Origin: Patescibacteria group bacterium | GTDB taxonomy: Bacteria; Patescibacteriota; Minisyncoccia; HO2-45-28 | NCBI GenBank assembly: GCA_038064075.1 | Contig: JBBTTU010000002.1 | Span: 1-49,380, forward strand | Length of the DNA stretch: 49,380 nt | Reading direction: 5' to 3' | Part shown: positions 1-49,380 of the stretch, in pieces | Numbering within the stretch: position 1 is the stretch's first letter | Layout of the letters: each line of letters starts with the position of its first letter | The notes under the pieces: generated by a model | Seen by the model: the letters and a program-made list of their open reading frames with translations, nothing else | The model's database searches: none | What the model was told of the DNA's origin: nothing | Made by a program: the position numbers and the translations under genes

Positions 1-924
1 CTCGTAAAACTGGAGCGGATTTTTTTAAATCAAGGGATTAATTTATACGCAAAGCTGGAACAGTTTAATCTTGGCGGCAGCATAAAGGACCGGCCGGCCT
101 TGATGATGATTGAAGAAGCTCTACACGAAGGAAAGATAAAACAAGGTGCTACTATTATAGAATCAAGTTCCGGAAATATGGGTATAGCTCTTGCTTACGT
201 TTGTTTACGTTACGGGTTAAATTTTATCGCTGTAGTTGATCCGCGAACAACGGAGACAAATGTAAAAATTTTAAAGGCACTGGGGGCCAAAATTGAAATT
301 GTTGACTGGCGTGGTAAAACCACCGGTAGTTATTTGGAAGCCCGATTTGAGCGAGTTCAGCAATTACTCAATGAAATACCGAAAAGTTTCTGGCCAAATC
401 AACACGCAAATGAAAATAATCCTCGGGCACATCACCGAACCATGGAAGAGATTAATGAGACGTTACGAGGTAAAATTGATTATTTATTTTGTGCCGCAAG
501 TACTTGCGGCACATTACACGGTTGCTTTGAATACATAAAGGAAAAGAATCTAAATACCAGAATAATAGTTGTTGACGCAGAAGGAAGTGTAATTTTTGGC
601 GGGACAAGCGGTAACCGCTTAATCCCCGGTCATGGTTCGGCTATACGGCCAGCAATTTACCGCGAAGGAATGGCAGACAAGTGTGTATACGTAAATGACG
701 CCGAATGTGTTGCTGGCTGCCGCCTCCTTCTGAAAGAAGAAGCTATACTCGCCGGCGGTTCTTCTGGCGCAATAGTCAGCGGATTTGCGAAAGCAAAGAC
801 AGATATTCCGAAAAACTCAAATGTGGTGATAATTTTACCAGATCGAGGCGAAAGATACCTGGATACGATATACAATCCTAATTGGGTCAGTAAAAATTTA
901 GGAGAGATTCCTTCGCTATTATGA
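1..924 (+). CDS. sbnA: PLP-dependent cysteine-synthase-fold enzyme, SbnA-like (2,3-diaminopropionate pathway); 5' end cut by window edge
   Basis: Frame 1 is open from base 1 (LVKLERIF...LEQFNLGGSIKDRPA), so the listed 100..924 ORF is only the part after an internal Met. It has the GGSIKDR PLP-lysine motif and an SSGNMG loop. ATGA stop/start overlap with an SbnB-like gene. Confidence 0.75.
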   Translation, partial: LVKLERIFLNQGINLYAKLEQFNLGGSIKDRPALMMIEEALHEGKIKQGATIIESSSGNMGIALAYVCLRYGLNFIAVVDPRTTETNVKILKALGAKIEIVDWRGKTTGSYLEARFERVQQLLNEIPKSFWPNQHANENNPRAHHRTMEEINETLRGKIDYLFCAASTCGTLHGCFEYIKEKNLNTRIIVVDAEGSVIFGGTSGNRLIPGHGSAIRPAIYREGMADKCVYVNDAECVAGCRLLLKEEAILAGGSSGAIVSGFAKAKTDIPKNSNVVIILPDRGERYLDTIYNPNWVSKNLGEIPSLL

Positions 925-1958
925 AAAGCAACGGAAGCCGAGACAAAAATAGCTTGCATATTATATCCGGTAGTGATGTAGGCAAACTGCTCTTGGATAA
1001 AGAAAAGGAACTCATCAAACTGGTTCGCGCTGCCTACATTGCTCATCAAAAAGGAAAAAGCGAGCTTCCGCACTCCGTTTTTCTTGAATTTCCGTCAAAA
1101 TCTCAGAATAGAATTATCGGATTGCCTTCGTATATCGATAAAACGGCTGGGATTAAGTGGATAGCGTCATTTCCAAACAATATTAAAAAAGGAATAGATC
1201 GTGCTTCGGCGGCAATTATTCTTAATTCTTTAAATACTGGCCGACCGTACGCAATTCTTGAGGGATCGATCATAAGTGCAAAAAGAACGGCGGCCAGCGC
1301 CGCACTTGCCGCGACAATTTTATCAAAAGACAAACACAATATAAAAGATATAGCCCTTGTCGGATGCGGTTTTATTAACTTTGAGATTTTTAAATTCCTT
1401 ACTTCCCAATTTCCTTCTTTGAAATCAGCTAATTTATTTGATCTTAATCGCAAGCGCGCCAGTCTTTTTTCTAACAGGATAAAATCTATCAGTAATGTTA
1501 AAATTAAAATCAGCCACACAATAGAAGAATGTCTCCAATCATCGAAGATCATATCGTTTGCGACCACTGCTTCAACCCCACACATAACGGCTAAATCAAT
1601 TTTGCCAAAGGAATCAATCATTCTTCATGTTTCGTTACGAGATATCGATCCTTATATTATAAAAAATAGTGTTAACATTGTTGACGATCTCATGCACGTG
1701 AACAGAGAAAATACAAGCATTCATTTGGCATCTAAGAAGTACGGCAATGCTAATTTTGTTACCGCTTCGCTTGGCGAACTTCTTCTTGGACAAAAGAAAC
1801 TTCCTGACTATCCGCGTCCAATCATTTTTTCTCCTTTCGGACTCGGAATTTTAGATATCCAATTAGCAAAATTTTTATATGAGCAGGCGATTAAAAAAGA
1901 TGCGGGAATCTTAATTAAAGACTTTATACCGCCAAATTGGCATGAAAGATCATACTAA
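921..1958 (+). CDS. sbnB: Ornithine cyclodeaminase/mu-crystallin family dehydrogenase, SbnB-like
   Basis: 345 aa. Contains AGIKWIASFPNN...RASAAIILN...EGSIISAKRTAASAALAA, which matches my memory of the SbnB signature. Translationally coupled to the upstream SbnA-like gene (ATGA at 921-924). Confidence 0.8.
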   Translation: MKSNGSRDKNSLHIISGSDVGKLLLDKEKELIKLVRAAYIAHQKGKSELPHSVFLEFPSKSQNRIIGLPSYIDKTAGIKWIASFPNNIKKGIDRASAAIILNSLNTGRPYAILEGSIISAKRTAASAALAATILSKDKHNIKDIALVGCGFINFEIFKFLTSQFPSLKSANLFDLNRKRASLFSNRIKSISNVKIKISHTIEECLQSSKIISFATTASTPHITAKSILPKESIILHVSLRDIDPYIIKNSVNIVDDLMHVNRENTSIHLASKKYGNANFVTASLGELLLGQKKLPDYPRPIIFSPFGLGILDIQLAKFLYEQAIKKDAGILIKDFIPPNWHERSY

Positions 1959-3360
1959 AAACAACTTGTTTAAGAATTTGCACGCATCCAGCGGGGCAAA
2001 AATTATTACAAAGTCCGTTCCGGGGCCAAAATCAATTGCGCTTCTAAAAAAGCAAAATGAGCTTGAAAGCAATAACAGGTCATATCCAAGAGAAATACCG
2101 ATTGCCCTTCAAAGAGGCAGAGGGGCAATTATAGAAGATGTGGATAGTAATAAGTTTATAGATTTTCTTTCTGGCTGTGGAATTTTTAATTTAGGGCATA
2201 ATAACCCTTTTATCACTGAAGCGATTAAAAACCACGACGATATCATTACTCAAGCAGTTGATTTTCCAACCAAGATAAGAATTAATTTTGTAGAGCGGCT
2301 TAATTCGGTGCTGCCTAAAACCATTCGCAATAAGATGAAAGTAAATTTTGGCGGGCCGACTGGTTCAGATGTTGTTGAAGCGGCTATTAAATTGGCGCGG
2401 ATAGTCACAGGCAGACACTCTATCATAGCTTTTCAGGGCGGCTATCACGGAATGACGATGGGTGCGTTAAGCGTAACCAGCAAGCTCTCGCACCGCAAAG
2501 TAGCTCCACCGCTTATTCCAGGAATACACTTTTTACCATTTTGCAGTTCATATCGTTGTCCTTTTGCTAATACTAATTCACCTTGTTCCGGCGAATGTAT
2601 GCGATATTTCGAGTTTTGTCTTGAAAATCCGTACTCCGGCATAGACAAACCAGCCGCCATTATTATTGAACCAATCCAAGGAGAAGGAGGAACTTACATA
2701 CCGAGCAACGGGTGGCTTGAAAGAATAACTGAAATAGCAAGAAAAAATGATATTCTTGTAATTTTTGACGAAATACAAACCGGTTTTTATAGAACAGGGA
2801 AAATGTTTGCCTTTGAACACACAGACGCGGATCCGGACATCATCACAATGTCAAAAGGCATTGGGGGCAATGGATACCCGTTATCCTTAATCCTGTACAA
2901 AAAAGAGCTTGATGTGTGGGAGCCCGGAACGCATATTGGGACGTTCCGCGGAAATCAAATCGCTATGGCGGCTGGCCTAGCGGCAATGGAATTCATTGAA
3001 AAGCATGATGTTTTGTCGCATGTCTTAGATATCAGCAACGAGATGAAGAGCAAGCTGGAAAAAATCAAGGAGTCATCGCAGTATATTGGAGACGTGCGTG
3101 GCATAGGTATGATGTTTGGCATTGAATTGGTAAAAGATAAAAACACAAAAGAACCCTTCCCTGAAGCAACTAAGTTATTGAGAAAATTGTGTTACGAAAA
3201 CGGACTGATTGTAGAAATCGGCGGATACTACAACAACGTTATAAGATTTTTGCCGCCGCTTACTCTCACAAAAGAAATCGCTGAAAATGGACTAGGTATT
3301 TTTGCCGATGCGAATAAAGCAATGGAAGTTTCTATTGCTTTACTGGATACACCGCGATAA
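1942..3360 (+). CDS. Class III PLP aminotransferase, diaminobutyrate-2-oxoglutarate transaminase-like
   Basis: 472 aa. Has the N-terminal ESNNRSYPREIPIAL..GRGAIIEDVDSNKFIDFLSGCGIFNLGHNNP pattern typical of EctB/PvdH-type DABA aminotransferases, and ITMSKGIGG carrying the PLP lysine. Overlaps the sbnB-like 3' end by 17 nt. Confidence 0.8.
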   Translation: MKDHTKNNLFKNLHASSGAKIITKSVPGPKSIALLKKQNELESNNRSYPREIPIALQRGRGAIIEDVDSNKFIDFLSGCGIFNLGHNNPFITEAIKNHDDIITQAVDFPTKIRINFVERLNSVLPKTIRNKMKVNFGGPTGSDVVEAAIKLARIVTGRHSIIAFQGGYHGMTMGALSVTSKLSHRKVAPPLIPGIHFLPFCSSYRCPFANTNSPCSGECMRYFEFCLENPYSGIDKPAAIIIEPIQGEGGTYIPSNGWLERITEIARKNDILVIFDEIQTGFYRTGKMFAFEHTDADPDIITMSKGIGGNGYPLSLILYKKELDVWEPGTHIGTFRGNQIAMAAGLAAMEFIEKHDVLSHVLDISNEMKSKLEKIKESSQYIGDVRGIGMMFGIELVKDKNTKEPFPEATKLLRKLCYENGLIVEIGGYYNNVIRFLPPLTLTKEIAENGLGIFADANKAMEVSIALLDTPR

Positions 3361-3853
3361 GTTGGCGAATAATCATATCGTTCCAGAAATTGATATGGGC
3401 CGGTTTGAAGTCAAACCAGACACGCATAAAGTCATCTCGCTCTAATTTTCGCAAGCCGCCAATTTCAGGGTCTTGTAAATAAATGTGGGTATTGTCAAGG
3501 CCGACTACTACCGAGTAATGTCCATCTGGAACTTCTTGGTCGCTATAATCTGAACGACCTCGGGTAAACCAGTTAACAATAACTGGCACGCGGCGGTCAA
3601 GCCACTTTTGAATGGAACCAAACGAAGCGTTATTTTCAATCTCAACCTTCAAACCGTAGAATTCAGCAGCTTTTTTAAGAGACATGTCATCAGTACCAAG
3701 GTCAGGATCACGATTAGAGACAACCGCCACTTCTTCTTCGCTTTTGTTAATGCCCCAATATTCAAACACCATTTTCAAGCTTGCCGGCCCACAATAACCG
3801 CCGTGAAGAGTTTCCTGAAAAGGTTTAATTGTGAGCAGATTTTTATTATTCAT
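3332..3853 (-). CDS. C39-like papain-fold cysteine peptidase domain protein (stand-alone)
   Basis: 173 aa. HGGYCGPASLKMV gives the nucleophile Cys context and DGHYSVVVGLD the His. No signal peptide and no ABC-transporter fusion. Convergent 29-nt overlap with the aminotransferase 3' end. Confidence 0.55.
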   Translation of the reverse strand: MNNKNLLTIKPFQETLHGGYCGPASLKMVFEYWGINKSEEEVAVVSNRDPDLGTDDMSLKKAAEFYGLKVEIENNASFGSIQKWLDRRVPVIVNWFTRGRSDYSDQEVPDGHYSVVVGLDNTHIYLQDPEIGGLRKLERDDFMRVWFDFKPAHINFWNDMIIRQLIAVYPVKQ

Positions 3854-3869
3854 TGGTTGATTTTAACAT

Positions 3870-5222
3870 TTAATGCTCATTGAGACAATATTTCGCTCTC
3901 TGCGATAAATAGAGAGCATCCTTCTTATTTTTCCCAATCGTTATAATTCCAATAATCGATCTATTCAGACTTATAAAAGAAATAATTATCCCTCTTTTAC
4001 GATTTTCAATCGGATAAAGAACGTCATGCAACCGCGCTAAAAGTTCTTCTGGCTTTTGAGTCGGCATGTTGTAACGAAACGAATCGTTAGAAATAACATA
4101 TGCGTTGCTTCCGCTGATACCAAGATAGGACATTATGTGATATACATGCGTGCCTCCGGTCATCCTGGCGTTGCTTTCAAGAACATATAAACCTCCGTCT
4201 TTACCAGCAGCAAAATCAACGTCAAATACTCCGCGGTACCCTTTTGAGTAAAGTTCATTACCTATTGTACCCATGCCAATTCTCATACTTGAATTTACGG
4301 AGTCGGGAATGATATCATTACTAAAAACAACGCCTTCAAAAGAGCCATTTCTAGTAACTTCTTGCCCGCAGTTATAATCAAAAATAAAACCCTTATCAGT
4401 TATGTGTCCTTCGCCCGATGGAAAGCCACCCCCAGTTGTTTTATCAACCGATATGAATTGTTCAACAACATATGGAGCGAAGTTCCATATAAGATCTGAT
4501 GCAAACAATTCGCGTAACCAATTCTTTATTTTACTCTCCGTGAATTTTTGAACTGCGTCATCATCTATAATTTTGACGCCCCAGCCGGATTCGCCGTTGT
4601 GAACTTTAATGACAAAACCGGCGCCGGCGTTCAAGAAAAAGGATATTGCTTTGGCGACATCAGCTTCGGTTTTACATATAAAGCCGATGGGGAGTTTGAT
4701 ATTCTTTCTCGGAAATAGATTTGCGACCATCTCTCGAAATCCATTCTTTGAATCTATTTCTCTTACCACATCAAGCGGATTTGTCGTTCTGGGTAAGTTA
4801 ACGACATGCCACCCAGCGATTCTTTCTTCCAAAAATCGAAGCAAGTTTAGGTAATCTTCCGTAGCAGAATAAGACGAAACTTTTACATCTTTATTTGATT
4901 GAAAAACTTGAATAAGAGCCTCTATCAATTCTGGATCATCAAGAATAGAATTGCATAAACGAACATCGGGATTTTTGGGCCACAAGTTTTTGATGTTTCT
5001 GTATCCCACTTTAGCAATGTTGTGTTTCAAAAGATCTTCTGGAATGGGAGTTGGAGTAATAATAATTTTATTATCTCCGCCCCAAAGTTGCCCTCTTTGA
5101 GAGAGATCTATTTCTTGCTGAACTCTATCTTGTTGGATAGCGTTGCCTAACGCTGCCCGCTCAAGTAAATTAGCGAAGGCCTCGGCTGTGTTGGCTATAA
5201 ATATTTCTTTAATACTTTGCAT
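3870..5222 (-). CDS. ATP-grasp family ligase (unknown substrate)
   Basis: 450 aa. GFVIKVHNGESGWGV and YVLESNARMTGG resemble ATP-grasp nucleotide and Mg-binding segments. Assignment is from motif memory only. Confidence 0.6.
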   Translation of the reverse strand: MQSIKEIFIANTAEAFANLLERAALGNAIQQDRVQQEIDLSQRGQLWGGDNKIIITPTPIPEDLLKHNIAKVGYRNIKNLWPKNPDVRLCNSILDDPELIEALIQVFQSNKDVKVSSYSATEDYLNLLRFLEERIAGWHVVNLPRTTNPLDVVREIDSKNGFREMVANLFPRKNIKLPIGFICKTEADVAKAISFFLNAGAGFVIKVHNGESGWGVKIIDDDAVQKFTESKIKNWLRELFASDLIWNFAPYVVEQFISVDKTTGGGFPSGEGHITDKGFIFDYNCGQEVTRNGSFEGVVFSNDIIPDSVNSSMRIGMGTIGNELYSKGYRGVFDVDFAAGKDGGLYVLESNARMTGGTHVYHIMSYLGISGSNAYVISNDSFRYNMPTQKPEELLARLHDVLYPIENRKRGIIISFISLNRSIIGIITIGKNKKDALYLSQRAKYCLNEH

Positions 5223-5224
5223 GT

Positions 5225-5260
5225 TTAAAAAGAAAGGGGGTGCACGGATTCTGCACCCCC
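5225..5260 (-). terminator. Rho-independent terminator-like hairpin downstream of the Ddl-like gene
   Basis: GGGGGTGCA (5236-5244) / TGCACCCCC (5252-5260) form a 9-bp GC-rich stem with a 7-nt loop. On the minus strand it is followed by TTTCTTTTT. Confidence 0.55.
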
Positions 5261-5264
5261 TATG

Positions 5265-6269
5265 TTACACCAGATATTCACGTTGCGCAGCCGTCAGAAT
5301 GATTCTTTCGATAAGGTCCTCAAAAGAACACTCTTCAAACGACGCCATCTTCGTGAGCGTGTTGTTCAGACCGTGAGTATTCGGCCCTACGCCAGGGTTA
5401 TAGTTCACTTCGAGCAGGTAGATTTTCCCGTCGCTGGCGATTCGGAAGTCCATGCGGGCGTAATCTCTGCACTCTGTGGCTATGAATATGCGCCTGACAT
5501 ATTTGGCAAGTAGCGCTGACGTTTCCGATGAAAGAACCGCTTCTGCCATCTGCTCTTTCTTTCCGCCCCACTTGTACTCATACGAGCGAATCTGCTCGTA
5601 GGGAGTTCTTGCTTCAGCGAAAAGGAATTCAAGCGTAGGAAGCACGTGGAGGTTCTGGCCGTTTCCAATGATGCCGACGGAAATTTCTCTGCCGACGACG
5701 AACGACTCGACAATTGCCGGCTGACGATAAAGACGGATCACTTCCTTCGTTTTGCGCTGTAAGGATTCCGAGTCTCTTACAACGCTGTCATGGCGAATCC
5801 CGATACTGGCTTCTTCCCTGATGGGCTTTACAATCAACGGAAACGCTAGGTTTTGACTCAGTGATCCCGTTCCATCTCGGAAGATTTGATAGGCCGGAGT
5901 TAGTACTCCGTTCGCCAGCGCAATCAGTTTTGTTTGTGCTTTGTCTAGTGTGATTGTCATGTTGTGCGCCGTCGCTCCCGTGAAAGGAATCTCCAGCGCC
6001 TCAAGCATAGTTGGTACCAACACTTCGTTACTGTTGGTGCCCCCGAACGCCTCGGCCAAATTGAGAACCAGATCGAAAGATGGTCTCTTTGCCTTCAGGT
6101 TCTCCCATAACGAGTAATTTGTCTCAAGGGTTTCAACTTCGTATCCCTTGGCTCGCAAGAGCGTTGCCACGATCGGGACAATGATTTGAATTTCCTGTTC
6201 GCAAACCATGTCCAGCTCGTCGCCCTTTTTTATCGTGGTGGCAACGTTGTAGAGAATCAAAATTCTCAT
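5265..6269 (-). CDS. D-alanine--D-alanine ligase-family ATP-grasp enzyme
   Basis: 334 aa. Has an MRILILYN pre-ATP-grasp N-terminus and YLLEVNYNPG (the E-x-N Mg site of Ddl/RimK-type enzymes). Visibly more GC-rich than its neighbours. Confidence 0.7.
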   Translation of the reverse strand: MRILILYNVATTIKKGDELDMVCEQEIQIIVPIVATLLRAKGYEVETLETNYSLWENLKAKRPSFDLVLNLAEAFGGTNSNEVLVPTMLEALEIPFTGATAHNMTITLDKAQTKLIALANGVLTPAYQIFRDGTGSLSQNLAFPLIVKPIREEASIGIRHDSVVRDSESLQRKTKEVIRLYRQPAIVESFVVGREISVGIIGNGQNLHVLPTLEFLFAEARTPYEQIRSYEYKWGGKKEQMAEAVLSSETSALLAKYVRRIFIATECRDYARMDFRIASDGKIYLLEVNYNPGVGPNTHGLNNTLTKMASFEECSFEDLIERIILTAAQREYLV

Positions 6270-6407
6270 CTTTTCTCCCTCCCTGTTTGATAACTTTCCT
6301 CACGATTAAAGAAAGTTAAAATTGTTAAAAAAACTTTCAAATCAAATTTTCTGTATTATACACCCTATTTCCAAAAATGTCAAATTACTTAGGTAATGTG
6401 CATACAC

Positions 6408-6444
6408 ATTTTGCGGTTTTTAGTTTAACTAAAAACCGCAAAAT
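6408..6444. repeat. Perfect 37-nt palindrome (18-bp arms around a central T) in a divergent intergenic region
   Basis: ATTTTGCGGTTTTTAGTT T AACTAAAAACCGCAAAAT, checked base by base. Lies upstream of a TACAAT -10-like hexamer and the pilB ATG. Confidence 0.6.
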
Positions 6445-6487
6445 ATCCCTTCCTAAAACAATAATTTCAGGCTACAATGAAATAACA

Positions 6488-8158
6488 ATGGCCGAAAACA
6501 ACGCAAACTTTCAAGCTAAACTTGAAAAATTCCGCGAAAAAGAAGCCGAGGATCTGGCCCGGATGCTGGCTCAAAAACACGGCCTGCCCTACGCCGATCT
6601 TTCGCTGATGACCATTGATCTGGATGCTTTAAAATTAGTCGCCGAGCCTGAAGCCAAAGCAAGCAAAACAGCCGTTTTCCAAAAAGTCGGCAAAAGGCTG
6701 CAGGTTGCGGTTTTAAACCCGGATTTGCTGAAAACCAAAGATATTTTGGAGGACTTGGCGCGCAAAGGATACCAAACCGAACTTTTTCTGGTTTCGGAAG
6801 AAGGATTAAAGCGGGCTTGGTCGCGATACAAAGAAATTCCGGCTTTTGAAGAAATTGAAACCGGACTGATTGATGTTTCTTCGGCCCGGCTTGAAGAGTT
6901 TCAAAGCCAATCCAAAAATATCCAAGCTTTTCAAAAACTGATGGCGCCTTATGTCCAGGCTCAAAACATAAGAAAAGTTTCGGAAATTGTTGAAGCCATT
7001 CTGGCCGGCGCTTTGGCGCTTGACGCCTCTGACATTCACCTTGAACCGGAAGAAAAAAAAATGAAAATACGTCTTCGCTTGGACGGCGTTTTGCACGAAG
7101 TGATTGATTTTAATCTCAAAGCCTATAATCTGGTCCTCTCGCGAATCAAACTTCTGGCTGAAATGAAGCTCAATGTCCATGACCGGGCCCAAGACGGCCG
7201 CTTCACCATCAGAACCAAAGGTCAGGATATGGAAGTCAGAACTTCATCTCTGCCCGGTCCGTTCGGCGAAACCATGGTTTTAAGGGTGCTTAACCCGAAA
7301 ACAATCGCTTTGACTCTGGAGAATCTCGGCATGCATCCCGAATTTTTAAAAACAATAGAACAGGAACTGAAGCGGCCGAACGGAATGATATTGACAACCG
7401 GCCCGACCGGATCGGGAAAAACAACGACTCTTTACGCTTTTGTCAAAAAAATAAACGAACCGGGCGTTAAAATCATAACCATAGAAGATCCGATTGAATA
7501 CCACATCGCCGGCATCAGCCAGACTCAGGTTGACGCTCCCAAAGGCTATACTTTTTCCAACGGCTTAAGGTCAATTTTGCGCCAAGATCCCGATATTATT
7601 CTGGTCGGCGAAATCCGAGACCTGGAAACAGCCGAAATCGCCATGCACGCCGCCCTTACCGGACATCTGGTCTTTTCAACCCTTCACACCAATAACGCCG
7701 CCGGCACCATTCCGCGCTTAATTGATTTAAAAACCGATCCGGCCATCATCGCTCCGGCAATTAATGTCGCCATGGCTCAAAGGCTGATCCGCCGGCTTTG
7801 TCCGGATTGCAAAAAGAAAGAAAACCCGAACGCCGAAGAAAAGAAAATAATAGAACGCTCGCTTAAAGACACTCCCGAAAAATACAAAAAAAATCTGCCA
7901 AAAGAAATTAAGCTTTGGCGTCCGGCCGGCTGCGAAACCTGCAATCAAATCGGCTACAAAGGCCGGGTCGGTATTTACGAAGCCTTTTTGGTGGATGATC
8001 AGGTTGAAAAACTGGTCTTGAAGCGGCCGTCCGAAGCTGATTTAAAAAATGAAATGAAAAGACAGGAAATGATAACAATGTTTCAGGACGGCATTTTGAG
8101 GGTTGTAACCGGAATAACATCGCTGGAAGAATTGATAAGAGTAAGCGGCCGGGAATAA
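6488..8158 (+). CDS. pilB: Type II/IV secretion / type IV pilus assembly ATPase (GspE/PilB family)
   Basis: Walker A GPTGSGKTTT, DPDIILVGEIRD, His box GHLVFSTLHTN, and tetracysteine CPDC...CETC. Start moved from 6377 to ATG 6488 (MAENNANF) because the upstream 37 codons run through the palindrome and promoter-like region. Confidence 0.88.
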   Translation: MAENNANFQAKLEKFREKEAEDLARMLAQKHGLPYADLSLMTIDLDALKLVAEPEAKASKTAVFQKVGKRLQVAVLNPDLLKTKDILEDLARKGYQTELFLVSEEGLKRAWSRYKEIPAFEEIETGLIDVSSARLEEFQSQSKNIQAFQKLMAPYVQAQNIRKVSEIVEAILAGALALDASDIHLEPEEKKMKIRLRLDGVLHEVIDFNLKAYNLVLSRIKLLAEMKLNVHDRAQDGRFTIRTKGQDMEVRTSSLPGPFGETMVLRVLNPKTIALTLENLGMHPEFLKTIEQELKRPNGMILTTGPTGSGKTTTLYAFVKKINEPGVKIITIEDPIEYHIAGISQTQVDAPKGYTFSNGLRSILRQDPDIILVGEIRDLETAEIAMHAALTGHLVFSTLHTNNAAGTIPRLIDLKTDPAIIAPAINVAMAQRLIRRLCPDCKKKENPNAEEKKIIERSLKDTPEKYKKNLPKEIKLWRPAGCETCNQIGYKGRVGIYEAFLVDDQVEKLVLKRPSEADLKNEMKRQEMITMFQDGILRVVTGITSLEELIRVSGRE

Positions 8159-8324
8159 AAAACGCCGCAAAGTCTCTAGGCAATAGCTTGAGGCATGGGA
8201 ACCGCAAGCTTCCAGTTTACCTTAAGGATCGGCCGAGCTTGATCCTTAACCAGAAGGGAACCAAGCCGTCTTTGAGATAAACCAAAAAATATTTAACTGT
8301 TGCCTAGAGGCTTTGCGGCGTTTT
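8159..8324 (+). ncRNA. Candidate structured RNA or MITE-like element, class unknown
   Basis: 25-nt terminal inverted repeats AAAACGCCGCAAAGTCTCTAGGCAA / TTGCCTAGAGGCTTTGCGGCGTTTT give 24 Watson-Crick pairs plus one pair that is G-U only on the + strand. Internal hairpins are GCTTG..CAAGC and TTAAGGATC..GATCCTTAA. GGGAACC occurs twice. The element ends in TTTT. Confidence 0.35.
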
Positions 8325-8384
8325 AAGGTTTATAATGAATATATAAATATATAAATTGAATTCTGCAATAGTTTAGCAAATAAA

Positions 8385-9386
8385 ATGGAAAATGTCAAGT
8401 CTAAAAATGAATATGCCGGTTTAGAAACGACTCTCCGGCCGTCTTCCTGGCCGGATTATGTCGGCCAGGAACCGATCAAAAGAAATTTAAAAATCCTGAT
8501 TCAGGCCGCCCAGGAAAGAAATGAAGCGCTGGAACACATACTTTTGCACGGCCCGGCGGGCCTGGGCAAAACCAGTTTGGCTCATCTGATTGCCAAAGAA
8601 ATGAAATCCCAGATTCGGGTGACTTCCGGACCGGCCATTGAACGAGTCGGAGATTTGGCCTCGCTTTTAACCAATCTCTCCTCCGGCGAAATACTGTTCA
8701 TTGACGAGGTTCACCGCCTGAACAAAACAATTGAAGAAGTGCTTTATCCGGCAATGGAGTCCAGAACTCTTGACATCATCATCGGCAAAGGCCCGGGCGC
8801 CCGCTCAATCCAGCTTGAGCTGCCTGCTTTCACGCTGATTGCCGCCACCACCCGCATCGCGCTTCTTTCAAATCCGCTCCGTTCGCGGTTTTCCGGAGGC
8901 ACGTTTCGTCTTGAATATTACCAACCCGAAGAAATTGAAAAAATAATCGCGCGGTCGGCCAAAATCCTGGAAGTTGAGATTAACAAAGAGGCGGTCGGTC
9001 TGATCGCCCAGAGATCCCGTTTTACGCCGCGCATTGCCAACCGTCTTTTAAAACGGGCCCGGGACTACGCCCAAGTCCATAAAATAACGGTTATTGGCGA
9101 AGAAGTTGTCGCTAAAACTCTTGAACTCTTGGGCGTTGATCACGAAGGCCTTGAAGAAACCGATCGCCGGATCATTCGGGCCTTGATTGAAAAATTCAAA
9201 GGCGGGCCGGTTGGTTTAAACACGCTGGCGGCCGCCACCTCCGAAGATATCCAGACCATTGAAGATGTTTATGAACCGTATCTCCTGCGCCTGGGCTTAA
9301 TTGAACGCACCCCTCGCGGCCGGATCGCCACAACCAAAGCCCGGGAACATCTCGGCCAAATTCAGCCCCAAGCAAAATTGTTATAA
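8385..9386 (+). CDS. ruvB: Holliday junction branch migration ATPase RuvB
   Basis: 333 aa. Walker A GPAGLGKTSLA and Walker B ILFIDEVHRL, full-length RuvB layout. Confidence 0.95.
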   Translation: MENVKSKNEYAGLETTLRPSSWPDYVGQEPIKRNLKILIQAAQERNEALEHILLHGPAGLGKTSLAHLIAKEMKSQIRVTSGPAIERVGDLASLLTNLSSGEILFIDEVHRLNKTIEEVLYPAMESRTLDIIIGKGPGARSIQLELPAFTLIAATTRIALLSNPLRSRFSGGTFRLEYYQPEEIEKIIARSAKILEVEINKEAVGLIAQRSRFTPRIANRLLKRARDYAQVHKITVIGEEVVAKTLELLGVDHEGLEETDRRIIRALIEKFKGGPVGLNTLAAATSEDIQTIEDVYEPYLLRLGLIERTPRGRIATTKAREHLGQIQPQAKLL

Positions 9387-9390
9387 AGAT

Positions 9391-9612
9391 ATGTCGCCAA
9401 AAATAATTTTTCTGCTTCTGCACATTGTTTTTCTCGCAATTTACGCCATGTTGGTCGGCGCTCTTTTGTGGCATTACAAAAAATACAGCCTGCCCAAAGA
9501 CAAGGCCAGGTGGATTATCGGCGCTTTCCTTGTAATTTGCGCTACTTTGGCAATTGCCTCAACCGTTCTTTTATTTTTAATACCATGGAAAATATTATTA
9601 AAAAACGTTTAA
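9391..9612 (+). CDS. Small membrane protein (hypothetical)
   Basis: ATG 9391 lies 5 nt after the ruvB stop. 73 aa with two hydrophobic helices (IIFLLLHIVFLAIYAMLVGALLW; IIGAFLVICATLAIASTVLLFLI). The part of ORF 9301..9612 upstream of this ATG overlaps ruvB. Confidence 0.4.
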   Translation: MSPKIIFLLLHIVFLAIYAMLVGALLWHYKKYSLPKDKARWIIGAFLVICATLAIASTVLLFLIPWKILLKNV

Positions 9613-10133
9613 AAATGTTGAAGCTTTACGAAAACGAAAAAATAATTATTGCTTTTCACCGCCACTGGATTGTGGTTGCCAGCAAAATGACTTTGGCGGC
9701 CGCGCTTTTGCTGATACCGCTTGTAATTTTAATCGCTATGCCGTCAATTGAGATAAGTTCGGAATTAAGGCTCGTCATCTTTTATCTTATTATGATTTAT
9801 CTGATGATTGTCGCCATGATCGCGTTTGTTTTGTGGATTGATTATTACTTGGATGTCTGGATTGTCACCGACAGCCGCATAATTGACCTTGAACAAAAAG
9901 GAATGTTCAAAAGAGAGACTTCCGAATTCCTTCTTTCCAAAGTTCAGGATATAACGGTTGAAATCCCGAGCTTTACCGCTACTCTGCTTCATTACGGCAA
10001 TCTGCGCGTCCAGACCGCCGGCGAAGAAAATTTTACGGCTTATGATATTCCGCATGTTGATGAAGTCAAAAACATTATTTTGACCGAAGCTAAAAAAGCC
10101 AATGGAGCAAATTGGCCTAAATTTCAGAACTAG
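9585..10133 (+). CDS. Membrane protein with bacterial PH (YdbT/DUF304-like) domain
   Basis: Start at ATG 9585 (MENIIKKR). IIAFHRHWIVV is followed by two TM helices and then a soluble C-terminal domain. Confidence 0.55.
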   Translation: MENIIKKRLKMLKLYENEKIIIAFHRHWIVVASKMTLAAALLLIPLVILIAMPSIEISSELRLVIFYLIMIYLMIVAMIAFVLWIDYYLDVWIVTDSRIIDLEQKGMFKRETSEFLLSKVQDITVEIPSFTATLLHYGNLRVQTAGEENFTAYDIPHVDEVKNIILTEAKKANGANWPKFQN

Positions 10134-10204
10134 AAAGCGAATGAAATTTAGATGCCAAACCTCTTTTTATTTCATTATTATTCATAAAAATTTAAAAAAT
10201 TAGT

Positions 10205-10741
10205 ATGAGCGGACATTCCAAATGGTCTCAAATCAAACATAAAAAAGCTCTTTCAGACGCTCAAAAAAGCAGGCATTTCGCCAAACTGGCCGGCCAAATT
10301 GCGGTAGCCGCCAGAATGAAAGGATCTGACCCGGACTCCAATCCGGCTCTGCGGGCCGTGATTGAAAAAGCCAAAGAGGCCAATATGCCTGCGGACAATA
10401 TTGAACGGGCAATTAAAAAGGGCGCGGGCGGCGGAAAAGAAATGCTGGAAGAAGTTTTGTTTGAAGCTTACGGCCCGGGCGGCGCGGCAATGTTGATTTC
10501 AGGAATTACCGATAATAAAAACCGGACGGCTCAGGAAATAAAACATATCTTGTCCGAACACGGCGCGAAACTGGCCGCGCCCGGATCAGCCAAATTTTTG
10601 TTTCAAAAAACCGGCGACGGCTGGCAAACCGCGACTTTAGTCGCGGTTGACGAAAAAACCAAAAAAGATTTAATGGCGCTTTTTGAGGCTTTGGACGAAA
10701 ACGACGGCGTGCAGGATGTTTTTACCAACGCCGACATTTAA
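10205..10741 (+). CDS. yebC: YebC/PmpR family protein, shortened form
   Basis: MSGHSKWSQIKHKK N-terminus and TDNKNRTAQEI. Only 178 aa, against the roughly 240 aa I expect for this family. Confidence 0.85.
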   Translation: MSGHSKWSQIKHKKALSDAQKSRHFAKLAGQIAVAARMKGSDPDSNPALRAVIEKAKEANMPADNIERAIKKGAGGGKEMLEEVLFEAYGPGGAAMLISGITDNKNRTAQEIKHILSEHGAKLAAPGSAKFLFQKTGDGWQTATLVAVDEKTKKDLMALFEALDENDGVQDVFTNADI

Positions 10742-10750
10742 TTAAATATC

Positions 10751-11272
10751 TTGAATTATAAAACGCCTGTGCTCCGCCAGCCTACCAAAATTCTGGGAAT
10801 TGATCCGGGTTACGGGCGGCTTGGCTATGCCGTTTTGGAAAAAAACGGCTCCGGCGAAAAACTGCTGGTGGCCGGATGCGTTGAAACTCCAAAAAACCAA
10901 CAATTTGAAAAACGGCTTCAAAAAATAGGGGCTGAATTAAAAAAAATTCTTAAAAAATATCACCCCGACGCTCTGGCTCTGGAAAAACTTTTTTTAAACA
11001 CCAATCAAAAAACCGCGATGCGGGTATCCGAAACAAGAGGCGTCGTTTTGTATCTTTGCGGTGACGGCGCAATTTATGAATTTTCGCCTCCGGAAATCAA
11101 GCTGGCGGTCTGCGGTTATGGCCGGGCTGATAAAAAACAAGTTGAAAAAATGATCGGATTAATTTTTAAAATCCAAAAAAACATTGCCGACGACGCGATT
11201 GACGCCATCGCTATCGCTTTAACCGCCTCTATCCTGATGAATCCGCGCCGAGGGATTTACCCCCCACACTAA
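10751..11272 (+). CDS. ruvC: Crossover junction endodeoxyribonuclease RuvC
   Basis: ILGIDPGYGRLGYAVLE RNase-H-fold N-terminus, TTG start, follows yebC as in many bacteria. Confidence 0.9.
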   Translation: MNYKTPVLRQPTKILGIDPGYGRLGYAVLEKNGSGEKLLVAGCVETPKNQQFEKRLQKIGAELKKILKKYHPDALALEKLFLNTNQKTAMRVSETRGVVLYLCGDGAIYEFSPPEIKLAVCGYGRADKKQVEKMIGLIFKIQKNIADDAIDAIAIALTASILMNPRRGIYPPH

Positions 11273-11328
11273 TAACGGAGTTTAATTATTGCGGCAAAAT
11301 AAATGCGATGCTGTCATTGGTGTGAGGT

Positions 11329-11337
11329 TTATCCACA
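11329..11337 (+). promoter_or_regulatory. Perfect DnaA-box consensus TTATCCACA
   Basis: Exact 9-mer in the ruvC-PBP1A intergenic region. Confidence 0.4.
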
Positions 11338-11449
11338 GCTTTAAAAAAAAGACTTTACAAGACAAATTATTATTGCTAAAAAATAATTCAGTTCTCCAAA
11401 ACCTTAGGAGAACGGTCGCAAACGTTAATTTATCAATAACCTCAAGTTT

Positions 11450-11608
11450 ATGCCAAATCAAAAAGATTTTGACCGGTTTGACGATTTTAACGACAAATAT
11501 GCCTATGACGAAGATACTGATGATGACGATGATAAAGAAGAGGCAATTGTGGGCGGCGCTGATTCTAATGACGGGCACGATCCCGAAGAATCATCTCAGG
11601 AAGAATAA
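11450..11608 (+). CDS. Small highly acidic protein (52 aa, hypothetical)
   Basis: ATG..TAA ORF not in the supplied track: MPNQKDFDRFDDFNDKYAYDEDTDDDDDKEEAIVGGADSNDGHDPEESSQEE. A strong hairpin terminator follows 10 nt downstream. Confidence 0.3.
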   Translation: MPNQKDFDRFDDFNDKYAYDEDTDDDDDKEEAIVGGADSNDGHDPEESSQEE

Positions 11609-11617
11609 ATAAATTTT

Positions 11618-11658
11618 AAAATCAAAACAGCCCGAATATTCAGGGCTGTTTTGATTTT
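11618..11658 (+). terminator. Rho-independent terminator-like hairpin
   Basis: AAAATCAAAACAGCCC / GGGCTGTTTTGATTTT is a perfect 16-bp stem. The T-run lies within and after the 3' arm. Confidence 0.6.
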
Positions 11659-11702
11659 ACCCTCCTTGAAAAATCATCAAAATAAGATATGATTAAAACT
11701 TA

Positions 11703-14273
11703 ATGAGCGCTAAAAAGCGGACTCTCCAAAAAACAAAAAAACTGTTCTTTTACGCCGGATTTGCGCTAATTTTGCTGATTGGGGCCTTTTCAATTTGGGC
11801 CATGACTTTGAACATTCCCGATTTTGAAGCTTTCAAAGAAAGAAAAATAATTGAATCAACTAAAATTTACGACCGGTCCGGCCAAACACTGCTTTACGAT
11901 ATTCACAATAATATTCGCCGGACGGTCGTTCCTTTCTCCGAAATCCCGCGTCATGTCAAAAACGCGACTGTCGCCATTGAAGATTCCAATTTTTACAACC
12001 ATCGCGGCGTTGATTTTTTGAGTATCGTTCGCGCTTTCTTAATTAATATTTTTTACGGACAAATCCGCCAGGGCGGATCAACCATCACCCAGCAATTGGT
12101 TAAAAATACGCTTTTAACATCAACTCAAACCATTGAACGCAAATTAAAAGAAATGGTTTTGGCTTTTAAAGTGGAACAGAAATTTTCAAAAGAAGAAATA
12201 TTGAATTTCTACTTAAACGAGGTGCCTTACGGTTCGGCGGCCTACGGCGTGGCCGCCGCCGCCGAAATTTATTTCAATAAAAAAATTCAGGATGTTTCTT
12301 TAACTGAGGCTGCTTATTTGGCCGCCTTAACCAAAGCTCCGACTTTTTATTCGCCTTACGGCTCGCATCGCGACCAGTTGAATAACCGCAAAGATCTGGT
12401 TTTAAAAAGAATGTACGAGCTTGGATTCATCAGCCAGCAAGAAATGGAGACAGCCATCCAAGACAAAATCAGTTTTGCGGCTCAAGGTGAAAAAAGTTTA
12501 AAAGCGCCTCATTTCGTTTTTTTTGTGCGCGAATATCTGGCTGGCAAATACGGCGAGGAAATGATAGATGAAAGCGGATTAAAGGTTATAACGACGCTGA
12601 ATTGGAATTTGCAGCAAAAAGCCGAAGATCTGGTCAAAAAATTTATTGAAGAAGAGGAGGAAAAATTCAATGTCTTTAACGCCGGTTTAGTCGGCGTTGA
12701 TCCGGCCACCGGCCAGATTCTGACAATGGTCGGATCAAAAAATTGGTTTGCCGACCCGAAACCGGAAGGCTGCTCGCCGGGCCTGGACTGTAAATTTGAA
12801 CCGCAAGTTAATGTCGCCAGTTACGCCTCCGGCCGACAGCCCGGTTCGGCTTTCAAACCTTTTGTTTATGCCACTGCTTTTAAAAAAGGCTACACTCCTG
12901 AAACTGTTGTTTTTGATTTGCCGACCGAATTTAATCCCGATTGCCCCGCGGAAATCAAATACAACCAACCGGATGAATTTAAAAATGAAAAAGATGAAAA
13001 AAACCCCTGTTATCATCCCAAAAATTATGATGAAATTTTCCGGGGACCGATTACTTTGCGCGAAGCTCTGGCTCAATCAATCAACCTGCCGGCGGTTAAA
13101 ACTTTGTATCTGTCGAGACTGGCTGATTCGTTAAAAACAGCCCGCGATATGGGCATTACCACTTTAAACGATCCGAACCGCTACGGCTTGACTTTGGTTT
13201 TGGGCGGCGGTGAAGTCAAATTATTGGAAATGGTCGGGGCTTACGGCGTTTTTGCGAGTGACGGAATTAAAAACAATCTAACCCCGATTCTGAAGATTGA
13301 AGACTCGCGGGGAAATATTTTGGAAGAATGGTCGCCCCGCCCGGAAAAAGTTCTGGAGCCGCAAGTTGCCAGATTAATAAACAACATTCTCTCGGATAAT
13401 AAAGCCAGGACTCCAGCTTTCGGCGAATCTTCTTATCTTTACATCCCGGATTATCAGGTTGCGGCTAAAACCGGAACAACCAATGATTTTCGCGACGCCT
13501 GGGTGATCGGCTATGTCCCCAATTTCGCTTTGGGCGTCTGGTTCGGCAATAATGACAATACGCCGATGGAAAAAAAGGTGGCCGGCTTTATCGCCGCGCC
13601 CTTATGGAACGCTTTTTTAAAAGAGGTTTTAAAAATTATTGATAAAAAAAATTTTACGCCTCCAGATCCGATTGTGGTTTCAAAACTGGTTTTAAAAGGA
13701 GAATGGCGGGGCAGCTTAACTTACACTATTGATAAAATTTCAGGAAAAAAAGCGACTGAATTTACACCTGCGACTTATCGCCAGGAAAAACCTTTAACTC
13801 AAATCCATTCCATTCTTAATTGGCTGGACAAAGACAATCCTCAAGGCCCGATTCCTGAAAACCCCCAAAAAGATCCCCAATTCATTAACTGGGAATATGC
13901 CGTCAAAAAATGGGCTCAAAATCAAAACATCCGCGACGAAACTTTTGAAGACGTCCCGAAAGAATTTGACGATGTCCATAAACCACAGTACGCTCCAGCG
14001 GTCGCTTGGATTAAATCTCCGCCGGAAGAAATTCCGGCTTACGGAAATTTTTCATTGAGTCTGGCGGCTTCGGGCCGATTTCCGATTAAACAAATTGACA
14101 TACTCTTAGGCAGCCGGCTTTTGGGTTCTATTCAAAACCAGCCTTATTCTTTTTCAGTTGATCTTTCACGTTTAAACAACCTCCAAAATCAGGAATTACT
14201 GACTGTCAATGTTTATGATTCGGTTGGAAACAGCTCCAACCTGCAAAAAGAAATAAAAATTAAAAACATTTGA
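11703..14273 (+). CDS. Class A penicillin-binding protein (PBP1A-type transglycosylase/transpeptidase)
   Basis: N-terminal TM helix. GT51 motifs EDSNFYNHRGVD and GGSTITQQLVKN. Transpeptidase motifs SAFKP (SxxK), SIN and KTGTT. About 200-aa C-terminal extension. Confidence 0.92.
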   Translation: MSAKKRTLQKTKKLFFYAGFALILLIGAFSIWAMTLNIPDFEAFKERKIIESTKIYDRSGQTLLYDIHNNIRRTVVPFSEIPRHVKNATVAIEDSNFYNHRGVDFLSIVRAFLINIFYGQIRQGGSTITQQLVKNTLLTSTQTIERKLKEMVLAFKVEQKFSKEEILNFYLNEVPYGSAAYGVAAAAEIYFNKKIQDVSLTEAAYLAALTKAPTFYSPYGSHRDQLNNRKDLVLKRMYELGFISQQEMETAIQDKISFAAQGEKSLKAPHFVFFVREYLAGKYGEEMIDESGLKVITTLNWNLQQKAEDLVKKFIEEEEEKFNVFNAGLVGVDPATGQILTMVGSKNWFADPKPEGCSPGLDCKFEPQVNVASYASGRQPGSAFKPFVYATAFKKGYTPETVVFDLPTEFNPDCPAEIKYNQPDEFKNEKDEKNPCYHPKNYDEIFRGPITLREALAQSINLPAVKTLYLSRLADSLKTARDMGITTLNDPNRYGLTLVLGGGEVKLLEMVGAYGVFASDGIKNNLTPILKIEDSRGNILEEWSPRPEKVLEPQVARLINNILSDNKARTPAFGESSYLYIPDYQVAAKTGTTNDFRDAWVIGYVPNFALGVWFGNNDNTPMEKKVAGFIAAPLWNAFLKEVLKIIDKKNFTPPDPIVVSKLVLKGEWRGSLTYTIDKISGKKATEFTPATYRQEKPLTQIHSILNWLDKDNPQGPIPENPQKDPQFINWEYAVKKWAQNQNIRDETFEDVPKEFDDVHKPQYAPAVAWIKSPPEEIPAYGNFSLSLAASGRFPIKQIDILLGSRLLGSIQNQPYSFSVDLSRLNNLQNQELLTVNVYDSVGNSSNLQKEIKIKNI

Positions 14274-14274
14274 A

Positions 14275-14541
14275 TCATTTAAATAAAACCTGGGACGGAG
14301 CTTTTTTGCCGAATTTTTCCTGTAAAAACCGCAACAATTTCTCCTGATGAAGAAATAAAAAGTTTTTCATCGCCATATTTTCAGATGATATTGTTAAAAT
14401 CGGATATTTAAATTTAATTTCAAAATCAGTGAATTTATCCGAGATTTGTTTCCGGCACCAATCAGCCGCTTCTTTTTCAATATTTTTTTTATGACTGCGG
14501 ATCGGTTCAAATTTTTTAAGCAAATCGGCGAGGTTAAACAT
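14275..14541 (-). CDS. DUF721/DciA-like small protein
   Basis: 88 aa immediately downstream of dnaN (8-nt overlap). The ILTISSENMAMKNFLFLHQEKLLRFLQEKFG pattern resembles DUF721. Confidence 0.5.
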   Translation of the reverse strand: MFNLADLLKKFEPIRSHKKNIEKEAADWCRKQISDKFTDFEIKFKYPILTISSENMAMKNFLFLHQEKLLRFLQEKFGKKAPSQVLFK

Positions 14542-15637
14542 TTTTCATCGGCATAATAAGATAAATATACGATAGATCGGTAGGACTTTGAATAACCAAA
14601 GGTTTATTCTGGCCGCAAAAACGCAAAATGACATTTTCAGAAGAAATTGGATCAAGTCCTTCCAGGAGATACCTTTGATTAAAAGCGATATTCAGGCTCT
14701 CTCCGGTGATTTGAGCCGTTAATTGGCTGGTGTGCTCGCCTAATTCACTGTCATTGGTTAAAATTTCCAAAAGATTATCTTCGGGATAAATGCGCAAACC
14801 GGCTTCGCGCAGCCTGCCGGCAAATATTCCGGAAAGTTTCAAATTTTCCATTAATTCCGACCGATTAACAGTGACTTCGGTAGTGAAAGTAGTCGGAATA
14901 ATCTGTTCATACTCCGGAAATTTTCCCTCGGTTAAATTGGTAAAAAACGAAAAAGACGGATGATTGATAAAAAGATGACTATTAGTCAGGTTGAATTCCA
15001 GTTCTCCTTGAAAATTATCAAGCAGCCTCATAAATTCAGCCGCGGCTCTGGCTGGAAACAAAAAATAAATTTGATTTTTTATTCCTTCTTCTTGATCAGA
15101 TGTTTTTTCAGCCAGCCTGAAAGAATCTGTGGCGACAAATTTAATCTTTTTCCCGCAGTCTTTAAATAAAATACTTGTTATTTCCGGTTTAATATCCGAA
15201 GTTGAAGAACAAAAACTCACGCTTTTTAAATTTGAAAGAAGATTATTTGTTTTAAAAATAATTTTTTGTTCGTTTTTTATTTTAGGCAATTTGGGAAAAT
15301 TTTCACTGCTGTAAATTTTAACAGCCGTTGTTGTTTTAGGAGTGGTAAAATATAAATTATTATTTTTAACTTCAATCTTTATTTTTTCAGTGTTTAAAGA
15401 AGAAAGTAAGGCCACGACCGGATGAGGCGCGACAACAACCGAACCTTCTTTTTTAACTTCCGCCGCAATTTTACTTTCAAAACCAATATTTAAATCAGTT
15501 GATCTGATAATAAGGTAATTTTTTTGAGCTTCCATAAAAACACCAGTAAGAGACGGGGCAGAAGATAGCCGCCCGATATATCTTTCGGCTAATTGAATAT
15601 TTTTTTGAAGTTGTTGTTTTAAACAAATTAAATCCAT
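14534..15637 (-). CDS. dnaN: DNA polymerase III beta sliding clamp
   Basis: 367 aa, directly downstream of dnaA, three-domain length, C-terminal LIMPM. Confidence 0.9.
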   Translation of the reverse strand: MDLICLKQQLQKNIQLAERYIGRLSSAPSLTGVFMEAQKNYLIIRSTDLNIGFESKIAAEVKKEGSVVVAPHPVVALLSSLNTEKIKIEVKNNNLYFTTPKTTTAVKIYSSENFPKLPKIKNEQKIIFKTNNLLSNLKSVSFCSSTSDIKPEITSILFKDCGKKIKFVATDSFRLAEKTSDQEEGIKNQIYFLFPARAAAEFMRLLDNFQGELEFNLTNSHLFINHPSFSFFTNLTEGKFPEYEQIIPTTFTTEVTVNRSELMENLKLSGIFAGRLREAGLRIYPEDNLLEILTNDSELGEHTSQLTAQITGESLNIAFNQRYLLEGLDPISSENVILRFCGQNKPLVIQSPTDLSYIYLIMPMKNV

Positions 15638-15855
15638 AATCTTATAATTATATTTATTTAATTTTTAATTTATTGTAGTAGATGTTTTTGGGTATAAGTG
15701 GATAAATTTTTTTATTATTGATTTTTATAAGTTTTTTCATTGATTTAATTTTAATTTCCTGTGAATAAATTCTGAATTATTTTATTATATTTTTATTTGC
15801 TTAAATTTATTTACTTTTAATCCCCAGATTTTAAACATATTATTTTATTATTTTT
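15638..15855. other. Candidate oriC (AT-rich dnaA-dnaN intergenic region with DnaA-box-like sites)
   Basis: 218-bp, extremely AT-rich spacer. AGTGGATAA (15697-15705) and TGTGAATAA (15760-15768) each match TGTGGATAA at 8 of 9 positions. Confidence 0.5.
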
Positions 15856-17214
15856 TCACTGTTTTTCTTCATTATATAATTGCAATCTGATAGTTTTTAA
15901 TTCCTCTCTTAACCGTTCATCTTTTTTTAAATCATTTATTATTTTAGTGTAAGCGTGAATGGCGGTGGTATGGTCCCGTCCGCCGAATTTTCGTCCGATA
16001 TAAGGGAAAGAGCCGTTAAAATCTTCGCGCAAAATATACATGGCGATTTGGCGCGGACGGACCACTTCTTTTCTTCTGGTTTTTTCAAATAAATATTTTT
16101 CCTGAATATCGTAAAATTGAGCAACTAATTTAATAATCGTCTGAGCGCTTAATATCTGTTTAGGCTTGCTGTTTTTGTTGATAATTTCTTTAACTTCATC
16201 CAAAGAAAGCGGACGTTTTTTTATTTTTGATCTGATAATAACTGAATTTAAAAAACCTTCCAATTCCCGTATATTTGATTTAATTGAAGAGGCGATGCAT
16301 TCTAAAATTTCAAAAGAAGGCTGGTATTCCTCTTTTTGAGCTGATTTTGACTGCAAGATAGCTAATTTGGTTTCATAATCAGGTTCGGATATATCAGCTA
16401 TCATTCCTCCCTCAAAACGCGAGCGCAGCCTTTCTTCAAGATTTTGGATTGATTTAGGCGGACGGTCGGACGAAAAAACAATTTGTTTGTTGATTTGATA
16501 CATAGTGTTGAAAGTATGAAAAATTTCTTCCTGAGTGGAAGTTCGGTTGGAAATAAACTGGATGTCGTCAATAATCAAAAGATCAAATGAACGGTATTTG
16601 TCTTTTAAAATTCCGGTTTCATTATTGCGGATTGCCGCCACCAGTTCGTTGGCAAATTTTTCGGCGCTGACATAATAAACTTTTTTGTCGGGAAATTCGT
16701 TTTTGGTTTTGTTGCCGATGGCCTGCAGAAGATGAGTTTTGCCCAACCCCACTCCCCCGTAAATAAACAAAGGATTGTAAAGAGTCCCAAGGTTTTTAAC
16801 CGCCGCCAGAGCCGAAGCGTGAGCCAAATCATTGAAAGATCCGACAATAAAATTTTCAAAAGTATAGCGGGGATTTAAATTGGTTTCGCGGTCAGTGTAT
16901 ATTTCTTTAAAATCAAGCTGCTCTTCCAAAGGCTTGTTTTGAGGAGTTTTTTGCGCAATCGCGTTGTTTGAGGGCACAATTTTAAATTCAACCGAACGGA
17001 CTTCGGGGGCGTGGGTTCGCAAAGATTTCAAAACATGCTTTTGATATTTGTCTTCAAGCCATTCTTTGATAAAAATAGAAGGCGTCGCAACAATTACCCG
17101 GCCGTCCGACTGTTCGCTGATGGCGGTGTTTTGAAACCAAGTGTTGAAATTTGCTTTTGAAAGGTTAAGTTCCAATTCCCTCAAGACTGATTTCCAAAGT
17201 TCGTCATTGTTCAT
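15856..17214 (-). CDS. dnaA: Chromosomal replication initiator DnaA
   Basis: 452 aa. GGVGLGKTHLLQAIG, LLIIDDIQF, and a C-terminal DNA-binding domain (GGRDHTTAIHAY). Confidence 0.96.
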   Translation of the reverse strand: MNNDELWKSVLRELELNLSKANFNTWFQNTAISEQSDGRVIVATPSIFIKEWLEDKYQKHVLKSLRTHAPEVRSVEFKIVPSNNAIAQKTPQNKPLEEQLDFKEIYTDRETNLNPRYTFENFIVGSFNDLAHASALAAVKNLGTLYNPLFIYGGVGLGKTHLLQAIGNKTKNEFPDKKVYYVSAEKFANELVAAIRNNETGILKDKYRSFDLLIIDDIQFISNRTSTQEEIFHTFNTMYQINKQIVFSSDRPPKSIQNLEERLRSRFEGGMIADISEPDYETKLAILQSKSAQKEEYQPSFEILECIASSIKSNIRELEGFLNSVIIRSKIKKRPLSLDEVKEIINKNSKPKQILSAQTIIKLVAQFYDIQEKYLFEKTRRKEVVRPRQIAMYILREDFNGSFPYIGRKFGGRDHTTAIHAYTKIINDLKKDERLREELKTIRLQLYNEEKQ

Positions 17215-17347
17215 ACCTTAAATTATATTGTTTTTAAAATATTTGTCGCATTCTTAACAAACCCGATAAACCTTACTACTAATGTTAATAATCTGTGGAC
17301 GGATTGTGAATATTGTTAGAGATTGTTTTTTGTGTTAGAGTAAAAAA

Positions 17348-17485
17348 ATGCCCAAAAGAACTTATCAGCCCAAAAGAAAAAAAAGAAAGAAAACGCACGG
17401 TTTTTTGAAAAGATCAAAAAAGGCCGGCGGACTCAAAGTTCTTCAAAGAAGAAGGCGAAAAGGCCGCAAAAAATTAACGGTTTAA
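17348..17485 (+). CDS. rpmH: 50S ribosomal protein L34
   Basis: 45-aa ORF not in the supplied track: [45 protein letters not shown]. Canonical position upstream of rnpA. Confidence 0.92.
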
Positions 17486-17493
17486 TTCAAAAT

Positions 17494-17826
17494 GTGGCTT
17501 TATTCAAAAAAAATCGTCTTTCCGCCAGAACTGAAATTCAAAAAACGATCCGCCAGGGCCAAAATTTTTTTTTAAATGAAATTAAAGTTTATTTTAAAAA
17601 ATCGGATCAAGAATTTTTGCGGGCGGCGATCATTGTTCCCAAAAAAATTGACAAGCGGGCCGCAATCCGGAATAAACTCCGCCGGCGCGCCGGCGAAATA
17701 ATCCGAAAAATAATTCCGCAAACAGAAAAACCCGGCGATATGGTTATTTTAATGCAAAAAGGAGCCGAAGTTTTGAAATTCAAGGAACTGAAAGAAAAAC
17801 TTATTTCAGTTTTAGAAAATTTATAA
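17494..17826 (+). CDS. rnpA: RNase P protein component
   Basis: 110-aa basic protein after rpmH with an RNKLRRR motif. GTG start. Confidence 0.8.
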   Translation: MALFKKNRLSARTEIQKTIRQGQNFFLNEIKVYFKKSDQEFLRAAIIVPKKIDKRAAIRNKLRRRAGEIIRKIIPQTEKPGDMVILMQKGAEVLKFKELKEKLISVLENL

Positions 17827-17848
17827 TTAAATCCAATTTTGATTTAAA

Positions 17849-18604
17849 ATGATTTCCGCCGTTTTTAATGAAATTTTTTTCCGGCCTTTATTCAATGTTT
17901 TGGTTTTTTTGACCGGAATTCTGCCTTGGCACGATTTAGGCTTGGCTGTTATTTTGCTGACGGTTGGAGCCAGATTCTTGATTTTTCCTTTAACCCATCG
18001 CGCCGCCAAAACCCAGAATCAGATGAAAATTCTTGAGCCGGAATTGAAAAAAATCAAAAACGAAATTAAAGATCGCGAGGAACAAGCCCGGCTGACCATG
18101 GAGCTTTATAAAAAACACGGAATCAATCCGTTTTTAAGCGTTTTTTTCACGTTTCTTCAGCTTCCGATTTTAATCGCTTTATATTTGGTCTTTCGTGAAA
18201 ATTTAATCTCAAATGCCGGCCATCTTTATTCTTTTATTTCTTTCCCGGCGGCGATTCATACCAATTTTTTGGGGCTTATTGAACTCAGCCAGCCAAGCGT
18301 TTTTTTGGCGGTTTTAGCCGGCATTTCGCAGTTTTTCCAGATGAAATTGGCCCAGCCGCCTAAAAACCCGGCTGAAAAAAAAGAAACTCCGGATTTTGCG
18401 CGGCTGCTCGGCCTTCAAATGACTTATTTTATGCCGGTTTTTCTTATTATTATCGCTCTTCGTTTTCCGGCGGCGGTAAGCCTTTATTGGACAACCGTCA
18501 GTCTTTTTGCTACAGTGCATGAAGGTATAGTCAGAAAAAAAGCAAAAAAAATTTATGACCGAGGAAATCAAGCAAATTTTGGAAATAATTCAAGCCTTGT
18601 TTGA
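17849..18604 (+). CDS. yidC: Membrane protein insertase YidC (short form)
   Basis: 251 aa, multi-TM, with LIFPLTHRAAKTQNQMKILEPELKKIK...YKKHGINP. Sits in the rnpA-yidC-jag order. Confidence 0.85.
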   Translation: MISAVFNEIFFRPLFNVLVFLTGILPWHDLGLAVILLTVGARFLIFPLTHRAAKTQNQMKILEPELKKIKNEIKDREEQARLTMELYKKHGINPFLSVFFTFLQLPILIALYLVFRENLISNAGHLYSFISFPAAIHTNFLGLIELSQPSVFLAVLAGISQFFQMKLAQPPKNPAEKKETPDFARLLGLQMTYFMPVFLIIIALRFPAAVSLYWTTVSLFATVHEGIVRKKAKKIYDRGNQANFGNNSSLV

Positions 18605-19010
18605 AAAACTGGGCTGTTCGGGATCAATTGACTTTATTGAATATCCTGAAAATTTATTTTTCAACATTCAAACCCGCGACGGAGGGCTTTTAATCGGCGA
18701 AGACGGCGAGCGCCTAAAAGCTTTAAACCACGTCGCCCATAAAATCATTGAGCGGATTTTAAAAGATCGCAATTGCCCGAGATTTTTGATTGACGTCAAT
18801 GATTATCAAAAACAAAAGTTCGGAGAACTAAAAGACATTGCTCGTCTTTCGGCCCAGCGCGTCCGCTATTTTAAAAAAGAAATTGAATTAAAGCCAATGC
18901 CGGCTTACGAGCGCCGGATCATTCACTCCACATTGACTGAATATCCCGACATTGTGACTGCCAGCGTCGGCGAAGGCCAGGAAAGAAGAGTGGTGATTAA
19001 ACCTCTTTAG
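18555..19010 (+). CDS. jag: Jag/KhpB-type KH + R3H RNA-binding protein
   Basis: 151 aa. Has the R3H segment YERRIIHSTL. Follows yidC with a 50-nt overlap. Confidence 0.75.
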   Translation: MTEEIKQILEIIQALFEKLGCSGSIDFIEYPENLFFNIQTRDGGLLIGEDGERLKALNHVAHKIIERILKDRNCPRFLIDVNDYQKQKFGELKDIARLSAQRVRYFKKEIELKPMPAYERRIIHSTLTEYPDIVTASVGEGQERRVVIKPL

Positions 19011-19030
19011 CCAGCTTATAGTTTTCGGCT

Positions 19031-20194
19031 TTAGTCAGCTAGTTTAAGGCTCCAAAGCGAGTTGTCGTATTTATTGGAGAAATAAAGGAATTTGTCATCC
19101 GCGGAAATACCAATCCGGTTTATGTCAAAAAAACCTTCGGAGTTTATGATTTTTTTCTCGCCGGTTTCAAGATTAATTTCCCAAAAAATATCAACAAATG
19201 AAACTTTGCCCCGCAGCCACTCATCGGGATAAAGAGCCTGTGGCGGATTTTGGTCGGCGGCGCAATAGACGCTCTTTTTAGTTTTGGCAAAAACGCATTT
19301 TGAAGCCAGAGTCGCGGTTTCCAAGTCTCCGGCAATTTTGTTTTTAACGTCATAAAAGAAAAGTTTAGGTTTTTGGCCGCCGGCGTCATAAGCCGAATAA
19401 ATAATTTTTTGGCCGTCGGGCGACCACCCGGCCTCAAGCCCGTAAACACCCCCGATCACTTTTTCAAAAATCCCTTTTTCCAGATCGTATTTGAATAAAA
19501 ATCCGAGCGCGATTCCGGACGGCCGGCTCAAATAGGAAAGAGTGTTTTTTTCGGGCCAAGAAATTTCCCAGTCTTGAAACGGCGAGCCGGTAATTTCTTT
19601 TTGTTTGGTGTTATCAGGATCGGCGCCGACGGTTCTTGAACCGTTTTCCGACGGCAAGAGATAGACAATCCGGTCGCGATCCGGCGCCCAAGCCAATGAG
19701 GTTAAAGACGCCGGTAAAACTACAGCTTGAGTTGAAGTGGCTTTAAATTCGGCTGAAATTATTCTGACGTCGCCCTCAACAAAATATTTAAGAATTGCCC
19801 GCGAAGCGTCCGGCGACCAGTCTTGGGCTTGGAAAATTTTGGGAATGGTTGTGTTTGAGATTCTGGTTTGCTCTTCGCCTTGCGGGCCGATATCTGCAAC
19901 ATGGCCGGTCTGGCGAAGAACAAAGCGAACGCCGTTTTTAGTGACTGCAAATCCAGCAATCGGCTCGGATGAAAGCAGGGTCAGAACTCTTTTTTCCGGT
20001 TCGGTCGGAATTTTAATTTCGGCCGGCGCCGGCGCTTCTTCGCCCGGGCCGAAAAAACTGGAAGAAAAGCGCTGAAAAATTCCGCGTTCCGGTTCGGTCG
20101 TTTCCGGCGCCGGCCGGACAACCAGCCAAATCGCCCCGGCAGCGATAACCAGTATGAAAAATATTATCAATCCTATTTCAAGCGGTTTATTCAT
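19031..20194 (-). CDS. Membrane-anchored PD40/TolB-like beta-propeller repeat protein
   Basis: N-terminal TM helix. Repeated W(S/A)PD motifs: WSPDASRAIL, WAPDRDRIVYL, WSPDGQKIIYSA. Last gene of the T4SS-like gene string. Confidence 0.6.
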   Translation of the reverse strand: MNKPLEIGLIIFFILVIAAGAIWLVVRPAPETTEPERGIFQRFSSSFFGPGEEAPAPAEIKIPTEPEKRVLTLLSSEPIAGFAVTKNGVRFVLRQTGHVADIGPQGEEQTRISNTTIPKIFQAQDWSPDASRAILKYFVEGDVRIISAEFKATSTQAVVLPASLTSLAWAPDRDRIVYLLPSENGSRTVGADPDNTKQKEITGSPFQDWEISWPEKNTLSYLSRPSGIALGFLFKYDLEKGIFEKVIGGVYGLEAGWSPDGQKIIYSAYDAGGQKPKLFFYDVKNKIAGDLETATLASKCVFAKTKKSVYCAADQNPPQALYPDEWLRGKVSFVDIFWEINLETGEKKIINSEGFFDINRIGISADDKFLYFSNKYDNSLWSLKLAD

Positions 20195-20224
20195 TGTTTT
20201 TAATCAATTTAATCATATTGCTTT

Positions 20225-20836
20225 TTATTTTTTTGATTCTTTTCTAAAATCTAAACAAACAAACAGACGTTCATTTTCTTTCTGACATTTGTCGCTGGTT
20301 TGGAAACCGACTAAATCAGGTCTTGCAAGGCTCCCGCCTATCTGTGAGCACCCAGCAATGTTTTGCATCATAACCGCAGTATTTTTGATATCAAGACATA
20401 TAGATTTATCCAAAGCAACAGTTGACAGTTGAATTGTTGACGGCACATTGACCCTCGGCTCCTGCAGTTTAACCAGATTGGGATTGATTGTGTTTAAAAT
20501 AAGCCAAGAGGATAAAGCTAAAGCCAATCCGCCAATCGCGGCTGCGATCATTTTTTTGGCGGCATCAACTTCCGGCGGAGAGATTGCTCCGGCCATCCAT
20601 TTAAAACCGGCAAAAATCAGCATTACTACCGCCAAGATCGCGCTGGCGGAGAGCATAATCGGAAAAAGCCATTGCAAAAAACCAATAAAATTGGTGTTAA
20701 ATTTTTCAAATTTTGCAACAACTTCAGTTGTAATCGGCGTGTCGGTATTCGGCGGCACTAAATAGACTTCTGCCAACAGCGTCAGCGGCAGCGCAAAGAA
20801 AATTATTAAAATAACGGCAAGCGATTTATTGAACAT
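20225..20836 (-). CDS. VirB2/TrbC-like T4SS pilin candidate with Cys-containing C-terminal extension
   Basis: Signal-like N-terminus, then two hydrophobic helices separated by a short loop (FPIMLSASAILAVVMLIFAGF ... AAAIGGLALALSSWLILNTINPNL). C-terminal ~70 aa carry 4 Cys. Confidence 0.45.
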   Translation of the reverse strand: MFNKSLAVILIIFFALPLTLLAEVYLVPPNTDTPITTEVVAKFEKFNTNFIGFLQWLFPIMLSASAILAVVMLIFAGFKWMAGAISPPEVDAAKKMIAAAIGGLALALSSWLILNTINPNLVKLQEPRVNVPSTIQLSTVALDKSICLDIKNTAVMMQNIAGCSQIGGSLARPDLVGFQTSDKCQKENERLFVCLDFRKESKK

Positions 20837-21860
20837 TGATTTGAAAGCCGGCCCGGGCCTGCTGCAAAATATTAACGGCGTGCTTAATCAGCAGGTCAAC
20901 CGAAACCAGACCTTGGGCCCCGGCCGCGGCGCTTAAATTTAAAATGTTAAACGGCGCCGTTTTTTCGGTCGGCTGGCCGTCAACCGTCCAGTTATAATTC
21001 AATCCCAATTTGAGATCGGATTGGCCGGGAATCAAAGAGAAAAAAAACGGCTCGGCCTTGAACATTTTGGCCTCTCCGCTTAAAATCGCAAAAGGACTGA
21101 AAGGATCCAAAGCAAAGTTCATCCGCGGCCCTTCCAGCGGATGCTCTTCATAAAAGAGAACCAAAGTATCTTTAACCGGAATAATTACGGTTTTTTGGGC
21201 AGCGATATTTCCGTTTAAGTTTGAAACCTGCAGTTCAACCGCATGTTCAACATCGCTCGCCGGCCGGGTTTGAAAAGAAAAATTTTGTTTTCCGGCTCCG
21301 GAAGATTTTTGTTTGAAATCGCCGTCAAGCGACCAGCGGTAAATCAGCTCGGAGCCGGCTATTTCCCGTCCGCCGGACATAAGATGAGGAAAAGCGGTGA
21401 CGATAACGTTCGAACGAAGAGAAGGCAGAGTTTTGCCTTGGTACCAGTCCGGCCGGCTGGTTGCGGCCCGCCACAAAAAATCAATGTCAGAGACAACAAA
21501 TGACAAAGAAGCTGAATATTTTTGTCCGCCATTGGCAAGGGCTTCAACCCGCAGATTTTCACGCCCGCCCAATTTCCCGGCTTGAAATCGGTATTCTCTC
21601 AAACCCAGCCCTTTTGCGGCAACTTTGCCGTTGTGATTCCAGACGACTTCGGCGCGGTCAATGTCAAAACTAAAGCCATTGATGCGGGCGTAAACATTTT
21701 GGCTCGGGCCGGGTGTTTCGGGAACAAGCTCAATGAAAAAAGTTTCAGGCGAAGCGTTTTTTAAAAGGCTTTCCAGATCAAGTTCGGCGCCGGCCAAAAG
21801 CGGCAAACTGAAAAAAACAAAACCAACCGTGATTATTAAATTTAAATATTTTTTAAACAT
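20826..21860 (-). CDS. Secreted protein, unknown family
   Basis: Start placed at the internal Met (MFKKYLNLIITVGFVFFSLPLLAGA signal peptide). The upstream 13 codons lack one. Co-directional in the T4SS-like operon. Confidence 0.5.
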   Translation of the reverse strand: MFKKYLNLIITVGFVFFSLPLLAGAELDLESLLKNASPETFFIELVPETPGPSQNVYARINGFSFDIDRAEVVWNHNGKVAAKGLGLREYRFQAGKLGGRENLRVEALANGGQKYSASLSFVVSDIDFLWRAATSRPDWYQGKTLPSLRSNVIVTAFPHLMSGGREIAGSELIYRWSLDGDFKQKSSGAGKQNFSFQTRPASDVEHAVELQVSNLNGNIAAQKTVIIPVKDTLVLFYEEHPLEGPRMNFALDPFSPFAILSGEAKMFKAEPFFFSLIPGQSDLKLGLNYNWTVDGQPTEKTAPFNILNLSAAAGAQGLVSVDLLIKHAVNILQQARAGFQINVQ

Positions 21861-21904
21861 GCTGTTATTGCGAGCCGGGCTATAATATCCAGTATACACC
21901 CAAT

Positions 21905-23764
21905 TTATTGTTTTTGGATTCCGCTTTCGGCAAATTCCTGTTTTGCTTTTTTAATCGCCAGCAATTGATGCGGGTCGGAAGTGATAATCTGGTCTTCGGT
22001 GTAGGAGCTGATTATTTTTATGGCGACATGCTTCAAACCGGCGAAGAAAATGCCTTCGCCGACATCCGATTCCAAAATAAGGAATTTTTCCTCGTCGGTC
22101 AGGTTAAAAGTTTTCTGGACTAGATCAATCGTCGCCGGCGACTGCTTTAAAAGCAGCTGCATTGAAGAGTTGGTGATAATCGGCACGCCGTAGGGCGACT
22201 GCAAAAAATCGCCGACATCCTGGGTGATGGTCGCGACTCCCAAGAAGTATTTTCTGGCCCGTTTGGCAATGCCGAAGAGGAACGAGGCGCCTTGCTCTTC
22301 TTTCATCAGCCACCAGGCCTCGTCAATGACCAAAAGCCTTTTTTTGACGTCTTTTCGGACAGCGTTCCAGATGTAGTGGATGATCAGATACATTGCGATC
22401 GGGCGCAATTCGTCTTCCATGTCGCGCACCGAAAAAACAATCAATTTTTTGTTGATATCAACATTGGTCGGCTGATTGATGAATCCGGCCCAGGTGCCTT
22501 GGGTGTATTTGCGCATTTTCTGGGCAAGGCCATCGGCTCCTTCCATATTGGCCAGAACTAATTCCAAATCCGAAAGAATCGGCGGTATTTTGGAGGCAAA
22601 ATCGGTGTCGGCGGTAATGTCGCGCGAGGCGTAAGTTTCGTTGATGGCCCGGTCCAGAATTGAATCTTCTTCCGGCGTCAGGCCGCCCAGCATTATCCGG
22701 AAAAGCCCGATCAGATTGATGATGTTTGAACGCAGAACATCGGCCGGATCTTCGTCTTCGCGGGCCGCCGGCAGTTCAAAGGGATTGATGTGATGAGTTG
22801 AGGTCAGAGAAATGTTGAAGTAGCGGCCGTCCACCGCTTCGGCGAGGTACTCGTATTCCCGTTCGGGATCAATGATGATGACATCGGTGTCAAACATCAG
22901 CGAGCGCAGTATTTCCAGCTTGGTGGCATAACTTTTGCCCGCGCCGCTTTTTGCGAAGATGACCGAATTGAAATTTTCAAGGCTGAAACGGTCAAAAAGG
23001 ATCAGGCTGTTATTGTGGCGGTTGACTCCGTAAAGAATGCCTTTGTCCGAAGTAAGATCAAAAGAAACAAACGGGAAAAGGCTTGAGATCGGCGAAGAAT
23101 TGAGGCGGCTGTTGATGCCGAGAATGTCGCGGCCGAGCGGGAAGACCGTGAGCGCCCCTTCGGTCTGCTGGAAAAGAGCCGGTTTGGCGTAAACCATTTT
23201 GGCTTCAAGCATTGAACGGATTTCGGATTCTTCGCGGTTCAGCTCCTCAAGATTATCGGCATAAACAGTGATGTAAAGGCCGAAAGAAAAAAGTTTTTCC
23301 TGAGCCTGTTGGAGTTTGTCGCGCAGTTCTTCAAGATTTTGATGGGCGGCATCCAGCATCGGGTCGCGGACCAGTCCTTTTTCTTCGCGCATATGGATTT
23401 GGGACTGGACTTCGGCCACTTTTTTTTGGAGCTGGCGCAAAACCGAAGCGGTATCCATCGGATGGATATAAATTGAAACGTCAAAAACCTTGTCCAAATT
23501 GATAATCGGGCTGAACCAGTTGATGGCCAAAAATTTAGGATAAGAAAAAACAAAAAGGGTTCGGGCGACCTTTTCGCCGATTTTGATGAAATTGGAGCTT
23601 ACTTCAAGGGCCGACGGCGCGATAATGTCTTTCAATTCCAAAACCGCGGCCTCGTAAATTTGCTCGGGCTGGACCGCGATTATCGCTTCTTCCTCTTTTT
23701 CTTTTTTACTGAAAAAATCTTTTAAAGCCATTTTATATTTTTTAGCCTCGTATTTGCGGGGCAT
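21905..23764 (-). CDS. virB4: VirB4/TrbE/TraC-type T4SS ATPase
   Basis: 619 aa. Walker A IFAKSGAGKSYATK and Walker B RLLVIDEAWW. N-terminal domain pattern ARTLFVFSYPKFLAINWFSPI..VSIYIHP is typical of Gram-positive VirB4. An alternative start is Met12 at 23731. Confidence 0.85.
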   Translation of the reverse strand: MPRKYEAKKYKMALKDFFSKKEKEEEAIIAVQPEQIYEAAVLELKDIIAPSALEVSSNFIKIGEKVARTLFVFSYPKFLAINWFSPIINLDKVFDVSIYIHPMDTASVLRQLQKKVAEVQSQIHMREEKGLVRDPMLDAAHQNLEELRDKLQQAQEKLFSFGLYITVYADNLEELNREESEIRSMLEAKMVYAKPALFQQTEGALTVFPLGRDILGINSRLNSSPISSLFPFVSFDLTSDKGILYGVNRHNNSLILFDRFSLENFNSVIFAKSGAGKSYATKLEILRSLMFDTDVIIIDPEREYEYLAEAVDGRYFNISLTSTHHINPFELPAAREDEDPADVLRSNIINLIGLFRIMLGGLTPEEDSILDRAINETYASRDITADTDFASKIPPILSDLELVLANMEGADGLAQKMRKYTQGTWAGFINQPTNVDINKKLIVFSVRDMEDELRPIAMYLIIHYIWNAVRKDVKKRLLVIDEAWWLMKEEQGASFLFGIAKRARKYFLGVATITQDVGDFLQSPYGVPIITNSSMQLLLKQSPATIDLVQKTFNLTDEEKFLILESDVGEGIFFAGLKHVAIKIISSYTEDQIITSDPHQLLAIKKAKQEFAESGIQKQ

Positions 23765-24428
23765 GTCCCCTTTCCAGCTCGCCCGGGTTGAACAATCCGT
23801 AATAAAGCTCTATCAATTCCTCGGTGTTTAAAGGAGCGGTTCGCACGCCGGCGCCGGCAATGGCGCCCGAAATCGTTTCCACTCTTTGCCAGAGCTGGGT
23901 TTTGTATTCTTCAAATTTTTCGTCTTCAAGTTTTTTGGCCGAAGCCGTCTCTTTTCTGCCGAAAAGACCGGTAAATATGCTCCCGATTCCTTTGGCGCCT
24001 CCGGCTAAAAAAGGCGGGACGAACGTCGCTACGATGTAGAAACTTTTGCGGACAATCTTGGTGGTTTCAACAAAAGACCGGACAAACTCAATATATTCGC
24101 GGGTCTGTATTTTTAACAGTTCATTGATTTGGTTTTTCTCGGCCGCCCGCAGGTTTTCCAGATACGGCTCAATATTGAGCCGGCGCGATTGAATCATGAC
24201 CTGAACCGAAAAATCAAGGGCGTTTAAGAAATTCTGATATTGACTGGTGATGGCTTCCTGTTCATCGGCCGACCGGAGCGCGAAATTCAAAGAAGAGGCC
24301 ATCAACACCATATGCATGTTGCCGTCTTCGGTAATCACGATGCCGTCGCGGATTTCGCGGATCGGAACAAAGTCTTGGGATGCTTTTCCTTTAATAGCGG
24401 GCATATTATTTGATTTTTTCTTTAACAT
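23742..24428 (-). CDS. T4SS-associated protein resembling the N-terminal region of Gram-positive VirB4-type proteins
   Basis: 228 aa. The QDFVPIREIRDGIVITEDGNMHMVLMASSLNFALRSADEQEAI pattern is shared with conjugation ATPase N-termini. No P-loop. Confidence 0.45.
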   Translation of the reverse strand: MLKKKSNNMPAIKGKASQDFVPIREIRDGIVITEDGNMHMVLMASSLNFALRSADEQEAITSQYQNFLNALDFSVQVMIQSRRLNIEPYLENLRAAEKNQINELLKIQTREYIEFVRSFVETTKIVRKSFYIVATFVPPFLAGGAKGIGSIFTGLFGRKETASAKKLEDEKFEEYKTQLWQRVETISGAIAGAGVRTAPLNTEELIELYYGLFNPGELERGHAPQIRG

Positions 24429-24816
24429 CCAGCGACCAGGCCAGATCTTTTAATTTGCTTTCGGTTATTTTCGGCAATTCCAATTTCGGCGTCTCTTTAT
24501 GAATTTCGGCGCCGGCCGGTTTGGCGGCTTTAGTTTCTTTTTTCTGCCAGATGTAAAGTTTGGAGGCGGTGTAATGAGAGAGCGCGCTCGCCGCGATTTT
24601 GATAAAAGGCTGGCCGTTTATTTTGTAAAAAGCCAAAGCCGCGGCGAATCCGGCGATCGGCAAACCCAATAAAATGAACCCAATCATTCCGGCAAAGACA
24701 TAAATGATAAATGCCGCCGCTCCTCCGCCCAAAAGATAAATAAACTGTTTCAGGGTCAGCGGCCCGAAAATTTTGTCTTCTACTTCTATAAATTGCGGGA
24801 CATTGAATTGGCGCAT
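24406..24816 (-). CDS. PrgI-family (VirB3-like) membrane protein
   Basis: 136 aa. N-terminal VPQFIEVEDKIFGPLTLKQFIYLLGG is followed by two TM helices. Confidence 0.55.
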   Translation of the reverse strand: MRQFNVPQFIEVEDKIFGPLTLKQFIYLLGGGAAAFIIYVFAGMIGFILLGLPIAGFAAALAFYKINGQPFIKIAASALSHYTASKLYIWQKKETKAAKPAGAEIHKETPKLELPKITESKLKDLAWSLDVKEKIK

Positions 24817-24818
24817 AG

Positions 24819-25328
24819 TTAATTTACCGGTTCTTTATAAGGATCGGCATCGCCCGGGTATCTTTGTTCTTTTCTGGCTTCATCCACTTCTTTTTTGATT
24901 GATGAGGGCGGCTTGAATACCTCGCCTTCCAGTTTTTGTTCAAAGGGCGATCCCCCCGCGCTTTTAAATTCTTCAGTTTTTTTGGTTTCGGGCGTTGATT
25001 TAAAGTTTTTTTCTCCCCCGATCTCATGAATCTTTTTCAGCGATTCTTTTATCGGCGCGAAAATTTGTTCGTTTGTTTCTGCGGCCAGATTTTTTATAAT
25101 TTCCGCGTCAAGTCCCAAACGCTTTTGGAGATTGGCGATATAGTTTTTGGGATGAGTCAGACCCATAATCACGTTCATTGTTTCATCGTTTAATTCGCCG
25201 ATTTTATCAATCGCCAGATTGTATTTTTTGCCGATCGCCATCATTTTATCGGCAACATCTTCGGAGAAAACGGCGTCGCGCAAATCTTGCGGCAGTCCAG
25301 ATAATTGTTTTTGAAATTCTTCAGTCAT
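24819..25328 (-). CDS. Hypothetical soluble protein, K/E-rich C-terminus
   Basis: 169-aa ORF, co-directional, 3 nt from the next gene. No motif recognised. Confidence 0.45.
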   Translation of the reverse strand: MTEEFQKQLSGLPQDLRDAVFSEDVADKMMAIGKKYNLAIDKIGELNDETMNVIMGLTHPKNYIANLQKRLGLDAEIIKNLAAETNEQIFAPIKESLKKIHEIGGEKNFKSTPETKKTEEFKSAGGSPFEQKLEGEVFKPPSSIKKEVDEARKEQRYPGDADPYKEPVN

Positions 25329-25369
25329 ATTTTATTTTATCTTTTATCGCCTTTTTGTTAAAATTATTT

Positions 25370-27664
25370 TTATTTGGGCAAGCCGAGCCGTCTCACTCCG
25401 TTGATTTTTATCCAAGCCGCGGCCGGACTGTTTGAATCTCGCAGTTTGTCAGTAATTTCTTTGATATCGTCTCCCATATTTTTTAATTTCAGAACAAATT
25501 CATCAAAAATTTTGCCTCCTCGCATAACAATGTCGCCAACCTGCTTAGTGTTTAATTTATTTAGCATGTCCATTACTCGGTAGCCGCCGCTGTCGCGTTG
25601 ATATATTGCCGCATCTTCCGAGATTTCGGCAAAATCAATTTTGTTGATAATCTCGGCGTATGTTTTGCCAATTCTTTGAGCCTGAAGCGGCAAAACGGAG
25701 AGAGCGTCATCCGCTCGTCCCGGGCGAAGAGTGTTGATGCTTGAAACAAAATCTCCGCCGCGCCCGATTTTATCATAAGACTTGGCAACTTTTTGTATTT
25801 CATCTTTCCGCCATGAATTGATAATGAAACCTTTAAGATTATCGGTCAAAGAATCAAAAGAAAGGATAATTTGATCTGTCGGCAGTTTAAGGATAAATTG
25901 GCCGTATTCGGAAGCAAATCTTTGCTGTCTTTCAGCCGAAGATCGGTCAAGGTTATTTCCGATGGTTGTTCGGATGGAACCAGCGTTGCTGTGATAAAGA
26001 GCGGCCAGATCAGTTGCCGATGTTTTTTCGCGGACAAAATTCTCCTGCATTTGTGCGGGAAGGCTGTTAAAGAATGTCGGCCGCTCGGTTTCGGGAGTGA
26101 GTTTAAACTGCTCGTAACGGATATTTTCTTGTTTTTTGCCGCCAAGTCGCGTTATAACATTTTCAATTTGCTGTTTTTGTTGTCGGGGGATAGCCGGATT
26201 CGTCAGTATTTGTGCCATTTCATTATCAGGTAAAGTGTTAATGATATTCTCTCGGGCAGTAAGACCCAGAGTTGACAGATAAGTGGCCCGATCCCGCGGC
26301 GAAAGGAGTTTGGCCGATTCCAGTTGCCGCGCCCGGATTTTTTCCAAACCGCCCAAAGTTTTGGCTTTTTCAAGCTGGCGCGCCACGGCTCCTCCCATCA
26401 TTCCGCCGACAAGAGGTATGTGCGAAAGCCCTCTGACAATCGCTCCTCTTCTTTCTTCAGTGGAAAGAAGCTCGGCTCCTCGGCCTATTCCTCTGCCCAC
26501 TCCTCGCGTTCCGAGTCCAATCGCTCCGCCGGCAAATCCGCCGATGTATTTTTGAGCGCCTTTTGCCAAACTCAATGTCATTGCGGCGCCGGCTCCGCCC
26601 ATAGATTTGGCGACAACAAGGCTGATAAAAAGCATCATAGCCAGCAAAAGATAATAAAGAACAACCGTCGGATTTGAAATAAAAGCTTTGCTGGTGTCTA
26701 TATTTGCGTCAAATACTTGGTTTGCGCCGTCCGAGATCATGTTTAAAGTAATGTTGAACAAAAAGAAAAAAGCGACCGGCCAGAATGATTGATTCAGCAA
26801 AGTGCTCCACCATTTATTGGCTTCGCCTGACAAGCCCGGCAAAACCCAGAACAGAAACGCGACCGGCGAAAGAATCATTAAAAACCAAAGGATGACTATT
26901 CTTGCCAAAAGAAGAATAACAACCGTTCCCAAAACGAATATCGCGACCAAGAGCAGAACGATATTTGCGGTCATAACGATCATTGCTCTCCTTAAAGCCG
27001 CGCTGATTGTATTTTCTTTAGTATCCAATTCTTTTTTTAGTTCTTCATATTTTTTTATTTCTTTTTCTGTTACGTCTGGGTTTTTAAACCTACCGCCATA
27101 AAGATCTTCTGAACTTCCGTATATTTTTAATTCCATTTTTCTAAATTCCTCCGCTTTTTTCTCGTAATCAGTGTCATTTCCAATGTCTTTTAATTCAAAA
27201 GACGCAAACATGGCATTTGGATTCAGTCCGGCTGCAAATTGTTCAGAAAATCTTATAGATTTATACTCTCCTTTTGGCATAAAAAGCGATGCCATGGAAT
27301 TGGCGGCAAAAATCACGTATTGAGAAGCCAGAAACGAGAAATTAATAAAGATAGCGGCAATAATAAGATTGGGCAGAAGTTTTTTGGCGCCGTAGCGTTC
27401 AATCTGAAGAATCGTCGCGATGGCGATTGTAAGGAGAATAAAAATAAAAAATAAATTGGCAGTGTCGCGGGCGATCGTCCAGCCGTTGTAAATTGCGGGA
27501 ATGTTGTAGATTTTGGGATCAAAAACATAAAGAATCACCCAATCAAAAAGCATGCCGGTAATGCCGAAAAACGTCGCAACCGCCTCCATAAGCCAGTAAA
27601 CTATCCAAGCCAGCGCGTTCAATACCGCGTTGCCTCCCCCGAATAAATTAAATAAAAATTCCAT
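25370..27664 (-). CDS. VirB6/TrbL-like polytopic membrane protein with long C-terminal domain
   Basis: Start placed at Met20 (MEFLFNLFGGG, ATG 27664), 5 nt after the upstream stop. The N-terminal half has multiple TM segments, then a Gly-rich stretch and a ~350-aa soluble tail. Confidence 0.55.
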   Translation of the reverse strand: MEFLFNLFGGGNAVLNALAWIVYWLMEAVATFFGITGMLFDWVILYVFDPKIYNIPAIYNGWTIARDTANLFFIFILLTIAIATILQIERYGAKKLLPNLIIAAIFINFSFLASQYVIFAANSMASLFMPKGEYKSIRFSEQFAAGLNPNAMFASFELKDIGNDTDYEKKAEEFRKMELKIYGSSEDLYGGRFKNPDVTEKEIKKYEELKKELDTKENTISAALRRAMIVMTANIVLLLVAIFVLGTVVILLLARIVILWFLMILSPVAFLFWVLPGLSGEANKWWSTLLNQSFWPVAFFFLFNITLNMISDGANQVFDANIDTSKAFISNPTVVLYYLLLAMMLFISLVVAKSMGGAGAAMTLSLAKGAQKYIGGFAGGAIGLGTRGVGRGIGRGAELLSTEERRGAIVRGLSHIPLVGGMMGGAVARQLEKAKTLGGLEKIRARQLESAKLLSPRDRATYLSTLGLTARENIINTLPDNEMAQILTNPAIPRQQKQQIENVITRLGGKKQENIRYEQFKLTPETERPTFFNSLPAQMQENFVREKTSATDLAALYHSNAGSIRTTIGNNLDRSSAERQQRFASEYGQFILKLPTDQIILSFDSLTDNLKGFIINSWRKDEIQKVAKSYDKIGRGGDFVSSINTLRPGRADDALSVLPLQAQRIGKTYAEIINKIDFAEISEDAAIYQRDSGGYRVMDMLNKLNTKQVGDIVMRGGKIFDEFVLKLKNMGDDIKEITDKLRDSNSPAAAWIKINGVRRLGLPK

Positions 27665-27669
27665 AAGTT

Positions 27670-29214
27670 TTAAGTAGAAATAGACCCGGAAGAATTGGTG
27701 TTTTGGGATGGATTTTTGCAATCATTTAATTCTTTTTGGGTATCTGAAAGTTGTTTTTGCAGATCGGCCAGTTCCAAATTAGCCGCGCCTATTTCTTCGT
27801 CAGTGCGGATGTCTTGATGGGCTTGTCTCAACTGCCTTTGCAAAAATTCAAACTTTACCGGAGCTTCTTCGGTTTCAATCTGTTCTTTCAGGTCTTCAAT
27901 GGCTTCAATTTTCTTTTCAGAAGCCGTTATTTCGTTCTCAATCGGTTCCAGACGTTTTTTATTAAGATCGTCCGTTATAATTTTAATTTCATTTTTATTT
28001 TTTCCTTGGCATATTTCTATTTCTTCTCCGGTTGTTGAAATGACTTTTTTTACGACTTCAACCGACTCTTTTTTTATTTTGATGTAATCGTTTTCTCTTT
28101 CAATGATTTGATCCGCCAACGTCAAAAGATCCGGCTTCATATTTTCAATCAGAGGATTGATGCTTGGAGGCGGCGGCGCCTGATAGCCGGCCACGCCTCC
28201 TTTTCCGGTCGTCAGCAATTTGCCGACGCCGAGCCGCAACAGAGCCGAAAGTATTTTGTTGAAAGAATCGGCCAGTTCAAGCCCGGTCAGGTCAGTTTTA
28301 AAAACAGCCGAAAGTTTGTCCGCGATTACCGCGCCCGGCGTTGAATTTGTGTATTTTTCACAAGGCTGAGTCGGGTCCTGTTCTTCTAGAACTGTTTTTC
28401 CGGTTTCAGGGTCTTTATAATGATCTATTACTCCGGTTGGTATTCCGTCGGCGTCTTCTTTGTAAACCGGAACGGATCCGGCTTTAATTGACGTAGGATA
28501 CTTTTGACATGTCTTAAAGCCAAGAAATCCTTTGCCGGAATCAATTTCGGCTTTTACGCCGGCTGTTTTTTCAAGAGCTTTGGCGTGCATCTGGTCCATT
28601 TTTACCAGAAAAGTTCCGAAAGCATTGTTATTGGTCTGGGTTGAAATTGCCAGAAACGACTGCCAGCCGCCGGTTTGAAAATTGGCGTACATTTGTTCAA
28701 CATTCATTCTGATGTCGGCAAAAGTGCATTTGGGCGGGGGCGCGACAGCCGAAAAAAGATTAACGACCAGTTCAAACCGGAACGGACTGCAGATAAGATT
28801 CAACTGATCCGGCGTTAGCATTTTTTCCAGAAAAAGGCCGGACGCCAGGTTGCCCGAAGTTTTTAAAAATCCTTCAAAATCAGTGATAAAAAGAGGTTGG
28901 CCCTCAAAGCCGTTGTTAATCCAGTTGACAATGTCGTCTGTAAGCGTCCTTAATGCCGCATTTGCGATCGCAAGGCCGATTGATTCCAGTATTTCATTTT
29001 TCAAACAATCCCAGCTCATGCTGGGAGGAATAATAGAATAACAGCTTTGAGTCGTTGGAATTGCCACTGCATTGCCGGCTCCGGACGGAGTGGCGCCGGC
29101 GGGCAGGGCATAAGCTTTTTCGGCAATGGAAAAAAGAGCGATAAACGATCCAAGCTCGCTTATCAGCAAAAGGGCGGCGATATATTTTTTTGATTTTGAA
29201 AAGCTCATTGTCAT
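27670..29214 (-). CDS. Secreted protein with C-terminal coiled coil, unknown family
   Basis: 514 aa. Signal/TM N-terminus. C-terminal heptad-like E/K/Q-rich region. ATGA overlap with the upstream gene. Confidence 0.5.
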   Translation of the reverse strand: MTMSFSKSKKYIAALLLISELGSFIALFSIAEKAYALPAGATPSGAGNAVAIPTTQSCYSIIPPSMSWDCLKNEILESIGLAIANAALRTLTDDIVNWINNGFEGQPLFITDFEGFLKTSGNLASGLFLEKMLTPDQLNLICSPFRFELVVNLFSAVAPPPKCTFADIRMNVEQMYANFQTGGWQSFLAISTQTNNNAFGTFLVKMDQMHAKALEKTAGVKAEIDSGKGFLGFKTCQKYPTSIKAGSVPVYKEDADGIPTGVIDHYKDPETGKTVLEEQDPTQPCEKYTNSTPGAVIADKLSAVFKTDLTGLELADSFNKILSALLRLGVGKLLTTGKGGVAGYQAPPPPSINPLIENMKPDLLTLADQIIERENDYIKIKKESVEVVKKVISTTGEEIEICQGKNKNEIKIITDDLNKKRLEPIENEITASEKKIEAIEDLKEQIETEEAPVKFEFLQRQLRQAHQDIRTDEEIGAANLELADLQKQLSDTQKELNDCKNPSQNTNSSGSIST

Positions 29215-30251
29215 AAGGCGCTGGTTTGGTTTAATTGCTTGTCAATTTCAACGAATATATATCCGTCTTCGCCGGTTTTAAATTCAATGCCGTCAACCAG
29301 AAATTTGATTATGAGTCCCGAGAGCGCGGCGGAAGAACGTTTTACTTCCTGCTGATAATCATTTATGGCTAAAATGCCTTTGAAAGGATCGGCGCCGAAA
29401 TTGCTGAAAACGGCGTTGATCGCGGCAAAATTGTTGAAACTGCCGGCTATATCGGCGTGATAGGCGGCGTAATCCGGCGGAACCGCGAGGGCGCGCATTT
29501 TGGCCGCCGAATCAAGATAGGCTTTTTGATAATCTTTAAAAATGCTCAGTCCTTCATAATCTCCGTTTTCAGACGCCTCGGTCAAAATATCTTTTAAAAG
29601 CAGCATTTCATTCAATGAATTTTTTTTAAATCCCGATTTGATTATTGCGCCCAAAGCATTGGCGTAATTTTTGATGTTTTCTTTGGAATTGCTGGAGAGT
29701 TTGGCATCCTTGGCTGAAAATGAGCCGGTTGGCGCGGGACCGCTTGATTTTTGTTCTTTTTCAAGCCTGGAAATCAAGGAATTGTAAAGTTCTTCTTGAA
29801 TCTGGTTGTCGTCCAGTCCCTGATTTTTTAAAGAAACATAATCGCTAAAAAAATTGCGGGCAATGTCGGCGCTAAGAGTTGATTTTTTTTCTTCGGCGTT
29901 AGATTCGTCCGGCAGCCGCTTTTTGGCGGATTGAGTCGCGTCCAAAGAATCGGGCGGCGGCTTTAAAGGATTGCGGCCGAGCTTTATTTCCTGTCCGTCA
30001 GGCGCGCCGTCGCCGTCAGTGTCGGGATTGTTCGGGTTAGTTCCCCACAGCCGCTCTTCCCAGTCTTTAAGGCCGTCGCGATCCGAATCGGGATTTTCAT
30101 CAGCCGTTTTAGATACTGCGGCCGTCAGAATTTTTGGCTGATTTTGAATTCCGGGCTGCCGATTTCGGTAAATGAACCAAAATCCGCCTGCAACCACGGC
30201 CAAGGCTAAAATCAGACTTAAAATTATTTTTTTGTTCGCAAAAAATGTCAA
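29211..30251 (-). CDS. Membrane-anchored protein with thrombospondin type-3-like Ca-binding repeats
   Basis: TTG start and N-terminal TM helix. DSDRDGLKDWEE and DTDGDGAPDGQE are DxDxDG motifs. First gene of the operon. Confidence 0.55.
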   Translation of the reverse strand: MTFFANKKIILSLILALAVVAGGFWFIYRNRQPGIQNQPKILTAAVSKTADENPDSDRDGLKDWEERLWGTNPNNPDTDGDGAPDGQEIKLGRNPLKPPPDSLDATQSAKKRLPDESNAEEKKSTLSADIARNFFSDYVSLKNQGLDDNQIQEELYNSLISRLEKEQKSSGPAPTGSFSAKDAKLSSNSKENIKNYANALGAIIKSGFKKNSLNEMLLLKDILTEASENGDYEGLSIFKDYQKAYLDSAAKMRALAVPPDYAAYHADIAGSFNNFAAINAVFSNFGADPFKGILAINDYQQEVKRSSAALSGLIIKFLVDGIEFKTGEDGYIFVEIDKQLNQTSAL

Positions 30252-30277
30252 AATTTCGGGTCGTTTGACCCTACTTT

Positions 30278-30286
30278 ATTATAGCA
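30278..30286 (-). promoter_or_regulatory. Extended -10 element TGCTATAAT (minus strand)
   Basis: AATGCTATAAT lies ~27 nt upstream of the TTG start at 30251. The same 11-mer occurs at the uvrD promoter. Confidence 0.4.
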
Positions 30287-30322
30287 TTACGATTTTATCT
30301 TATTTTTTTTGAGCTTTTTAAA

Positions 30323-30331
30323 TGTGGATAA
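30323..30331 (-). promoter_or_regulatory. Perfect DnaA-box consensus (TTATCCACA on minus strand)
   Basis: TGTGGATAA on the + strand, about 40 nt upstream of the -10 of the T4SS-like operon. Confidence 0.4.
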
Positions 30332-30372
30332 GTGTGTGTTTAATTTGTTGAAAAACAGCAAATTAAAGGAGT

Positions 30373-30750
30373 TTAACAGAAAAGATTGAGGCCGGCTGCC
30401 ATTCCCACAACGAAAACTCCGAAAGTTATTCCGAGATGGCTGGTTTTGTAGCCGTAGCCCAAGACCAAATTGCCGGTGCAGGGAGGACCGATCAGTCCGG
30501 CGACTGCCCAGACACTGGCCATTTCAGGAGAAGTTGGTTTTACCACAATTACAGCCGGACCGCCGAGTTTGCCCCACAGGCCGGTTCCTACGCCGACAAT
30601 GATGATTCCGCCGACAAAAGCGAAATCGCCGCCGGCGGCGTAAATGAAACTGGTCGGCAACAAAAGAGGCGTTAAAGCCAAAGAGCAAATTATCATCGCC
30701 GGAATTATTTTAGCCATTATTTTAAGTTTAACACGATTAGTTTCATTCAA
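30373..30750 (-). CDS. Small glycine-rich hydrophobic protein (hypothetical)
   Basis: 125 aa (alternative start Met12 at 30717). Signal-like N-terminus ending IYAAGG, then GxxxG-rich hydrophobic segments. Confidence 0.4.
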   Translation of the reverse strand: MNETNRVKLKIMAKIIPAMIICSLALTPLLLPTSFIYAAGGDFAFVGGIIIVGVGTGLWGKLGGPAVIVVKPTSPEMASVWAVAGLIGPPCTGNLVLGYGYKTSHLGITFGVFVVGMAAGLNLFC

Positions 30751-31555
30751 CTATCTTTATTTTCCTAACTTGGGAGTCGGACTCCCAAGTTAGACAAGCC
30801 CAGTTTTCCAGCGTCAAATCTTCGGCACGGGCGGTTGGGGAAATGCCGCATTGATCAAAACTTTTAGCTTGTAACTTATAACTTTTCAGATTATTGCTTA
30901 ATGTTTTTCTTTTATGAGCAAAGCCGGTTTTAACAAGGTTGAAAAAGATTTTTTGGCTTATTTTGTTTTCTTTAAAAAAGTCGGGCACCCGTTTTTTAAG
31001 AACAATCACTGCCGAATCAACTTTTGGCCGGGGCCGAAAATAATTTTTAGACAAATAAAAAGCGATTTTCGGTTCGGCAAAAACCTGAACCGAGACAGCC
31101 AGTAAATTCATTTTCGGCCGGCCCATAATCCGCCGGGATACTTCTTTTTGCAGCATTAAAACATAAAGTTCAGCTTTGAGGGCAGAGCGTTTAGATGACG
31201 GATTGAGCAGTAAACGTAAGAGCCGGCCGGTAAGGTAATAAGGAATATTGGCAACGATTTTATCAGCTTTTAGTTTGGAAGCGCCGGTTTTTAGAAAATC
31301 GCGGATATCGGAATGTATTAAAATCAAGCGGCCGGCTTTGATAAATTCCGCGAATTTCCGGTCCAAAAAATTGAAAAGTTCGGCGTCTTTTTCAACCGCG
31401 ATCGTTTTTTTGGCTTTTTTGAGGATTTCTCCGGTTAAAATTCCTTTGCCCGGTCCGATTTCCAGAACAAAGTCGTTTTTATCAATATCGGCGGCTTTGA
31501 CCATTTTGGCGGCAACGGATTTTGAAGTTAGAAAATGCTGGCCAAGTTTTGTCAT
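30743..31555 (-). CDS. rsmA: 16S rRNA (adenine1518/1519-N6)-dimethyltransferase RsmA/KsgA
   Basis: 270 aa. LGQHFLTSKSV and VLEIGPGKGILT SAM motif. Confidence 0.9.
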   Translation of the reverse strand: MTKLGQHFLTSKSVAAKMVKAADIDKNDFVLEIGPGKGILTGEILKKAKKTIAVEKDAELFNFLDRKFAEFIKAGRLILIHSDIRDFLKTGASKLKADKIVANIPYYLTGRLLRLLLNPSSKRSALKAELYVLMLQKEVSRRIMGRPKMNLLAVSVQVFAEPKIAFYLSKNYFRPRPKVDSAVIVLKKRVPDFFKENKISQKIFFNLVKTGFAHKRKTLSNNLKSYKLQAKSFDQCGISPTARAEDLTLENWACLTWESDSQVRKIKIVE

Positions 31556-33489
31556 AATTCAATAATTTTTTCTTTGCCGGCCGAGTTTATCAGTTCAAAC
31601 GGAATATCTTGCAGGAATCTGGAAGGCATATTTGCCTGTTTTTCGCCGAAAATAGTGCGCAAGAGCGCCAAAGACAAGAAAACTTTTTTGCGGGCGCGCG
31701 TCAGCGCGACATAAAAAAGCCGGCGTTCCTCTTCTATTCTGGTTTTTTCAGCGTCCCCGCCGATTGCCGAATGAGGAAAAAGCCCGTCTTCCAGTCCGGC
31801 AATGAAGACATTGTCAAATTCCAAGCCTTTGGCGGCATGAACCGTGGTTAAAGGCACTCCCCTTTTTTTTAAGTCTGGCGCGTCGGATTCCGACATCAGC
31901 GCCGCTTCTTCCAGAATTTTAAGCAGGCCCTCGGGCGCTTTTAAGCCGTCAAAACGGCGGGCCAGCGCCGCCAATTCTTTGATATTGGCAATGCGCATCA
32001 GGTCTTCTTCAATTTTCGGATCAAAAATATCAAGGTAGCCGCTTTTTTGGATGGCGCTGGCAACGGCTTTTGAAGCCGGAAGCCGGGTTGCGCCGGTTTT
32101 GATTTCAGCCAGGACCGTTTCAAAATTACGGATTTTTTTCTGTTCGGCATCGCTCAATTTTGATCCTGAAAAATAGCGGGCCGTCAAAACCTTGCCGATT
32201 TCTCTGGATGGGACATTAATGATTCTTTTTTTGCTGATCAAATCGCCGGAATTAAGGGCTGAACGAAGATATGCCAGGATATCCTTGATTTCTTTCCGGG
32301 CGTAAAATTTGACTCCGACGACGTAGTACGGAATCTCGTATGCCAGAAATTTTTCTTCCAAAACCCGCGATTGGAAATTAGCCCGGAAAAGCACTGCCGT
32401 TTCGTTCGGTTTATGGCCGGATTCAATCAGATTTTTTGTTTTGTCGGCGATAAATTCGGCTTCTTCATCTTCGCTTCCGGCGACGAACAATTCCAGTTTT
32501 TCTCCGCCGGTTTGCCGGGTAAACAAGTTTTTCGGTTTTCGCAGTTTGTTTTTGGCAATAACCGCGTTGGCGGCGTCCAAAATCGGCCTTAGCGAGCGGT
32601 AATTTTCTTCAAGAGTGATGATTTTTGCCCCCGGCCAGTCAGATTCAAATTTTAAAATATTTCTGAAATCGGCGCCGCGGAAAGAATAAATTGATTGATC
32701 CATGTCCCCGACAACGCAGATATTTGAATGTTTGGCGGCAAGCATATTGGCCAGCCGGTATTGAACCGAATCAGTGTCCTGATATTCGTCAATGTTTATA
32801 AATTGCCACTGTTCTTGATATTTGGCTAAAATATCTGGACGCTTTTCAAAAAGCGCCGCCGTTTTGACCAAAAGATCGTCAAAATCAAGCGACTGGGCCG
32901 TTCGCAGTTTTTCTTCGTAAATCCGCCGGATTTGGGCTAAAATTTTAAGAAAATAATTGTCAGCTTCGTTTTCCAAATCGTCTATCTTTATCAGATCGCC
33001 TTTTTGGCGCGAAATAATGTTTTTTATTTTGGACGGTTGGAATTGTTTAGGGTCAAGAATCAGTTCTTTTATTGCTTCTTTGACGAGAGCCAGCGAGTCT
33101 TCTTCATCAAGGATTGTAAAATGTTTGGCCAGCCCGGCAGCCTTATATTCCTGCCTTAATATAGCCGCTCCCAAGGAGTGAAATGTGCCGATCCATGGCA
33201 TAACATCTTTTAGCCCTTCGGCCCGAGTTCGGGACGAAGGCTGATAGCTGTCAGCTTGTAGAAGTTTAAAGATGCGTTCGCGCATTTCGCCGGCGGCCTT
33301 ATTGGTGAATGTCACGGCTAGAATTCGGTTCGGCGCGCAGCCTCGACTGATAAGATGGGCGATGCGATGGGTTAAAACCTTGGTTTTTCCGGATCCAGCG
33401 CCGGCAATAATCAAAAGCGGGCCGGTTTGATGCAAAACCGCCTCTTTTTGGGCCTTATTAAGATGATTTAAAGCATTTAAATTTGACAC
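31552..33489 (-). CDS. UvrD/PcrA-type superfamily 1 DNA helicase
   Basis: LNKAQKEAV...IIAGAGSGKT Walker A and IDEYQDT. Start moved to GTG 33489 (MSNLNALNHLNKAQ). The upstream 44 codons overlap promoter elements and the divergent gene. Confidence 0.9.
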   Translation of the reverse strand: MSNLNALNHLNKAQKEAVLHQTGPLLIIAGAGSGKTKVLTHRIAHLISRGCAPNRILAVTFTNKAAGEMRERIFKLLQADSYQPSSRTRAEGLKDVMPWIGTFHSLGAAILRQEYKAAGLAKHFTILDEEDSLALVKEAIKELILDPKQFQPSKIKNIISRQKGDLIKIDDLENEADNYFLKILAQIRRIYEEKLRTAQSLDFDDLLVKTAALFEKRPDILAKYQEQWQFINIDEYQDTDSVQYRLANMLAAKHSNICVVGDMDQSIYSFRGADFRNILKFESDWPGAKIITLEENYRSLRPILDAANAVIAKNKLRKPKNLFTRQTGGEKLELFVAGSEDEEAEFIADKTKNLIESGHKPNETAVLFRANFQSRVLEEKFLAYEIPYYVVGVKFYARKEIKDILAYLRSALNSGDLISKKRIINVPSREIGKVLTARYFSGSKLSDAEQKKIRNFETVLAEIKTGATRLPASKAVASAIQKSGYLDIFDPKIEEDLMRIANIKELAALARRFDGLKAPEGLLKILEEAALMSESDAPDLKKRGVPLTTVHAAKGLEFDNVFIAGLEDGLFPHSAIGGDAEKTRIEEERRLFYVALTRARKKVFLSLALLRTIFGEKQANMPSRFLQDIPFELINSAGKEKIIEL

Positions 33490-33498
33490 ATTGATCAA

Positions 33499-33507
33499 AT
33501 TATAGCA
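33499..33507 (-). promoter_or_regulatory. Extended -10 element TGCTATAAT for uvrD/pcrA (minus strand)
   Basis: Only 9 nt separate the hexamer from GTG 33489, which implies a leaderless or near-leaderless mRNA. Confidence 0.4.
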
Positions 33508-33517
33508 TTTTTTGGGC

Positions 33518-33526
33518 TGTGGATAA
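33518..33526 (-). promoter_or_regulatory. Perfect DnaA-box consensus (TTATCCACA on minus strand)
   Basis: TGTGGATAA on the + strand, overlapping the expected -35 position of the uvrD promoter. Confidence 0.4.
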
Positions 33527-33541
33527 ATCGTTGTTGCCGGA

Positions 33542-33570
33542 TTGACTTTCGGCCTTGGCAGGGCTAGTAT
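33542..33570 (+). promoter_or_regulatory. Sigma-70-like promoter TTGACT-17-TAGTAT
   Basis: TTGACT 33542-33547, a 17-nt spacer, then TAGTAT 33565-33570. Points at the LysM/M23 gene. Confidence 0.4.
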
Positions 33571-34730
33571 TAAATAGAACCGCAAGCTTAGCGGTTTCTT
33601 TATTACAGAAAGGCCGAGCAAGTCCGTTTTCCTTTAATTTAAACCTTATTTTAGAAATATACGAATGTTCTGCCGATCAATCTCAAAGATCCGGCAAGAA
33701 CTATATAAAACCTTTTAAGAAACTTTTTTGGCCAAAGAACCTTTTGGTCATTGGTTTTGTTTTTGGCTTGTTTTTAGCCGCCGTTTCTCCGGCCGAAGCC
33801 GGCATTTTTAATATAATTAAAAATATTTTTAAATCCGAGGTTCAAGTCGAGACCGCTGCGGTTTTCAACATCCAGAATATGCCGCTTTTGGATGCTCCGA
33901 CCAATATTGATCCTTTGGCCGGCACCGGCGGCGGTGAAATAAATATTGTTCAGAATAACGCTCTTTTGCCGGTCACCGGACCGATGGGCAGCATTGCCGA
34001 TATTGATGTTAACGCCAAAAATAACAGTCAAATTTCAGTGTATATTGTGCGCGACAAAGATAATCTTTCAAGCATTGCCAAAATGTTCGGAGTTTCGGTC
34101 AATACTATTATTTGGGCCAATGATCTTAAACGCGGCGATCTGATCACTCCCGGCCAGACTTTGATCATTCTTCCGGTTTCGGGCGTCCAATATGTTGTCA
34201 AAGACGGCGATACTTTGCCGGCTATTGCCAAAAAGTTTAAAGGCGATGTTGACGAAATCATTAATTTTAATGACTTGCCGGCCAGCGGCCCGCTGGCAGC
34301 CGGCCAGACTATTGTTATTCCAAATGGAGAATCATATCTGATTGCGACTCCTTCGCGTTTGCTCGGCGGCGGCGGACCAAGCTATAGCGGTTATTATATC
34401 CGGCCGGTTGCCGGCGGACGAAAAAGCCAGGGACTTCACGGCTATAACGGCGTAGACTTGGCTGACTACTGCGGAGCTCCGGTTGTCGCTTCGGCTTCGG
34501 GCGACGTGATTGTCAGCCGGACTTACGGCTGGAACGGCGGATACGGGCTTTATGTCGTGCTTAATCATCTTAATAACACTCAGACTCTTTACGCTCATTT
34601 GAGCAAAATTGCGGTGCAAAGCGGCTGGCATGTGGTTCAGGGACAGGTGATCGGCTACATCGGTTCAACCGGCAATTCCACTGGCTGCCACGTTCATTTT
34701 GAGGTTCGCGGCGCGAAAAATACTATTTAA
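33555..34730 (+). CDS. LysM-domain M23 family metallopeptidase (start uncertain)
   Basis: Two LysM-like segments (YIVRDKDNLSSIAKMFGVSVNTIIWAN; YVVKDGDTLPAIAKKF). M23 motifs HGYNGVDLA and GNSTGCHVHFEVR. The listed TTG 33555 lies inside the predicted promoter. In-frame TTG 33744 would give MVIGFVFGLFLAAVSPAEA. Confidence 0.8.
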   Translation: MAGLVLNRTASLAVSLLQKGRASPFSFNLNLILEIYECSADQSQRSGKNYIKPFKKLFWPKNLLVIGFVFGLFLAAVSPAEAGIFNIIKNIFKSEVQVETAAVFNIQNMPLLDAPTNIDPLAGTGGGEINIVQNNALLPVTGPMGSIADIDVNAKNNSQISVYIVRDKDNLSSIAKMFGVSVNTIIWANDLKRGDLITPGQTLIILPVSGVQYVVKDGDTLPAIAKKFKGDVDEIINFNDLPASGPLAAGQTIVIPNGESYLIATPSRLLGGGGPSYSGYYIRPVAGGRKSQGLHGYNGVDLADYCGAPVVASASGDVIVSRTYGWNGGYGLYVVLNHLNNTQTLYAHLSKIAVQSGWHVVQGQVIGYIGSTGNSTGCHVHFEVRGAKNTI

Positions 34731-34747
34731 GTTAGTGTCGCAAAATT

Positions 34748-36265
34748 TTAAAAATTAGTTTTTGGCCGATATTGCAAAGCTTCGTTAATATGGCTTTCTT
34801 TTATTTCGGTGTCGCCTTCCAAATCAGCAATTGTCCGCGAGATTTTAATGATTCGGTGATAAGCTCGCGGCGAAAGATCCAAATGTTTGGCGGCCTGATT
34901 TAAAATATTGCGAGCCGACAGCGAAAGCGGCGCGGTTTTTTCCAAATCTCTGATGCCCATTTCGCTGTTGGTCAAAAGTCCTTGGCCGTCCAGCCTTTCT
35001 TTTTGACGCCGGCGGGCGGCAATAATCATATTTCTGATTTCATCCGAGACCGGTTTGGCCGGCTCTTTGCCCAATTCTTCGTGTTTAATATTGCCAACCT
35101 CCATCCATAAATCGATGCGGTCGGCGATCGGGCCTGAAATTTTGCGCTGATAGCGGAATAAAGACGACGGAGTGCAAAGGCACATTTTGGTCTTTGATCC
35201 GAGATTTCCGCAGGGGCAGGGATTCATGGCGCCGACCAGCATGAACCTTGCCGGAAATTTAATGGTGCCGCGCGATCGCGAAATCGTTACCACGCCGTCT
35301 TCCAGCGGCTGGCGGAGCGATTCAACCACCCGGCGGTCAAATTCCGGAAATTCGTCAAGAAACAATACGCCGCGGTGGGCCAGCGTCACCTCGCCGGGTT
35401 TGGGCCAGGCTCCGCCGCCGACCAAAGCGACATAAGACGAAGTGTGATGCGGACTGCGGAAAGGGCGCCGGCTGGCAAACGAGCCGTCCAATATTCCGAC
35501 AACACTTTGAATCGCCGTAACTTCCAGAGCTTCTTCTTGAGAAAGAGGAGGCAGAATTGAAGGCAGGGTCCTGGCCAGAATTGTTTTGCCGGTGCCGGGC
35601 GGCCCGGACATCAGGATATTGTGTCCGCCGGCCGCGGCAATGGTCAAAGCCCGTTTGGCCGCTTCCTGGCCGCGGATATCGGCCAGATCATATTTTATTT
35701 CGGCCGCGGCTGATTTTATTTGAGTTTTAGGCATAATTTTAAGCGCGGTTTCGCCGGACAGATGTTTTAAGACTTCGGTCAAGTTTTTGGCTTCAAAGAC
35801 TTTGCAGTTTTTAACAACAGCCGCTTCGCGACCATTGCCTTCGGGAACAAAAATTTCTTTAAAACCTTCGCTTCGCGCTTTTTGCGAAAGCGCTAAAACC
35901 CCTTTTATCGGCCGCAGCAGGCCGTCTAAAGCCAGTTCGCCCAGGAAAATTTTGTCGCCGGTTTCAAATTTTGCCTGTTTGGACGCCAAAATATAACCAA
36001 GGGCGATTGCCAGATCAAAGCCGGTTCCCTTTTTTTTAATGTCAGCCGGCGCCAGAGACACTATGACTTTTTGATTTTGCTTATGAGGGGGTTTGAGTCC
36101 GATGTTTTTTATGGCGTAGGATATCCGTTCTTTGGCTTCATCAACTTCTTTGTCAGCCAACCCGACAATACTAAAAGAACGAAGTCCTTTTGAATAGTCA
36201 ACTTCAACGTCAATTATTTTGCCTTCAAGCCCAATCGTTTCAGCCGCGTGGAGTTTTACCGCCAT
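34748..36265 (-). CDS. comM: YifB/ComM Mg-chelatase-family AAA+ ATPase
   Basis: 505 aa. Walker A GPPGTGKT, LFLDEFPEF, and an N-terminal Lon-like domain. Confidence 0.9.
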   Translation of the reverse strand: MAVKLHAAETIGLEGKIIDVEVDYSKGLRSFSIVGLADKEVDEAKERISYAIKNIGLKPPHKQNQKVIVSLAPADIKKKGTGFDLAIALGYILASKQAKFETGDKIFLGELALDGLLRPIKGVLALSQKARSEGFKEIFVPEGNGREAAVVKNCKVFEAKNLTEVLKHLSGETALKIMPKTQIKSAAAEIKYDLADIRGQEAAKRALTIAAAGGHNILMSGPPGTGKTILARTLPSILPPLSQEEALEVTAIQSVVGILDGSFASRRPFRSPHHTSSYVALVGGGAWPKPGEVTLAHRGVLFLDEFPEFDRRVVESLRQPLEDGVVTISRSRGTIKFPARFMLVGAMNPCPCGNLGSKTKMCLCTPSSLFRYQRKISGPIADRIDLWMEVGNIKHEELGKEPAKPVSDEIRNMIIAARRRQKERLDGQGLLTNSEMGIRDLEKTAPLSLSARNILNQAAKHLDLSPRAYHRIIKISRTIADLEGDTEIKESHINEALQYRPKTNF

Positions 36266-36276
36266 ATCGCTAAATT

Positions 36277-36639
36277 TCAGTTTTTGGAGTGTTCAACGCA
36301 GGTTTTGGCCGCCGGATCAGCCTCAAGCCTTTCCGGGCTGATCGGTTTTTGATCGGTCTCGCAAAGGCCGTAAGTTCCGGCTTCAATTTTTTTAAGCGCG
36401 GCGTTGACCTCGTTTAATCTTAATTCCAAAGCGACTTCGCGGCCGGCGGTGTTTTCAAATTCTTCAAAAAGATCGGCCATTTCGCTGGCTTCGGACTGCT
36501 GGGTGTTCAAATCCGGCTGGATCGGCATCCAGTTTTTTGGGTTTTCGGGATTGCGTTTGGCAATCATCTTCAGCTGGCGTTCTAGCGCTTCCCGTTCTTC
36601 TTCCAATTTTTTATGAAAATAGTTCAAGTCTACGGTCAT
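36277..36639 (-). CDS. DksA/TraR-family protein (zinc finger partly degenerate)
   Basis: 120 aa. N-terminal coiled coil. C-terminal YGLCETDQKPISPERLEADPAAKTCVEH has only two of the four usual Cys. Confidence 0.55.
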   Translation of the reverse strand: MTVDLNYFHKKLEEEREALERQLKMIAKRNPENPKNWMPIQPDLNTQQSEASEMADLFEEFENTAGREVALELRLNEVNAALKKIEAGTYGLCETDQKPISPERLEADPAAKTCVEHSKN

Positions 36640-36655
36640 AGGACTATATTATACC

Positions 36656-36706
36656 TTAAATTACGAAATGCCGTAAAATGCGGAGGATGGGTATTTCGTA
36701 ATTTAA
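36656..36706. repeat. 14-bp perfect inverted repeat with 23-nt spacer
   Basis: TTAAATTACGAAAT (36656-36669) / ATTTCGTAATTTAA (36693-36706), between two minus-strand genes. Confidence 0.6.
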
Positions 36707-36720
36707 AGATATATAACTAA

Positions 36721-37608
36721 TTATTGCTGGATGAAAAGCGAAAGCTGTTTGATTGCGGCTTCAAAAGCCGCCGGCGACTGGGCGAGAATAAGGATCCGGC
36801 GGTTAAAAACCGCGTAGGCTAAAATGATTTCATCTTTTCTGTTTTTCAGGATTCGGGCATCATGGTTGGCGATTGTCAGGTCTTGAAAATTATTATCGCC
36901 GCGATCAAGCCCGATTTCGCTTGAAAGCAGATCGGCTAGGGCTTTCGGCAGGCTTTTTTCCCAAGCCAGCATTCCGGCAAAAGCCTCTGAGTATGATTTT
37001 ATCTCAAAAATAAAGACCGATTCGGTTCCGCGCGGCGTATCCATTATTCCCAAGTTCATCCGGCCACCCAGACTGTTTAAAAGAAATGGCGGCAAAGGCG
37101 CTTTGATCAGGCGAAAAAAATCTCCGGCTTCCAGAAATTTATTTTGTTCGGCGTCAAAAATATGAATAGCCGCAAATTCGCGGGGCAGAAGTTTCAGTCC
37201 GAAAATTTCTTTCCATTGGCCAAGAAAAAGATTGAGGTCTGATCCGGCGATTTCAATGATTTTTTCTTGTTTGGCCGGGATAAAGAGCGCGGGATTGGCC
37301 GGTTTAACGATTGCCGGCTGATTTAAAGTTTTTCTCAGCCAAAAAGCGCCAAACCCGGCCAAAGTCAAAATTAAAATCAAAGCCGCCAGATACAGCGCCG
37401 GCCGGAATTTATTCAGCCATGATTCTTCATAAGTTTCAGTCTCTTTTTTGGATCTTTGGGCCAAAAGTTCGGCCAGTGAAATTTTTTTGCCTTTTAAATA
37501 TTCCTGAACATCGCCGACCATTGTCCGGACAGACGGCTTTGGAGGTTCGGCTGGCAACTCTTCTTTTTTCGTTTCCTCGTTTTTAAGATTCTCGGCCATT
37601 TTTTCCAT
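36721..37608 (-). CDS. Membrane-anchored hypothetical protein
   Basis: Start placed at Met22 (alternative Met25 at 37599). One TM helix (ALYLAALILILTLAGFGAFWL). The 5' end overlaps the pnp 3' end. Confidence 0.5.
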   Translation of the reverse strand: MEKMAENLKNEETKKEELPAEPPKPSVRTMVGDVQEYLKGKKISLAELLAQRSKKETETYEESWLNKFRPALYLAALILILTLAGFGAFWLRKTLNQPAIVKPANPALFIPAKQEKIIEIAGSDLNLFLGQWKEIFGLKLLPREFAAIHIFDAEQNKFLEAGDFFRLIKAPLPPFLLNSLGGRMNLGIMDTPRGTESVFIFEIKSYSEAFAGMLAWEKSLPKALADLLSSEIGLDRGDNNFQDLTIANHDARILKNRKDEIILAYAVFNRRILILAQSPAAFEAAIKQLSLFIQQ

Positions 37609-39727
37609 TATACATTTCTTTGCCTTTGCTGGATTGCTTAATGGAAAGATTGATCCGTCCGAGCTCGTCAATGCCGACTATTTTAACCGGCACTTCATCT
37701 CCGATTTTAACAAGATCCCGGACTTTATTGACCCTGAAAGGCGCCAGTTCGGAAATATGGACCAAACCTTCCTGTTTCGGCCCGATTTCCACCATGGCTC
37801 CGAATTCAAAGATGCGGCTGACTTTTCCGGTCAGTTCTTCGCCGATTTCAAATTCTTTGGTTAGATTTTTTACAAGATCAAACGCTTTTTGAGCCGAAGA
37901 TTCGTCTTTGGCTGTGATGAAAACGAGGCCGGTCTGTTCAATATCAATTTCAGCGCCGGTTATTTCCGTAATTTTATTTATTGTTTTTCCACCCGGACCG
38001 ATCACATCTCTTATTTTTTCGGGGTTAATGGAAAGCGTCATTATCCGCGGAGCAAAAGGCGAAAGTTTGTCTTTCGGCCGGGCAATGGCTTTGAGCATGA
38101 CTTCCATAATTTTTTGGCGGGCTATTTTAGCATCAGCCAAAGTCTGCTTTAAAATTTCAACGGTTACGCCTTCAACTTTGACATCCATTTGAATTGCCGT
38201 AATTCCGTTTTTGGTGCCGGCGGCTTTAAAATCCATGTCGCCGTGGTGGTCTTCCGGGCCTTGCAGGTCAGTCAGCACTTTGAATTTATTTTCATTTTCC
38301 ATAATCAAACCCATGGCAATGCCAGCCACCGGTTCTTTAATCGGGACTCCGGCATCCATTAGAGCCAGGCTTGAAGCGCAGACCGAGCCCATTGAAGTTG
38401 AACCGTTGGAAGACATTGTTTCCGAAACCAGGCGGATGGTGTAAGGGAAAGTTTCGGTAGGAGGAATTACCGCTTCCAGAGCCCGTTCGGCCAGGGCGCC
38501 GTGGCCGATTTCGCGCCGTCCGGGCGAGCCCATCCGTCCGGTCTCGCCTGAAGAAAAAGGAGGGAAATTGTAATGGTGCATAAATCTTTTTTTGGTTTGG
38601 ATTTCCATTCCTTCAATAATCAGGACGTCGCCCGGAGCGCCTAGAGTGGCCACTGAAAGAATGTGGGTTTCGCCCCGGAAAAATATACCTGAGCCGTGAG
38701 TGCGCTCAAGAACGCCGGCTCGGGCAAAGAGCGACCGAAGTTCGTTCAATTTTCGGCCATCCGGCCTTTTTTCTTCTCCTGCCGGCAAGTCAAGAATGTT
38801 TTTGCGCACAGTTTGATATATTGTTTCTTCATATAAATCATCGGCCTCTTTTAAAGATGATTCGCCAAATTGTTTTTTGGTTGTCTGCAGCCACTCTTTT
38901 TTCAAGTCGCCTATCGCGGCGTCGCCAGCCGGTTTTTTGGGAGCATAAACATAATCTTCAAGGCGCTGACGGAAATGTTTTTCAAAAAGAGGCCGCAGCC
39001 CTTCTATTTCTTCGGCTGCCGGAATTTTTATTTTTGTTTTTCCGGCTTTGGCAACGGTTTCTTTCTGGAATTGTTCAATTTTTTCAAATTCTGACATAGC
39101 TTTTTGGATCGCTTCAAGCGCTTTTTCTTCGGGAACTTCTTTGGCGCCGGCTTCAATCATATTGATTTTTCCGGCTTTGTAGCAAGCCACCAGATCCAGA
39201 AGCGATTTTTCGCGCTCGGCATTGGTCGGGTTAAAGAGAACCCGTCCGTCTTCTTCGTTTATTCCGATCCGAAGCGGGCTGACCGGGCCGTCCCAGGGAA
39301 TGTCGGAAGTCGCGACGGCCAAAGAAGCGGCCATAATAGCCGGTATGTCAGGGTCGTTTTCGCCGTCAATTGAAAGAGCCATGACCACGACATGGATTTC
39401 ATTTCTCATTTTTTGGTTAAAGAGCGGTCTGAGCGTTCGGTCAATCAATCGTCCGGTCAGAACCGCGTTTTCGGACGGCCGGCCTTCGCGGCGGAGGAAA
39501 CGAGATCCTAAAATTTGGCCGGCGGCATAGAATTTTTCTTCGTAATCAACCGAGAGCGGAAAAAAATTGATTCCGGTTCTTGGTTCGCGGGCCTGGGTCG
39601 CGGTGGCAAAAACAACGGTTCCGCCATAGCGAACCCAAACCGAACCGTTGGCCTTCGCGGCCAGGTTGGAAAATTCAACTTCCAGTTTTTTTCCGGCTAT
39701 TTCGGTTTGATATTTGGTTATCTCCAT
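37583..39727 (-). CDS. pnp: Polyribonucleotide nucleotidyltransferase (PNPase)
   Basis: 714 aa. Two RNase PH domains followed by KH (IGPGGKTINKI) and S1 (GKVSRIFEFGAMVEI). Confidence 0.96.
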   Translation of the reverse strand: MEITKYQTEIAGKKLEVEFSNLAAKANGSVWVRYGGTVVFATATQAREPRTGINFFPLSVDYEEKFYAAGQILGSRFLRREGRPSENAVLTGRLIDRTLRPLFNQKMRNEIHVVVMALSIDGENDPDIPAIMAASLAVATSDIPWDGPVSPLRIGINEEDGRVLFNPTNAEREKSLLDLVACYKAGKINMIEAGAKEVPEEKALEAIQKAMSEFEKIEQFQKETVAKAGKTKIKIPAAEEIEGLRPLFEKHFRQRLEDYVYAPKKPAGDAAIGDLKKEWLQTTKKQFGESSLKEADDLYEETIYQTVRKNILDLPAGEEKRPDGRKLNELRSLFARAGVLERTHGSGIFFRGETHILSVATLGAPGDVLIIEGMEIQTKKRFMHHYNFPPFSSGETGRMGSPGRREIGHGALAERALEAVIPPTETFPYTIRLVSETMSSNGSTSMGSVCASSLALMDAGVPIKEPVAGIAMGLIMENENKFKVLTDLQGPEDHHGDMDFKAAGTKNGITAIQMDVKVEGVTVEILKQTLADAKIARQKIMEVMLKAIARPKDKLSPFAPRIMTLSINPEKIRDVIGPGGKTINKITEITGAEIDIEQTGLVFITAKDESSAQKAFDLVKNLTKEFEIGEELTGKVSRIFEFGAMVEIGPKQEGLVHISELAPFRVNKVRDLVKIGDEVPVKIVGIDELGRINLSIKQSSKGKEMYNGKNGRES

Positions 39728-39732
39728 AGAAT

Positions 39733-40263
39733 TTAAGAACGGCTCCGGCGCGCCGGAAGATTAAGAAGAAATTTTGCGTTTTCGCTCAAATCAATGAATT
39801 CGTTGGCGGCTTCTTTCAGCTTGCCCGAAGCCGACCGGCCGAAAGCCATGACTTCAACTTGAAGCCCGTACTGGCCTTCTTTCAGATATTCAATCAAAGG
39901 CAGAAAGTCGCCGTCGCCGGTCACCAAAACTATGGCGTCAAGGCGCGGCGCCAGCCGGACGGCGTCAATGGTCAGGCCGACATCCCAGTCGGCCTTTTTA
40001 AGGCCGCCGGCAAAAATCTGGAGATCCTTGAATTTGGGTTCAATTCCGATTTTGGCCAAAGCTTCAAAAAAAGACGCTTCTTCCCCGCTTTCGGTTTTTA
40101 TGACATAGCCGACCGCCTTGATCAGTTTGCGGCCGGCCGCGGCGATTTTTAAAACTTCTTTAAAATTAACCCGTTTGCCATAGAGGTTGCGGGCCGAGTG
40201 ATACATATTTTGAACGTCAATTAAAACCGCCACCCGCTGTTCGCGATGTTTGATGATTGTCAT
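39733..40263 (-). CDS. NYN/LabA-like (DUF88) predicted RNase domain protein
   Basis: 176 aa. VAVLIDVQNMYHSARN and LVTGDGDFLPL acidic motifs. Confidence 0.75.
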   Translation of the reverse strand: MTIIKHREQRVAVLIDVQNMYHSARNLYGKRVNFKEVLKIAAAGRKLIKAVGYVIKTESGEEASFFEALAKIGIEPKFKDLQIFAGGLKKADWDVGLTIDAVRLAPRLDAIVLVTGDGDFLPLIEYLKEGQYGLQVEVMAFGRSASGKLKEAANEFIDLSENAKFLLNLPARRSRS

Positions 40264-40267
40264 TGGA

Positions 40268-40537
40268 TTATTTGTCTTTTAAGCCGATTTTTTTAATAAT
40301 ACTGCTGTGCCTTTTTTCGTCTTCTCCGGCCAGATAATTAAGCAGAGTCCTTCTTTGAGCCACCATTTTCAAAAGCCCGCGCCGGGAATGGGCGTCTTTC
40401 GGGTTTTTTTTCAAATGATTGGTCAAGCTTTTGATTTCTTCGGTCAAAATAGCGATCTGAACTTCGGATGAGCCGGTATCGCGTTCATGAAGCTTGTATT
40501 TTTCAATTATTTTTTGCTTATTTTTTGCGCTTAACAT
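40268..40537 (-). CDS. rpsO: 30S ribosomal protein S15
   Basis: 89 aa. [12 protein letters not shown] and [15 protein letters not shown]. Confidence 0.95.
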
Positions 40538-40584
40538 TTTATATCTTGTGTTTTATTTTTAATATTTTATTTTTGATATTTTAT

Positions 40585-40613
40585 ATCTTAGCATAAATTG
40601 AGTTTTTTTTCAA
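40585..40613 (-). promoter_or_regulatory. Sigma-70-like promoter TTGAAA-17-TAAGAT with TG extension, for rpsO
   Basis: The minus strand reads TTGAAAAAAAACTCAATTTATGCTAAGAT, ~45 nt upstream of the rpsO ATG. Confidence 0.45.
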
Positions 40614-40687
40614 ATCGCCGGACAAAACACGGCGCCTTTTGCTTTTTGATAGGTGTTTTTATGGGCCACGAGTGTTAAAATAAAATT

Positions 40688-41596
40688 GTGCGACATAACG
40701 ATCTCCAAAAAATTTATAAGGAATTCCTGGCGTATCTGGAAATTGAAAAAGGCCGGAGCTTGAAAACGCTTGATAATTACAGCCGCTATCTGAATGTTTT
40801 TTTTAGTTTTGCCAAGATTGGCTCGCCGGCCGGCATCAACGAAGCTGTTTGCCGCCAGTTCCGTTTATGGCTTAATCGCAGGAGTCTTAAAAAAAAGACC
40901 CAGAATTATTATTTGATAGCCCTGCGCGGATTTTTAAGATATCTGACAAGGCGCGGAATTGAAAGTTTGCCGGCTGAAAAAATTGAACTGGCCAAAACGC
41001 CGGAGCGCCAGATTGATTTGATCAATAATGATGAACTGGAACGCCTGCTTTCTTCAGCCGGTGGTTCGGACCCAAAATCGCTTCGCGACCGCGCCATGCT
41101 TGAACTTCTTTTTTCCACCGGCTTGCGCGTCTCGGAATTATGCGCTTTGAACCGCGATTCAATCAGCGTCAAAAAAGGAGAATTCAGCGTCCGGGGAAAA
41201 GGCGATAAAGTTCGCGTTGTTTTTCTTTCGGACAGTGCTAAAAATGCTCTTGAAAATTGGTCTGATAAACGCGCTGATCTGAATCCGGCTCTTTTTGTCA
41301 ATTTTAAGCCCGGCCAAAAAGCGATTGATGAATCGGCCCGGCTTACTCCTCGCTCAATTGAAAGAATTATCAAACATTATTCTACCAAAGCCGGCATAAC
41401 CAAAAAAGTGACGCCGCACGTTATCAGACATTGTTTTGCAACCGACTTGCTTGAAAACGGAGCTGATTTGCGTTCGGTTCAGGAACTTCTGGGACATGCT
41501 AACATCGCAACCACGCAAATTTACACTCACGTAACCGATCGCCGGCTCCGCGAAATCCACCAAACTTTCCATGCCATAAAAAGAAAAACCGTTTAA
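40688..41596 (+). CDS. Tyrosine recombinase, XerC/XerD type
   Basis: 302 aa, GTG start. RDRAMLELLFSTGLRVSEL, HVIRHCFATDLL and LGHANIATTQIYTHV give the R..HxxR..Y catalytic set. Confidence 0.85.
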   Translation: MRHNDLQKIYKEFLAYLEIEKGRSLKTLDNYSRYLNVFFSFAKIGSPAGINEAVCRQFRLWLNRRSLKKKTQNYYLIALRGFLRYLTRRGIESLPAEKIELAKTPERQIDLINNDELERLLSSAGGSDPKSLRDRAMLELLFSTGLRVSELCALNRDSISVKKGEFSVRGKGDKVRVVFLSDSAKNALENWSDKRADLNPALFVNFKPGQKAIDESARLTPRSIERIIKHYSTKAGITKKVTPHVIRHCFATDLLENGADLRSVQELLGHANIATTQIYTHVTDRRLREIHQTFHAIKRKTV

Positions 41597-41639
41597 TTCA
41601 GCCCGATTTCGTGTTATTTTGCAAGAATAAAGGTTTTAA

Positions 41640-41711
41640 GTCCCCGTGGTGAAACGGATATCACGACTGGCTTCGGACCAGTTGTTGGGGGTTCGAATCC
41701 CTCCGGGGACG
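41640..41711 (+). tRNA. tRNA-Arg (anticodon TCG)
   Basis: Hand-folded. Acceptor GTCCCCG/CGGGGAC, D stem GTGA/TCAC, anticodon stem ACTGG/CCAGT with loop CTTCGGA, T arm GGGGG-TTCGAAT-CCCTC. No encoded CCA. Confidence 0.85.
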
Positions 41712-41721
41712 CATTGTAAAA

Positions 41722-43182
41722 ATGATTTTAAAAATTCCAAAAGAATCAAAAGAAGTTTATATCAAGCTGATTGAATCCGGCTATCAGGCTTATTTTGTCG
41801 GCGGGTGCGTGCGGGATTTAATTTGCGGGCGAAAGCCCAAAGATTGGGATATTGCCACCAATGCCAAACCGGATCAAATTCAAGCCGTGTTTCCGGACAG
41901 TTTTTATGAAAATGAATATGGCACGGTCGGCGTCAAGACTGGATCTGACAAGCCGGAGCTGGCAGTTGTTGAAATCACTCCTTATCGCCTTGAAGAAAAA
42001 TATTCTGACAAGCGCCATCCCGACGCGGTAAAGTTTGCCGGCAAGCTGGAAGACGATTTAAAGAGAAGGGATTTTACGATTAATGCCATGGCGCTGGAGC
42101 TAAAAGCTGATGTAGATATTATTGATCCATTCGGTGGGCAAAAAGATCTGGATAATAAAATTATCCGGGCTGTCGGCGATCCGGAAGAAAGATTTGAAGA
42201 AGATGCCCTGCGTCTTTTGCGCGCGATCCGTTTTGCCTCTGAGCTTGATTTTTCAATTGAAGACAAAACCAGCTCGGCTTTGGAGAAAAAATCCGCGCTT
42301 TTGGAATTTATTTCCAAAGAACGGATCAGGGATGAACTTATTAAAATTTTCTTGACAGACGAGCCGTCGCGCGGATTTGAATTGATGCGCGAGCTTGGCA
42401 TTTTGAAATACGTGATGCCCGAAGTTGAAGAAGGTTGGACGATCGGGCAGAATAAACACCACATTTATACCGTTTGGGAACATAATATGCGTTCTTTGGA
42501 TTATGCCGCCCGTAAAAAGTGGCCGCTTGAAATCAGAACGGCCGCTCTTTTGCATGATGTCGGCAAGCCCCGCGTCAAACATGGGGACGGTCCGGATTCA
42601 ACATTTTACGGACACGAAATGGTCGGGGCAAAAATGACTTTTCAAACGCTTTCGCGTCTTAAATTCCCTAAACATTTTATTGAAAAAACGACGAAATTGG
42701 TGCGCTACCATCTTTTTTATTACAATGTCGGCGAAGTGACCGAGTCTTCGGTGCGCCGGCTTTTAGCCAGAGTCGGAATTGAAGATATGGACGATCTTAT
42801 CAAAGTCCGGATTTGCGACCGGATCGGTTCGGGCGTGCCAAAAGCCGAACCTTACAAACTCCGGCATTTTCGCTTTATAATTGAAAAATTGCAGCGCGAC
42901 CCGATTTCAGTTAAAATGCTTAAAATTGACGGAAACGATGTTATGAGAATCTGCCGGATTGAACCGTCCAGGCGTATCGGAGCGATTTTGAACATTCTTT
43001 TGGAAGATGTTCTTGACGATCCAAAATTAAATTCAAAAGAATGGCTGGAAGAAAAGACCGTAGAACTTTGCGTTTTATCAGAAGCCGAGCTTTCTAAATT
43101 AGCCGAGGAAGCCAAAAAGAAAAAAGTCGGCCTTGAAGAAGAAGAGGTCGGCAAAATAAAACAAAAATATTGGGTGAAATAA
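41722..43182 (+). CDS. cca: CCA-adding enzyme / poly(A) polymerase-family tRNA nucleotidyltransferase with HD domain
   Basis: GGCVRDLICGRKPKDWD, RRDFTINAMA, and HD motif LLHDVGK. Confidence 0.85.
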   Translation: MILKIPKESKEVYIKLIESGYQAYFVGGCVRDLICGRKPKDWDIATNAKPDQIQAVFPDSFYENEYGTVGVKTGSDKPELAVVEITPYRLEEKYSDKRHPDAVKFAGKLEDDLKRRDFTINAMALELKADVDIIDPFGGQKDLDNKIIRAVGDPEERFEEDALRLLRAIRFASELDFSIEDKTSSALEKKSALLEFISKERIRDELIKIFLTDEPSRGFELMRELGILKYVMPEVEEGWTIGQNKHHIYTVWEHNMRSLDYAARKKWPLEIRTAALLHDVGKPRVKHGDGPDSTFYGHEMVGAKMTFQTLSRLKFPKHFIEKTTKLVRYHLFYYNVGEVTESSVRRLLARVGIEDMDDLIKVRICDRIGSGVPKAEPYKLRHFRFIIEKLQRDPISVKMLKIDGNDVMRICRIEPSRRIGAILNILLEDVLDDPKLNSKEWLEEKTVELCVLSEAELSKLAEEAKKKKVGLEEEEVGKIKQKYWVK

Positions 43183-43242
43183 ACTTGCCGTCGCTCGGCA
43201 AACGGGCTTTGCCCGCCGAAGTCGAGCTGTGGCGAGGCAAAG

Positions 43243-43316
43243 CGGGCCGTAGTGTAGCGGTAGCACGAGTCCTTCGGGAGGATTTAGCCCGAGTTCAAAT
43301 CTCGGCGGCCCGACCA
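43243..43316 (+). tRNA. tRNA-Pro (anticodon CGG), CCA encoded
   Basis: Acceptor CGGGCCG/CGGCCCG (C1-G72), D stem GTGT/GCAC, anticodon stem AGTCC/GGATT with loop TTCGGGA, T arm CCGAG-TTCAAAT-CTCGG, A73, CCA. Confidence 0.88.
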
Positions 43317-43348
43317 AGTTAGACATATTTAATTTAAAATATTTATAT

Positions 43349-43419
43349 GGGCCTATGGTCTAGTGGCACGACGCCACATTCGCATTGTGGAGACGGGAGT
43401 TCGATTCTCCCTAGGTCCA
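43349..43419 (+). tRNA. tRNA-Ala (anticodon CGC)
   Basis: Acceptor GGGCCTA/TAGGTCC with the G3:U70 Ala identity pair. Anticodon stem CCACA/TGTGG with loop TTCGCAT. T arm GGGAG-TTCGATT-CTCCC. Short D arm. Confidence 0.8.
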
Positions 43420-43445
43420 AAAATATAGTTATTCAGATTTTTTAT

Positions 43446-43463
43446 AATGTTTCACGTTTTACA
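43446..43463. repeat. 18-nt repeat, inverted copy (AATGTTTCACGTTTTACA)
   Basis: Exact reverse complement of 43573-43590. Confidence 0.8.
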
Positions 43464-43572
43464 CTATTGGACACTTATTATTTTATAGGACATTTGATAT
43501 TAAAACGTATGTCCATTATTTTTTTATTTTACTATAATATTATTTATAAAAAAGAATTAATCAGATGAAAAA

Positions 43573-43590
43573 TGTAAAACGTGAAACATT
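43573..43590. repeat. 18-nt repeat, direct copy abutting the yraN start (TGTAAAACGTGAAACATT)
   Basis: Ends one base before ATG 43591. 17 of its 18 nt recur at 44004-44020. Confidence 0.8.
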
Positions 43591-43998
43591 ATGTGGAGTG
43601 AAAAAAGAAAATTAGGAAACCTCGGTGAAGATATTTGTGTGAAACATCTCGTGAAACACGGATATAAGATTTTAGATAGAAATTATCTTAAAAAGTGGGG
43701 AGAAATAGATATAGTGGCTAAAAAGGACTCAACTATTCATTTTATAGAAGTAAAAACTGTTGAATTAAAAAGTTTCACGGGAAACAATAGTTTCACGCGA
43801 AACAATTTTGAAAGTTATGATCCGGAAGAAAATGTTCATCCCTGGAAATTAAAAAAACTTTCGCGGGCTATACAAACATATTTATTGGATAAAAATATTG
43901 ATGATGACACCGAATGGCAAGTTGATATAGCCGCGGTTTTTCTTGATTTTGAGACCAAAAAAGCTAAAATAAGGATTACAGAAGATATTGGATTGTAA
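43591..43998 (+). CDS. yraN: YraN/UPF0102 family predicted endonuclease
   Basis: 135 aa. GNLGEDICVKHLVKHGYKILDRNY...GEIDIVAKKD..IHFIEVKT restriction-endonuclease-like core. Contains an in-frame 18-nt tandem duplication at 43771-43806. Confidence 0.8.
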   Translation: MWSEKRKLGNLGEDICVKHLVKHGYKILDRNYLKKWGEIDIVAKKDSTIHFIEVKTVELKSFTGNNSFTRNNFESYDPEENVHPWKLKKLSRAIQTYLLDKNIDDDTEWQVDIAAVFLDFETKKAKIRITEDIGL

Positions 43999-44003
43999 TA
44001 AAT

Positions 44004-44020
44004 TGTAAAACGTGAAACAT
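44004..44020. repeat. 17-nt direct repeat copy downstream of yraN (TGTAAAACGTGAAACAT)
   Basis: Starts 6 nt after the yraN stop and abuts the tRNA 5' fragment. Confidence 0.8.
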
Positions 44021-44061
44021 CGGGCTGGTGTATGATGGTGGTACGCCTGCTTCTTATCCGC
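44021..44061 (+). pseudogene. tRNA 5' half (Pro-like acceptor and D arm, ends near the anticodon loop)
   Basis: CGGGCTG-GT-GTAT-GATGGTG-GTAC-G-CCTGC-TTCTTAT parallels the layout of the neighbouring tRNA-Pro genes. No T arm follows. Its acceptor strand is complementary to CAGCCCG at 44241-44247. Confidence 0.45.
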
Positions 44062-44073
44062 CTAAATTTTTAG

Positions 44074-44147
44074 CGGGGTGTCGTATACCGGTAGTACGCA
44101 TGCTTTGGGAGCATGTAGACTGGGTTCAATTCCCAGCACCCCGACCA
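44074..44147 (+). tRNA. tRNA-Pro (anticodon TGG), CCA encoded
   Basis: Acceptor CGGGGTG/CACCCCG, D stem GTAT/GTAC, anticodon stem CATGC/GCATG with loop TTTGGGA, T arm CTGGG-TTCAATT-CCCAG, A73, CCA. Confidence 0.88.
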
Positions 44148-44218
44148 ATCAAGACAAGTCAAATTATACTATGGGGTGGGGCGCCCCGAAGAAGAGCAAA
44201 ACTCTCTACGGGATAAAT

Positions 44219-44262
44219 TTTAGTCCGAGTTCGAATCTCGGCAGCCCGACCAAGTTAGACAT
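44219..44262 (+). pseudogene. tRNA-Pro-like 3' half (T arm, acceptor, CCA) plus 10-nt flank; duplicate of 43283-43326
   Basis: TTTAGTCCGAGTTCGAATCTCGGCAGCCCGACCAAGTTAGACAT matches the 3' end and downstream flank of tRNA-Pro(CGG) at 41 of 44 positions. I could not fold an adjacent 5' half. Confidence 0.5.
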
Positions 44263-44319
44263 TGAGAGTTTTCGGAGGAGATTATCTCGCGGCTTCGCCG
44301 CTCGGGTGTGGCGGAAGGA

Positions 44320-44336
44320 GGGGGGGGTTGGGGGGG
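44320..44336 (+). repeat. G8-TT-G7 homopolymer pair
   Basis: GGGGGGGGTTGGGGGGG, counted base by base, within a short GC-rich patch in an AT-rich region. Confidence 0.8.
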
Positions 44337-44473
44337 ATGTCAAGTACCCCTTTTTTAGTAAATAATCTAAACTTACAAAATCTGCTTGTTTTTTTATTGA
44401 TATTTTTGCTATATTAAATCTAAATAGAGTTAGTTTGTTATTTTGAAAATTTTTATTGAAAGGAGGGGGAATA

Positions 44474-45265
44474 ATGAAAAACTTAAAGATTTTATTGTTG
44501 TTTGTTTTAGTATTGTTGGTATTTTTTTATGCCGGATTGGCAGCAGCGCAAGACGCGGAAGAAAAGGAAGAAGAAGAGATTATCTGGAAAAATCCTTTGC
44601 CTAAAATGCTTCAGCAAATGAAGCATAGGGCGGAAGAAACCTTGGAAAAACTAAAAAGTTTTGACTTTTTTTATGATTTTAATAACATTTCCTCACAAGT
44701 GTTAGATGTTTTGGTAAAGGAATTGGATGAAGAAATAAACAATTGCCCATCAGATGCGGATGTTTTGTTAAAAAAGAGAAACCTGGTTATTAAATTAGCT
44801 GGAATTCTTTACGAATATGAAAAATATATTTTCTTCTTTCAACAGGGAGAAGAATATATAAACAAATTAAAAGAGCTTGATTGGGTGATTCATTATCACG
44901 ATCCAACTGTTTTTTTAAAAACCTTGAGTCAATTTTATGATTCAAGGTACAGGTTTCAATTAGATAAAGAGCTAAATATAAATTTTGATAGAATAGTTAT
45001 ATTTAGTTCCTCCAATGATATTGAATTTCCGAATTCCCTTGTTACGGGAATTATAAAATATGATAATACAGAAAAAGAGAAGTTAAGAGAAGATATAGTA
45101 GGTTTTTATTTTCGGGGTTATCTTAATAATCCCGAATCTATATTAAATTCAGAGATTTTTGAGCTTCGCTGGTTGGACAGCGAAGGCAAAAAACATATTG
45201 TATGGCATTATATAATGCCATACCCTTTTCCGATTTTAACAGTGGTAAAAAATTCTCTTTATTAA
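44474..45265 (+). CDS. Secreted hypothetical protein
   Basis: Start at ATG 44474, behind the AGGAGGGGG Shine-Dalgarno. Signal peptide MKNLKILLLFVLVLLVFFYAGLAAA. No family recognised. Confidence 0.6.
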   Translation: MKNLKILLLFVLVLLVFFYAGLAAAQDAEEKEEEEIIWKNPLPKMLQQMKHRAEETLEKLKSFDFFYDFNNISSQVLDVLVKELDEEINNCPSDADVLLKKRNLVIKLAGILYEYEKYIFFFQQGEEYINKLKELDWVIHYHDPTVFLKTLSQFYDSRYRFQLDKELNINFDRIVIFSSSNDIEFPNSLVTGIIKYDNTEKEKLREDIVGFYFRGYLNNPESILNSEIFELRWLDSEGKKHIVWHYIMPYPFPILTVVKNSLY

Positions 45266-45270
45266 TTATT

Positions 45271-45314
45271 CCCAAGGGGCTTCCTCGGGGAGTTTCCCGA
45301 GGAAGCCCCTCGGG
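45271..45314. repeat. REP-like palindrome doublet (two inverted units)
   Basis: CCCAAGGGGCTTCCTCGGGG-AGTTT-CCCGAGGAAGCCCCTCGGG. Each unit is itself a 7-bp-stem hairpin (CCCGAGG/CCTCGGG). Lies between convergent genes. Confidence 0.75.
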
Positions 45315-45352
45315 AAAAGATAAAAAGCTGCTTTTTTTAAAAAAAGCAGCTT

Positions 45353-46150
45353 TTAAATTGCGTCGGTTATTTCAATTGGAATAACCGGTCCATTTTTTGG
45401 AAAATCCATCGGTTTTTCATCGTTTTCGCTTCCGGGAAAGAGCCAAAAATAAAATTTCTTGGCATCATTGAGTTTTGGCTTTTTTGGGAAGCCGTAATAT
45501 TTTTTTTGCATCTCCTCATCATAGAGTCCGATGCAGCCGTGAGAATCGGGGTAGCCGGGCAGATCGCGGCCGTGAATCCAAAAAGCCGTTCCTTTTTTAT
45601 CCACATAAAATTTAATTGCCCAAGTCATCGGATAAGGGATATTGGTTTTCTCTATTTTATAAAGAGAGGAACGATGGTTTTTATCGCGCCCCAATACTTT
45701 AAAAATCCCTTTTGGCATAAAATGGCCTTTGCGGCCGGAAGTTATAGGTAGAAAAAATTGCAACTCACCGAATTCGTAAGCGCCCAAAAACTGTTCTTTT
45801 AGATTGATTAGCGTATATTTTGGATAATTTTTCGCTTTTTCCAGATTTTTCGGCAGTCCGCCGTGAAAATCTTTTATTGATTCTAAATCCCGCGGCGCTT
45901 TCAAATGTTTTCCTGGCCAAACATGGCGCCGATCAATCCTGTTAAAGCGAAGAATCGCCTCATAATTCTCTCCAAAAAGACTTTCCAGGGTTTCACCTTT
46001 TTGTATTCTGTGGCATTCGTATTCTATCAGTTTGTCGCTCGGAAAAACCGGAAAACACGAATTTTGCGGCTTTTTCTGATTTTGAGCGAAAACAGAAGAA
46101 TAAAAGGCAAATAAAAAATTAAATGCCAATAGAAATTTCCATCTCTTCAT
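45353..46150 (-). CDS. LysM + YkuD-type L,D-transpeptidase
   Basis: Signal peptide, a LysM-like segment (HRIQKGETLESLFGENYEAILRFNRI), and the catalytic HGRDLPGYPDSHGCIGL. Confidence 0.75.
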   Translation of the reverse strand: MKRWKFLLAFNFLFAFYSSVFAQNQKKPQNSCFPVFPSDKLIEYECHRIQKGETLESLFGENYEAILRFNRIDRRHVWPGKHLKAPRDLESIKDFHGGLPKNLEKAKNYPKYTLINLKEQFLGAYEFGELQFFLPITSGRKGHFMPKGIFKVLGRDKNHRSSLYKIEKTNIPYPMTWAIKFYVDKKGTAFWIHGRDLPGYPDSHGCIGLYDEEMQKKYYGFPKKPKLNDAKKFYFWLFPGSENDEKPMDFPKNGPVIPIEITDAI

Positions 46151-46257
46151 TTTTTCACCTGTTTTAAATTTAAAAGAACTGATTGATTTTTTATTTTGTT
46201 ATTTATTATATCATAAATAGAATTTTCTCCGCGATTATTAATTATTGCATAAAATTC

Positions 46258-46278
46258 CCGTAAAATTCCCGAGGGGGC
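46258..46278. repeat. REP-like palindrome unit
   Basis: CCCGAGGGGGCTTCCTCGGGG, in the divergent intergenic region ~38 nt before the transposase left hairpin. Confidence 0.75.
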
Positions 46279-46315
46279 TTCCTCGGGGAAAGAAGATATC
46301 CACAGAAGAGATTTC

Positions 46316-47025
46316 CCCTAGGACCGTCCTAGGGTGTATAATATCTATATGTACCGCAAATTTGAATTTTCTGAAAATGAATTTTATCATTTATATAATC
46401 GCGGCAATGATAAAAGAACCGTTTTTTTGGACGATAATGATAGAAAGCGGTTTATAAAATTATTGTTTCTCGCCAACAATAATAACCCTATTAATCTTCG
46501 GGATATTCCCCTAGGACGGTCCTTTGTAGAAATGGAAAGGGGACAAACTATTGTGGATATTGGCGCTTATTGCTTAATGCCGAATCATTTTCATTTGCTT
46601 GTTTGCGAGAAAAAAGAAGGCGGAATCAGTAATTTTATGAAAAAATTATGCACTTCCCACTCAATGTATTTTAATATGAAATATGGAAGAACTGGTTCTC
46701 TTTTTGAAGGCGTATTCAAGGCTGAACATGCGGAAAAAGATGAATATTTAGAATATCTGTTCGCTTATATTCATTTGAATCCGATTAAATTGATTGAGCC
46801 GGAGTGGTATGAAAAAGGATTGTCCGATACGGATAAAGCTAAAAAATTCTTGGAAAATTACAGATATTCAAGTTACCCGGACTACATTGGCGAGAGTCGG
46901 CCGGAAACGGCGATTCTTAATAAAAACGCGTTTTCAGGATATTTTGAGAATCAGAAAGAGTTTAAAGATTACATTAATGACTGGCTTAATTATCAAAAGG
47001 TTAATACATAGGACCGTCCTATGTA
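46316..47025 (+). mobile_element. IS200/IS605-like or RAYT unit (~710 bp) bounded by related palindromes
   Basis: Left CCCTAGGACCGTCCTAGGG (46316-46334) and right TACATAGGACCGTCCTATGTA (47005-47025) share the 13-mer TAGGACCGTCCTA. A single Y1 transposase gene fills the interval. Confidence 0.6.
46349..47011 (+). CDS. Y1 (HUH) tyrosine transposase, IS200-like / REP-associated (RAYT-like)
   Basis: 220 aa from ATG 46349. HUH motif CLMPNHFHLLV and Tyr motif FAYIHLNPIK. Confidence 0.75.
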   Translation: MYRKFEFSENEFYHLYNRGNDKRTVFLDDNDRKRFIKLLFLANNNNPINLRDIPLGRSFVEMERGQTIVDIGAYCLMPNHFHLLVCEKKEGGISNFMKKLCTSHSMYFNMKYGRTGSLFEGVFKAEHAEKDEYLEYLFAYIHLNPIKLIEPEWYEKGLSDTDKAKKFLENYRYSSYPDYIGESRPETAILNKNAFSGYFENQKEFKDYINDWLNYQKVNT

Positions 47026-47065
47026 GTAAGGTTTGAAGAAATTTTAGGCGTGCTAAAATAAAATT

Positions 47066-47236
47066 ATGTTGAATAACAAAAAAACGAAGTTTGTTGTCGG
47101 AATTATCGCTATTATTATAATAATTGTTTTGGCTTGGTTTTACGGTTTGCCGAAATATCAGAACTGGCAAGAGTGGAAAAATATCAAAAAACAAGCGGAG
47201 GAATTTGAAAAAATAAAGAAGGAACGAATTGATTAA
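47066..47236 (+). CDS. Small single-TM protein (56 aa, hypothetical)
   Basis: ORF not in the supplied track: MLNNKKTKFVVGIIAIIIIIVLAWFYGLPKYQNWQEWKNIKKQAEEFEKIKKERID. Confidence 0.35.
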   Translation: MLNNKKTKFVVGIIAIIIIIVLAWFYGLPKYQNWQEWKNIKKQAEEFEKIKKERID

Positions 47237-47248
47237 TTATTTTTAAAA

Positions 47249-47746
47249 ATGAATATCAAAAATCCAATAATAAAAAAAGTGTTAATAATCATTCTTATTC
47301 CGCTTGCTATATTTTTATTACTGATTATTTATACTGCCGGAAAAAACATCTGGGGGGGATACAAATGGCAGAAAGCGACTGAAGAATTTCAAGAATCATT
47401 GGAGCGGCCGTACAAGGAAGATGTTTACGGAGGCAAGACACCGGAGGAAACTTGGACGATGTTTTTAGATACCTTAAAGAAAGGTGATTTGGAATTGGCG
47501 AGCAAGTATTATGATGCGGGGCATCAAGATAAAGCAAAAGAATGGCTGGAGAAATTAAAACAAAATGATGAATTGGAACAGACTATTAAGGAGATGGAGG
47601 GATTGAGAAAGAGTGAAAGAAAATCTTTGGAAAATCAAGCCAATTATTACTATAATTATTACGACCAAGAATTTAAGCAGGAGCTTTCTAGTATTATAAT
47701 TTTTTATTTCAACCCATACACCAAAGTCTGGAAAATAATCTGGTAA
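47249..47746 (+). CDS. N-terminally anchored hypothetical protein
   Basis: 165 aa with TM helix VLIIILIPLAIFLLLIIYTA. No family recognised. Confidence 0.5.
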   Translation: MNIKNPIIKKVLIIILIPLAIFLLLIIYTAGKNIWGGYKWQKATEEFQESLERPYKEDVYGGKTPEETWTMFLDTLKKGDLELASKYYDAGHQDKAKEWLEKLKQNDELEQTIKEMEGLRKSERKSLENQANYYYNYYDQEFKQELSSIIIFYFNPYTKVWKIIW

Positions 47747-47752
47747 TTTAAA

Positions 47753-49380
47753 ATGAGCAAGAGTTTTTTGAAATTTTTAATAAAGATCAATATTTATCTT
47801 ATTCTTTTTAGCGCATCTGTTTTTGCTCTTCATTTTGTTTTGGCTTATTCACCATACAACACCCATCCGGCGCTGACCGAAGAAATGGCTAATTTCTTTA
47901 ATATCAAGAATCAAAACAAATTATCCGATCAGAATATTGGATGGATGATGGAGGGTTCAATAAACGAAGACCAGGCACCAAGATGGATTAACCATTTTTA
48001 CGATCCAATTCATAATGAAGGATGGAAAGGAAAACACTTTGGCAATTTATCCGAAGAACAAGGTTATAAAATTGGGGCGGATGTCGCGCCTAAAGAAGCA
48101 ATTACTTCTTTAGATTGGGCAATAAATCAAGAATATCAGTCAGCTTATGGTAGACAGTTTGGCAATCAAACCTGGCAAAAAGCCATAAAGTCATACATTG
48201 ACGGAGATAAAAAGTCCGCTTTTATCGCTCTCGGACATATTCTCCATTTAATTGAAGATGCGAGTGTTCCTGATCATACGCGCAATGATACCCACGCTGA
48301 TTTTTACGGCGATCCTGGTTCTCCGTATGAAGATTATGCAAAAGAATATACTAATTTTAATGAATTAACAGTTGCCGTTGATTTAGTACAAGAGAATAAA
48401 GATTTATTGACGTTTCAAAGCCTTGCTCAAGCTTTTGATTATTTGGCTGATTATTCCAATAAAAATTTCTTTTCTGAAGATACAATAAGTAATAAAGAAT
48501 TTGTGGAGCCGGATTTGGAAAAATTACGAAAGAATACAAAAGAATTAGGAAATGAAAAAATTATATTTTTATATAATTCAAACACTGGATATTATATTGC
48601 TTTTTTAGATAATAAAACAAAAAATTATTCTGTAAACGATACAAAATTTATCCTCCCTTCCTATCGCATCCATCTCTTCCCTCAAGCGGTCCTCATCGGC
48701 GCAAGCGTAATAGATTTATTTTTCAGAGAAGCGGAGCGTTATCAAAATAATGAAGAATCTATTGAAGTTCTTTCTGACCAAAACGAGTCTTTGTTACAAA
48801 CATTAAAACACACTCCTAAACTTGCTGTTCTTAATATTGCTGATTTTTATGACAGAAATGCGACCAAACTGGAAGTAGTGGTGATAAAAACATATCAGCT
48901 CGCGAAAAATACGATCAAAAACATCTCTTTAAAAATTTATCCAAAAATCGTCTTGCCCGAATCCCAACTTGCGATTATTTCTCCGCCAAAAGAAACAATT
49001 CCGATATCGGATACTGAACAATTTTTGTTCCCCGAGGAAGCCCCTCGGGGGGAAAGTTCGACTTTGGCGGATTTGTCTGAATTACAAATAACTCTTGATG
49101 AAGCAAAAGCGCGAGTCGCGGTTTTGGAAAAGCAAGTAGCTGAAATCGCGCAAATCGTGCAAGCTCAAGCTCAAGCGCGAGCCCAATCTCAATCTCAAGC
49201 GCAAGCACAAGTGCGACAAAACAACAATTTGGAGACTAAGTCTCCAAGTGCGGCAAAAGCGGCAAATAATTTTGCCGCTCTCCCTTACGCTGGCTTTGGC
49301 GGGGGAGCGGCGCCGTCAGACGCGGCGCCAACGGAAAACGCGACCAACACTTCCAGCTCAACTTCGGTTGAGCTTTTTGT
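47753..49380 (+). CDS. Zinc-dependent phospholipase C-like domain protein with low-complexity C-terminal region; 3' end beyond window
   Basis: Not in the supplied track (no stop in the window). I translated it codon by codon from ATG 47753 and found no stop to 49380. Signal/TM N-terminus, HPALTEEMANFF and ALGHILHLIEDASVPDHTRND His/Asp motifs. Confidence 0.6.
   Translation, partial: MSKSFLKFLIKINIYLILFSASVFALHFVLAYSPYNTHPALTEEMANFFNIKNQNKLSDQNIGWMMEGSINEDQAPRWINHFYDPIHNEGWKGKHFGNLSEEQGYKIGADVAPKEAITSLDWAINQEYQSAYGRQFGNQTWQKAIKSYIDGDKKSAFIALGHILHLIEDASVPDHTRNDTHADFYGDPGSPYEDYAKEYTNFNELTVAVDLVQENKDLLTFQSLAQAFDYLADYSNKNFFSEDTISNKEFVEPDLEKLRKNTKELGNEKIIFLYNSNTGYYIAFLDNKTKNYSVNDTKFILPSYRIHLFPQAVLIGASVIDLFFREAERYQNNEESIEVLSDQNESLLQTLKHTPKLAVLNIADFYDRNATKLEVVVIKTYQLAKNTIKNISLKIYPKIVLPESQLAIISPPKETIPISDTEQFLFPEEAPRGESSTLADLSELQITLDEAKARVAVLEKQVAEIAQIVQAQAQARAQSQSQAQAQVRQNNNLETKSPSAAKAANNFAALPYAGFGGGAAPSDAAPTENATNTSSSTSVELF
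49030..49050. repeat. REP-like palindrome unit inside a CDS
   Basis: CCCCGAGGAAGCCCCTCGGGG, in frame, encoding part of FPEEAPRGES. Confidence 0.75.
49160..49210 (+). repeat. Imperfect hexanucleotide tandem repeat (CAAGCN/CAATCT) encoding a QA/QS repeat
   Basis: CAAGCTCAAGCTCAAGCGCGAGCCCAATCTCAATCTCAAGCGCAAGCACAA translates to QAQAQARAQSQSQAQAQ. Confidence 0.7.

Follow-up and report, generated by a model that had tools for sequence, protein, structure and literature searches.

A three-gene operon of two ATP-grasp ligases and a C39-like peptidase in Patescibacteria, and its association with diamino acid synthesis genes

What would a bacterium with a tiny, minimal genome make with genes for diamino acid synthesis, two ATP-grasp ligases and a peptidase? 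The question is raised by one end of the window, the 49,380-nucleotide stretch of DNA analysed here. The host is a groundwater bacterium of the Patescibacteria (CPR), in agreement with the minimal genome expected in the preliminary description; it has PBP1, YkuD and M23-LysM genes. Six genes lie at this end, and their positions and overlaps were all as first described, judging from the ORF coordinates and the sequence. On the forward strand are an sbnA-like gene (1..924, a PLP enzyme of the N-(2S)-2-amino-2-carboxyethyl-L-glutamate synthase type), an sbnB-like gene (921..1958, an NAD-dependent dehydrogenase of the OCD/mu-crystallin fold) and a class III aminotransferase gene (1942..3360). The window edge truncates the 5' end of the sbnA-like ORF, which is complete on the parent contig (locus L001, 326 aa). 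The sbnA stop and the sbnB start share the ATGA at 921-924, read directly from the sequence, and the sbnB-like and aminotransferase genes overlap by 17 nt (1942-1958). Converging on them on the reverse strand is an operon that begins with a Ddl-fold ATP-grasp ligase (5265..6269, 334 aa), continues with a 450-aa ATP-grasp ligase of the PGM1/BesA peptide-ligase type (3870..5222) and ends with a C39-like cysteine peptidase (3332..3853, 173 aa), whose 3' end overlaps that of the aminotransferase gene by 29 nt. The intergenic gaps of this operon are 16, 42 and 107 nt. Upstream of the Ddl-like gene is a promoter-like site (6355..6383, reverse strand; TTGACA-17-TATAAT, 12/12, a consensus match only). 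The gap from the Ddl-like stop to the 450-aa ligase start holds a GC-rich hairpin with a T run after it (5235..5261, reverse strand; stem of 10 pairs, seven of them G-C), which could be an attenuator or a partial terminator.

The first two genes had been described as SbnA/SbnB-like, and this held. The sbnA-like protein matched PALP (209 bits, above the Pfam gathering score) and the NCBIfam SbnA equivalog TIGR03945 (409 bits, cut-off 350). Its best PDB match was S. aureus SbnA (5d84, 254 bits), followed by an O-acetylserine lyase (196), and its PLP-lysine motif GGS-K-DRPA aligned with that of 5d84. The sbnB-like protein matched OCD_Mu_crystall (107 bits, above the Pfam gathering score) and the SbnB equivalog TIGR03944 (386 bits, cut-off 327), with S. 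aureus SbnB (4m54) as its best PDB match and CmnK among the others. Ordinary CysK and OCD identities, the alternative named in the preliminary description, were ruled out because both equivalog cut-offs were passed. On this HMM evidence, the two genes encode a bona fide SbnA/SbnB-type Dap synthase pair, matching at equivalog level the two-enzyme L-Dap pathway of SbnA/SbnB (staphyloferrin B) and CmnB/CmnK (capreomycin), and they are translationally coupled as in SbnA/SbnB-type systems. However, Dap is used by an NIS synthetase in staphyloferrin B and by an NRPS in capreomycin and viomycin, which is not so in the window cluster. The pair is presumably also comparable to DdaA/DdaB of dapdiamide, which we take to combine Dap with the ATP-grasp enzyme DdaF.

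The third gene had been called a DABA-type class III aminotransferase, and it was confirmed as such at the level of the 'dat' (diaminobutyrate:2-oxoglutarate transaminase) family. It matched Aminotran_3 (321 bits, above the Pfam gathering score) and the NCBIfam 'dat' subfamily model TIGR00709 (433 bits, cut-off 401.6), while the specific DABA-AT and EctB equivalog models scored below cut-off and racemase models of the same fold about 200 bits lower. Its PDB neighbours (EctB, GABA-AT and archaeal racemases) all scored about 250-270 bits. The usual substrate of DABA-AT is aspartate semialdehyde.

As had been described, no NRPS or IucA/IucC-type NIS synthetase was found in the 37 of 42 window ORFs (at least 120 aa) that were scanned; coverage was incomplete at ORFs 25871..26233 and 33555..34730, several overlapping shadow ORFs and 47.7-49.4 kb. 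None of the three ORFs in an extra 3 kb to the left of the window had an NCBIfam match. The two ATP-grasp proteins thus appear to be the only plausible amide-bond formers in the cluster. To this extent the earlier proposal stood; the product may be a small peptide, a polymer, a protein tail or a cell-wall peptide.

The 450-aa protein had been called an ATP-grasp protein, and this could be narrowed to a putative PGM1/BesA-type peptide ligase from its structural model and sequence. In Pfam it gave only a sub-threshold ATPgrasp_ST match (26.5 against 31.4). Its AF2 model (pLDDT 92) best matched PGM1 in Foldseek (3wvq/3wvr, E 1e-22, TM 0.76-0.79), with the Streptomyces ATP-grasp peptide ligase 8ynd and BesA (8yi6) among the further top matches. 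The fold is shared over its full length, including the pre-ATP-grasp N-terminal part, and the sequence similarity is weak but significant (BesA 5e-6, PGM1 3e-4). The ATP-grasp catalytic residues are invariant among 24 homologues. PGM1 is the pheganomycin ligase and BesA the gamma-Glu-propargylglycine ligase. Like the 450-aa type, PGM1, 8ynd and BesA are stand-alone, non-thiotemplated enzymes that form amide bonds via an acyl-phosphate, and PGM1 attaches a non-proteinogenic amino acid to ribosomal peptides (PMC8939145). However, their identity to the 450-aa protein is only 15-18%, and the BesA equivalog model gave 27 bits against a cut-off of 750. Moreover, a precursor-peptide gene is missing from the window, as are polyketide, amidino and halogenase partners; its ligase is instead partnered by the Ddl-like ligase and the C39-like peptidase, in CPR hosts.

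The Ddl-like protein matched Dala_Dala_lig_C (PF07478, 93 bits, above the Pfam gathering score) but fell below every Ddl/Van cut-off in NCBIfam (Ddl models 139 and 133, cut-offs 243 and 246). When aligned to E. coli DdlB, it kept E15, K97, K144, K215, R255, D257, E270 and N272, and thus shares with DdlB/VanA the fold, the residues for ATP, Mg and catalysis and the Glu15 equivalent. In contrast, S150A, Y210R, Y216W and S281G are invariant changes, three of which (S150, Y216 and S281) replace D-Ala-site residues, and an 11-residue insert precedes the E15 position. A canonical D-Ala-D-Ala ligase identity was rejected on these scores and changes, and the protein is predicted to be something other than a normal D-Ala-D-Ala ligase, with an intact ATP-grasp catalytic set and an altered substrate site. 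The preliminary description had asked whether it is the host's only bona fide Ddl. The sub-cut-off scores and site changes argue against this, as does its context: the gene is always in an operon with the 450-aa ligase rather than in a dcw/mur context, one lineage has a frameshifted copy, and a Devosia-like MAG carries the gene on an island flanked by an integrase. The protein is about 60% identical across CPR classes.

The 173-aa peptidase was correctly described as C39-like and free of a transporter fusion, matching Peptidase_C39_2 (PF13529, 54 bits) and Peptidase_C39 (PF03412, 41 bits) above their Pfam gathering scores. Residues Q13, C21, H112 and D128 are invariant among 20 homologues, suggesting a clan CA cysteine peptidase with an intact Q/C/H/D catalytic set. 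Its fold matched the C39 domains of the PCAT transporters PCAT1, ComA and LahT and the pseudomurein endoisopeptidase PeiR (TM about 0.65), which share this catalytic set, and much more weakly CtaG (E about 1e-4). In sequence, it is nearer PeiR, its best PDB match (6.7e-6), than the PCAT C39 domains. No signal peptide or transmembrane segment was seen in the sequence, and it is predicted to be a stand-alone cytoplasmic protein. Unlike PCAT C39 domains, it has no ABC transporter fusion and no detectable leader peptide nearby, and unlike these and PeiR, it belongs to a family with members that stand on their own among NUDIX and hydrolase genes. This large CPR family (60-85% identical) has 2154 clusters, against 134 and 314 for the ligase families. 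Its stand-alone copies sit among small-molecule hydrolase genes (NUDIX, HAD, S66), not RiPP genes; one directly follows an S66 LD-carboxypeptidase-like gene, and at L092 an S66 gene is 5 kb from the operon. Since the family is far larger than those of the ligases and also occurs alone, its primary substrate must exist in cells without the ligases. For so conserved and widespread a protein, it is therefore unlikely that maturation or immunity of the pathway, as first proposed, is the sole role.

The genes were then compared in relatives, 153 of which were found among 185,579 species genomes, with 80 loci kept. The core operon (Ddl-like, 450-aa ATP-grasp, C39-like) is sporadic, being present in about 30 of the 80. 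Its gene order is the same in about 29 non-redundant loci, nearly all from Patescibacteria, across ligase identities from 77% to 30%. When all ORFs within 7 kb at the 29 loci were clustered without bias, only seven families recurred: the core families (450-aa ligase 29/29, Ddl-like 27/29, C39 26/29) and the supply families (aminotransferase 12/29, SbnB 10/29, SbnA 9/29 and a KamA-type aminomutase, absent from the window, 12/29). Within 9 kb of the core, sbnA/sbnB were found at 10 of the 29 loci and at none of 53 paralogous ATP-grasp loci, which no supply module (sbnA/sbnB, aminotransferase or KamA) adjoins (Fisher p about 1e-5 to 6e-7, the loci being phylogenetically related). The accessory genes occur in at least five arrangements. 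Since sbnA/sbnB may be convergent, divergent or co-directional with the core, selection for proximity is indicated rather than inherited synteny. At many loci the core stands without any supply module within 9 kb, and therefore Dap is not obligatory. The preliminary description had asked whether the six genes are ever co-located in relatives. They do recur together, and in several arrangements, so that their co-location exceeds chance and the cluster is a genuine functional one. Rather than a fixed six-gene unit, however, it consists of a core of three genes that supply modules join facultatively.

The Ddl-like, C39-like and aminotransferase proteins are unusually well conserved, at 57-65% identity against about 32% for the 450-aa ligase and SbnB, and the aminotransferase alone is about 65% identical at loci whose 450-aa ligase is only 30-34% identical. 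Such conservation would be expected of enzymes with a fixed cellular substrate more than of secondary metabolism. The operon is cut by insertion sequences in some lineages. In the Devosia-like MAG, the Ddl-like and ligase genes lie next to an integrase and are accompanied by a full-length KamA aminomutase gene and a gene resembling 2OG-oxygenases, as is typical for accessory clusters of small-molecule genes. The Sulfitobacter ligase has as neighbours a GNAT, a Cys-Ntn acyltransferase-like protein and a methyltransferase.

Overall, the core operon has repeatedly recruited enzymes making non-proteinogenic basic amino acids. We give roughly even chances that the cluster joins diamino or beta-amino acids into a small peptide in an NRPS-independent, non-thiotemplated way, with the peptidase as a partner. 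A parallel exists in the mycosporine-like amino acid pathway, where the larger ATP-grasp enzyme MysC and then the Ddl-like MysD attach two amino acids without an NRPS, but the window lacks the 4-deoxygadusol genes MysA/MysB and the resemblance is one of logic only. Closthioamide assembly likewise joins beta-amino-acid and diamine units without an NRPS, by an iterative ATP-grasp enzyme (CtaD) and a clan-CA cysteine enzyme (CtaG, a papain-like transacylase) (PMC7183216, PMC12865890). However, it is thiotemplated and needs PCP carriers, and no carrier-protein-sized family recurs near the window-type core. No precursor peptide, carrier protein, NRPS, NIS synthetase or transporter was found to recur near the core at the 29 loci; the lack of a recurrent exporter within 7 kb counts against small-peptide assembly. 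PADLOC gave no matches on the cluster, no copy was found on viral contigs, and no earlier description of the system was found in the literature.

Other readings were weighed. The operon might belong to a hybrid ribosomal/ATP-grasp pathway or modify protein termini: the C39-like peptidase would cleave a leader or protein end, and the PGM1-type ligase would cap the terminus with a Dap, Dab or beta-amino-acid unit or a dipeptide made by the Ddl-like enzyme, as in pheganomycin logic or RimK/TTL-type tailing. PGM1, the closest structural relative of the ligase, acts on ribosomal peptides (PMC8939145), the peptidase is widespread on its own and is folded like the double-glycine leader peptidases of PCAT transporters, and the very high conservation of the Ddl-like and C39-like proteins would fit a conserved macromolecular substrate. 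We nevertheless find this unlikely, since at 31 loci no conserved small ORF (12-80 aa) was found either inside the clusters or up to 1.5 kb from them, no unknown family recurs within 7 kb, the operon gaps in the window are so small, and the peptidase is closer to PeiR, with stand-alone copies outside RiPP contexts. Equally improbable is a role in cell-wall chemistry, in which the ligases would build or rebuild a stem-peptide or cross-bridge element containing diamino acids and the peptidase would be a cytoplasmic muropeptide peptidase. The residues that cross-link peptidoglycan are diamino acids, and the Ddl fold, the PeiR match, the S66 genes and the PBP1, YkuD and M23-LysM genes of the window organism are consistent with it. 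However, Mur ligase, MraY, Fem-type and flippase genes do not recur near the operon, all cluster proteins look cytoplasmic, and the replaced D-Ala site, the scores below the Ddl cut-offs and the sporadic, frameshifted, IS-cut and island-borne occurrence of the operon argue against it.

Still less probable is a poly-amino-acid store or capsule-like polymer, primed by one ligase and extended iteratively by the other, with the C39-like peptidase as depolymerase. Polymer systems, such as cyanophycin synthetase and cyanophycinase, classically pair an enzyme of synthesis with a hydrolase, and ATP-grasp enzymes can act iteratively, as RimK does. CtaD is also iterative (PMC7183216), and Dap and Dab homopolymers occur in nature (PMC4668381). 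However, there is no sequence sign of iterative action here, and core-only loci have no dedicated monomer supply. The synthetases known for poly-Dap, poly-Dab and poly-Lys are membrane enzymes resembling NRPSs, and a fused Mur-ligase domain is needed in cyanophycin synthetase; both are absent (Pfam, NCBIfam). That the two halves are mere neighbours, with the sbnA/sbnB and aminotransferase genes serving another Dap need, seems very improbable. The core often lacks Dap genes, and the halves are convergent in the window and share no transcript, but sbnA/sbnB lie near the core at 10 of 29 loci and at none of the 53 paralog loci, their varied orientations indicate selection for proximity, and the aminotransferase, where present, always directly follows the C39 gene.

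If a small peptide is assembled, SbnA and SbnB would convert O-phospho-L-serine and glutamate to L-2,3-diaminopropionate and 2-oxoglutarate. The aminotransferase would supply a second omega-amino block, L-2,4-diaminobutyrate or similar, and would regenerate glutamate from the 2-oxoglutarate released by SbnB, while in relatives the KamA-type aminomutase would contribute a beta-amino acid. In the Ddl-like enzyme, the Glu15 equivalent may hold the amino group of the acyl donor and the nucleophile pocket would be rebuilt, so that the carboxylate of one amino acid is phosphorylated and joined to an amine other than D-Ala. The fast-evolving PGM1-type ligase would attach one more residue or acyl unit to yield a cationic product of di- or tripeptide size; this order and polarity of the ligations are inferred. 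The PeiR-resembling peptidase may hydrolyse or trim unusual, possibly omega-linked amides in turnover, deprotection or proofreading. For these CPR bacteria, the product might be an antibiotic, a metal binder, a solute or a host-interaction factor.

The six genes of the cluster were found exactly at the positions that the preliminary description had given for them, and they are genomically coupled. On the plus strand, the sbnA-like gene (1-924) is cut off where the window starts, and the full 326-aa gene is present on the parent contig (L001, 52.6 kb, from Hainich groundwater). It is followed by the sbnB-like gene (921-1958) and the class-III aminotransferase gene (1942-3360). The translational coupling of sbnA and sbnB through an ATGA overlap is visible directly in the sequence, and the 17-nt overlap described between sbnB and the aminotransferase gene follows from the coordinates. 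The minus strand encodes the 173-aa C39-like peptidase (3332-3853), the 450-aa ATP-grasp ligase (3870-5222), and the Ddl-like ATP-grasp ligase (5265-6269), and the aminotransferase and C39-like peptidase genes are convergent and overlap by 29 nt. The families named earlier agree with Pfam, the 450-aa protein only at a sub-threshold score. A promoter-like site, TTGACA-17-TATAAT, which is perfect as a consensus match only, lies upstream of the Ddl-like gene (6355-6383, minus strand). The 42-nt gap between the Ddl-like and 450-aa ligase genes contains a GC-rich hairpin of 10 bp plus a T run (5235-5261, minus strand), and this hairpin could act as an internal attenuator to adjust how much of each ligase is made relative to the other.

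The window is a segment of a Patescibacteria (CPR, Parcubacteria-like) chromosome close to the probable replication origin. Outside the cluster it contains pilB, ruvB, yebC, ruvC, a class-A PBP gene, dnaN, dnaA, yidC, and jag, as well as a T4SS-like block, ksgA, uvrD, an M23-LysM peptidase gene, comM, and genes for PNPase and a NYN-domain protein. dnaN and dnaA are at 14534-17214 (minus strand), with G+C down to 0.33 at 14-17 kb; the replication origin probably lies here, some 8 kb away from the cluster. Most members of a gene block at 19031-30251 (minus strand) have no known family, including very large proteins of 783 and 514 aa. This block also encodes, all on the minus strand, a VirB4/TraG-like ATPase (21905-23764), a PrgI-like protein (24406-24816), and a protein that carries bacterial TSP3 repeats (29211-30251), and it resembles an apparatus for type-IV secretion or a conjugation-like process. 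A XerC-like integrase gene (40688-41596) is followed by four tRNAs (tRNA-Arg, tRNA-Pro, tRNA-Ala, tRNA-Pro) and the gene for a CCA-adding enzyme; a YkuD L,D-transpeptidase gene (45353-46150) and an IS200-like transposase gene (46334-47011) lie further on. From 42 kb the GC skew climbs sharply and G+C falls to 0.33-0.37, and the region 40688-49380 could have been integrated or else rearranged in recent times. On the parent contig, the three ORFs left of sbnA had no NCBIfam match.

The first two genes had been described as SbnA-like and SbnB-like, SbnA/SbnB being the pair that makes L-2,3-diaminopropionate (Dap), and the model searches bear this out, with cysteine synthase, CBS, and OCD models all below cut-off. 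The SbnA-like protein scored 409 bits on TIGR03945, above the equivalog threshold (cut-off 350), and 176-215 on the CysK/CysM/CBS models. Its top PDB match was Staphylococcus aureus SbnA (254 bits vs 196 for the runner-up), and the PLP-lysine motif aligns. Likewise, the SbnB-like protein was above the equivalog threshold of TIGR03944 (386 bits, cut-off 327), scored at most 110 on OCD and alanine-dehydrogenase models, and had S. aureus SbnB (4m54) as its top PDB match. The aminotransferase scored above the cut-off of TIGR00709 'dat', the diaminobutyrate-transaminase subfamily (433, cut-off 401.6), and under the cut-offs of the specific models PRK06938 (491/671), PRK06931 (427/753), and EctB (377/552). 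A class-III-fold racemase that supplies a D-amino acid to the Ddl-like enzyme is a less likely alternative, as racemase models of the same fold gave 262-290, about 200 bits under the DABA transaminase models. These scores show the cluster to encode a predicted Dap-synthase pair and a putative DABA-family transaminase. The KamA-type radical-SAM aminomutase gene found in relatives is not in the window; it scored 233 bits on TIGR03822, under cut-off, and the full-length version from a Devosia-like MAG was above the KamA family cut-off.

The Ddl-like protein shares the Ddl/VanA fold. Its scores were under cut-off on NF002378 (139 vs 243) and TIGR01205 (133 vs 245.65), and far under cut-off on all Van models. 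We aligned 14 family members to Escherichia coli DdlB and compared the pockets. All 14 members keep the nucleotide and Mg residues and the catalytic ones, as well as the Glu15 equivalent. From the D-Ala-binding set of DdlB (Glu15, Ser150, Tyr216, Ser281, and Leu282), E15 and L282 are kept, while S150A, Y210R, Y216W, and S281G are invariant in 14/14 members, as is an 11-residue insert. Judging from this alignment, the Ddl-like protein is a distinct, tightly conserved ligase, and its predicted nucleophile site is not of the D-Ala-D-Ala ligase type. Every Ddl-like gene examined adjoins a gene for the 450-aa ligase. This constant pairing, a frameshifted copy in L003-L005, and a copy on an integrase-flanked island of a Devosia-like MAG argue indirectly against the gene being the housekeeping ddl, which would be expected once per genome in a dcw/mur context.

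No NCBIfam model names the 450-aa ligase. An AlphaFold2 model made from 24 homologues (pLDDT 92) matched the pheganomycin peptide ligase PGM1 (3wvq/3wvr) over its full length (Foldseek E 1e-22, TM 0.76-0.79), followed by a Streptomyces 'ATP-grasp peptide ligase' (8ynd) and BesA (8yi6), and carboxylases of the same superfamily scored far lower. Weak sequence matches agree with this assignment, and PF18604 (PreAtp-grasp) is annotated on several homologues. Because of the full-length fold match and the weak sequence matches, the modelled protein is best described as a stand-alone amide ligase of the PGM1/BesA type. Neither PGM1 nor BesA is its orthologue, since it scored 27.5 bits on the BesA equivalog model, which has a cut-off of 750. 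No conserved precursor ORF that could encode a ribosomal-peptide acceptor as in PGM1 was found near the clusters at 31 loci. K159, K206, E254, D336, E349, N351, and R353 are all invariant, so the ATP-grasp catalytic set is intact. Conserved residues and fold together show both ATP-grasp ligases to be, by prediction, catalytically intact. A 428-aa homologue occurs in the cultured Sulfitobacter aquimarinus (locus L018, 7545-12349) beside a GNAT acetyltransferase, an AAT/C45-type Cys-Ntn acyltransferase-like protein, and a methyltransferase, and this organism could give a tractable way into the 450-aa ligase family.

The C39-like peptidase scored above cut-off on PF13529 (54.3, cut-off 24) and PF03412 (41.3, cut-off 22). 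Gln13, Cys21, His112, and Asp128 are invariant across homologues, and neither a signal peptide nor a transporter fusion was found in the sequence. At every locus the 173-aa protein stands alone, as the preliminary description had it for the window. Among solved structures its top sequence match was the pseudomurein endoisopeptidase PeiR (6.7e-6), with PCAT C39 domains behind; by fold, PCAT1, ComA, LahT, and PeiR were about equal (TM ~0.65), and lower-ranking matches were Staphopain, a phytochelatin-synthase-like enzyme, and the papain-like ligase CtaG. These features show a protein that is predicted to be an intact cytoplasmic clan-CA cysteine peptidase. It is unlikely to act as the N-terminal domain of an exporter that cuts a double-glycine leader, since it is stand-alone and no recurrent ABC exporter or precursor was found. 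The C39-like family is also far larger (2154 clusters) than the Ddl-like (314) and 450-aa ligase (134) families. On four long contigs, stand-alone C39-like homologues with 67-79% identity occur without an ATP-grasp gene (L089, 8001-8504; L090, 8001-8516; L091, 8001-8525; L098, 8001-8522). In all four loci a NUDIX gene lies within 1 kb, the background frequency of NUDIX-box ORFs being 12 per 1.31 Mb across 80 background loci. These NUDIX neighbours are not orthologues, as their mutual identity is 25-35%. Further neighbours are HAD and Peptidase_S51 genes and, once, a Peptidase_S66 (LdcA/MccF-like LD-carboxypeptidase) gene directly upstream, which suggests that these loci are a 'house-cleaning' or small-peptide hydrolase island of CPR genomes. 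Since the C39-like gene occurs without the ligases and the Ddl-like gene always with the 450-aa ligase, the ligases would depend on or profit from the peptidase and not vice versa. The peptidase, whose gene is in the core operon, is not specific to the pathway, having close homologues without any ATP-grasp gene.

The comparison of gene neighbourhoods drew on exact-protein look-ups and on a single scan across 185,579 species genomes; the scan gave 153 relatives, from which 80 loci were kept. Among orthologues of the 450-aa ligase above ~205 bits, the order Ddl-like, ligase, C39-like is almost always found, and it persists from 77% to 30% ligase identity in both Parcubacteria and Microgenomates lineages. 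Unbiased clustering of all ORFs within 7 kb at 29 non-redundant loci gave only seven real recurrent neighbour families: the 450-aa ligase (29/29), Ddl-like (27/29), C39-like (26/29), aminotransferase (12/29), KamA-type aminomutase (12/29), SbnB (10/29), and SbnA (9/29). The six-gene cluster first described is therefore real and recurrent, with a three-gene core and supply genes co-located in relatives, but its functional unit is the three-gene core with facultative supply modules. Many loci carry the core alone. Relative to the core, the accessory genes take at least five arrangements, including convergent (as in the window), divergent upstream, and co-directional downstream. They adjoin none of the 53 loci of a paralogous ATP-grasp clade (Fisher p ~1e-5 to 6e-7, the loci being phylogenetically non-independent). 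Accessory content does not track the ligase phylogeny, since it is patchy along the NJ tree of the 450-aa ligase, with no clean split. Nor can function be taken from the paralogous clade (Gottesmanbacteria and others), as its neighbours (VirD4-like, TsaD, Idi-like, and others) are lineage synteny only. Conservation differs strongly from protein to protein: at loci whose 450-aa ligase shares 30-37% identity with its counterpart in the window, the median identities were ~65% for the aminotransferase, ~61% for C39-like, ~60% for Ddl-like, ~53% for KamA-type, ~43% for SbnA, and ~32% for SbnB.

Several loci are broken or rearranged. The Ddl-like gene of L003 (1336-2341) has a +1 frameshift after ...LEFLF, and identical DNA is present in L004 and L005, so that it is found in three samples. 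This lineage is without sbnAB and the aminotransferase gene and has DUF6922/AbiEii and other genes in their place; here the cluster may be decaying. At L094 (3324-5030) and L097 (4898-5980), transposases (DDE_Tnp_1; Y1_Tnp) are in the expected place of the C39-like gene or most of the Ddl-like gene, and in L097 another C39-like paralogue follows 5 kb downstream. The Devosia-like MAG (L096, 88-6955) encodes the Ddl-like protein and a 430-aa ligase in overlapping genes, the full-length KamA-family aminomutase, and a DIOX_N 2OG-oxygenase-like protein; this cluster adjoins a phage-type integrase gene and contains no C39-like gene. We read the frameshift, the insertion-sequence breaks, and the integrase-side copy as signs that the operon is accessory. 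In L006/L012, on a 595-kb MAG contig, a non-recurrent MFS transporter gene (15576-16754) is divergent from sbnA, and it is the sole candidate exporter seen beside any version of the cluster.

The preliminary description reported no NRPS or NIS synthetase, and neither an NRPS nor an IucA/IucC enzyme was found in the 3-kb left flank or in the scanned ORFs (37 of the 42 window ORFs of at least 120 aa, up to 47.7 kb). An IucA/IucC-type synthetase was also not among the recurrent neighbour families of the 29 loci; therefore, an NIS siderophore cluster of the staphyloferrin B type was rejected. No transporter, carrier-protein, or unknown family recurs within 7 kb at these loci, and the lack of a recurrent carrier-sized family speaks against a closthioamide-type thiotemplated pathway. 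Conserved small ORFs of 12-80 aa were not found in or around the clusters at 31 loci, and for want of a conserved precursor ORF there the reading as a RiPP or graspetide cluster was rejected. The CPR graspetide branches of Makarova et al. (PMC8939145) are different loci with other partners. None of the six proteins matched a PADLOC model for anti-phage defence systems, and no relative was on a viral contig, which speaks against a phage or mobile-virus origin.

The earlier interpretation is supported in part: the cluster and its Dap synthesis are real and the ATP-grasp ligases are likely its condensing enzymes, but a pathway-specific peptidase and a six-gene unit are not retained. We give an even chance to an NRPS-independent mechanism in which supply modules, two ligases, and the peptidase act together. 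The supply modules would provide basic non-proteinogenic amino acids, namely L-Dap, 2,4-diaminobutyrate (Dab) or another omega-amino acid, and a beta-amino acid in relatives, and the aminotransferase may turn 2-oxoglutarate released by SbnB back into the glutamate used by SbnA. The Ddl-like ligase would activate an amino acid, its amino group held by the conserved Glu, and couple it to an amine other than D-Ala, and the PGM1-type ligase would attach another unit. The peptidase might cleave such unusual, possibly omega-linked bonds, and its role could be turnover, proofreading, or deprotection as in gamma-glutamyl protecting-group pathways. The most economical product would be a small cationic di- or tripeptide.

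This reading is weakened, and three rival explanations are kept alive, by the lack of a recurrent exporter, the many core-only loci, the remarkable conservation of the Ddl-like and C39-like proteins, and the independent distribution of the peptidase. The ligases might cap the end of a ribosomal peptide or protein by the logic of PGM1, but the 31 loci yielded no precursor. They might instead serve cell-wall peptide chemistry, for which the Ddl fold, the similarity to PeiR, and the S66 neighbour speak; however, there is no mur context, as the window ORFs that were scanned include neither mur nor ddl genes, and the Ddl-like protein has lost the D-Ala site. The ligases could also make a poly-diamino-acid, with the peptidase as its depolymerase. 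A further reading, which we regard as improbable, is that the core is not for secondary metabolism but is a CPR-specific writer and eraser of short non-ribosomal diamino- or beta-amino-acid tags on a conserved cellular target, which may be the end of a protein or peptide, or else a cell-wall precursor linked to a nucleotide. In this scheme the Ddl-like ligase, near-invariant in sequence, would be the writer and the equally conserved C39-like (iso)peptidase the eraser, with specificity determined by the fast-evolving PGM1-type ligase. The widespread stand-alone C39-like genes of the NUDIX/hydrolase islands would in that case have been gained from hosts or neighbours and encode enzymes that erase or recycle linkages of this type.

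Dapdiamide reportedly offers a precedent for free-standing ATP-grasp ligases that use Dap, and the MysC/MysD pair of mycosporines is said to follow the logic of free-standing ATP-grasp ligases. PGM1 is a further precedent for this logic (PMC8939145), and the ATP-grasp and papain-like pair of closthioamide is one for the logic of the cluster (PMC7183216, PMC12865890). The component parts belong to known superfamilies. The combination of a Ddl-fold ligase with an A/W/G pocket, a PGM1-type ligase, and a stand-alone C39-like enzyme appears to be new, and we found no description of it, or of Dap in CPR bacteria, in the literature. Interchangeable SbnAB, DABA-AT, and KamA modules surround the core, and most occurrences of the combination are in CPR bacteria. 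Genomes of CPR/Patescibacteria are very small and have little biosynthetic capacity, and thus an outlay of six or seven genes on the synthesis and ligation of non-proteinogenic basic amino acids is unexpected. The cluster is probably tied to the dealings of these episymbionts with hosts, metals, or the envelope. It defines a compact, testable enzyme set: two ligases, one of Ddl fold whose pocket is rebuilt and one of PGM1 type, and a cytoplasmic C39-like enzyme. If the chemistry is confirmed, it would be a new NRPS-independent route to Dap, Dab, or beta-amino-acid peptides with new ligase specificities for biocatalysis, and a function could be given to a family of cysteine peptidases that comprises over 2,000 sequence clusters from uncultured bacteria.

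Follow-up and report, generated by a model that had tools for sequence, protein, structure and literature searches.

We found that the ten genes between positions 19031 and 30251 of the window (the whole stretch of DNA analysed, 49,380 nucleotides) form a chromosomal, probably conjugation-derived (MPF-FATA-like) type IV secretion system (T4SS) of the Patescibacteria. The preliminary description had recognised a VirB4/VirB6-centred, T4SS-like operon without a conjugation module, set in the core chromosome and possibly serving as a surface apparatus for host interaction, and this reading holds. It had also implied a distinct or novel apparatus, which does not hold, since the Patescibacteria T4SS, the absence of a relaxase and coupling protein, its VirB2-like pilins and its position have been published (Wang 2023, PMC10633639; Quinonero-Coronel 2025, PMC12102498); a review covers it as well (PMC12857230). 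As the system was described in 2023-2025 it is not new, and the present operon is of moderate interest as a further member. Taken as a whole, the explanation that combines T4SS identity, the subunit roles proposed below, DnaA-linked expression and a function at the host interface seems to us very probable.

The ORF calls in the 49-kb window show ten tightly packed, co-directional genes on the minus strand, here numbered g1 to g10 from the rsmA side to the jag side. The first two overlap by an ATGA at 29211-29214, and all junctions lie between -52 and +41 nt when the first start codons are used, values that shrink with the likely ATG starts. One side of the operon carries jag, yidC, rnpA, dnaA and dnaN and the other rsmA (ksgA) and uvrD; it adjoins the replication origin of an ultra-small, Parcubacteria-type bacterium. 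These flanks are core genes, as had been proposed, and their arrangement is kept in relatives; the proximity to dnaA, dnaN, rnpA and ksgA matches the pattern reported for Paceibacteria T4SS (PMC12102498). The GC content of the locus is not atypical. The neighbourhood also encodes ComM, UvrD/PcrA, RuvB, RuvC and a PilB-type ATPase, and a LysM-M23 peptidase gene lies 3 kb upstream of the operon on the opposite strand.

The locus is widely conserved. The order rsmA-1-2-3-4-5-6-7-8-9-10-jag, with all ten genes, was found in 24 of the 28 loci of related species whose flanks were long enough, and in these the genes that had gone unrecognised are strictly syntenic with virB4. Searches seeded with g2 instead of VirB4 recovered the same genomic context. 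All VirB4 relatives found (67/67) are from Patescibacteria MAGs, some of them with mislabelled record titles, and VirB4 identity across these 67 species loci ranges from 44 to 89%. The organism belongs to the Paceibacteria and is Niyogibacteria-like, its closest relatives being Niyogibacteria and other Parcubacteria; the link to Saccharibacteria drawn earlier has its basis in the literature, where a saccharibacterial T4SS homologue is essential for epibiotic growth (PMC10633639), and does not apply to this genome. Median identity is 71% for VirB4 versus 48% for DnaA, with VirB4 higher in 30/30 paired loci, although conserved peptides of VirB4 itself served to retrieve the loci, a bias that inflates its identity compared with that of other genes. 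Subject to the same bias, each paired locus has VirB4 better conserved than DnaA, DnaN, YidC, RsmA and UvrD, and the extracytoplasmic genes of the operon reach 26-31% identity. A fixed chromosomal position together with strong constraint on VirB4 is typical of a core cellular function and not of a mobile element.

The core of the system consists of five genes. The VirB4 ATPase (g7, 619 aa, 21905..23764, minus strand) carries both Walker motifs, GAGKS (A) and LLVIDEAW (B), scores 380 bits against the NCBIfam model conju_CD1110 (cut-off 325), which stands for a conjugative VirB4 family of Firmicutes, and matches Pfam P-loop_TraG at 3e-25. Upstream of it lies a 228-aa protein (g6, 23742..24428, minus) that the preliminary description had left unrecognised; it is a TrsD-like protein, i.e., a detached VirB4 N-terminal domain, which aligns to positions 2-105 of conju_CD1110, to positions 92-232 of VirB4_plasma and to TrsD (NCBIfam), and whose orthologues contain PF26593 (TraC-like). 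The PrgI/VirB3-like membrane protein (g5, 136 aa, 24406..24816, minus) matches PF12666 at 4.7e-11, above the gathering score, and was found in 64 loci. The extended VirB6-like polytopic membrane protein (g3, 25370..27664, minus; 764 aa from ATG, or 783 aa from an alternative TTG at 27721) has at least five transmembrane segments and a basic hydrophilic tail of ~350 aa, with a net charge of +17. It has no detectable VirB6 match itself, and the earlier VirB6-like call is sustained through its orthologues only, 7/36 of which match Pfam TrbL/VirB6 (best 3.5e-10). The VirB2-like pilin (g9, 203 aa, 20225..20836, minus) matches T4SS_pilin at 1.3e-5, slightly below the gathering score, with further matches to TrbC (6e-3) and the Mbov_0395 pilin-like family; 21/41 orthologues match T4SS_pilin, and the earlier calls of VirB4, PrgI/VirB3 and pilin are all borne out. 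It is built of a signal peptide, a two-helix pilin domain (~residues 47-122) and an 81-aa C-terminal domain with four Cys. The pilin domain is present in 41/41 orthologues and the C-terminal extensions are polymorphic, including SLT, VanY/M15, NlpC/P60, M23, 3D and lysozyme domains, so that about a quarter of the orthologues carry a C-terminal peptidoglycan hydrolase. The TrsD-like, PrgI/VirB3, VirB6 and VirB2-like genes all lie at most six genes from virB4.

The other five genes are accessory, and the statement that about half of the operon is unrecognisable was too strong, given the TrsD-like protein, the three Ig-like domains and the TolB-type propeller. The first gene (g1, 346 aa with a TTG start, 29211..30251, minus) encodes a membrane anchor of one transmembrane segment (residues 9-27), bacterial TSP3 calcium-binding repeats (Pfam TSP3_bac, 3.7e-11) and a C-terminal domain of ~230 aa; its profile matches a biofilm surface protein in the PDB within the TSP3 part only. 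It was found in 38 loci and heads the cluster in every one of them. The second (g2, 514 aa, 27670..29214, minus) has a signal or anchor, a conserved, Cys-containing N-terminal module (~residues 60-345) and a C-terminal coiled coil. It has no sequence match in Pfam, NCBIfam or the PDB, but the profile of its N-module retrieves 6445 clusters at E<=1e-3. Adhesin-type C-terminal domains occur in its longer relatives (Bact_surface_Ig-like in 13/44 and F5/8 type C in 11/44, besides SdrD_B and InlK_D3), and g2 is a candidate distal or adhesin subunit. The soluble protein g4 (169 aa, 24819..25328, minus) has no transmembrane segment and no family or PDB match. In the alignment it comprises a conserved helical N-domain of ~95 aa, joined by a variable linker to a conserved C-terminal peptide, DPY[RK]E(P), which is specific to the family (44/46 occurrences) and present in 43/52 loci. 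Two structure predictions were poor overall (mean pLDDT 59 and 41), with the coiled coil of g2 (354-500) confident and its N-module not; hence the g2 N-module and g4 are left without a fold-level assignment.

The protein encoded by g8 (20826..21860, minus; 344 aa from ATG at 21860, as in the database gene call, within an ORF that opens at GTG 21899) combines an N-terminal anchor with three Ig-like beta-sandwich domains. Its three repeats share an invariant Trp (W74, W176 and W291) and match one another in hhalign at 95-97% probability, and domain 1 is confidently predicted as a beta-sandwich matching Ig, FN3 and PKD folds. It was the best positional candidate for a VirB8-like (NTF2-fold) protein and was rejected as such on account of these repeats. 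The last gene (g10, 387 aa, 19031..20194, minus) encodes an N-terminal anchor and a TolB-type beta-propeller (PD40 8.5e-5; TIGR02800 TolB 9e-6), and the profile of its orthologues matches TolB chains in the PDB at ~1e-8. Relatives carry, between virB4 and g8, a small gene for a membrane protein that is absent here. The g2 module, the polymorphism of the pilin C-terminus, the three-Ig protein, the missing membrane-protein gene and the DnaA box described below go beyond the descriptions in PMC10633639 and PMC12102498.

Pfam scans of the window ORFs of at least 100 aa up to position 43998 found no relaxase, VirD4, VirB11 or VirB8/9/10, in agreement with the earlier description, and precomputed Pfam annotation showed no relaxase, VirD4 or VirB11 in the flanks of related loci, where no ICE boundary was seen either. 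No set of relaxase, T4CP and oriT with integration or excision functions and boundaries was found in the scanned part of the window, and no direct repeats or ICE boundary flank the operon within these 49 kb. The earlier description had seen no integrase nearby; the window does hold one tyrosine recombinase, XerC/D-like in appearance, at 40688-41596, 10 kb from the cluster. The missing module in the scanned DNA, the lack of repeats, the ordinary GC content and the synteny across species speak against the T4SS of an ICE or plasmid. A Gram-positive MPF-FATA mating apparatus was likewise rejected, since the operon lacks a VirB8-like protein and any separate hydrolase gene of the VirB1 type; hydrolase domains are confined to C-terminal fusions with the pilin in some relatives.

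Among known systems, the operon resembles most closely the Patescibacteria T4SS, whose VirB4 clade is accompanied by TrsD, PrgI, VirB6 and VirB2 without a relaxase (PMC12102498). As in the published systems, known from Southlakia epibionticum (SEML1_0006-0019) and a survey across the phylum (PMC12102498), the genes for VirB4, a TrsD-like protein, PrgI/VirB3, VirB6 and a VirB2-like pilin are clustered, no relaxase or T4CP is found at the locus, and the locus is chromosomal and origin-proximal, as PMC12102498 reports for Paceibacteria. Here, however, there is one pilin gene instead of the array of six in Southlakia, and virB4 is not followed by a gene for a lysozyme or peptidase; PMC10633639 and PMC12102498 do not describe the TSP3 anchor, g2 module, g4, three-Ig protein and TolB-like propeller that make up the accessory set. 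With the MPF-FATA systems (pCF10 Prg/Pcf, pIP501 Tra and the C. difficile CTn type, whose CD1110 cut-off VirB4 exceeds) the operon shares a PrgI-type VirB3, a TrsD-type split N-domain and the absence of VirB7/9/10 outer-membrane parts. It differs from them in lacking a relaxase, T4CP, oriT, a PrgK/TraG-type hydrolase gene, a VirB8-like (NTF2) protein and an LPXTG adhesin, in having a VirB2-like pilin, which is absent from the Gram-positive MPF-FATA systems, and in being chromosomal and vertically inherited. The system probably descends from monoderm conjugation machinery of the MPF-FATA type that lost its DNA-processing module. VirB4 and the TrsD-like protein also align to VirB4_plasma and the pilin weakly to Mbov_0395, families of the Mycoplasma ICE (Mbov_0397 VirB4, Mbov_0395 pilin-like), although below the cut-offs (272 vs 590 and 16.8 vs 40). 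Both occur in wall-less or monoderm bacteria with reduced genomes, but the Mycoplasma system resides on a mobile ICE with its own DNA-processing genes. The archaeal Ced system, characterised by a CedB-type ATPase with the membrane proteins CedA/A1/A2, was discarded, as the CedB model (cut-off 700) scores 46 bits and that of CedD (cut-off 600) 17.7.

Judging from its sequence, the whole operon is transcribed from a single extended -10 promoter with a conserved putative DnaA box, in keeping with the one promoter proposed earlier for ten co-directional genes. The extended -10 element TGCTATAAT (30278-30286, minus) precedes the TTG start codon of g1 by 27 nt, and 21 related loci conserve it as TGnTAWAAT ahead of g1. 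A perfect DnaA box, TTATCCACA (30323..30331, minus), is located 36 nt further upstream. In 14 of these 21 loci a DnaA box with at most one mismatch is found in the same orientation 25-39 nt upstream of the extended -10, compared with only 3/279 of other extended -10 sites. The box keeps its position from species to species, while the sequence around it is not conserved. The ~1 Mb of loci contain 34 perfect DnaA boxes; 17 of these lie at dnaA/dnaN, and 7 precede g1. No mention of a DnaA box in a T4SS promoter was found in PMC10633639 or PMC12102498. Since the box is conserved within the promoter, expression of the operon is probably tied to DnaA, i.e., to replication or nucleotide status, DnaA binding being predicted from the motif itself.

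From what is known of the core families, VirB4 and its detached N-domain (g6) would dock on VirB3 (g5) and the extended VirB6 (g3) at the cytoplasmic membrane, and this complex would pull the VirB2-like pilin out of the membrane into a short pilus or conduit across the cell wall. For g1, g2, g4, g8 and g10, position, topology and domain type suggest the roles. The single-pass proteins g1, g8, g10 and g2, with their extracytoplasmic domains, may replace the missing VirB7-10 and adhesins and build the wall-spanning, host-contacting part, in which g2 would contribute a conserved docking module and a variable distal stalk or adhesin. The g4 protein, with its conserved C-terminal DPYREP peptide, would act as a cytoplasmic adaptor. 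As a probable host-interaction apparatus of the cell surface, the system would serve the interface with the host cell (contact and macromolecule exchange) and not conjugation.

A different function for the same system would be the uptake of host DNA or nucleotides, as by Helicobacter ComB or archaeal Ced, which we consider unlikely. The ComB-like idea has been raised (PMC11665869), and VirB2, 3, 4 and 6 without T4CP, relaxase or VirB11 do parallel the H. pylori ComB, itself a reduced T4SS that does without all three; this overlap is compositional only, as ComB has VirB7-10 and a diderm envelope and we found no affiliation at the sequence level. The DnaA box would fit a coupling to replication or nucleotide demand, and the nearby genes for ComM, UvrD/PcrA, RuvB, RuvC and the PilB-type ATPase count in favour of uptake, as does a weak similarity to CedB. 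But this similarity, of 46 bits, is what any VirB4 would be expected to give, the recombination genes nearby are housekeeping genes of a conserved origin-proximal backbone, and no DNA-binding component was identified among the genes of the cluster. Furthermore, Southlakia needs ComEC for natural transformation, and ComEC can be lost whereas the T4SS is essential (PMC12857230).

Slightly more doubtful still is an adhesive or lytic VirB2-type pilus that attaches to the host envelope and digests it locally without any translocation. The conserved pilin gene, the hydrolases at the C-terminus of about a quarter of its orthologues, the adhesin-type domains of the g2 family and the absence of a substrate receptor (T4CP) among the scanned ORFs are all consistent with it. 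However, the large cytoplasmic tail of VirB6 and the putative g4 adaptor suggest handling on the cytoplasmic side, the pilin here bears just an unassigned 81-aa domain at its C-terminus, and the task of hydrolases in Gram-positive T4SS is passage through the wall of the cell that makes them (PMC12102498). Persisting conjugation, with relaxase, T4CP and oriT acting in trans from elsewhere, is highly improbable: VirB4 is from a conjugative ATPase family, many genomes of Patescibacteria have VirD4-like genes at a distance from virB4 (PMC12102498) and the DNA examined is 49 kb of a genome, but only 103 of 3,035 Patescibacteria genomes have relaxases, rarely near virB4, and the t4cp homologue of Southlakia is non-essential whereas its T4SS is essential (both PMC12102498), and the locus is fixed beside oriC in dozens of species with VirB4 more constrained than DnaA.

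Within the host-interface T4SS favoured here, a bolder and rather improbable version would make the Paceibacteria T4SS a DnaA-controlled host-feeding organelle, whose pilins with interchangeable wall-degrading or other domains and whose adhesin tip drill into a specific host and draw macromolecules from it. If this were true, the replication initiator would control the operon through the conserved DnaA box, so that replication or nucleotide status would govern production of the apparatus, and its tip protein would belong to a family that exceeds 6,000 clusters and has interchangeable adhesin domains.

The ten genes at 19031-30251 (g1 to g10, numbered in transcription order) all lie on the minus strand and are tightly packed, with junctions that either overlap, as in the ATGA at 29211-29214, or leave gaps of at most 41 nt. 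The preliminary description had reported ten co-directional ORFs behind one TGCTATAAT promoter, and the ORF layout, the junctions and the promoter element all bear this out. The operon is a member of the already described Patescibacteria kind of type IV secretion system (T4SS). Its VirB4 ATPase is encoded by g7 (21905-23764, 619 aa), which scores 380 bits against the NCBIfam model conju_CD1110 (cut-off, 325), matches the Pfam family P-loop_TraG (3e-25) and has intact Walker A and Walker B motifs; a PHROGs search returned nothing beyond the expected VirB4/terminase P-loop resemblance. The product of g6 (23742-24428, 228 aa) aligns to the first ~100 positions of the VirB4 models matched by g7, and also to TrsD; hence, g6 and g7 represent a split VirB4, a trait shared with the pGO1/pIP501 subclass. 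Pfam identifies g5 (24406-24816, 136 aa) as PrgI/VirB3. In the protein coded by g3 (25370-27664 or 27721, 764 or 783 aa), a basic tail of ~350 aa accompanies five or more transmembrane segments; it has no Pfam match itself, 7 of 36 orthologues match TrbL/VirB6, and it is an "extended VirB6." A profile search of its tail against PDB sequences gave coiled-coil noise only.

Four of the accessory genes code for anchored proteins or proteins with a signal/anchor. g10 (19031-20194, 387 aa) is an anchored TolB-type propeller, and g1 (29211-30251, 346 aa, TTG start), likewise anchored, has TSP3 calcium-binding repeats followed by a C-domain. g8 (20826-21860, 344 aa) combines an anchor with three homologous Ig-like domains, each with an invariant Trp, and its thirds align to each other with hhalign probabilities of 95-97%. 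The AlphaFold2 model of g8 is poor overall (mean pLDDT of 41 from six sequences), and the fold search is informative for domain 1 only, which is modelled confidently and matches Ig/FN3/PKD folds. Given its size and position, g8 was considered as the missing NTF2-type VirB8/TcpC, a candidate ruled out by the three Ig-like repeats. g2 (27670-29214, 514 aa) has a signal/anchor, a conserved Cys-containing N-module (approximately residues 60 to 345) and a confidently predicted C-terminal coiled coil, with a poor AlphaFold2 model overall (mean pLDDT of 59, 16-sequence alignment). No relative of the N-module was found in Pfam, NCBIfam or the PDB, including by profile search of PDB sequences, while an exhaustive profile search retrieved 6445 clusters at E<=1e-3 (3576 at E<=1e-30). 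Members always have the module at the N terminus and differ in their C-terminal part, with the long ones carrying Bact_surface_Ig-like (13/44), F5/8 type C (discoidin) (11/44) or, in others, SdrD_B or InlK_D3 domains. Judged from these sequences, the family has the layout of an exchangeable adhesin attached to a conserved docking module, making it a candidate adhesin/tip family. One g2 orthologue (alignment A2) contains a Hint (intein-like) module. The remaining accessory gene, g4 (24819-25328, 169 aa), codes for a soluble protein in which a variable linker joins a conserved helical N-domain to a C-terminal DPY[RK]E(P) peptide specific to the family, and a profile search of PDB sequences gave no match.

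The pilin gene g9 (20225-20836, 203 aa) codes for a signal peptide, a VirB2-type two-helix domain (T4SS_pilin, 1.3e-5; 21 of 41 orthologues also match) and an 81-aa four-Cys domain. All g9 orthologues retain the pilin domain and are polymorphic in the rest, their C-terminal extensions falling into ~25 unrelated clusters among 38 sequences. According to Pfam, about one quarter of the 41 orthologues carry peptidoglycan-hydrolase domains: SLT in three, VanY and NlpC/P60 in two each, and M23, 3D, phage lysozyme and M15 in one each. Judging by the catalytic motifs, these domains follow the pilin domain on its C-terminal side, as in the related loci L037 (NlpC/P60), L047 (M23), L049, L051 and L052 (VanY), and L028 and L052 (SLT). 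The long orthologues had no match in single-sequence PDB searches or in tblastn against phage genomes, so the assignment of a hydrolase to each member rests on the Pfam summary and the catalytic motifs.

The search with VirB4 against one genome per GTDB species retrieved 67 loci, all of them from Parcubacteria/Paceibacteria MAGs. The closest relatives (86-89% identity) belong to Niyogibacteria, placed within the Parcubacteria group, and others to Tagabacteria, Terrybacteria, Giovannonibacteria, Zambryskibacteria, Nomurabacteria, Taylorbacteria, Vogelbacteria and Campbellbacteria. Many of the cluster-bearing TPA MAG records (L001, L004, L010, L055, L059 and L060, among others) are titled "uncultured Candidatus Saccharibacteria," "Gammaproteobacteria" or "Pseudomonadales," titles that are unreliable as taxonomy. 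Iterated HMM searches of all ORFs of the loci recovered the order rsmA-1-2-3-4-5-6-7-8-9-10-jag almost everywhere. Among the 28 loci in which virB4 is flanked by at least 9 kb upstream and 5 kb downstream, all ten genes are present in 24 and nine in two, and the two most distant have g5-g6-g7 only at the sensitivity used. The possibility, raised in the preliminary description, that the unrecognised genes would not be syntenic with virB4 elsewhere is contradicted by these counts. Contexts reached through distant g2 homologues instead of VirB4 have the same layout, one of them right at the beginning of a contig of 617 kb. Therefore, in this class virB4 and the accessory genes are fixed partners, and the conserved layout across relatives indicates that the locus is vertically inherited.

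Conservation is very uneven along the operon. The median identity of VirB4, biased upward since the loci were retrieved through conserved VirB4 peptides, is 71% versus 48% for DnaA. In each paired locus, VirB4 is more conserved than DnaA, UvrD, DnaN, YidC and RsmA; identities of the extracytoplasmic genes are 26-31%. Some relatives have small selfish-type genes between the T4SS genes: PDDEXK_3 (twice), DUF559 and 23S_rRNA_IVP (at L071:19748-21326, L071:9190-9606 and L069:7812-8177). Relatives, including the closest (L001 to L004), also contain an extra gene between virB4 and g8 (39 ORFs across loci, e.g., L001:11824-12201 and L003:11839-12240), whose product is a membrane protein of 125-170 aa with an acidic N terminus (MAEQNQIENER...) and two to three transmembrane helices. 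This gene is cleanly missing at 21860-21905, and neither tblastn nor HMM searches found it elsewhere in the window. Between rsmA and the T4SS promoter lies a Gly/Ala-rich ORF of 125 aa (30373-30750, minus strand), which has three hydrophobic segments and overlaps the end of rsmA by 8 nt. It is not a homologue of the missing gene, and no related locus has a homologue of it at this position; it may be lineage specific or no gene at all.

The operon is flanked on one side by dnaN, dnaA, rnpA, yidC and jag and on the other by rsmA, uvrD/pcrA, a LysM-M23 peptidase gene and comM. Judging from where the cumulative GC skew reaches its minimum and from how dnaN-dnaA/rnpA are arranged, the origin is at ~14-17.5 kb (14000-17500), and the dnaN-dnaA spacer is AT-rich (GC, 0.22) with two near-consensus boxes. 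Hence, the T4SS operon and the ~20 kb that follow (19031-40263) are on the lagging strand, head-on to replication. The convergent orientation of the operon with jag is kept in relatives. The LysM-LysM-M23 peptidase (33555-34730, plus strand), encoded on the opposite strand upstream of uvrD-rsmA-T4SS, is kept in every related context looked at (L068 to L072) and is a candidate for the wall-opening (VirB1-like) role where the pilin has no hydrolase domain. Elsewhere in the window, the stretch upstream of ruvB and ruvC (3332-8158) codes for a C39-like peptidase, a PilB-type (T2SSE) ATPase and two ATP-grasp/D-Ala-D-Ala-ligase-like proteins, and a XerC/D-like tyrosine recombinase gene (40688-41596, plus strand) is directly upstream of tRNA-Arg and three further tRNAs (41640-44147), after which GC is low (0.33-0.37) and GC skew strong (43000-49380).

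The extended -10 element TGCTATAAT is located at 30278-30286 (minus strand), and 36 nt upstream there is a perfect DnaA box, TTATCCACA (30323-30331, minus strand). In related loci (L001, L003, L009, L015, L029, L050, L061 and L064, among others), 14 of the 21 extended -10 sites before g1 are accompanied by a box of the same orientation 25-39 nt upstream (no more than one mismatch), as are only 3 of 279 other such sites, all three adjoining g1 or g2. The promoter sequence around the box is not conserved across relatives. The loci, ~1 Mb in all, contain 34 perfect boxes, 17 of which precede dnaN/dnaA, the expected oriC region, and 7 of which precede g1; the motif therefore behaves like a genuine DnaA box, whose main location in these loci apart from oriC is the T4SS promoter. 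Another perfect box (33518-33526, minus strand), 10 nt upstream of a second TGCTATAAT (33499-33507), precedes uvrD at the expected position of the uvrD/pcrA-rsmA promoter. The UvrD domain begins at residue 54 of the ORF as listed, so translation probably starts at a codon downstream of this pair (33499-33526). Between the -10 element and the g1 start there is a short GC stem-loop, GGGTCaaacGACCC (30258-30271, minus strand), with a stem-loop of different sequence at the equivalent place in the closest relatives only (L001, L003, L005, L009 and L061); the attTTG context of the g1 start is also conserved.

Component identities, topology, synteny, conservation pattern and promoter footprint were shown, and the subunit roles are inferred from knowledge of T4SS families. 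VirB4, together with TrsD, VirB3 and VirB6, would form a membrane platform that polymerises the VirB2-like pilin, and the four anchored extracytoplasmic proteins would stand in for the missing wall-spanning and adhesin parts. g2 might be the distal, host-binding subunit, g4 a cytoplasmic adaptor, and DnaA may modulate transcription of the operon. An extremely constrained ATPase beside exposed parts that diverge fast and swap domains fits a host-interface machine. The most likely function is a host-contact conduit, for protein export or import. Pure DNA uptake seems unlikely; a 2024 perspective (PMC11665869) considered the role of the T4SS "completely unknown" and floated effector delivery or DNA uptake. 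An organelle limited to a pilus appears somewhat less probable still. True conjugation is highly improbable. As claimed in the preliminary description, Pfam scans of window ORFs of at least 100 aa, up to 43998, contained no relaxase, VirD4, VirB11 or VirB8/9/10, the sole tyrosine recombinase among ORFs up to 43998 (40688-41596) has a XerC/D architecture and is 10 kb from the cluster, the cluster GC (0.43-0.49) is inside the window's own range, and a search for ICE-type flanking repeats or element boundaries around the cluster gave chance-level matches only, which, with core genes on the jag/dnaA and rsmA/uvrD sides, upholds the earlier view that this is not an integrated conjugative element.

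A large part of bacterial diversity belongs to Patescibacteria, most of which seem to live on other cells. In Southlakia, a saccharibacterial epibiont, epibiotic growth requires an unusual T4SS with pilins and without coupling protein or relaxase (Wang et al. 2023, PMC10633639), and the Patescibacteria T4SS is the sole one known to be essential for the growth of its bearer (PMC12857230). A survey of 3,035 Patescibacteria genomes (Quinonero-Coronel et al. 2025, PMC12102498) found that their VirB4 forms a monophyletic clade nested in MPF-FATA, that TrsD, PrgI/VirB3, VirB6 and VirB2 are close to virB4 with relaxases almost absent, that the Paceibacteria T4SS is near dnaA, dnaN, rnpA and ksgA; it detected no adhesins and few VirB8 or VirB1 homologues and makes no mention of promoters, DnaA boxes or pilin fusions. 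The operon noticed in the preliminary description is real and was correctly interpreted, but the system had already been described at the phylum and class level. What is new here relative to the literature consulted, as leads and not demonstrations, is the DnaA box, the g2 module family, the pilin-hydrolase fusions, the g4 peptide and the protein with three Ig-like domains. The window leaves the picture of the Patescibacteria T4SS unchanged but supplies a clean example from Paceibacteria in which the set of ten genes is fixed. It offers four testable leads, namely, the promoter DnaA box, the candidate g2 adhesin/tip family, the pilin-hydrolase fusions and the conserved peptide of the putative g4 adaptor, which could steer work in the few cultivated Paceibacteria.

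Follow-up and report, generated by a model that had tools for sequence, protein, structure and literature searches.

In integrase-mediated att events, the anticodon and T loops of tRNA genes serve as insertion points, and a displaced 3′ fragment of the gene remains. In the classical case this is the only displaced fragment, and the gene is rebuilt from the sequence of the element. In the tRNA-dependent lysogeny of actinobacteriophages, the host tRNA gene into which the mobile DNA inserts is not rebuilt (Guerrero-Bustamante and Hatfull, 2024; PMC10865867). The phage T4 enzyme SegB is a GIY-YIG homing endonuclease located in a tRNA gene cluster, where it causes its own tRNA region to be inherited preferentially (PMC2330249). 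Archaeal tRNA genes may be split, permuted or interrupted by multiple introns, with the breaks near the anticodon and complementary sequences flanking them, and such disruption has been proposed to protect against integrating elements (PMC4033280, PMC3218864). For bacterial tRNA genes, introns are the only significant structural variant known according to a review (PMC4033280).

The locus described here lies in a stretch of 49,380 nucleotides from a Patescibacteria group bacterium (the window). It is probably, at a rough probability of 0.6, a nested tRNA gene, that is, a yraN-linked tRNA-Pro(TGG) split at its anticodon by an insert bearing another tRNA. We found no description in the searchable literature of this Russian-doll layout of tRNA-Pro genes, which occurs in many ultra-small groundwater bacteria.

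Anatomy of the yraN–tRNA-Pro(TGG) locus

Two intact tRNA-Pro genes, with the anticodons CGG and TGG, were recognized in the window by ARAGORN and the Rfam tRNA model; together with the tRNA-Arg and tRNA-Ala(CGC) genes, they had Rfam scores of 58–63 bits. The features of the region are given below, with related genomes designated by L numbers and a slash in a junction marking its boundary.

40688-41596: XerC/D-like tyrosine recombinase gene, 2.5 kb upstream
41640-41712: tRNA-Arg gene (ARAGORN and Rfam tRNA)
43243-43316, + strand: intact tRNA-Pro(CGG) gene with encoded CCA (ARAGORN; Rfam, 60.8 bits)
43317-43326, + strand: trailer AGTTAGACAT after the CCA, copy 1
43348-43420: tRNA-Ala(CGC) gene (ARAGORN and Rfam tRNA)
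43591-43998, + strand: yraN, UPF0102 nuclease-family protein (Pfam PF02021, E=4.6e-19)
44004-44020, + strand: conserved motif TGTAAAACGTGAAACAT, abutting the first base of the resident tRNA-Pro(TGG)
44021-44052, + strand: 5′ half of the outer shell, tRNA positions 1–33 (read from the sequence)
44053-44073, + strand: left junction and left arm, CTTA TCCGCCTAAATTTTT AG, in place of the anticodon
44074-44147, + strand: inner, intact tRNA-Pro(TGG) gene with CCA (ARAGORN; Rfam, 58.1 bits)
44148-44209, + strand: degraded right flank of the insert, including a trailer ATCAAGACAAGTC (by-eye comparison with GGGG-TGAAG-GA of L128, L138, L017 and L032)
44161-44176: remnant of the right arm, AAATTA..GGGG (by-eye comparison)
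44177 and 44188-44191: right junction T/GAAG, interrupted by a palindrome
44178-44187: 10-nt palindrome GGGGCGCCCC, splitting the right junction
44192-44209: about 18 nt of the right flank without assignment
44210-44252, + strand: 3′ half of the outer shell (nhmmer tRNA-Pro profile, 44218-44250, E=4.4e-5)
44253-44262, + strand: trailer AGTTAGACAT, copy 2
46334-47011: Y1 (IS200-like) transposase gene (Y1_Tnp)

The 5′ half of the shell reads CGGGCTG GT GTAT GATGGTG GTAC G CCTGC TT and comprises the acceptor strand CGGGCTG, the D arm, the 5′ strand of the anticodon stem (CCTGC) and T32 T33. The 3′ half begins with GGGA, equal to anticodon-loop positions 35–38, and continues with the variable loop, the T arm CCGAG/CTCGG, the acceptor strand CAGCCCG, A73 and CCA; its positions 39–43 (TAAAT) do not pair with CCTGC of the 5′ half. 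It includes the second copy of a 44-nt direct repeat (43283-43326 and 44219-44262), the first copy of which is the 3′ part of the tRNA-Pro(CGG) gene. The repeat, originally described with three mismatches, was found as such (41/44 identical), and no direct repeat in the 49-kb window ranks higher. The orphan 5′ half described upstream of its second copy is indeed present at 44021-44052, with the acceptor strands of the two halves complementary at 7/7 positions. In the original prediction these strands were taken as a compensatory pair, which holds as far as the halves once formed a single gene (the intact orthologue in L304 has CAGCCCG) but is no proof of present function, because CGGGCTG/CAGCCCG is the commonest tRNA-Pro acceptor in the window’s clade.

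The identity of the broken gene is suggested by its relatives. The yraN gene adjoins tRNA-Pro(TGG) in L032, L056, L064, L065, L067, L068, L072, L294-L304 and others. In L304 and L301, whose YraN proteins are 74–78% identical to that of the window, an intact un-nested TGG gene occupies this locus, starting right after a TGTAAAACGTGAAAC(A/G)T motif, as the window shell does, and sharing with it the unusual D loop GATGGTG. By manual count, the window 5′ half matches the intact genes at 30/32 positions in L304 and 28/32 in L301, and the L304 gene also has the CCTGC stem and CAGCCCG acceptor of the window shell. Moreover, the 5′ half region matches the L032 shell at 31/35 bases, and the T arm of the 3′ half is that of the resident TGG genes of L294-L300. 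The TGTAAAACGTGAAACAT motif, present in three copies in the window, directly precedes the intact gene in L301 and L304 and lies about 20 nt before it in L295-L297; presumably, it is a promoter or operator region. On these comparisons, 44021-44052 and 44210-44252 are the halves of the former resident tRNA-Pro(TGG) of the yraN–tRNA-Pro(TGG) locus. The earlier suggestion of a third tRNA-Pro gene disrupted by insertion was thus right about the disruption, but the gene was the resident TGG and not a missing third isoacceptor. The yraN gene, considered at first as an element-borne nuclease, was ruled out as such because its synteny with tRNA-Pro(TGG) is general, and judging from gene order it is a conserved upstream neighbour outside the insert. 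Since four further assemblies from the same aquifer (L001-L004) carry a sequence identical to that of the window, the locus is not an assembly artefact.

Between the halves, the complete tRNA-Pro(TGG) announced by the first reading of the sequence was found by both ARAGORN and Rfam, and it is taken to be the working gene. To its left, TT is followed by CTTA where TGG is expected. This junction (TT/CTTA-TCCGCC) matches TT/CTTG-CCC(N)CC... of L032, L128 (twice) and L138, and its general form, TT/CTT(G/A) with a CCGCC arm, is like that of the better-preserved nests in L032, L128, L138 and L017; an exact complementary partner of the window left arm was found in L028 (AAAATTTAGGCGGG-TGAAGG). To the right of the inner gene, the junction is GGGG-T(palindrome)GAAG, and a sequence search with the flank 44148-44209 gave no match elsewhere. 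The displacement of the anticodon is clear at the left junction only. The window copy is an old one: its arms, now with only 5 complementary bases, are unpaired, the right junction is broken, and the 3′ half resembles the neighbouring CGG gene. The predicted fold of the nest is weak (z=-2.25), with a degraded junction. The TAAATTTT(T)AG repeats, originally seen as bracketing the intervening segment, were rejected as a target-site duplication, their frequency being that of chance in the AT-rich window (18 matches with at most one mismatch against 15.6 expected).

Nested tRNA-Pro genes across Parcubacteria

In a small and biased sample of about 62 Parcubacteria genomes, picked by cca gene similarity, about 14 carried tRNA-Pro nests or their remnants. 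Nests, i.e., orphan halves around an intact tRNA-Pro, were found in the window and in L007, L009, L011, L012, L017, L031, L032, L043, L064, L067, L128, L138 and L304, and remnants in L008, L028, L029 and L030. The nest is three layers deep in L128 and four in L138. All 17 layers counted are co-oriented, each with a tRNA-Pro as the inner gene (17/17). The inserts, about 110–160 nt long with a non-tRNA part of about 40–90 nt, are located in the anticodon loop, at positions 33/34-36/37 or, in one subfamily, at 37/38. Two types of shell can be distinguished: in type 1, the anticodon triplet is replaced and the exons end in ..stem-TT and GA-stem, and in type 2, the whole anticodon arm is missing, with ends at position 26 and in the variable loop.

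Five shells (L128 outer, L128 middle, L032, L138 and L017) share the junction TT/CTTG-arm...arm′-TGAAG/GA and have differing anticodon stems. In their arms, 91% of cells are paired, against 43–57% when the partners are slid, and 16/42 pairs are compensatory, a level reached in 0/500 shuffles; in the long helix, 11/26 pairs are compensatory. The arms of 13 inserts contain 187 Watson-Crick pairs compared with 27 non-Watson-Crick positions. Across the inserts, the arms are thus complementary despite sequence change, but not so in the window copy with its 5 bp. Sense-strand mismatches are of the G-U type in 13 cases, four of which represent one homologous position, and of the A-C type in 4, and the tandem G-U pairs and a bulged A at the junction are kept in 4/5 copies. 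Folds of a cloverleaf within a cloverleaf were obtained for L032, L017, L011 and L128 (z=-9.4 in L128). The compensatory changes of the arms, the conserved G-U pairs and the bulged A at the junction would also fit a role at the RNA level.

The shells themselves are in variable condition. Insertions in the T loop, T stem or D loop were found in L128, L138, L009, L012 and L304, and the shell halves are decayed in L043, L064 and L067 next to an intact inner gene. The L012 shell is also decayed around an intact inner gene; its arms are nearly identical to those of L007, and the two shells differ by indels. Because the shells have no anticodon, carry loop insertions and decay, only the innermost gene of a nest can decode.

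In L304, the orthologue of the window tRNA-Pro(CGG) gene forms the split outer shell of a nest. An “empty” 34-nt hairpin of L304 shares its arm core (CCCCGCAC/GTGCGGGG) with a tRNA-loaded hairpin and lies in one shell with it; the small hairpins in other genomes differ from the nest arms. In L138, the 5′ half is repeated along with its own left flank. The L013 gene was rejected as an empty site for L011, being a mosaic of the L011 outer acceptor and T arm with the L011 inner body. From its sequence, this sole clean filled/empty pair with identical flanks fits a collapsed nest better than a new insertion.

Genes for transposases, integrases or nucleases were absent from all of the tRNA-Pro inserts examined, and the mobility of the inserts is for this reason inferred from the pattern, not from machinery. 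Viral contigs (IMG/VR), scanned twice with the junction motifs, gave chance matches only, and a metagenome scan with the 5′-half pattern returned 62 loci, of which 60 are fortuitous hits within protein-coding sequence. A crude search for orphan halves beyond tRNA-Pro picked out Arg, Ala, Lys and Gly cases at a threshold which also catches neighbouring tRNAs; of these, the Lys cases were checked and are described below.

Origin of the nests and competing explanations

In the sequence of events we favour for the window, a short insert, made up of two once-pairing arms with a complete second tRNA-Pro(TGG) between them, would have entered the anticodon of the tRNA-Pro(TGG) that originally followed yraN. 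The old gene, unable to decode because the insert displaced its anticodon, would have survived as the flanking halves 44021-44052 and 44210-44252, its task being taken over by the inner gene. The latter is presumably transcribed from the upstream region of the old gene, with the ends of its tRNA presumably cut by the normal tRNA processing enzymes, and would be the only one expressed as a tRNA. Inserts of this kind would have entered Parcubacteria tRNA-Pro genes repeatedly, sometimes hitting the tRNA brought by a previous insert, which would produce two to four layers. Shell and inner copies would later recombine into mosaics, sometimes with the collapse of a nest to one gene, and the shells would then decay. 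The insert, we infer, is or was a DNA element able to move and to form a hairpin.

A broader proposal can be made only tentatively and is, in our estimate, rather doubtful: the nests might represent an undescribed class of self-compensating mobile elements of Patescibacteria, namely a hairpin-armed cassette with a tRNA gene as its sole cargo, homing into the anticodon or position 26/27 of a matching tRNA gene and paying for the damage by replacement, not splicing. Repeated invasion by such an element would build Russian-doll tRNA genes, and the junction CUUG/UGAAG, with its G-U pairs and bulged A, would be the recognition site of a structure-specific enzyme or of an RNA-processing step.

An unlikely alternative to insertion by an element is a functional RNA design, with the shell acting as a scaffold for folding, processing or stability, or as a second, non-decoding tRNA-like RNA, and the arms as a selected processing stem. 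Such selection would account for arms (and two more hairpins in one subfamily) that stay paired despite sequence divergence, for the tandem G-U pairs and bulged A kept at 4/5 junctions, for the 13 to 4 excess of G-U on the sense strand, and for the acceptor, D and T stems kept in well-preserved shells. In-silico shuffling of the right arm gave divided results: the predicted folding of the inner tRNA was lowered in L017, L007 and L011, was unchanged in L032, L009 and L128, and tended the other way in the window. A scaffold is also hard to reconcile with the large T-loop, T-stem and D-loop insertions in shells, with shell decay around intact inner genes in L043, L064, L067 and L012, with the unpaired arms and weak fold (z=-2.25) of the window copy, and with the plain single gene which close relatives have at the same locus.

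Quite unlikely, too, is an origin without any mobile element. In this view, neighbouring tRNA-Pro paralogues would have duplicated locally, recombined unequally and undergone gene conversion before decaying, and the 44-nt repeat would have been copied from the 3′ end of the CGG gene with its trailer. The 3′ half of the window does resemble this neighbour (41/44 bases, trailer included), and mosaics are common: apart from L013 with its L011 outer acceptor and T arm on the L011 inner body, the inner TGG gene of the window has the acceptor of the L294-L300 genes and the T arm of L301, and a 5′ half in L138 occurs again with its left flank. However, recombination among paralogues leaves unexplained the identical junction in shells with different anticodon stems from distant lineages, the pairing and covariation of the arms, the empty hairpin of L304, whose arms are the same, and the strict confinement of inserts to the anticodon or position 26/27.

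The original prediction also offered integration-site remnants. In such a reading, the 44-nt repeats would be attL and attR of an integrase-mediated insertion into the 3′ end of tRNA-Pro(CGG) by an element since mostly deleted, which we consider very unlikely. A repeat of the 3′ end of a tRNA that reaches beyond the CCA does bound a segment here, a gene for a XerC/D-like tyrosine recombinase is located 2.5 kb upstream (40688-41596), and true 3′-end duplications of the classical T-loop att type do exist in relatives (L304, 3500-3665, and L008). Yet the bounded segment (43327-44218) is made up of the nest and of conserved resident genes, tRNA-Ala and yraN, whose order is that of L304; neither an integrase nor any other element gene was found within it. 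The recombinase is outside the segment and is also present in L304, where it adjoins the cca gene. Nor does att integration predict an upstream 5′ half. The 10-nt identity past the CCA (AGTTAGACAT), first regarded as the signature of an att-type or gene-plus-flank duplication, belongs to a trailer motif, CCA-A[GCT]T[TGC]A[AG]AC, that also follows the inner TGG gene (ATCAAGACAA) and the tRNA-Pro genes of L029, L048, L034, L138, L009 and L040; judged by this distribution, the motif by itself is no marker of an att site.

Finally, a split or intron-containing third tRNA-Pro with halves joined as RNA, as in Nanoarchaeum, is extremely improbable. In its favour are the complementary acceptor strands, the common orientation of the halves, which would place them on one transcript, and, in relatives, complementary sequences after the 5′ half and before the 3′ half like those of archaeal split tRNAs. 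In better-preserved relatives, however, the insert has replaced the anticodon triplet (type 1) or the whole arm (type 2), so that joining the halves leaves no NGG, restores no 7-nt anticodon loop and gives no decoder, and the shells carry loop insertions and decay. ARAGORN, set to accept introns of at most 400 nt and run at thresholds as low as 70%, returned low-score artefacts but no split tRNA-Pro. Rfam detected tRNAs only: neither an intron, the P3-P8 core of group I introns (Intron_gpI) included, nor a ribozyme was reported for the window region (E<=10) or for any of ten nest loci (E<=0.5). A tmRNA_permuted match at 44120-44178 (E=0.058) was dismissed as the T arm and acceptor of the inner tRNA. 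The bulge-helix-bulge motif (3-nt bulge, 4-bp helix, 3-nt bulge) is absent; at the consensus junction, the helix is continuous and includes tandem G-U pairs and a single bulged A.

The gene-inside-gene layout, up to four layers deep and found at tRNA-Pro loci of about one-fifth of the sampled Parcubacteria genomes, would represent replacement as a third way to tolerate insertion in an essential RNA gene, beside splicing and 3′-end reconstruction. The nests point to tRNA genes that, in organisms of very small genome size, are gained fast, recombine into mosaics and collapse. When such genomes are annotated, an orphan tRNA half next to a complete tRNA is best labelled a relic and not a split gene. 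Should the arms and junction turn out to signal RNA processing, or to be what a new structure-specific nuclease or recombinase acts on, the system would become open to direct testing.

Comparison with known systems

Among the described systems, tRNA-dependent lysogeny resembles the nests in that the target tRNA gene is not rebuilt at the junction, the shell being left without an anticodon, and in the supply of the inner tRNA-Pro gene, seen in 17/17 layers. The lysogeny agent, in contrast, is an entire prophage, which has a tyrosine integrase and a core of about 10 bp near the tRNA (PMC10865867), whereas the nest insert of about 110–160 nt has a tRNA as its only gene, sits exactly at the anticodon, has paired arms and occurs in layers; with no ORF in the insert, neither integrase nor prophage was found for the nests. 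Compared with the classical att event, a nest keeps both halves of the target and has a separate complete gene between them.

An arrangement reminiscent of SegB was found at tRNA-Lys(CTT) loci, each combining a GIY-YIG ORF, an intact tRNA and a broken fragment. In L014 and L018, a 5′ fragment is followed by the GIY-YIG nuclease ORF and then by the intact tRNA-Lys, while the order in L036 is 5′ fragment, intact tRNA-Lys and ORF. The L014 ORF was assigned by Pfam (E=3e-19), and tblastn matched it in L018 (1.5e-10) and L036 (1.9e-12). These loci may serve as an analogy for the nests; unlike SegB, the tRNA-Pro nests have no nuclease ORF, and SegB homing replaces a region and yields no gene within a gene.

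With REP/RAYT systems and hairpin MITEs, the nests have in common short, GC-rich, imperfect palindromes with covarying arms and, possibly, their occurrence in several copies per genome. A Y1 transposase gene also occurs nearby, both in the window and beside yraN in five relatives (directly upstream of it in L294, L298-L300 and L302), which is a matter of co-occurrence only. To our knowledge, REPs are extragenic and carry no cargo, in which the nests differ.

The pieces of archaeal split tRNAs are rejoined by a BHB-specific endonuclease and a ligase into a working tRNA, whereas the nests have neither a BHB nor, in the broken gene, an anticodon, their host is bacterial, and the intervening piece is itself a tRNA. 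Like group I introns (PMC4033280), the nest insert occupies the anticodon loop of a bacterial tRNA gene; unlike them, it consists mostly of tRNA and has no ribozyme core, and the cost of insertion is met by replacement and not by splicing.

The tRNA-Pro(TGG) locus of the window

The window comes from a Parcubacteria, Niyogibacteria-like genome of the Hainich groundwater site, and the locus is base-for-base identical in four further assemblies from the same site. Four tRNA genes were called by ARAGORN, each confirmed by Rfam with 58-63 bits. The gene order is Xer-like recombinase, tRNA-Arg, CCA-adding enzyme, tRNA-Pro(CGG), tRNA-Ala, yraN and tRNA-Pro(TGG), the last being enclosed by two halves of an older tRNA-Pro (the shell; the whole is termed here a nest).

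tRNA genes and shell halves in the window
41640-41712: tRNA-Arg(TCG), ARAGORN and Rfam
43243-43316: tRNA-Pro(CGG), ARAGORN and Rfam
43348-43420: tRNA-Ala(CGC), ARAGORN and Rfam
44021-44052: shell 5' half, tRNA positions 1-33, CGGGCTG GT GTAT GATGGTG GTAC G CCTGC TT
44074-44147: tRNA-Pro(TGG), ARAGORN and Rfam
44210-44252: shell 3' half, GGGA, variable loop, T arm CCGAG/CTCGG, CAGCCCG, A, CCA

The observation behind the original prediction was confirmed overall, its coordinates included. The 44-nt duplication (43283-43326 and 44219-44262, 41/44 identical) is the top direct repeat of the whole 49 kb, the acceptor strands of the halves pair at 7/7 positions, and the 3' half matches the tRNA-Pro profile with E=4e-5. 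No program folded both halves as one tRNA, also when introns of up to 400 nt were allowed.

A pair of yraN and tRNA-Pro(TGG) on the same strand is conserved across Parcubacteria, and the loci of the closest YraN homologues (L294-L302 and L304; L-numbers denote loci or genomes of relatives) were compared with the window. A single TGG gene is present in L294-L300 and L302. In L301 and L304, whose YraN is 78% and 74% identical to that of the window, a single intact TGG gene begins right after the motif TGTAAAACGTGAAAC(A/G)T, as does the window 5' half, with which it also shares an unusual D loop (L304: CGGGTTG GC GTAT GATGGTG GTAC G CCTGC TTTGGGA GCAGG ... CAGCCCG A; L301: CGGGCCG GC GTAT GATGGTG GTAC G ...). 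The 5' half is identical to L304 at 30/32 positions, the 3' acceptor strand is the same as in L304, and the resident TGG genes in L294-L300 have the T arm of the window 3' half, CCGAG/CTCGG. Because motif, D loop, acceptor and T arm all match the TGG genes of relatives, the shell is the former resident tRNA-Pro(TGG). The proposal that the halves once formed a single, disrupted gene is thereby supported; this gene is the resident TGG and not a third isoacceptor. The inner gene is another Niyogibacteria-type TGG allele, which shares acceptor and D arm with L294-L300, T arm with L301 and anticodon arm with the innermost gene of L128, a three-layered metagenomic nest.

Three copies of a 17-nt motif, TGTAAAACGTGAAACAT, surround yraN: one inverted at 43447-43463 (-), one just ahead of the yraN start codon at 43572-43589 (+) and one abutting the shell at 44004-44020 (+). 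The motif also stands ahead of tRNA-Pro(TGG) in L295-L297, L301 and L304; it could have a promoter or operator function, or simply be a small repeat. Its core CGTGAAAC/GTTTCACG recurs in an 18-nt tandem repeat inside yraN (43768-43803), which adds 6 amino acids missing from the closest homologues.

Nests in relatives and the anatomy of the insert

The interest of the window locus lies in the family of nests to which it belongs. Orphan tRNA-Pro halves were sought with a structural script and nhmmer in loci around CCA-adding enzyme homologues, one genome per species. An intact tRNA-Pro with a co-oriented 5' half upstream and 3' half downstream was found in L032 (Giovannonibacteria), L017 (Jorgensenbacteria), L007, L012, L009, L011, L043, L064 and L067; L031 has a 5' half only, L008, L029 and L030 have 3' remnants, and L028 has a fully decayed fossil. 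Scanning metagenomes with a pattern built on the 5' half gave mainly chance matches in coding DNA and two true ones: L128, with an outer tRNA-Pro shell, a second shell and an intact tRNA-Pro(TGG), and L138, from a different Hainich well, with four layers. The close relative L304, reached via YraN, has a nest at its CGG locus. In all, a tRNA-Pro locus with a nest or with nest remnants is present in about 14 of the ~62 genomes sampled, and the layers are co-oriented in 17/17 cases. RNAfold predicted a cloverleaf within a cloverleaf for L032, L017, L011 and L128; the fold of L128 has z=-9.4, and that of the window copy is weak (z=-2.25).

Junctions were classed by eye into three types. In type 1 (L128 twice, L032, L138, the window and, as a variant, L017), the anticodon stem and T32 T33 are retained; CTTG and an arm rich in CCC/CCGCC come next, and a few bases separate this arm from the inner tRNA, behind which stand CA.., the complementary arm, TGAAG, G37 A38 and the 3' stem strand; the anticodon triplet is therefore what has been replaced. 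In type 2 (L009 and two L138 layers) the entire anticodon arm is replaced, starting behind position 26 and ending at the variable loop. Type 3 (L007/L012, L011, L064, L067, L043) breaks after position 37 and has two additional hairpins on the right side. Pairing between the two arms reaches as far as the inner acceptor stem in all well-preserved inserts, and the arm positions of 13 inserts comprise 187 Watson-Crick pairs, 13 G-T, 4 A-C and 10 other mismatches.

With the inner tRNA and secondary loop insertions removed by hand, RNAalifold predicted from an alignment of five type-1 shells the outer acceptor, D and T stems and a 26-pair helix. Paired cells reached 91% against 43-57% with the partners slid, both sides had changed in 16/42 pairs (11 within the long helix), and 0/500 shuffles equalled any observed pairing or covariation value, figures which come from five sequences only, with the structure derived from the same sequences and with tRNA stems that inherit covariation from a functional past. 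For the arms, such inheritance cannot be the explanation. What is shown is that an armed cassette of the same isotype has taken the place of the anticodon recurrently, at a specific site and in a consistent orientation.

Possible origin of the inserts

A DNA-level hairpin element behind the inserts is suggested by a hairpin in L304 that is empty yet shares arm core and shell with the loaded one, by small GC-rich palindromes inserted in other loops of the shells and by a Y1 (IS200-like) transposase gene (46334-47011) located 2-2.3 kb downstream of the window nest. The same is suggested by five of the closest single-TGG relatives, L294, L298-L300 and L302, where yraN is immediately preceded by a Y1_Tnp gene (about 820-1480 per locus) of a type homologous to that in the window. 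The arms may also have an RNA-level role; conserved G-U pairs and a sense-strand G-U excess speak in its favor. Folding predictions gave mixed signals on whether the arms insulate the inner tRNA: with the right arm shuffled, its fold was weakened in L017, L007 and L011 and unaffected in L032, L009 and L128, and the trend was reversed in the window.

The last 5 kb of the window contain four copies of a GC-rich palindromic repeat, CCCGAGGAAGCCCCT, against 0.9 expected. Located at 45275-45310, 46273-46287 and 49031-49045, around the Y1 gene (IS200-like, RAYT-like; 46334-47011), they look like a REP-type family.

A parallel was seen at tRNA-Lys(CTT) loci.

tRNA-Lys(CTT) loci with a GIY-YIG nuclease ORF
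L014, 2891-3519 (-): 5' fragment ending at position 26, GIY-YIG ORF, intact tRNA-Lys
L018, about 1000-1420 (-): the same arrangement
L036, about 1900-2350 (-): fragment, intact gene, then GIY-YIG ORF

These look like a nuclease-plus-tRNA replacement cassette. The ORF abuts or overlaps the intact tRNA-Lys, further 3' fragments are present, and the broken 5' fragment has a small palindrome in its D loop in L014 and L018.

Erosion, turnover and known systems

The window copy is an old, partly eroded example. Its left junction is clear (CCTGC TT/CTTA TCCGCCTAAATTTTT AG, the slash marking the junction), and the exact complement of its left arm survives as the right arm of the L028 fossil (AAAATTTAGGCGGG-TGAAGG). 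On the right side of the window there is only AAATTA...GGGG, then T and GAAG parted by the palindrome GGGGCGCCCC, ~18 unassigned bases and the 3' half from GGGA; the two arms share 5 complementary bases.

The 41/44 resemblance of the 3' half to the CGG gene extends into the trailer (the bases past CCA) and may reflect either conversion by the CGG locus or common T-arm descent. The identity past CCA had been read as the mark of an att-type or gene-plus-flank duplication. Trailers of a related kind stand behind the inner TGG gene and behind tRNA-Pro genes at six other loci, so identity past CCA is no proof of an att site. Att duplication is at most a minor contributor.

Several further features were noted around tRNA-Pro ends. 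T-loop insertions occur in tRNA-Pro genes of L304 (3456-3665), L008 (5452-5603) and L009 (2140-2224); L304 and L008 have an intact gene, an insert and a duplicated 3' end from the T loop (in L304, as a 26-nt direct repeat), a classical att-like pattern unlike the anticodon nests. Among the tRNA-Pro loci compared, the trailer A[GCT]T[TGC]A[AG]AC is frequent behind genes with an encoded CCA, and those without an encoded CCA mostly have CA right after the discriminator A (..GACA..). At 30761-30797 the window has a perfect 14-nt inverted repeat, CTAACTTGGGAGTC/GACTCCCAAGTTAG, whose 3' arm and flank, CCAAGTTAGACAA, are one mismatch from the tRNA-Pro end and trailer CCAAGTTAGACAT (chance expectation ~0.06 by our own estimate). 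Downstream of the 3' half, 44306-44352 includes GGCGGAAGGAG, resembling a right junction without TG, a run of G (GGGGGGGGTTGGGGGGG, 44319-44335) and GGGG..CCCC TTTTTT, which looks like a terminator; together they may be a transcription-unit end or the trace of a further layer.

The same gene order occurs in opposite states: CGG is split and TGG intact in L304, CGG intact and TGG split in the window. The CGG shell of L304 has a 3' half identical to window 43276-43316 and a 5' part CGGGCCG TA GTGT AGCGGCA GCAC. L011 and L013 have 100% identical flanks, and the single gene of L013 joins the outer acceptor and T arm of L011 to the inner body of L011. Because of this mosaic, and because the outer body of L011 is too diverged for decay since the two split, L013 is probably a nest collapsed through recombination between shell and inner copy. 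Sequence is thus exchanged between shell and inner copies, and this accounts for the mosaics.

The shell is a dead gene. Joining type 1 halves cannot recover the NGG anticodon loop, and in type 2 the anticodon arm is wholly absent. Insertions have entered the T loop (70 nt in the outer shell of L128; also L009 and L008), the T stem (20 nt, L138) and the D loop (38 nt, L012), and a 34-nt hairpin follows the D arm in the L304 shell; L043, L064 and L067 have an intact inner gene between halves of which one or both have decayed badly. Between L007 and L012, the arms differ by 1 base in 34 and the shell by two indels and two substitutions; conservation thus applies to the arms but not to the shell. 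In ten nest loci, Rfam revealed no intron or ribozyme. The suggested split tRNA joined at the RNA level is rejected, as the anticodon loop cannot be rebuilt and the shells collect insertions and decay.

No account of nested bacterial tRNA genes came up in a full-text literature search of incomplete coverage, and an earlier one may exist. Closest in concept is tRNA-dependent lysogeny: the prophage disrupts a tRNA gene of the host and brings its own copy (PMC10865867). T4 SegB homing within a tRNA cluster (PMC2330249) is also near, as are classical att duplications, archaeal split tRNAs and the group I introns of bacterial tRNAs (PMC4033280). In contrast to all these systems, the nests have no protein gene, are placed exactly at the anticodon, possess paired covarying arms and form stacked layers.

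Follow-up and report, generated by a model that had tools for sequence, protein, structure and literature searches.

We found that a set of G+C-rich hairpins (type A) in the last 4 kb of the window (the whole stretch of DNA analysed, 49,380 nucleotides from a Patescibacteria group bacterium) probably belongs to a small mobile REP/REPIN-like family of Patescibacteria that is tied to a RAYT-like gene. We put the probability of this reading at roughly 0.72. By analogy with characterized systems, this is a REP/RAYT-type system in Patescibacteria with a putative enzymatic activity. A preliminary description of this DNA had supposed that such systems have not been described in CPR bacteria, and we found no paper linking REP/RAYT with Patescibacteria or CPR. 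The Y1/HUH gene next to the hairpins (allele Y1_B) probably does not encode the enzyme by which type A spread, and the type-A units here are probably an inherited, orphaned relic of five copies. Proliferation of the hairpin families was seen in a sister species and in a sister genus rather than in the genome of the window.

All four type-A palindromes that had been noted in the last 4 kb are real. Two of them form a compact inverted doublet. The left half is in reverse orientation (45271-45289, minus strand; CCCAAGG-GGCTT-CCTCGGG, with one A/C mismatch in the stem) and the right half is forward (45296-45314, plus strand; CCCGAGG-AAGCC-CCTCGGG) and is an exact match to the type-A 19-mer, CCCGAGGAAGCCCCTCGGG. 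The third unit (46268-46287, minus strand; CCCGAGG-GGGCTT-CCTCGGG) is the distal arm of an inverted pair upstream of the Y1 gene; it had been placed 10 nt from its actual position, and its loop is 6 nt. The fourth (49030-49050, plus strand; CCCCGAGG-AAGCC-CCTCGGGG) has an 8-bp stem, is inside a CDS and contains the other exact match to the 19-mer (49031-49049). The stems of type A are G+C-rich and 7-8 bp long, and the units are flanked as in tt-CCC...GGG-(g)aaag. As ssDNA, the doublet (45271-45314) is predicted to fold into a single long REPIN-like hairpin (-24.3 kcal/mol, z = -6.9).

A search of the window with the stem pattern, allowing up to 2 mismatches, gave 4 matches (including the type-B palindrome at 46316-46334, described below) compared to 0.09 expected from 100 shuffles. 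Outside the window, the 558-kb, 32-contig assembly contains a single decayed type-A copy (C27:15665-15683), and there was no further intact copy in the whole assembly. The window's genome has five copies of type A, four of them at three sites within 3.8 kb, and four copies of type B. A family this tiny, far below classical REP counts, counts against a REP/RAYT reading. Independent assemblies of the same population (L104, L105 and L106) also contain the hairpin units, which therefore are not an assembly artefact.

The layout of the type-A units is as previously described, with a doublet between convergent genes, a unit in a divergent region and a unit in a CDS. The doublet is flanked by convergent ORFs (44456-45265, plus strand, and 45353-46150, minus strand). 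It adjoins an AT-rich bidirectional intrinsic terminator (45323-45354) that is outside the repeat family, and therefore the doublet is not needed for termination. The YkuD-like gene and the Y1 gene are divergent, and the unit at 46268-46287 is between them, 61 nt 5' of the Y1 ATG. The unit at 49030-49050 is in frame within an open ORF (47753-49378), where it is translated as FPEEAPRG in a variable region C-terminal to the conserved N-terminal domain. There was no T-run 3' of any unit. The separate terminator, the lack of T-runs and the positions in a promoter region and a CDS bear out the earlier view that these palindromes are not simple terminators.

The Y1/HUH gene of the window (46349-47011, plus strand) is directly bracketed by hairpins of type B, CCCTAGGA-ccg-TCCTAGGG. 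Types A and B are identical at 13 of 19 positions and have one compensatory stem change (G-C to T-A), a likeness to REP subfamilies. The proximal upstream hairpin (46316-46334, plus strand; CCCTAGGA-ccg-TCCTAGGG) overlaps a likely promoter in its -35/spacer region; the TATAAT of this promoter (46337-46342) is 7 nt 5' of the ATG. A degenerate copy inside the gene (46509-46524, minus strand; CCCTAGGACGGTCCTT; CDS nt ~163) encodes part of a variable loop, RDIPLGRSF, and no longer forms a good hairpin (z -0.1). The downstream hairpin (47005-47033, plus strand; CATAGGACCGTCCTATG then TAGTAAGGTT; fold z -4.9) overlaps the TAG stop. The spacer between the two upstream hairpins (46288-46315; GAAAGAAGATATCCACAGAAGAGATTT) contains ATATCCACA at 46297-46305, with 8 of the 9 positions as in the consensus DnaA box, TTATCCACA. 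The neighboring Y1 gene had been paired with type A in the preliminary description. This pairing probably does not hold. Y1_B is unlikely to have spread type A because its flanks and internal site carry type B, and the allele flanked by type A is in two other haplotypes (L146 and L132, below).

Y1_B is a transposase-like protein of 220 aa that matches PF01797 (Y1_Tnp) with 33.8 bits (cutoff 23). It has an HuH motif, NHFH (H80 and H82), a Tyr motif, YIHLNP (Y140), a YSSY tail and a C-terminal helical domain of ~80 aa. NHFH and YIHLNP are invariant among 24 aligned homologs, and NH[FI]H was present, with no internal stops, in 80 of 80 related loci checked. The conservation of these motifs argues for retained nuclease chemistry. 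The sole NCBIfam model matching Y1_B at E <= 1 is the RayT equivalog NF047646 (REP_Tyr_transpos; 36.4 bits, below its cutoff of 80). The best PDB fold match for an AF2 model of Y1_B (pLDDT 81) was the E. coli RAYT-REP complex 4ER8 (E = 7.6e-5, TM(target) 0.62), the only one with E <= 0.001; TnpA of IS608 and ISDra2 were next best. In the C-terminal domains of 24 members, Pfam gave no match to Bac_DnaA_C, HTH_23 or HTH_28 at E <= 5, and this domain of Y1_B modelled alone (pLDDT 80) had no PDB match better than E = 2.8. Because of the Y---NP motif, the fold match to 4ER8 and RayT as the only NCBIfam match, the protein does not go with ordinary IS200 TnpA, and its sequence supports the RAYT-type (class 2 TnpA-Y1) assignment made earlier. 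A palindrome confined to this locus and an ordinary IS200 TnpA had together been named as grounds for abandoning a REP/RAYT pair: the family is indeed nearly confined to the locus, but the protein is not of that kind.

The three Y1 paralogs in the window's genome (G000) share 31% protein identity, and same-genome pairs in other genomes have 61-67% nucleotide identity. In G000, G001 and G003, which represent three genera, the neighbor of the Y1 gene is the same large gene. Eighty of 301 genomes of the phylum carry a gene of this family, with 1-8 copies each. By these criteria, the family is low copy, without near-identical duplicates and vertically inherited.

We compared the window to other haplotypes of the locus, two on contigs from the same aquifer (L146 and L132) and one in a strain variant (L105). 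In L146, the order is A(-), the same spacer, A(+), an intact Y1_A gene and A(+) in the last codons of Y1_A. Y1_A is 61% identical (aa) to Y1_B, and homology between the window and L146 ends at the foot of the proximal hairpin. L132, which is 96.7% identical to the window over 44380-46238, has A(-), the spacer in inverted orientation, A(+), a 22-codon remnant of Y1_A, an unrelated 196-aa ORF that encodes an HExxH protein, and a downstream A unit. Both the doublet and the copy in the CDS are retained in L132, such that all four type-A positions of the window match. The unit at 46268-46287 has the same position and orientation in L146, L132 and the orthologous loci of G001 and G004. L105 has a type-B unit in place of the type-A doublet, identical at 27 of 27 nt to the downstream type-B unit of the window.

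A sister species has type-A units at sites that are empty in the window's genome. One of its contigs (L135) is syntenic with C2:30881-37146 of G000. In L135, a type-A unit is a 36-nt intergenic filler where the corresponding G000 genes overlap by 4 nt, and a second unit is in frame in a UvrD/PcrA-like helicase, opposite a 6-residue gap in the alignment. These filled and empty orthologous sites, and the replacement of A by B in L105, indicate that the hairpins have been mobile.

Homologous hairpins are abundant in the sister genus, with 34 copies in G004 and 55 in G001 per ~0.7 Mb (2 and 0 for controls). They are on many contigs, and those inspected are mostly (-)(+) doublets of 45-75 nt without a gene fragment, in compact and ~75-nt forms. 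The compact layout seen at 45271-45314 is also found in G004 (C17:6126-6170) and G001. Thus, G004 and G001, and not the window's genome, have dispersed and largely extragenic copies in the numbers typical of REPs (tens to hundreds per genome). Other attributes of REPs are present here: a stable GC-rich ssDNA hairpin, inverted doublets, units flanking a RAYT-like gene, and mobility.

Hairpins and Y1 genes are matched across the phylum. In G001 and G004, the orthologous Y1 gene has the cognate hairpin upstream, internally and downstream. Among 44 loci with an upstream hairpin (drawn from 80 sampled), its core recurs downstream in 33 (33/80 overall) and internally in 13. In contrast, cores borrowed from other loci recurred in only 1.8% of cases downstream and 0.7% internally. 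The internal hairpin is intact, at the same position in Y1, in G001, G004, L108 and those 13 loci.

We propose the following history. REP/REPIN-like palindromes would form ssDNA hairpins, and a RAYT-like Y1/HUH enzyme would move them as single units or inverted doublets, with each enzyme recognizing its own hairpin. The 'REPtron' would have the order distal hairpin (-), spacer, proximal hairpin (+), Y1 gene with an internal copy, and downstream hairpin (+). In the ancestral state, a type-A-specific Y1_A at the locus would have seeded type A in intergenic sites and in frame in CDSs. Later, the stretch that includes the proximal hairpin and the gene would have been exchanged for the diverged Y1_B, bringing type-B hairpins; parsimony argues for this direction, A to B. 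With Y1_B and its own hairpins swapped in, the four type-A units would therefore be inherited, and probably orphaned. As extrapolated from the biochemistry of IS608 and RAYT, Tyr140 and an HuH-bound metal would cleave and rejoin ssDNA at the hairpin feet.

It is also conceivable, although unlikely, that the gene and its two flanking hairpins are an IS200/IS605-like insertion sequence of ~710 bp, and that the scattered hairpins are solo ends or scars of excision or insertion. Hairpins bracketing the gene are also expected of an IS200-like element, which counts against a REP/RAYT reading. Most family members have identical hairpins just 5' of the ATG and at the stop, the haplotypes differ precisely in the hairpin-bounded segment, and many homologs are on contigs of 1-2 kb. 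Like IS608 and ISDra2, whose TnpA proteins are the next-best fold matches, the locus has a Y1/HUH fold, hairpins by both gene ends and, presumably, ssDNA hairpin recognition and Tyr cleavage. However, genomes have no near-identical copies of the gene, only the diverged paralogs described above, and its position is syntenic over three genera. The dispersed doublets of G001 and G004 lack gene fragments, and single 19-nt units are inserted in frame in CDS. In addition, there is no tnpB, and both end hairpins are one perfect palindrome rather than distinct imperfect LE and RE. TnpA of IS200/IS605 (subclass 1.1) has Y[IV]ENQ, is core-only (~150 aa) and occurs in multiple near-identical copies (PMC6006769, Table 1). 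Y---NP in place of Y---Q (YIHLNP), a length of 220 aa with a C-terminal domain and conserved tail, and the lack of duplicates argue against Y1_B as a subclass 1.1 TnpA.

Two other explanations involve no transposition by Y1. The palindromes could be dsDNA operators for a dimeric regulator, possibly Y1 as an autoregulator, with the extra copies being regulatory. Many family palindromes are perfect and odd-length with a 1-3-nt centre, as are dimer operators, and the proximal upstream copy overlaps the likely promoter. We consider this quite improbable, given the copies within unrelated CDSs and as a 36-nt filler between otherwise overlapping genes, the 34-55 copies as inverted doublets in sister genomes, and the conserved HuH and Tyr motifs. 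It is very unlikely that the hairpins are RNA-level elements (terminators, or stem-loops that stabilize or process mRNA) of local origin and unrelated to Y1. E. coli REPs stabilize upstream mRNA, and the doublet here is between convergent genes. But T-runs are absent, a canonical terminator is separate beside the doublet, one unit is in a divergent promoter region and another in a CDS, and an Rfam scan gave no family above its threshold. Furthermore, comparison of haplotypes and of genomes shows co-variation between the type of hairpin and the Y1 allele next to it. Position and co-variation largely refute an RNA-level origin.

If the hairpins are a REP/REPIN-like family tied to a RAYT-like gene, their closest counterparts would be REPtrons, in which REP/REPIN are combined with RAYT (TnpA-REP), as for E. 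coli RayT/YafM with REP-BIME (4ER8) and Pseudomonas RAYT-REPIN (Bertels and Rainey 2011, PMC3116915; Quentin et al. 2018, PMC6006769). Both have GC-rich hairpins, single or as inverted doublets, that flank a low-copy syntenic Y1/HUH gene, a separate hairpin family for each gene with subfamilies within one genome, and in-frame copies inside genes. The class-2 signature, Y---NP (Quentin et al. 2018, PMC6006769), fits YIHLNP, and 4ER8 is the best structural match. In contrast to REPtrons, there are five copies here and 34-55 in relatives rather than hundreds (although G001 has a comparable density per Mb), the stems are short and perfect, the protein, at 220 aa, has a distinct C-terminal domain and scores below the NCBIfam RayT cutoff, and the host is a member of Patescibacteria. 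In REPs, a 5' GT[AG]G guide is 0-2 nt from the foot of the hairpin (Quentin et al. 2018, PMC6006769), and the type-A units lack it. The only occurrences of GTAG were in the spacer of a single G004 doublet and on the 3' side of the type-B unit downstream of Y1 (47021-47024).

By motif matching only, Y1_B resembles subclass 2.1 (Bertels' RAYT group 1; TIRYT), which has NH[YF]H, Y[IV]HLNP, an SS tail and a median length of ~238 aa (PMC6006769, Table 1). Y1_B agrees with it in NHFH, YIHLNP and the 'SS' of YSSY, and the two also share a size of ~220-240 aa, a low number of copies and an additional domain at the C-terminus. Subclass 2.1 is reported to lack REP-like sequences near its genes (PMC6006769), whereas here the palindrome recurs directly 3' of the stop in 33 of the 44 loci that have an upstream hairpin, and families are dispersed in G001 and G004. 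Also unlike subclass 2.1, the C-terminal domain here had no detected similarity to Bac_DnaA_C or HTH_23/28. The missing guide tetranucleotide, the RayT score below cutoff and motifs like those of this REP-less subclass count against a REP/RAYT reading. In subclass 2.4 (Cyanobacteria/Bacteroidetes), the tnpA-REP gene contains REP copies inserted in frame (PMC6006769, section 12). The locus here likewise has a cognate hairpin in frame in a variable surface region of the enzyme's own gene, but its site (nt ~150-175, ahead of the HuH motif) is fixed; subclass 2.4 also differs in its motifs (NH[IFV]H and YIxNNP) and in the GT[AG]G feet of its REPs.

The same locus has three different contents: Y1_B, Y1_A, or a Y1_A stub with the gene for the 196-aa HExxH protein. 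The hairpin pair around Y1 might be a site-specific exchange slot, similar to a one-cassette integron, in which Y1 cuts and rejoins at the hairpin feet and the spacer can flip, possibly with coupling through DnaA boxes. We regard this as doubtful. If true, the content between the hairpins would be swapped or replaced through ssDNA hairpins. The dispersed doublets of the sister genus carry near-consensus DnaA boxes, which could couple the repeats to replication initiation or to DnaA titration.

We found that the Y1 gene of the window belongs to a Patescibacteria-wide family (>7,900 proteins) that comes with gene-specific hairpins. The ORF at 46349-47011 encodes a protein of 220 aa that matches PF01797 (Y1_Tnp) at 33.8 bits (cutoff 23) and whose closest homologs are annotated as Patescibacteria, Niyogibacteria and Nomurabacteria. 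NHFH and YIHLNP do not vary among 24 homologs, and a YSSY motif comes after them. Y---NP defines class 2 (TnpA-REP-like), and Y---Q defines IS200 TnpA (Quentin et al. 2018, PMC6006769). The sole NCBIfam match of the protein was to NF047646, the model for RayT, with a score of 36 bits, well under the cutoff of 80. In an AlphaFold model (pLDDT 81), the closest fold was 4ER8, the E. coli RAYT-REP complex (E = 7.6e-5), with the TnpA proteins of IS608, ISDra2 and IS200 ranking after it. The gene had been described from the sequence as a RAYT-type Y1/HUH gene, and the class-2 motif, the only NCBIfam match and the best fold all agree with that description. This classification draws on motif signatures from the literature, on the NCBIfam match and on the fold, with E. 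coli RayT as the sole reference sequence compared. PDB sequence searches with the protein or a 24-sequence profile did not reach RAYT or IS608, and hhalign with E. coli RayT was uninformative; among these comparisons the fold alone succeeded.

The direct flanks of the Y1 gene are not the type-A hairpin (CCCGAGG-AAGCC-CCTCGGG) but a related one, type B, CCCTAGGA-ccg-TCCTAGGG. Type B is found upstream of the gene (46316-46334), across its stop codon (47005-47025) and, in degenerate form, within it (46509-46524), and one further copy is in a 5' UTR on contig C28. Type A and type B agree at 13 of the 19 positions, and one stem pair shows a compensatory difference; they thus behave like two subfamilies of the same repeat. 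A TATAAT is placed just 7 nt 5' of the Y1 ATG (46337-46351), and the proximal hairpin covers the -35/spacer region. This arrangement suggests that the Y1 transcript may be leaderless and possibly autoregulated. The same genome has two more Y1 paralogs (31% identical), at C6:42166-42753 (-) and C9:11635-12273 (+), each with private palindromes around and inside it, TCACTTGGGAGT-cgg-ACTCCCAAGTGA and AACTTGGCCAC-cag-GTGGCCAAGTT.

Type A is present at four places in the last 4 kb of the window, as the preliminary description had it, in two exact and two variant copies. The exact copies are at 45296-45314 (forward) and 49031-49049, the latter in frame in the open ORF 47753-49378. The variants, both reverse, are at 45271-45289 (one stem mismatch) and 46268-46287 (6-nt loop); the second of these had been placed 10 nt too far left. 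Allowing up to two mismatches, the stem pattern matched four times in the window, compared to 0.09 expected. The ORF map bears out the layout proposed earlier: an inverted doublet between convergent ORFs, a single unit where a YkuD-type L,D-transpeptidase gene and the Y1 gene diverge, and a unit inside a coding sequence. In single-stranded form, the whole doublet is predicted to make one long hairpin (-24.3 kcal/mol, z -6.9). We considered whether the units are simple terminators, a role already doubted in the preliminary description, and rejected this because there is no T-run 3' of the units and the doublet adjoins a separate, AT-rich bidirectional terminator (45323-45354). The units matched no known RNA family at threshold. 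Assemblies made independently from the same population also contain type A. Mapping across the assembly that contains the window (Patescibacteria-type, 558 kb, 32 contigs, 44% G+C, with the window as the entire 49,380-bp contig C2) found no intact copy elsewhere and one decayed copy, at C27:15665. Enumeration of all GC-rich perfect hairpins gave no family of more than four members, and a genome-wide REP family in this genome was rejected.

We compared the window to relatives in a sister genus of the same family. Two genomes, G001 and G004, have a Y1 ortholog (55-56% identity) in the order reverse hairpin, spacer, forward hairpin, Y1 gene, forward hairpin; inside the gene, at nt ~163, is a further hairpin, in frame. 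The hairpin is CCCGAGG-ACTCC-CCTCGGG in G004 and CCCAAAGG-ACTAC-CCTTTGGG in G001. These ~0.7-Mb genomes contain 34 (G004) and 55 (G001) copies on many contigs (up to three mismatches; reversed-pattern controls, 2 and 0), and the copies inspected are mostly (-)(+) inverted doublets. Some 0.7-Mb genomes have accumulated hairpins to REP-like densities despite extreme streamlining. The same large gene adjoins Y1 in the window genome, G001 and a further relative (G003); its orthologs align over residues ~17-373 only, and the type-A unit at 49031 is at residue ~426.

The association of gene and hairpin extends across the phylum. The Y1 family was present in 80 of 301 genomes sampled (27%), which have 1-8 copies each. 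No copy had an internal stop, and paralogs from one genome differ strongly from each other. A GC-rich perfect hairpin lies no more than 130 nt upstream in 44 of 80 loci. Its core is repeated just past the stop codon in 33 of these 44 and inside the gene (nt ~100-300) in 13. The cores of other loci recurred at only 1.8% (after the stop) and 0.7% (internal).

We searched metagenome contigs for exact matches to type A and found 12 that carry it, from the same aquifer samples. One of these, L146, is the same locus as the window, with shared upstream sequence and a shared downstream 56-aa ORF. It has a reverse type-A unit, the window's spacer, a forward unit, an intact Y1 allele and a forward unit in the last Y1 codons. 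The allele is 61% identical to that of the window and its internal copy is A-like; homology between the two loci goes no further than the proximal hairpin's foot. A second haplotype, L132, matches window 44380-46238 at 96.7% identity and retains both the type-A doublet and the unit in the coding sequence. Its forward hairpins enclose only the first 22 codons of an L146-type allele and then an unrelated HExxH ORF. This 196-aa ORF (L132:10098-10688) is secreted-looking, has the motif HELGH and replaces most of the Y1 gene. The L132 upstream spacer (9798-9825) is the exact reverse complement of window 46288-46315, and the L146 spacer is as in the window, which points to inversion of the segment between the hairpin arms. 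On these alignments, the most economical reading is that a type-A REPtron (a RAYT-like gene with its own REP hairpins) was ancestral and that the window genome swapped hairpin-gene-hairpin for a type-B allele. The type-A units of the window genome are then probably orphans of the lost type-A-flanked allele. In a strain variant, L105, window 44496-45366 (a whole 269-aa ORF plus intergenic DNA) is replaced with sharp boundaries by a ~75%-identical allele, and the doublet site has a 27-nt unit identical to the type-B unit downstream of the Y1 gene. We regard this locus as a recombination hot spot. L105 also has deletions of 21 and 12 nt in a strain-variable hexanucleotide QA/QS repeat (window 49150-49201), and every assembly of the window's population ends within ~35 nt of window position 49380.

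A contig from a sister species (L135, from an incomplete genome) is syntenic with C2:30881-37146 of the window genome. In L135 a type-A unit accounts for the 36 nt that separate a ksgA-like from a uvrD-like gene; in the window genome the counterparts overlap by 4 nt. A second unit falls at SKIPRGFLG in the L135 helicase, opposite a 6-residue gap in that of the window genome. These comparisons show that type A inserts into, or is precisely lost from, both intergenic and in-frame coding DNA. Given the in-frame unit in the L135 helicase, the in-frame copy at 49031 is unsurprising.

REP/RAYT systems are regarded as belonging mainly to Proteobacteria and a few other phyla. A full-text literature search found no paper linking REP/RAYT and Patescibacteria, in line with the preliminary description, which was aware of none in CPR genomes. 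By analogy, the Patescibacteria system would work like REP/RAYT. In contrast to canonical systems, the hairpins are perfect and short and lack the GT[AG]G guide, and the protein is below the RayT equivalog cutoff and has its own distinct C-terminal domain. The Y1 motifs are like those of subclass 2.1 (Bertels' group 1, TIRYT: NH[YF]H, Y[IV]HLNP, SS tail, ~238 aa), yet that subclass was reported without REPs (PMC6006769) and hairpins are present here. Unlike in subclass 2.4, the internal copy in the Y1 gene sits before the HuH motif. Our data show how the locus is built, that the hairpin co-varies with the gene and is dispersed, that sites exist with and without a unit, and which fold and catalytic motifs the protein has. 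If the enzyme acts like IS608 TnpA and E. coli RAYT, a dimer would bind the hairpin on single-stranded DNA, cleave at the hairpin foot using Tyr140 and an HuH-bound metal, and rejoin the strands, thereby moving units or doublets. One aquifer population provides a natural experiment, in which one REPtron exists as three haplotypes (a swapped allele, a lost gene with hairpins retained, and a flipped spacer) alongside filled and empty sites that include in-frame helicase insertions. They offer concrete substrates for experiments on how Y1 enzymes select hairpins and move them. For CPR annotation, it matters that hairpins add short in-frame peptides to proteins.

Among the doublets of G001 and G004 are compact ones like that of the window and longer ones of ~75 nt, whose spacer contains two inverted TTATCCAC(A) motifs. 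Based on these motifs and the subclass 2.1 literature, we considered the Y1 C-terminal domain as a DnaA-box-binding HTH. This idea was not supported: the domain had no Pfam match, and its model had no DnaA-domain-IV-like or other fold match. The ~75-nt doublets have two inverted near-consensus DnaA boxes (TGTGGATAA / GTTATCCAC) right at the hairpin feet (L014 in G001:C8; L015, L001, L003 and L012 in G004; and L117), and TTATCCACA is the motif carried by the doublet spacers of both genomes. DnaA-box-like 9-mers upstream of Y1 were modestly enriched across 80 loci (0.76 vs 0.32 per kb, about 2-4 fold). The upstream spacer of the window has a DnaA-box-like ATATCCACA at 46297-46305.

The hairpins also matter for the assembly of CPR genomes. 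In G004, a contig stops inside the hairpin 3' of the Y1 gene (C13:24252-24270, the end of L015), which indicates that such repeats break short-read assemblies; the ortholog of the gene neighbouring Y1 is on a separate contig, C10.
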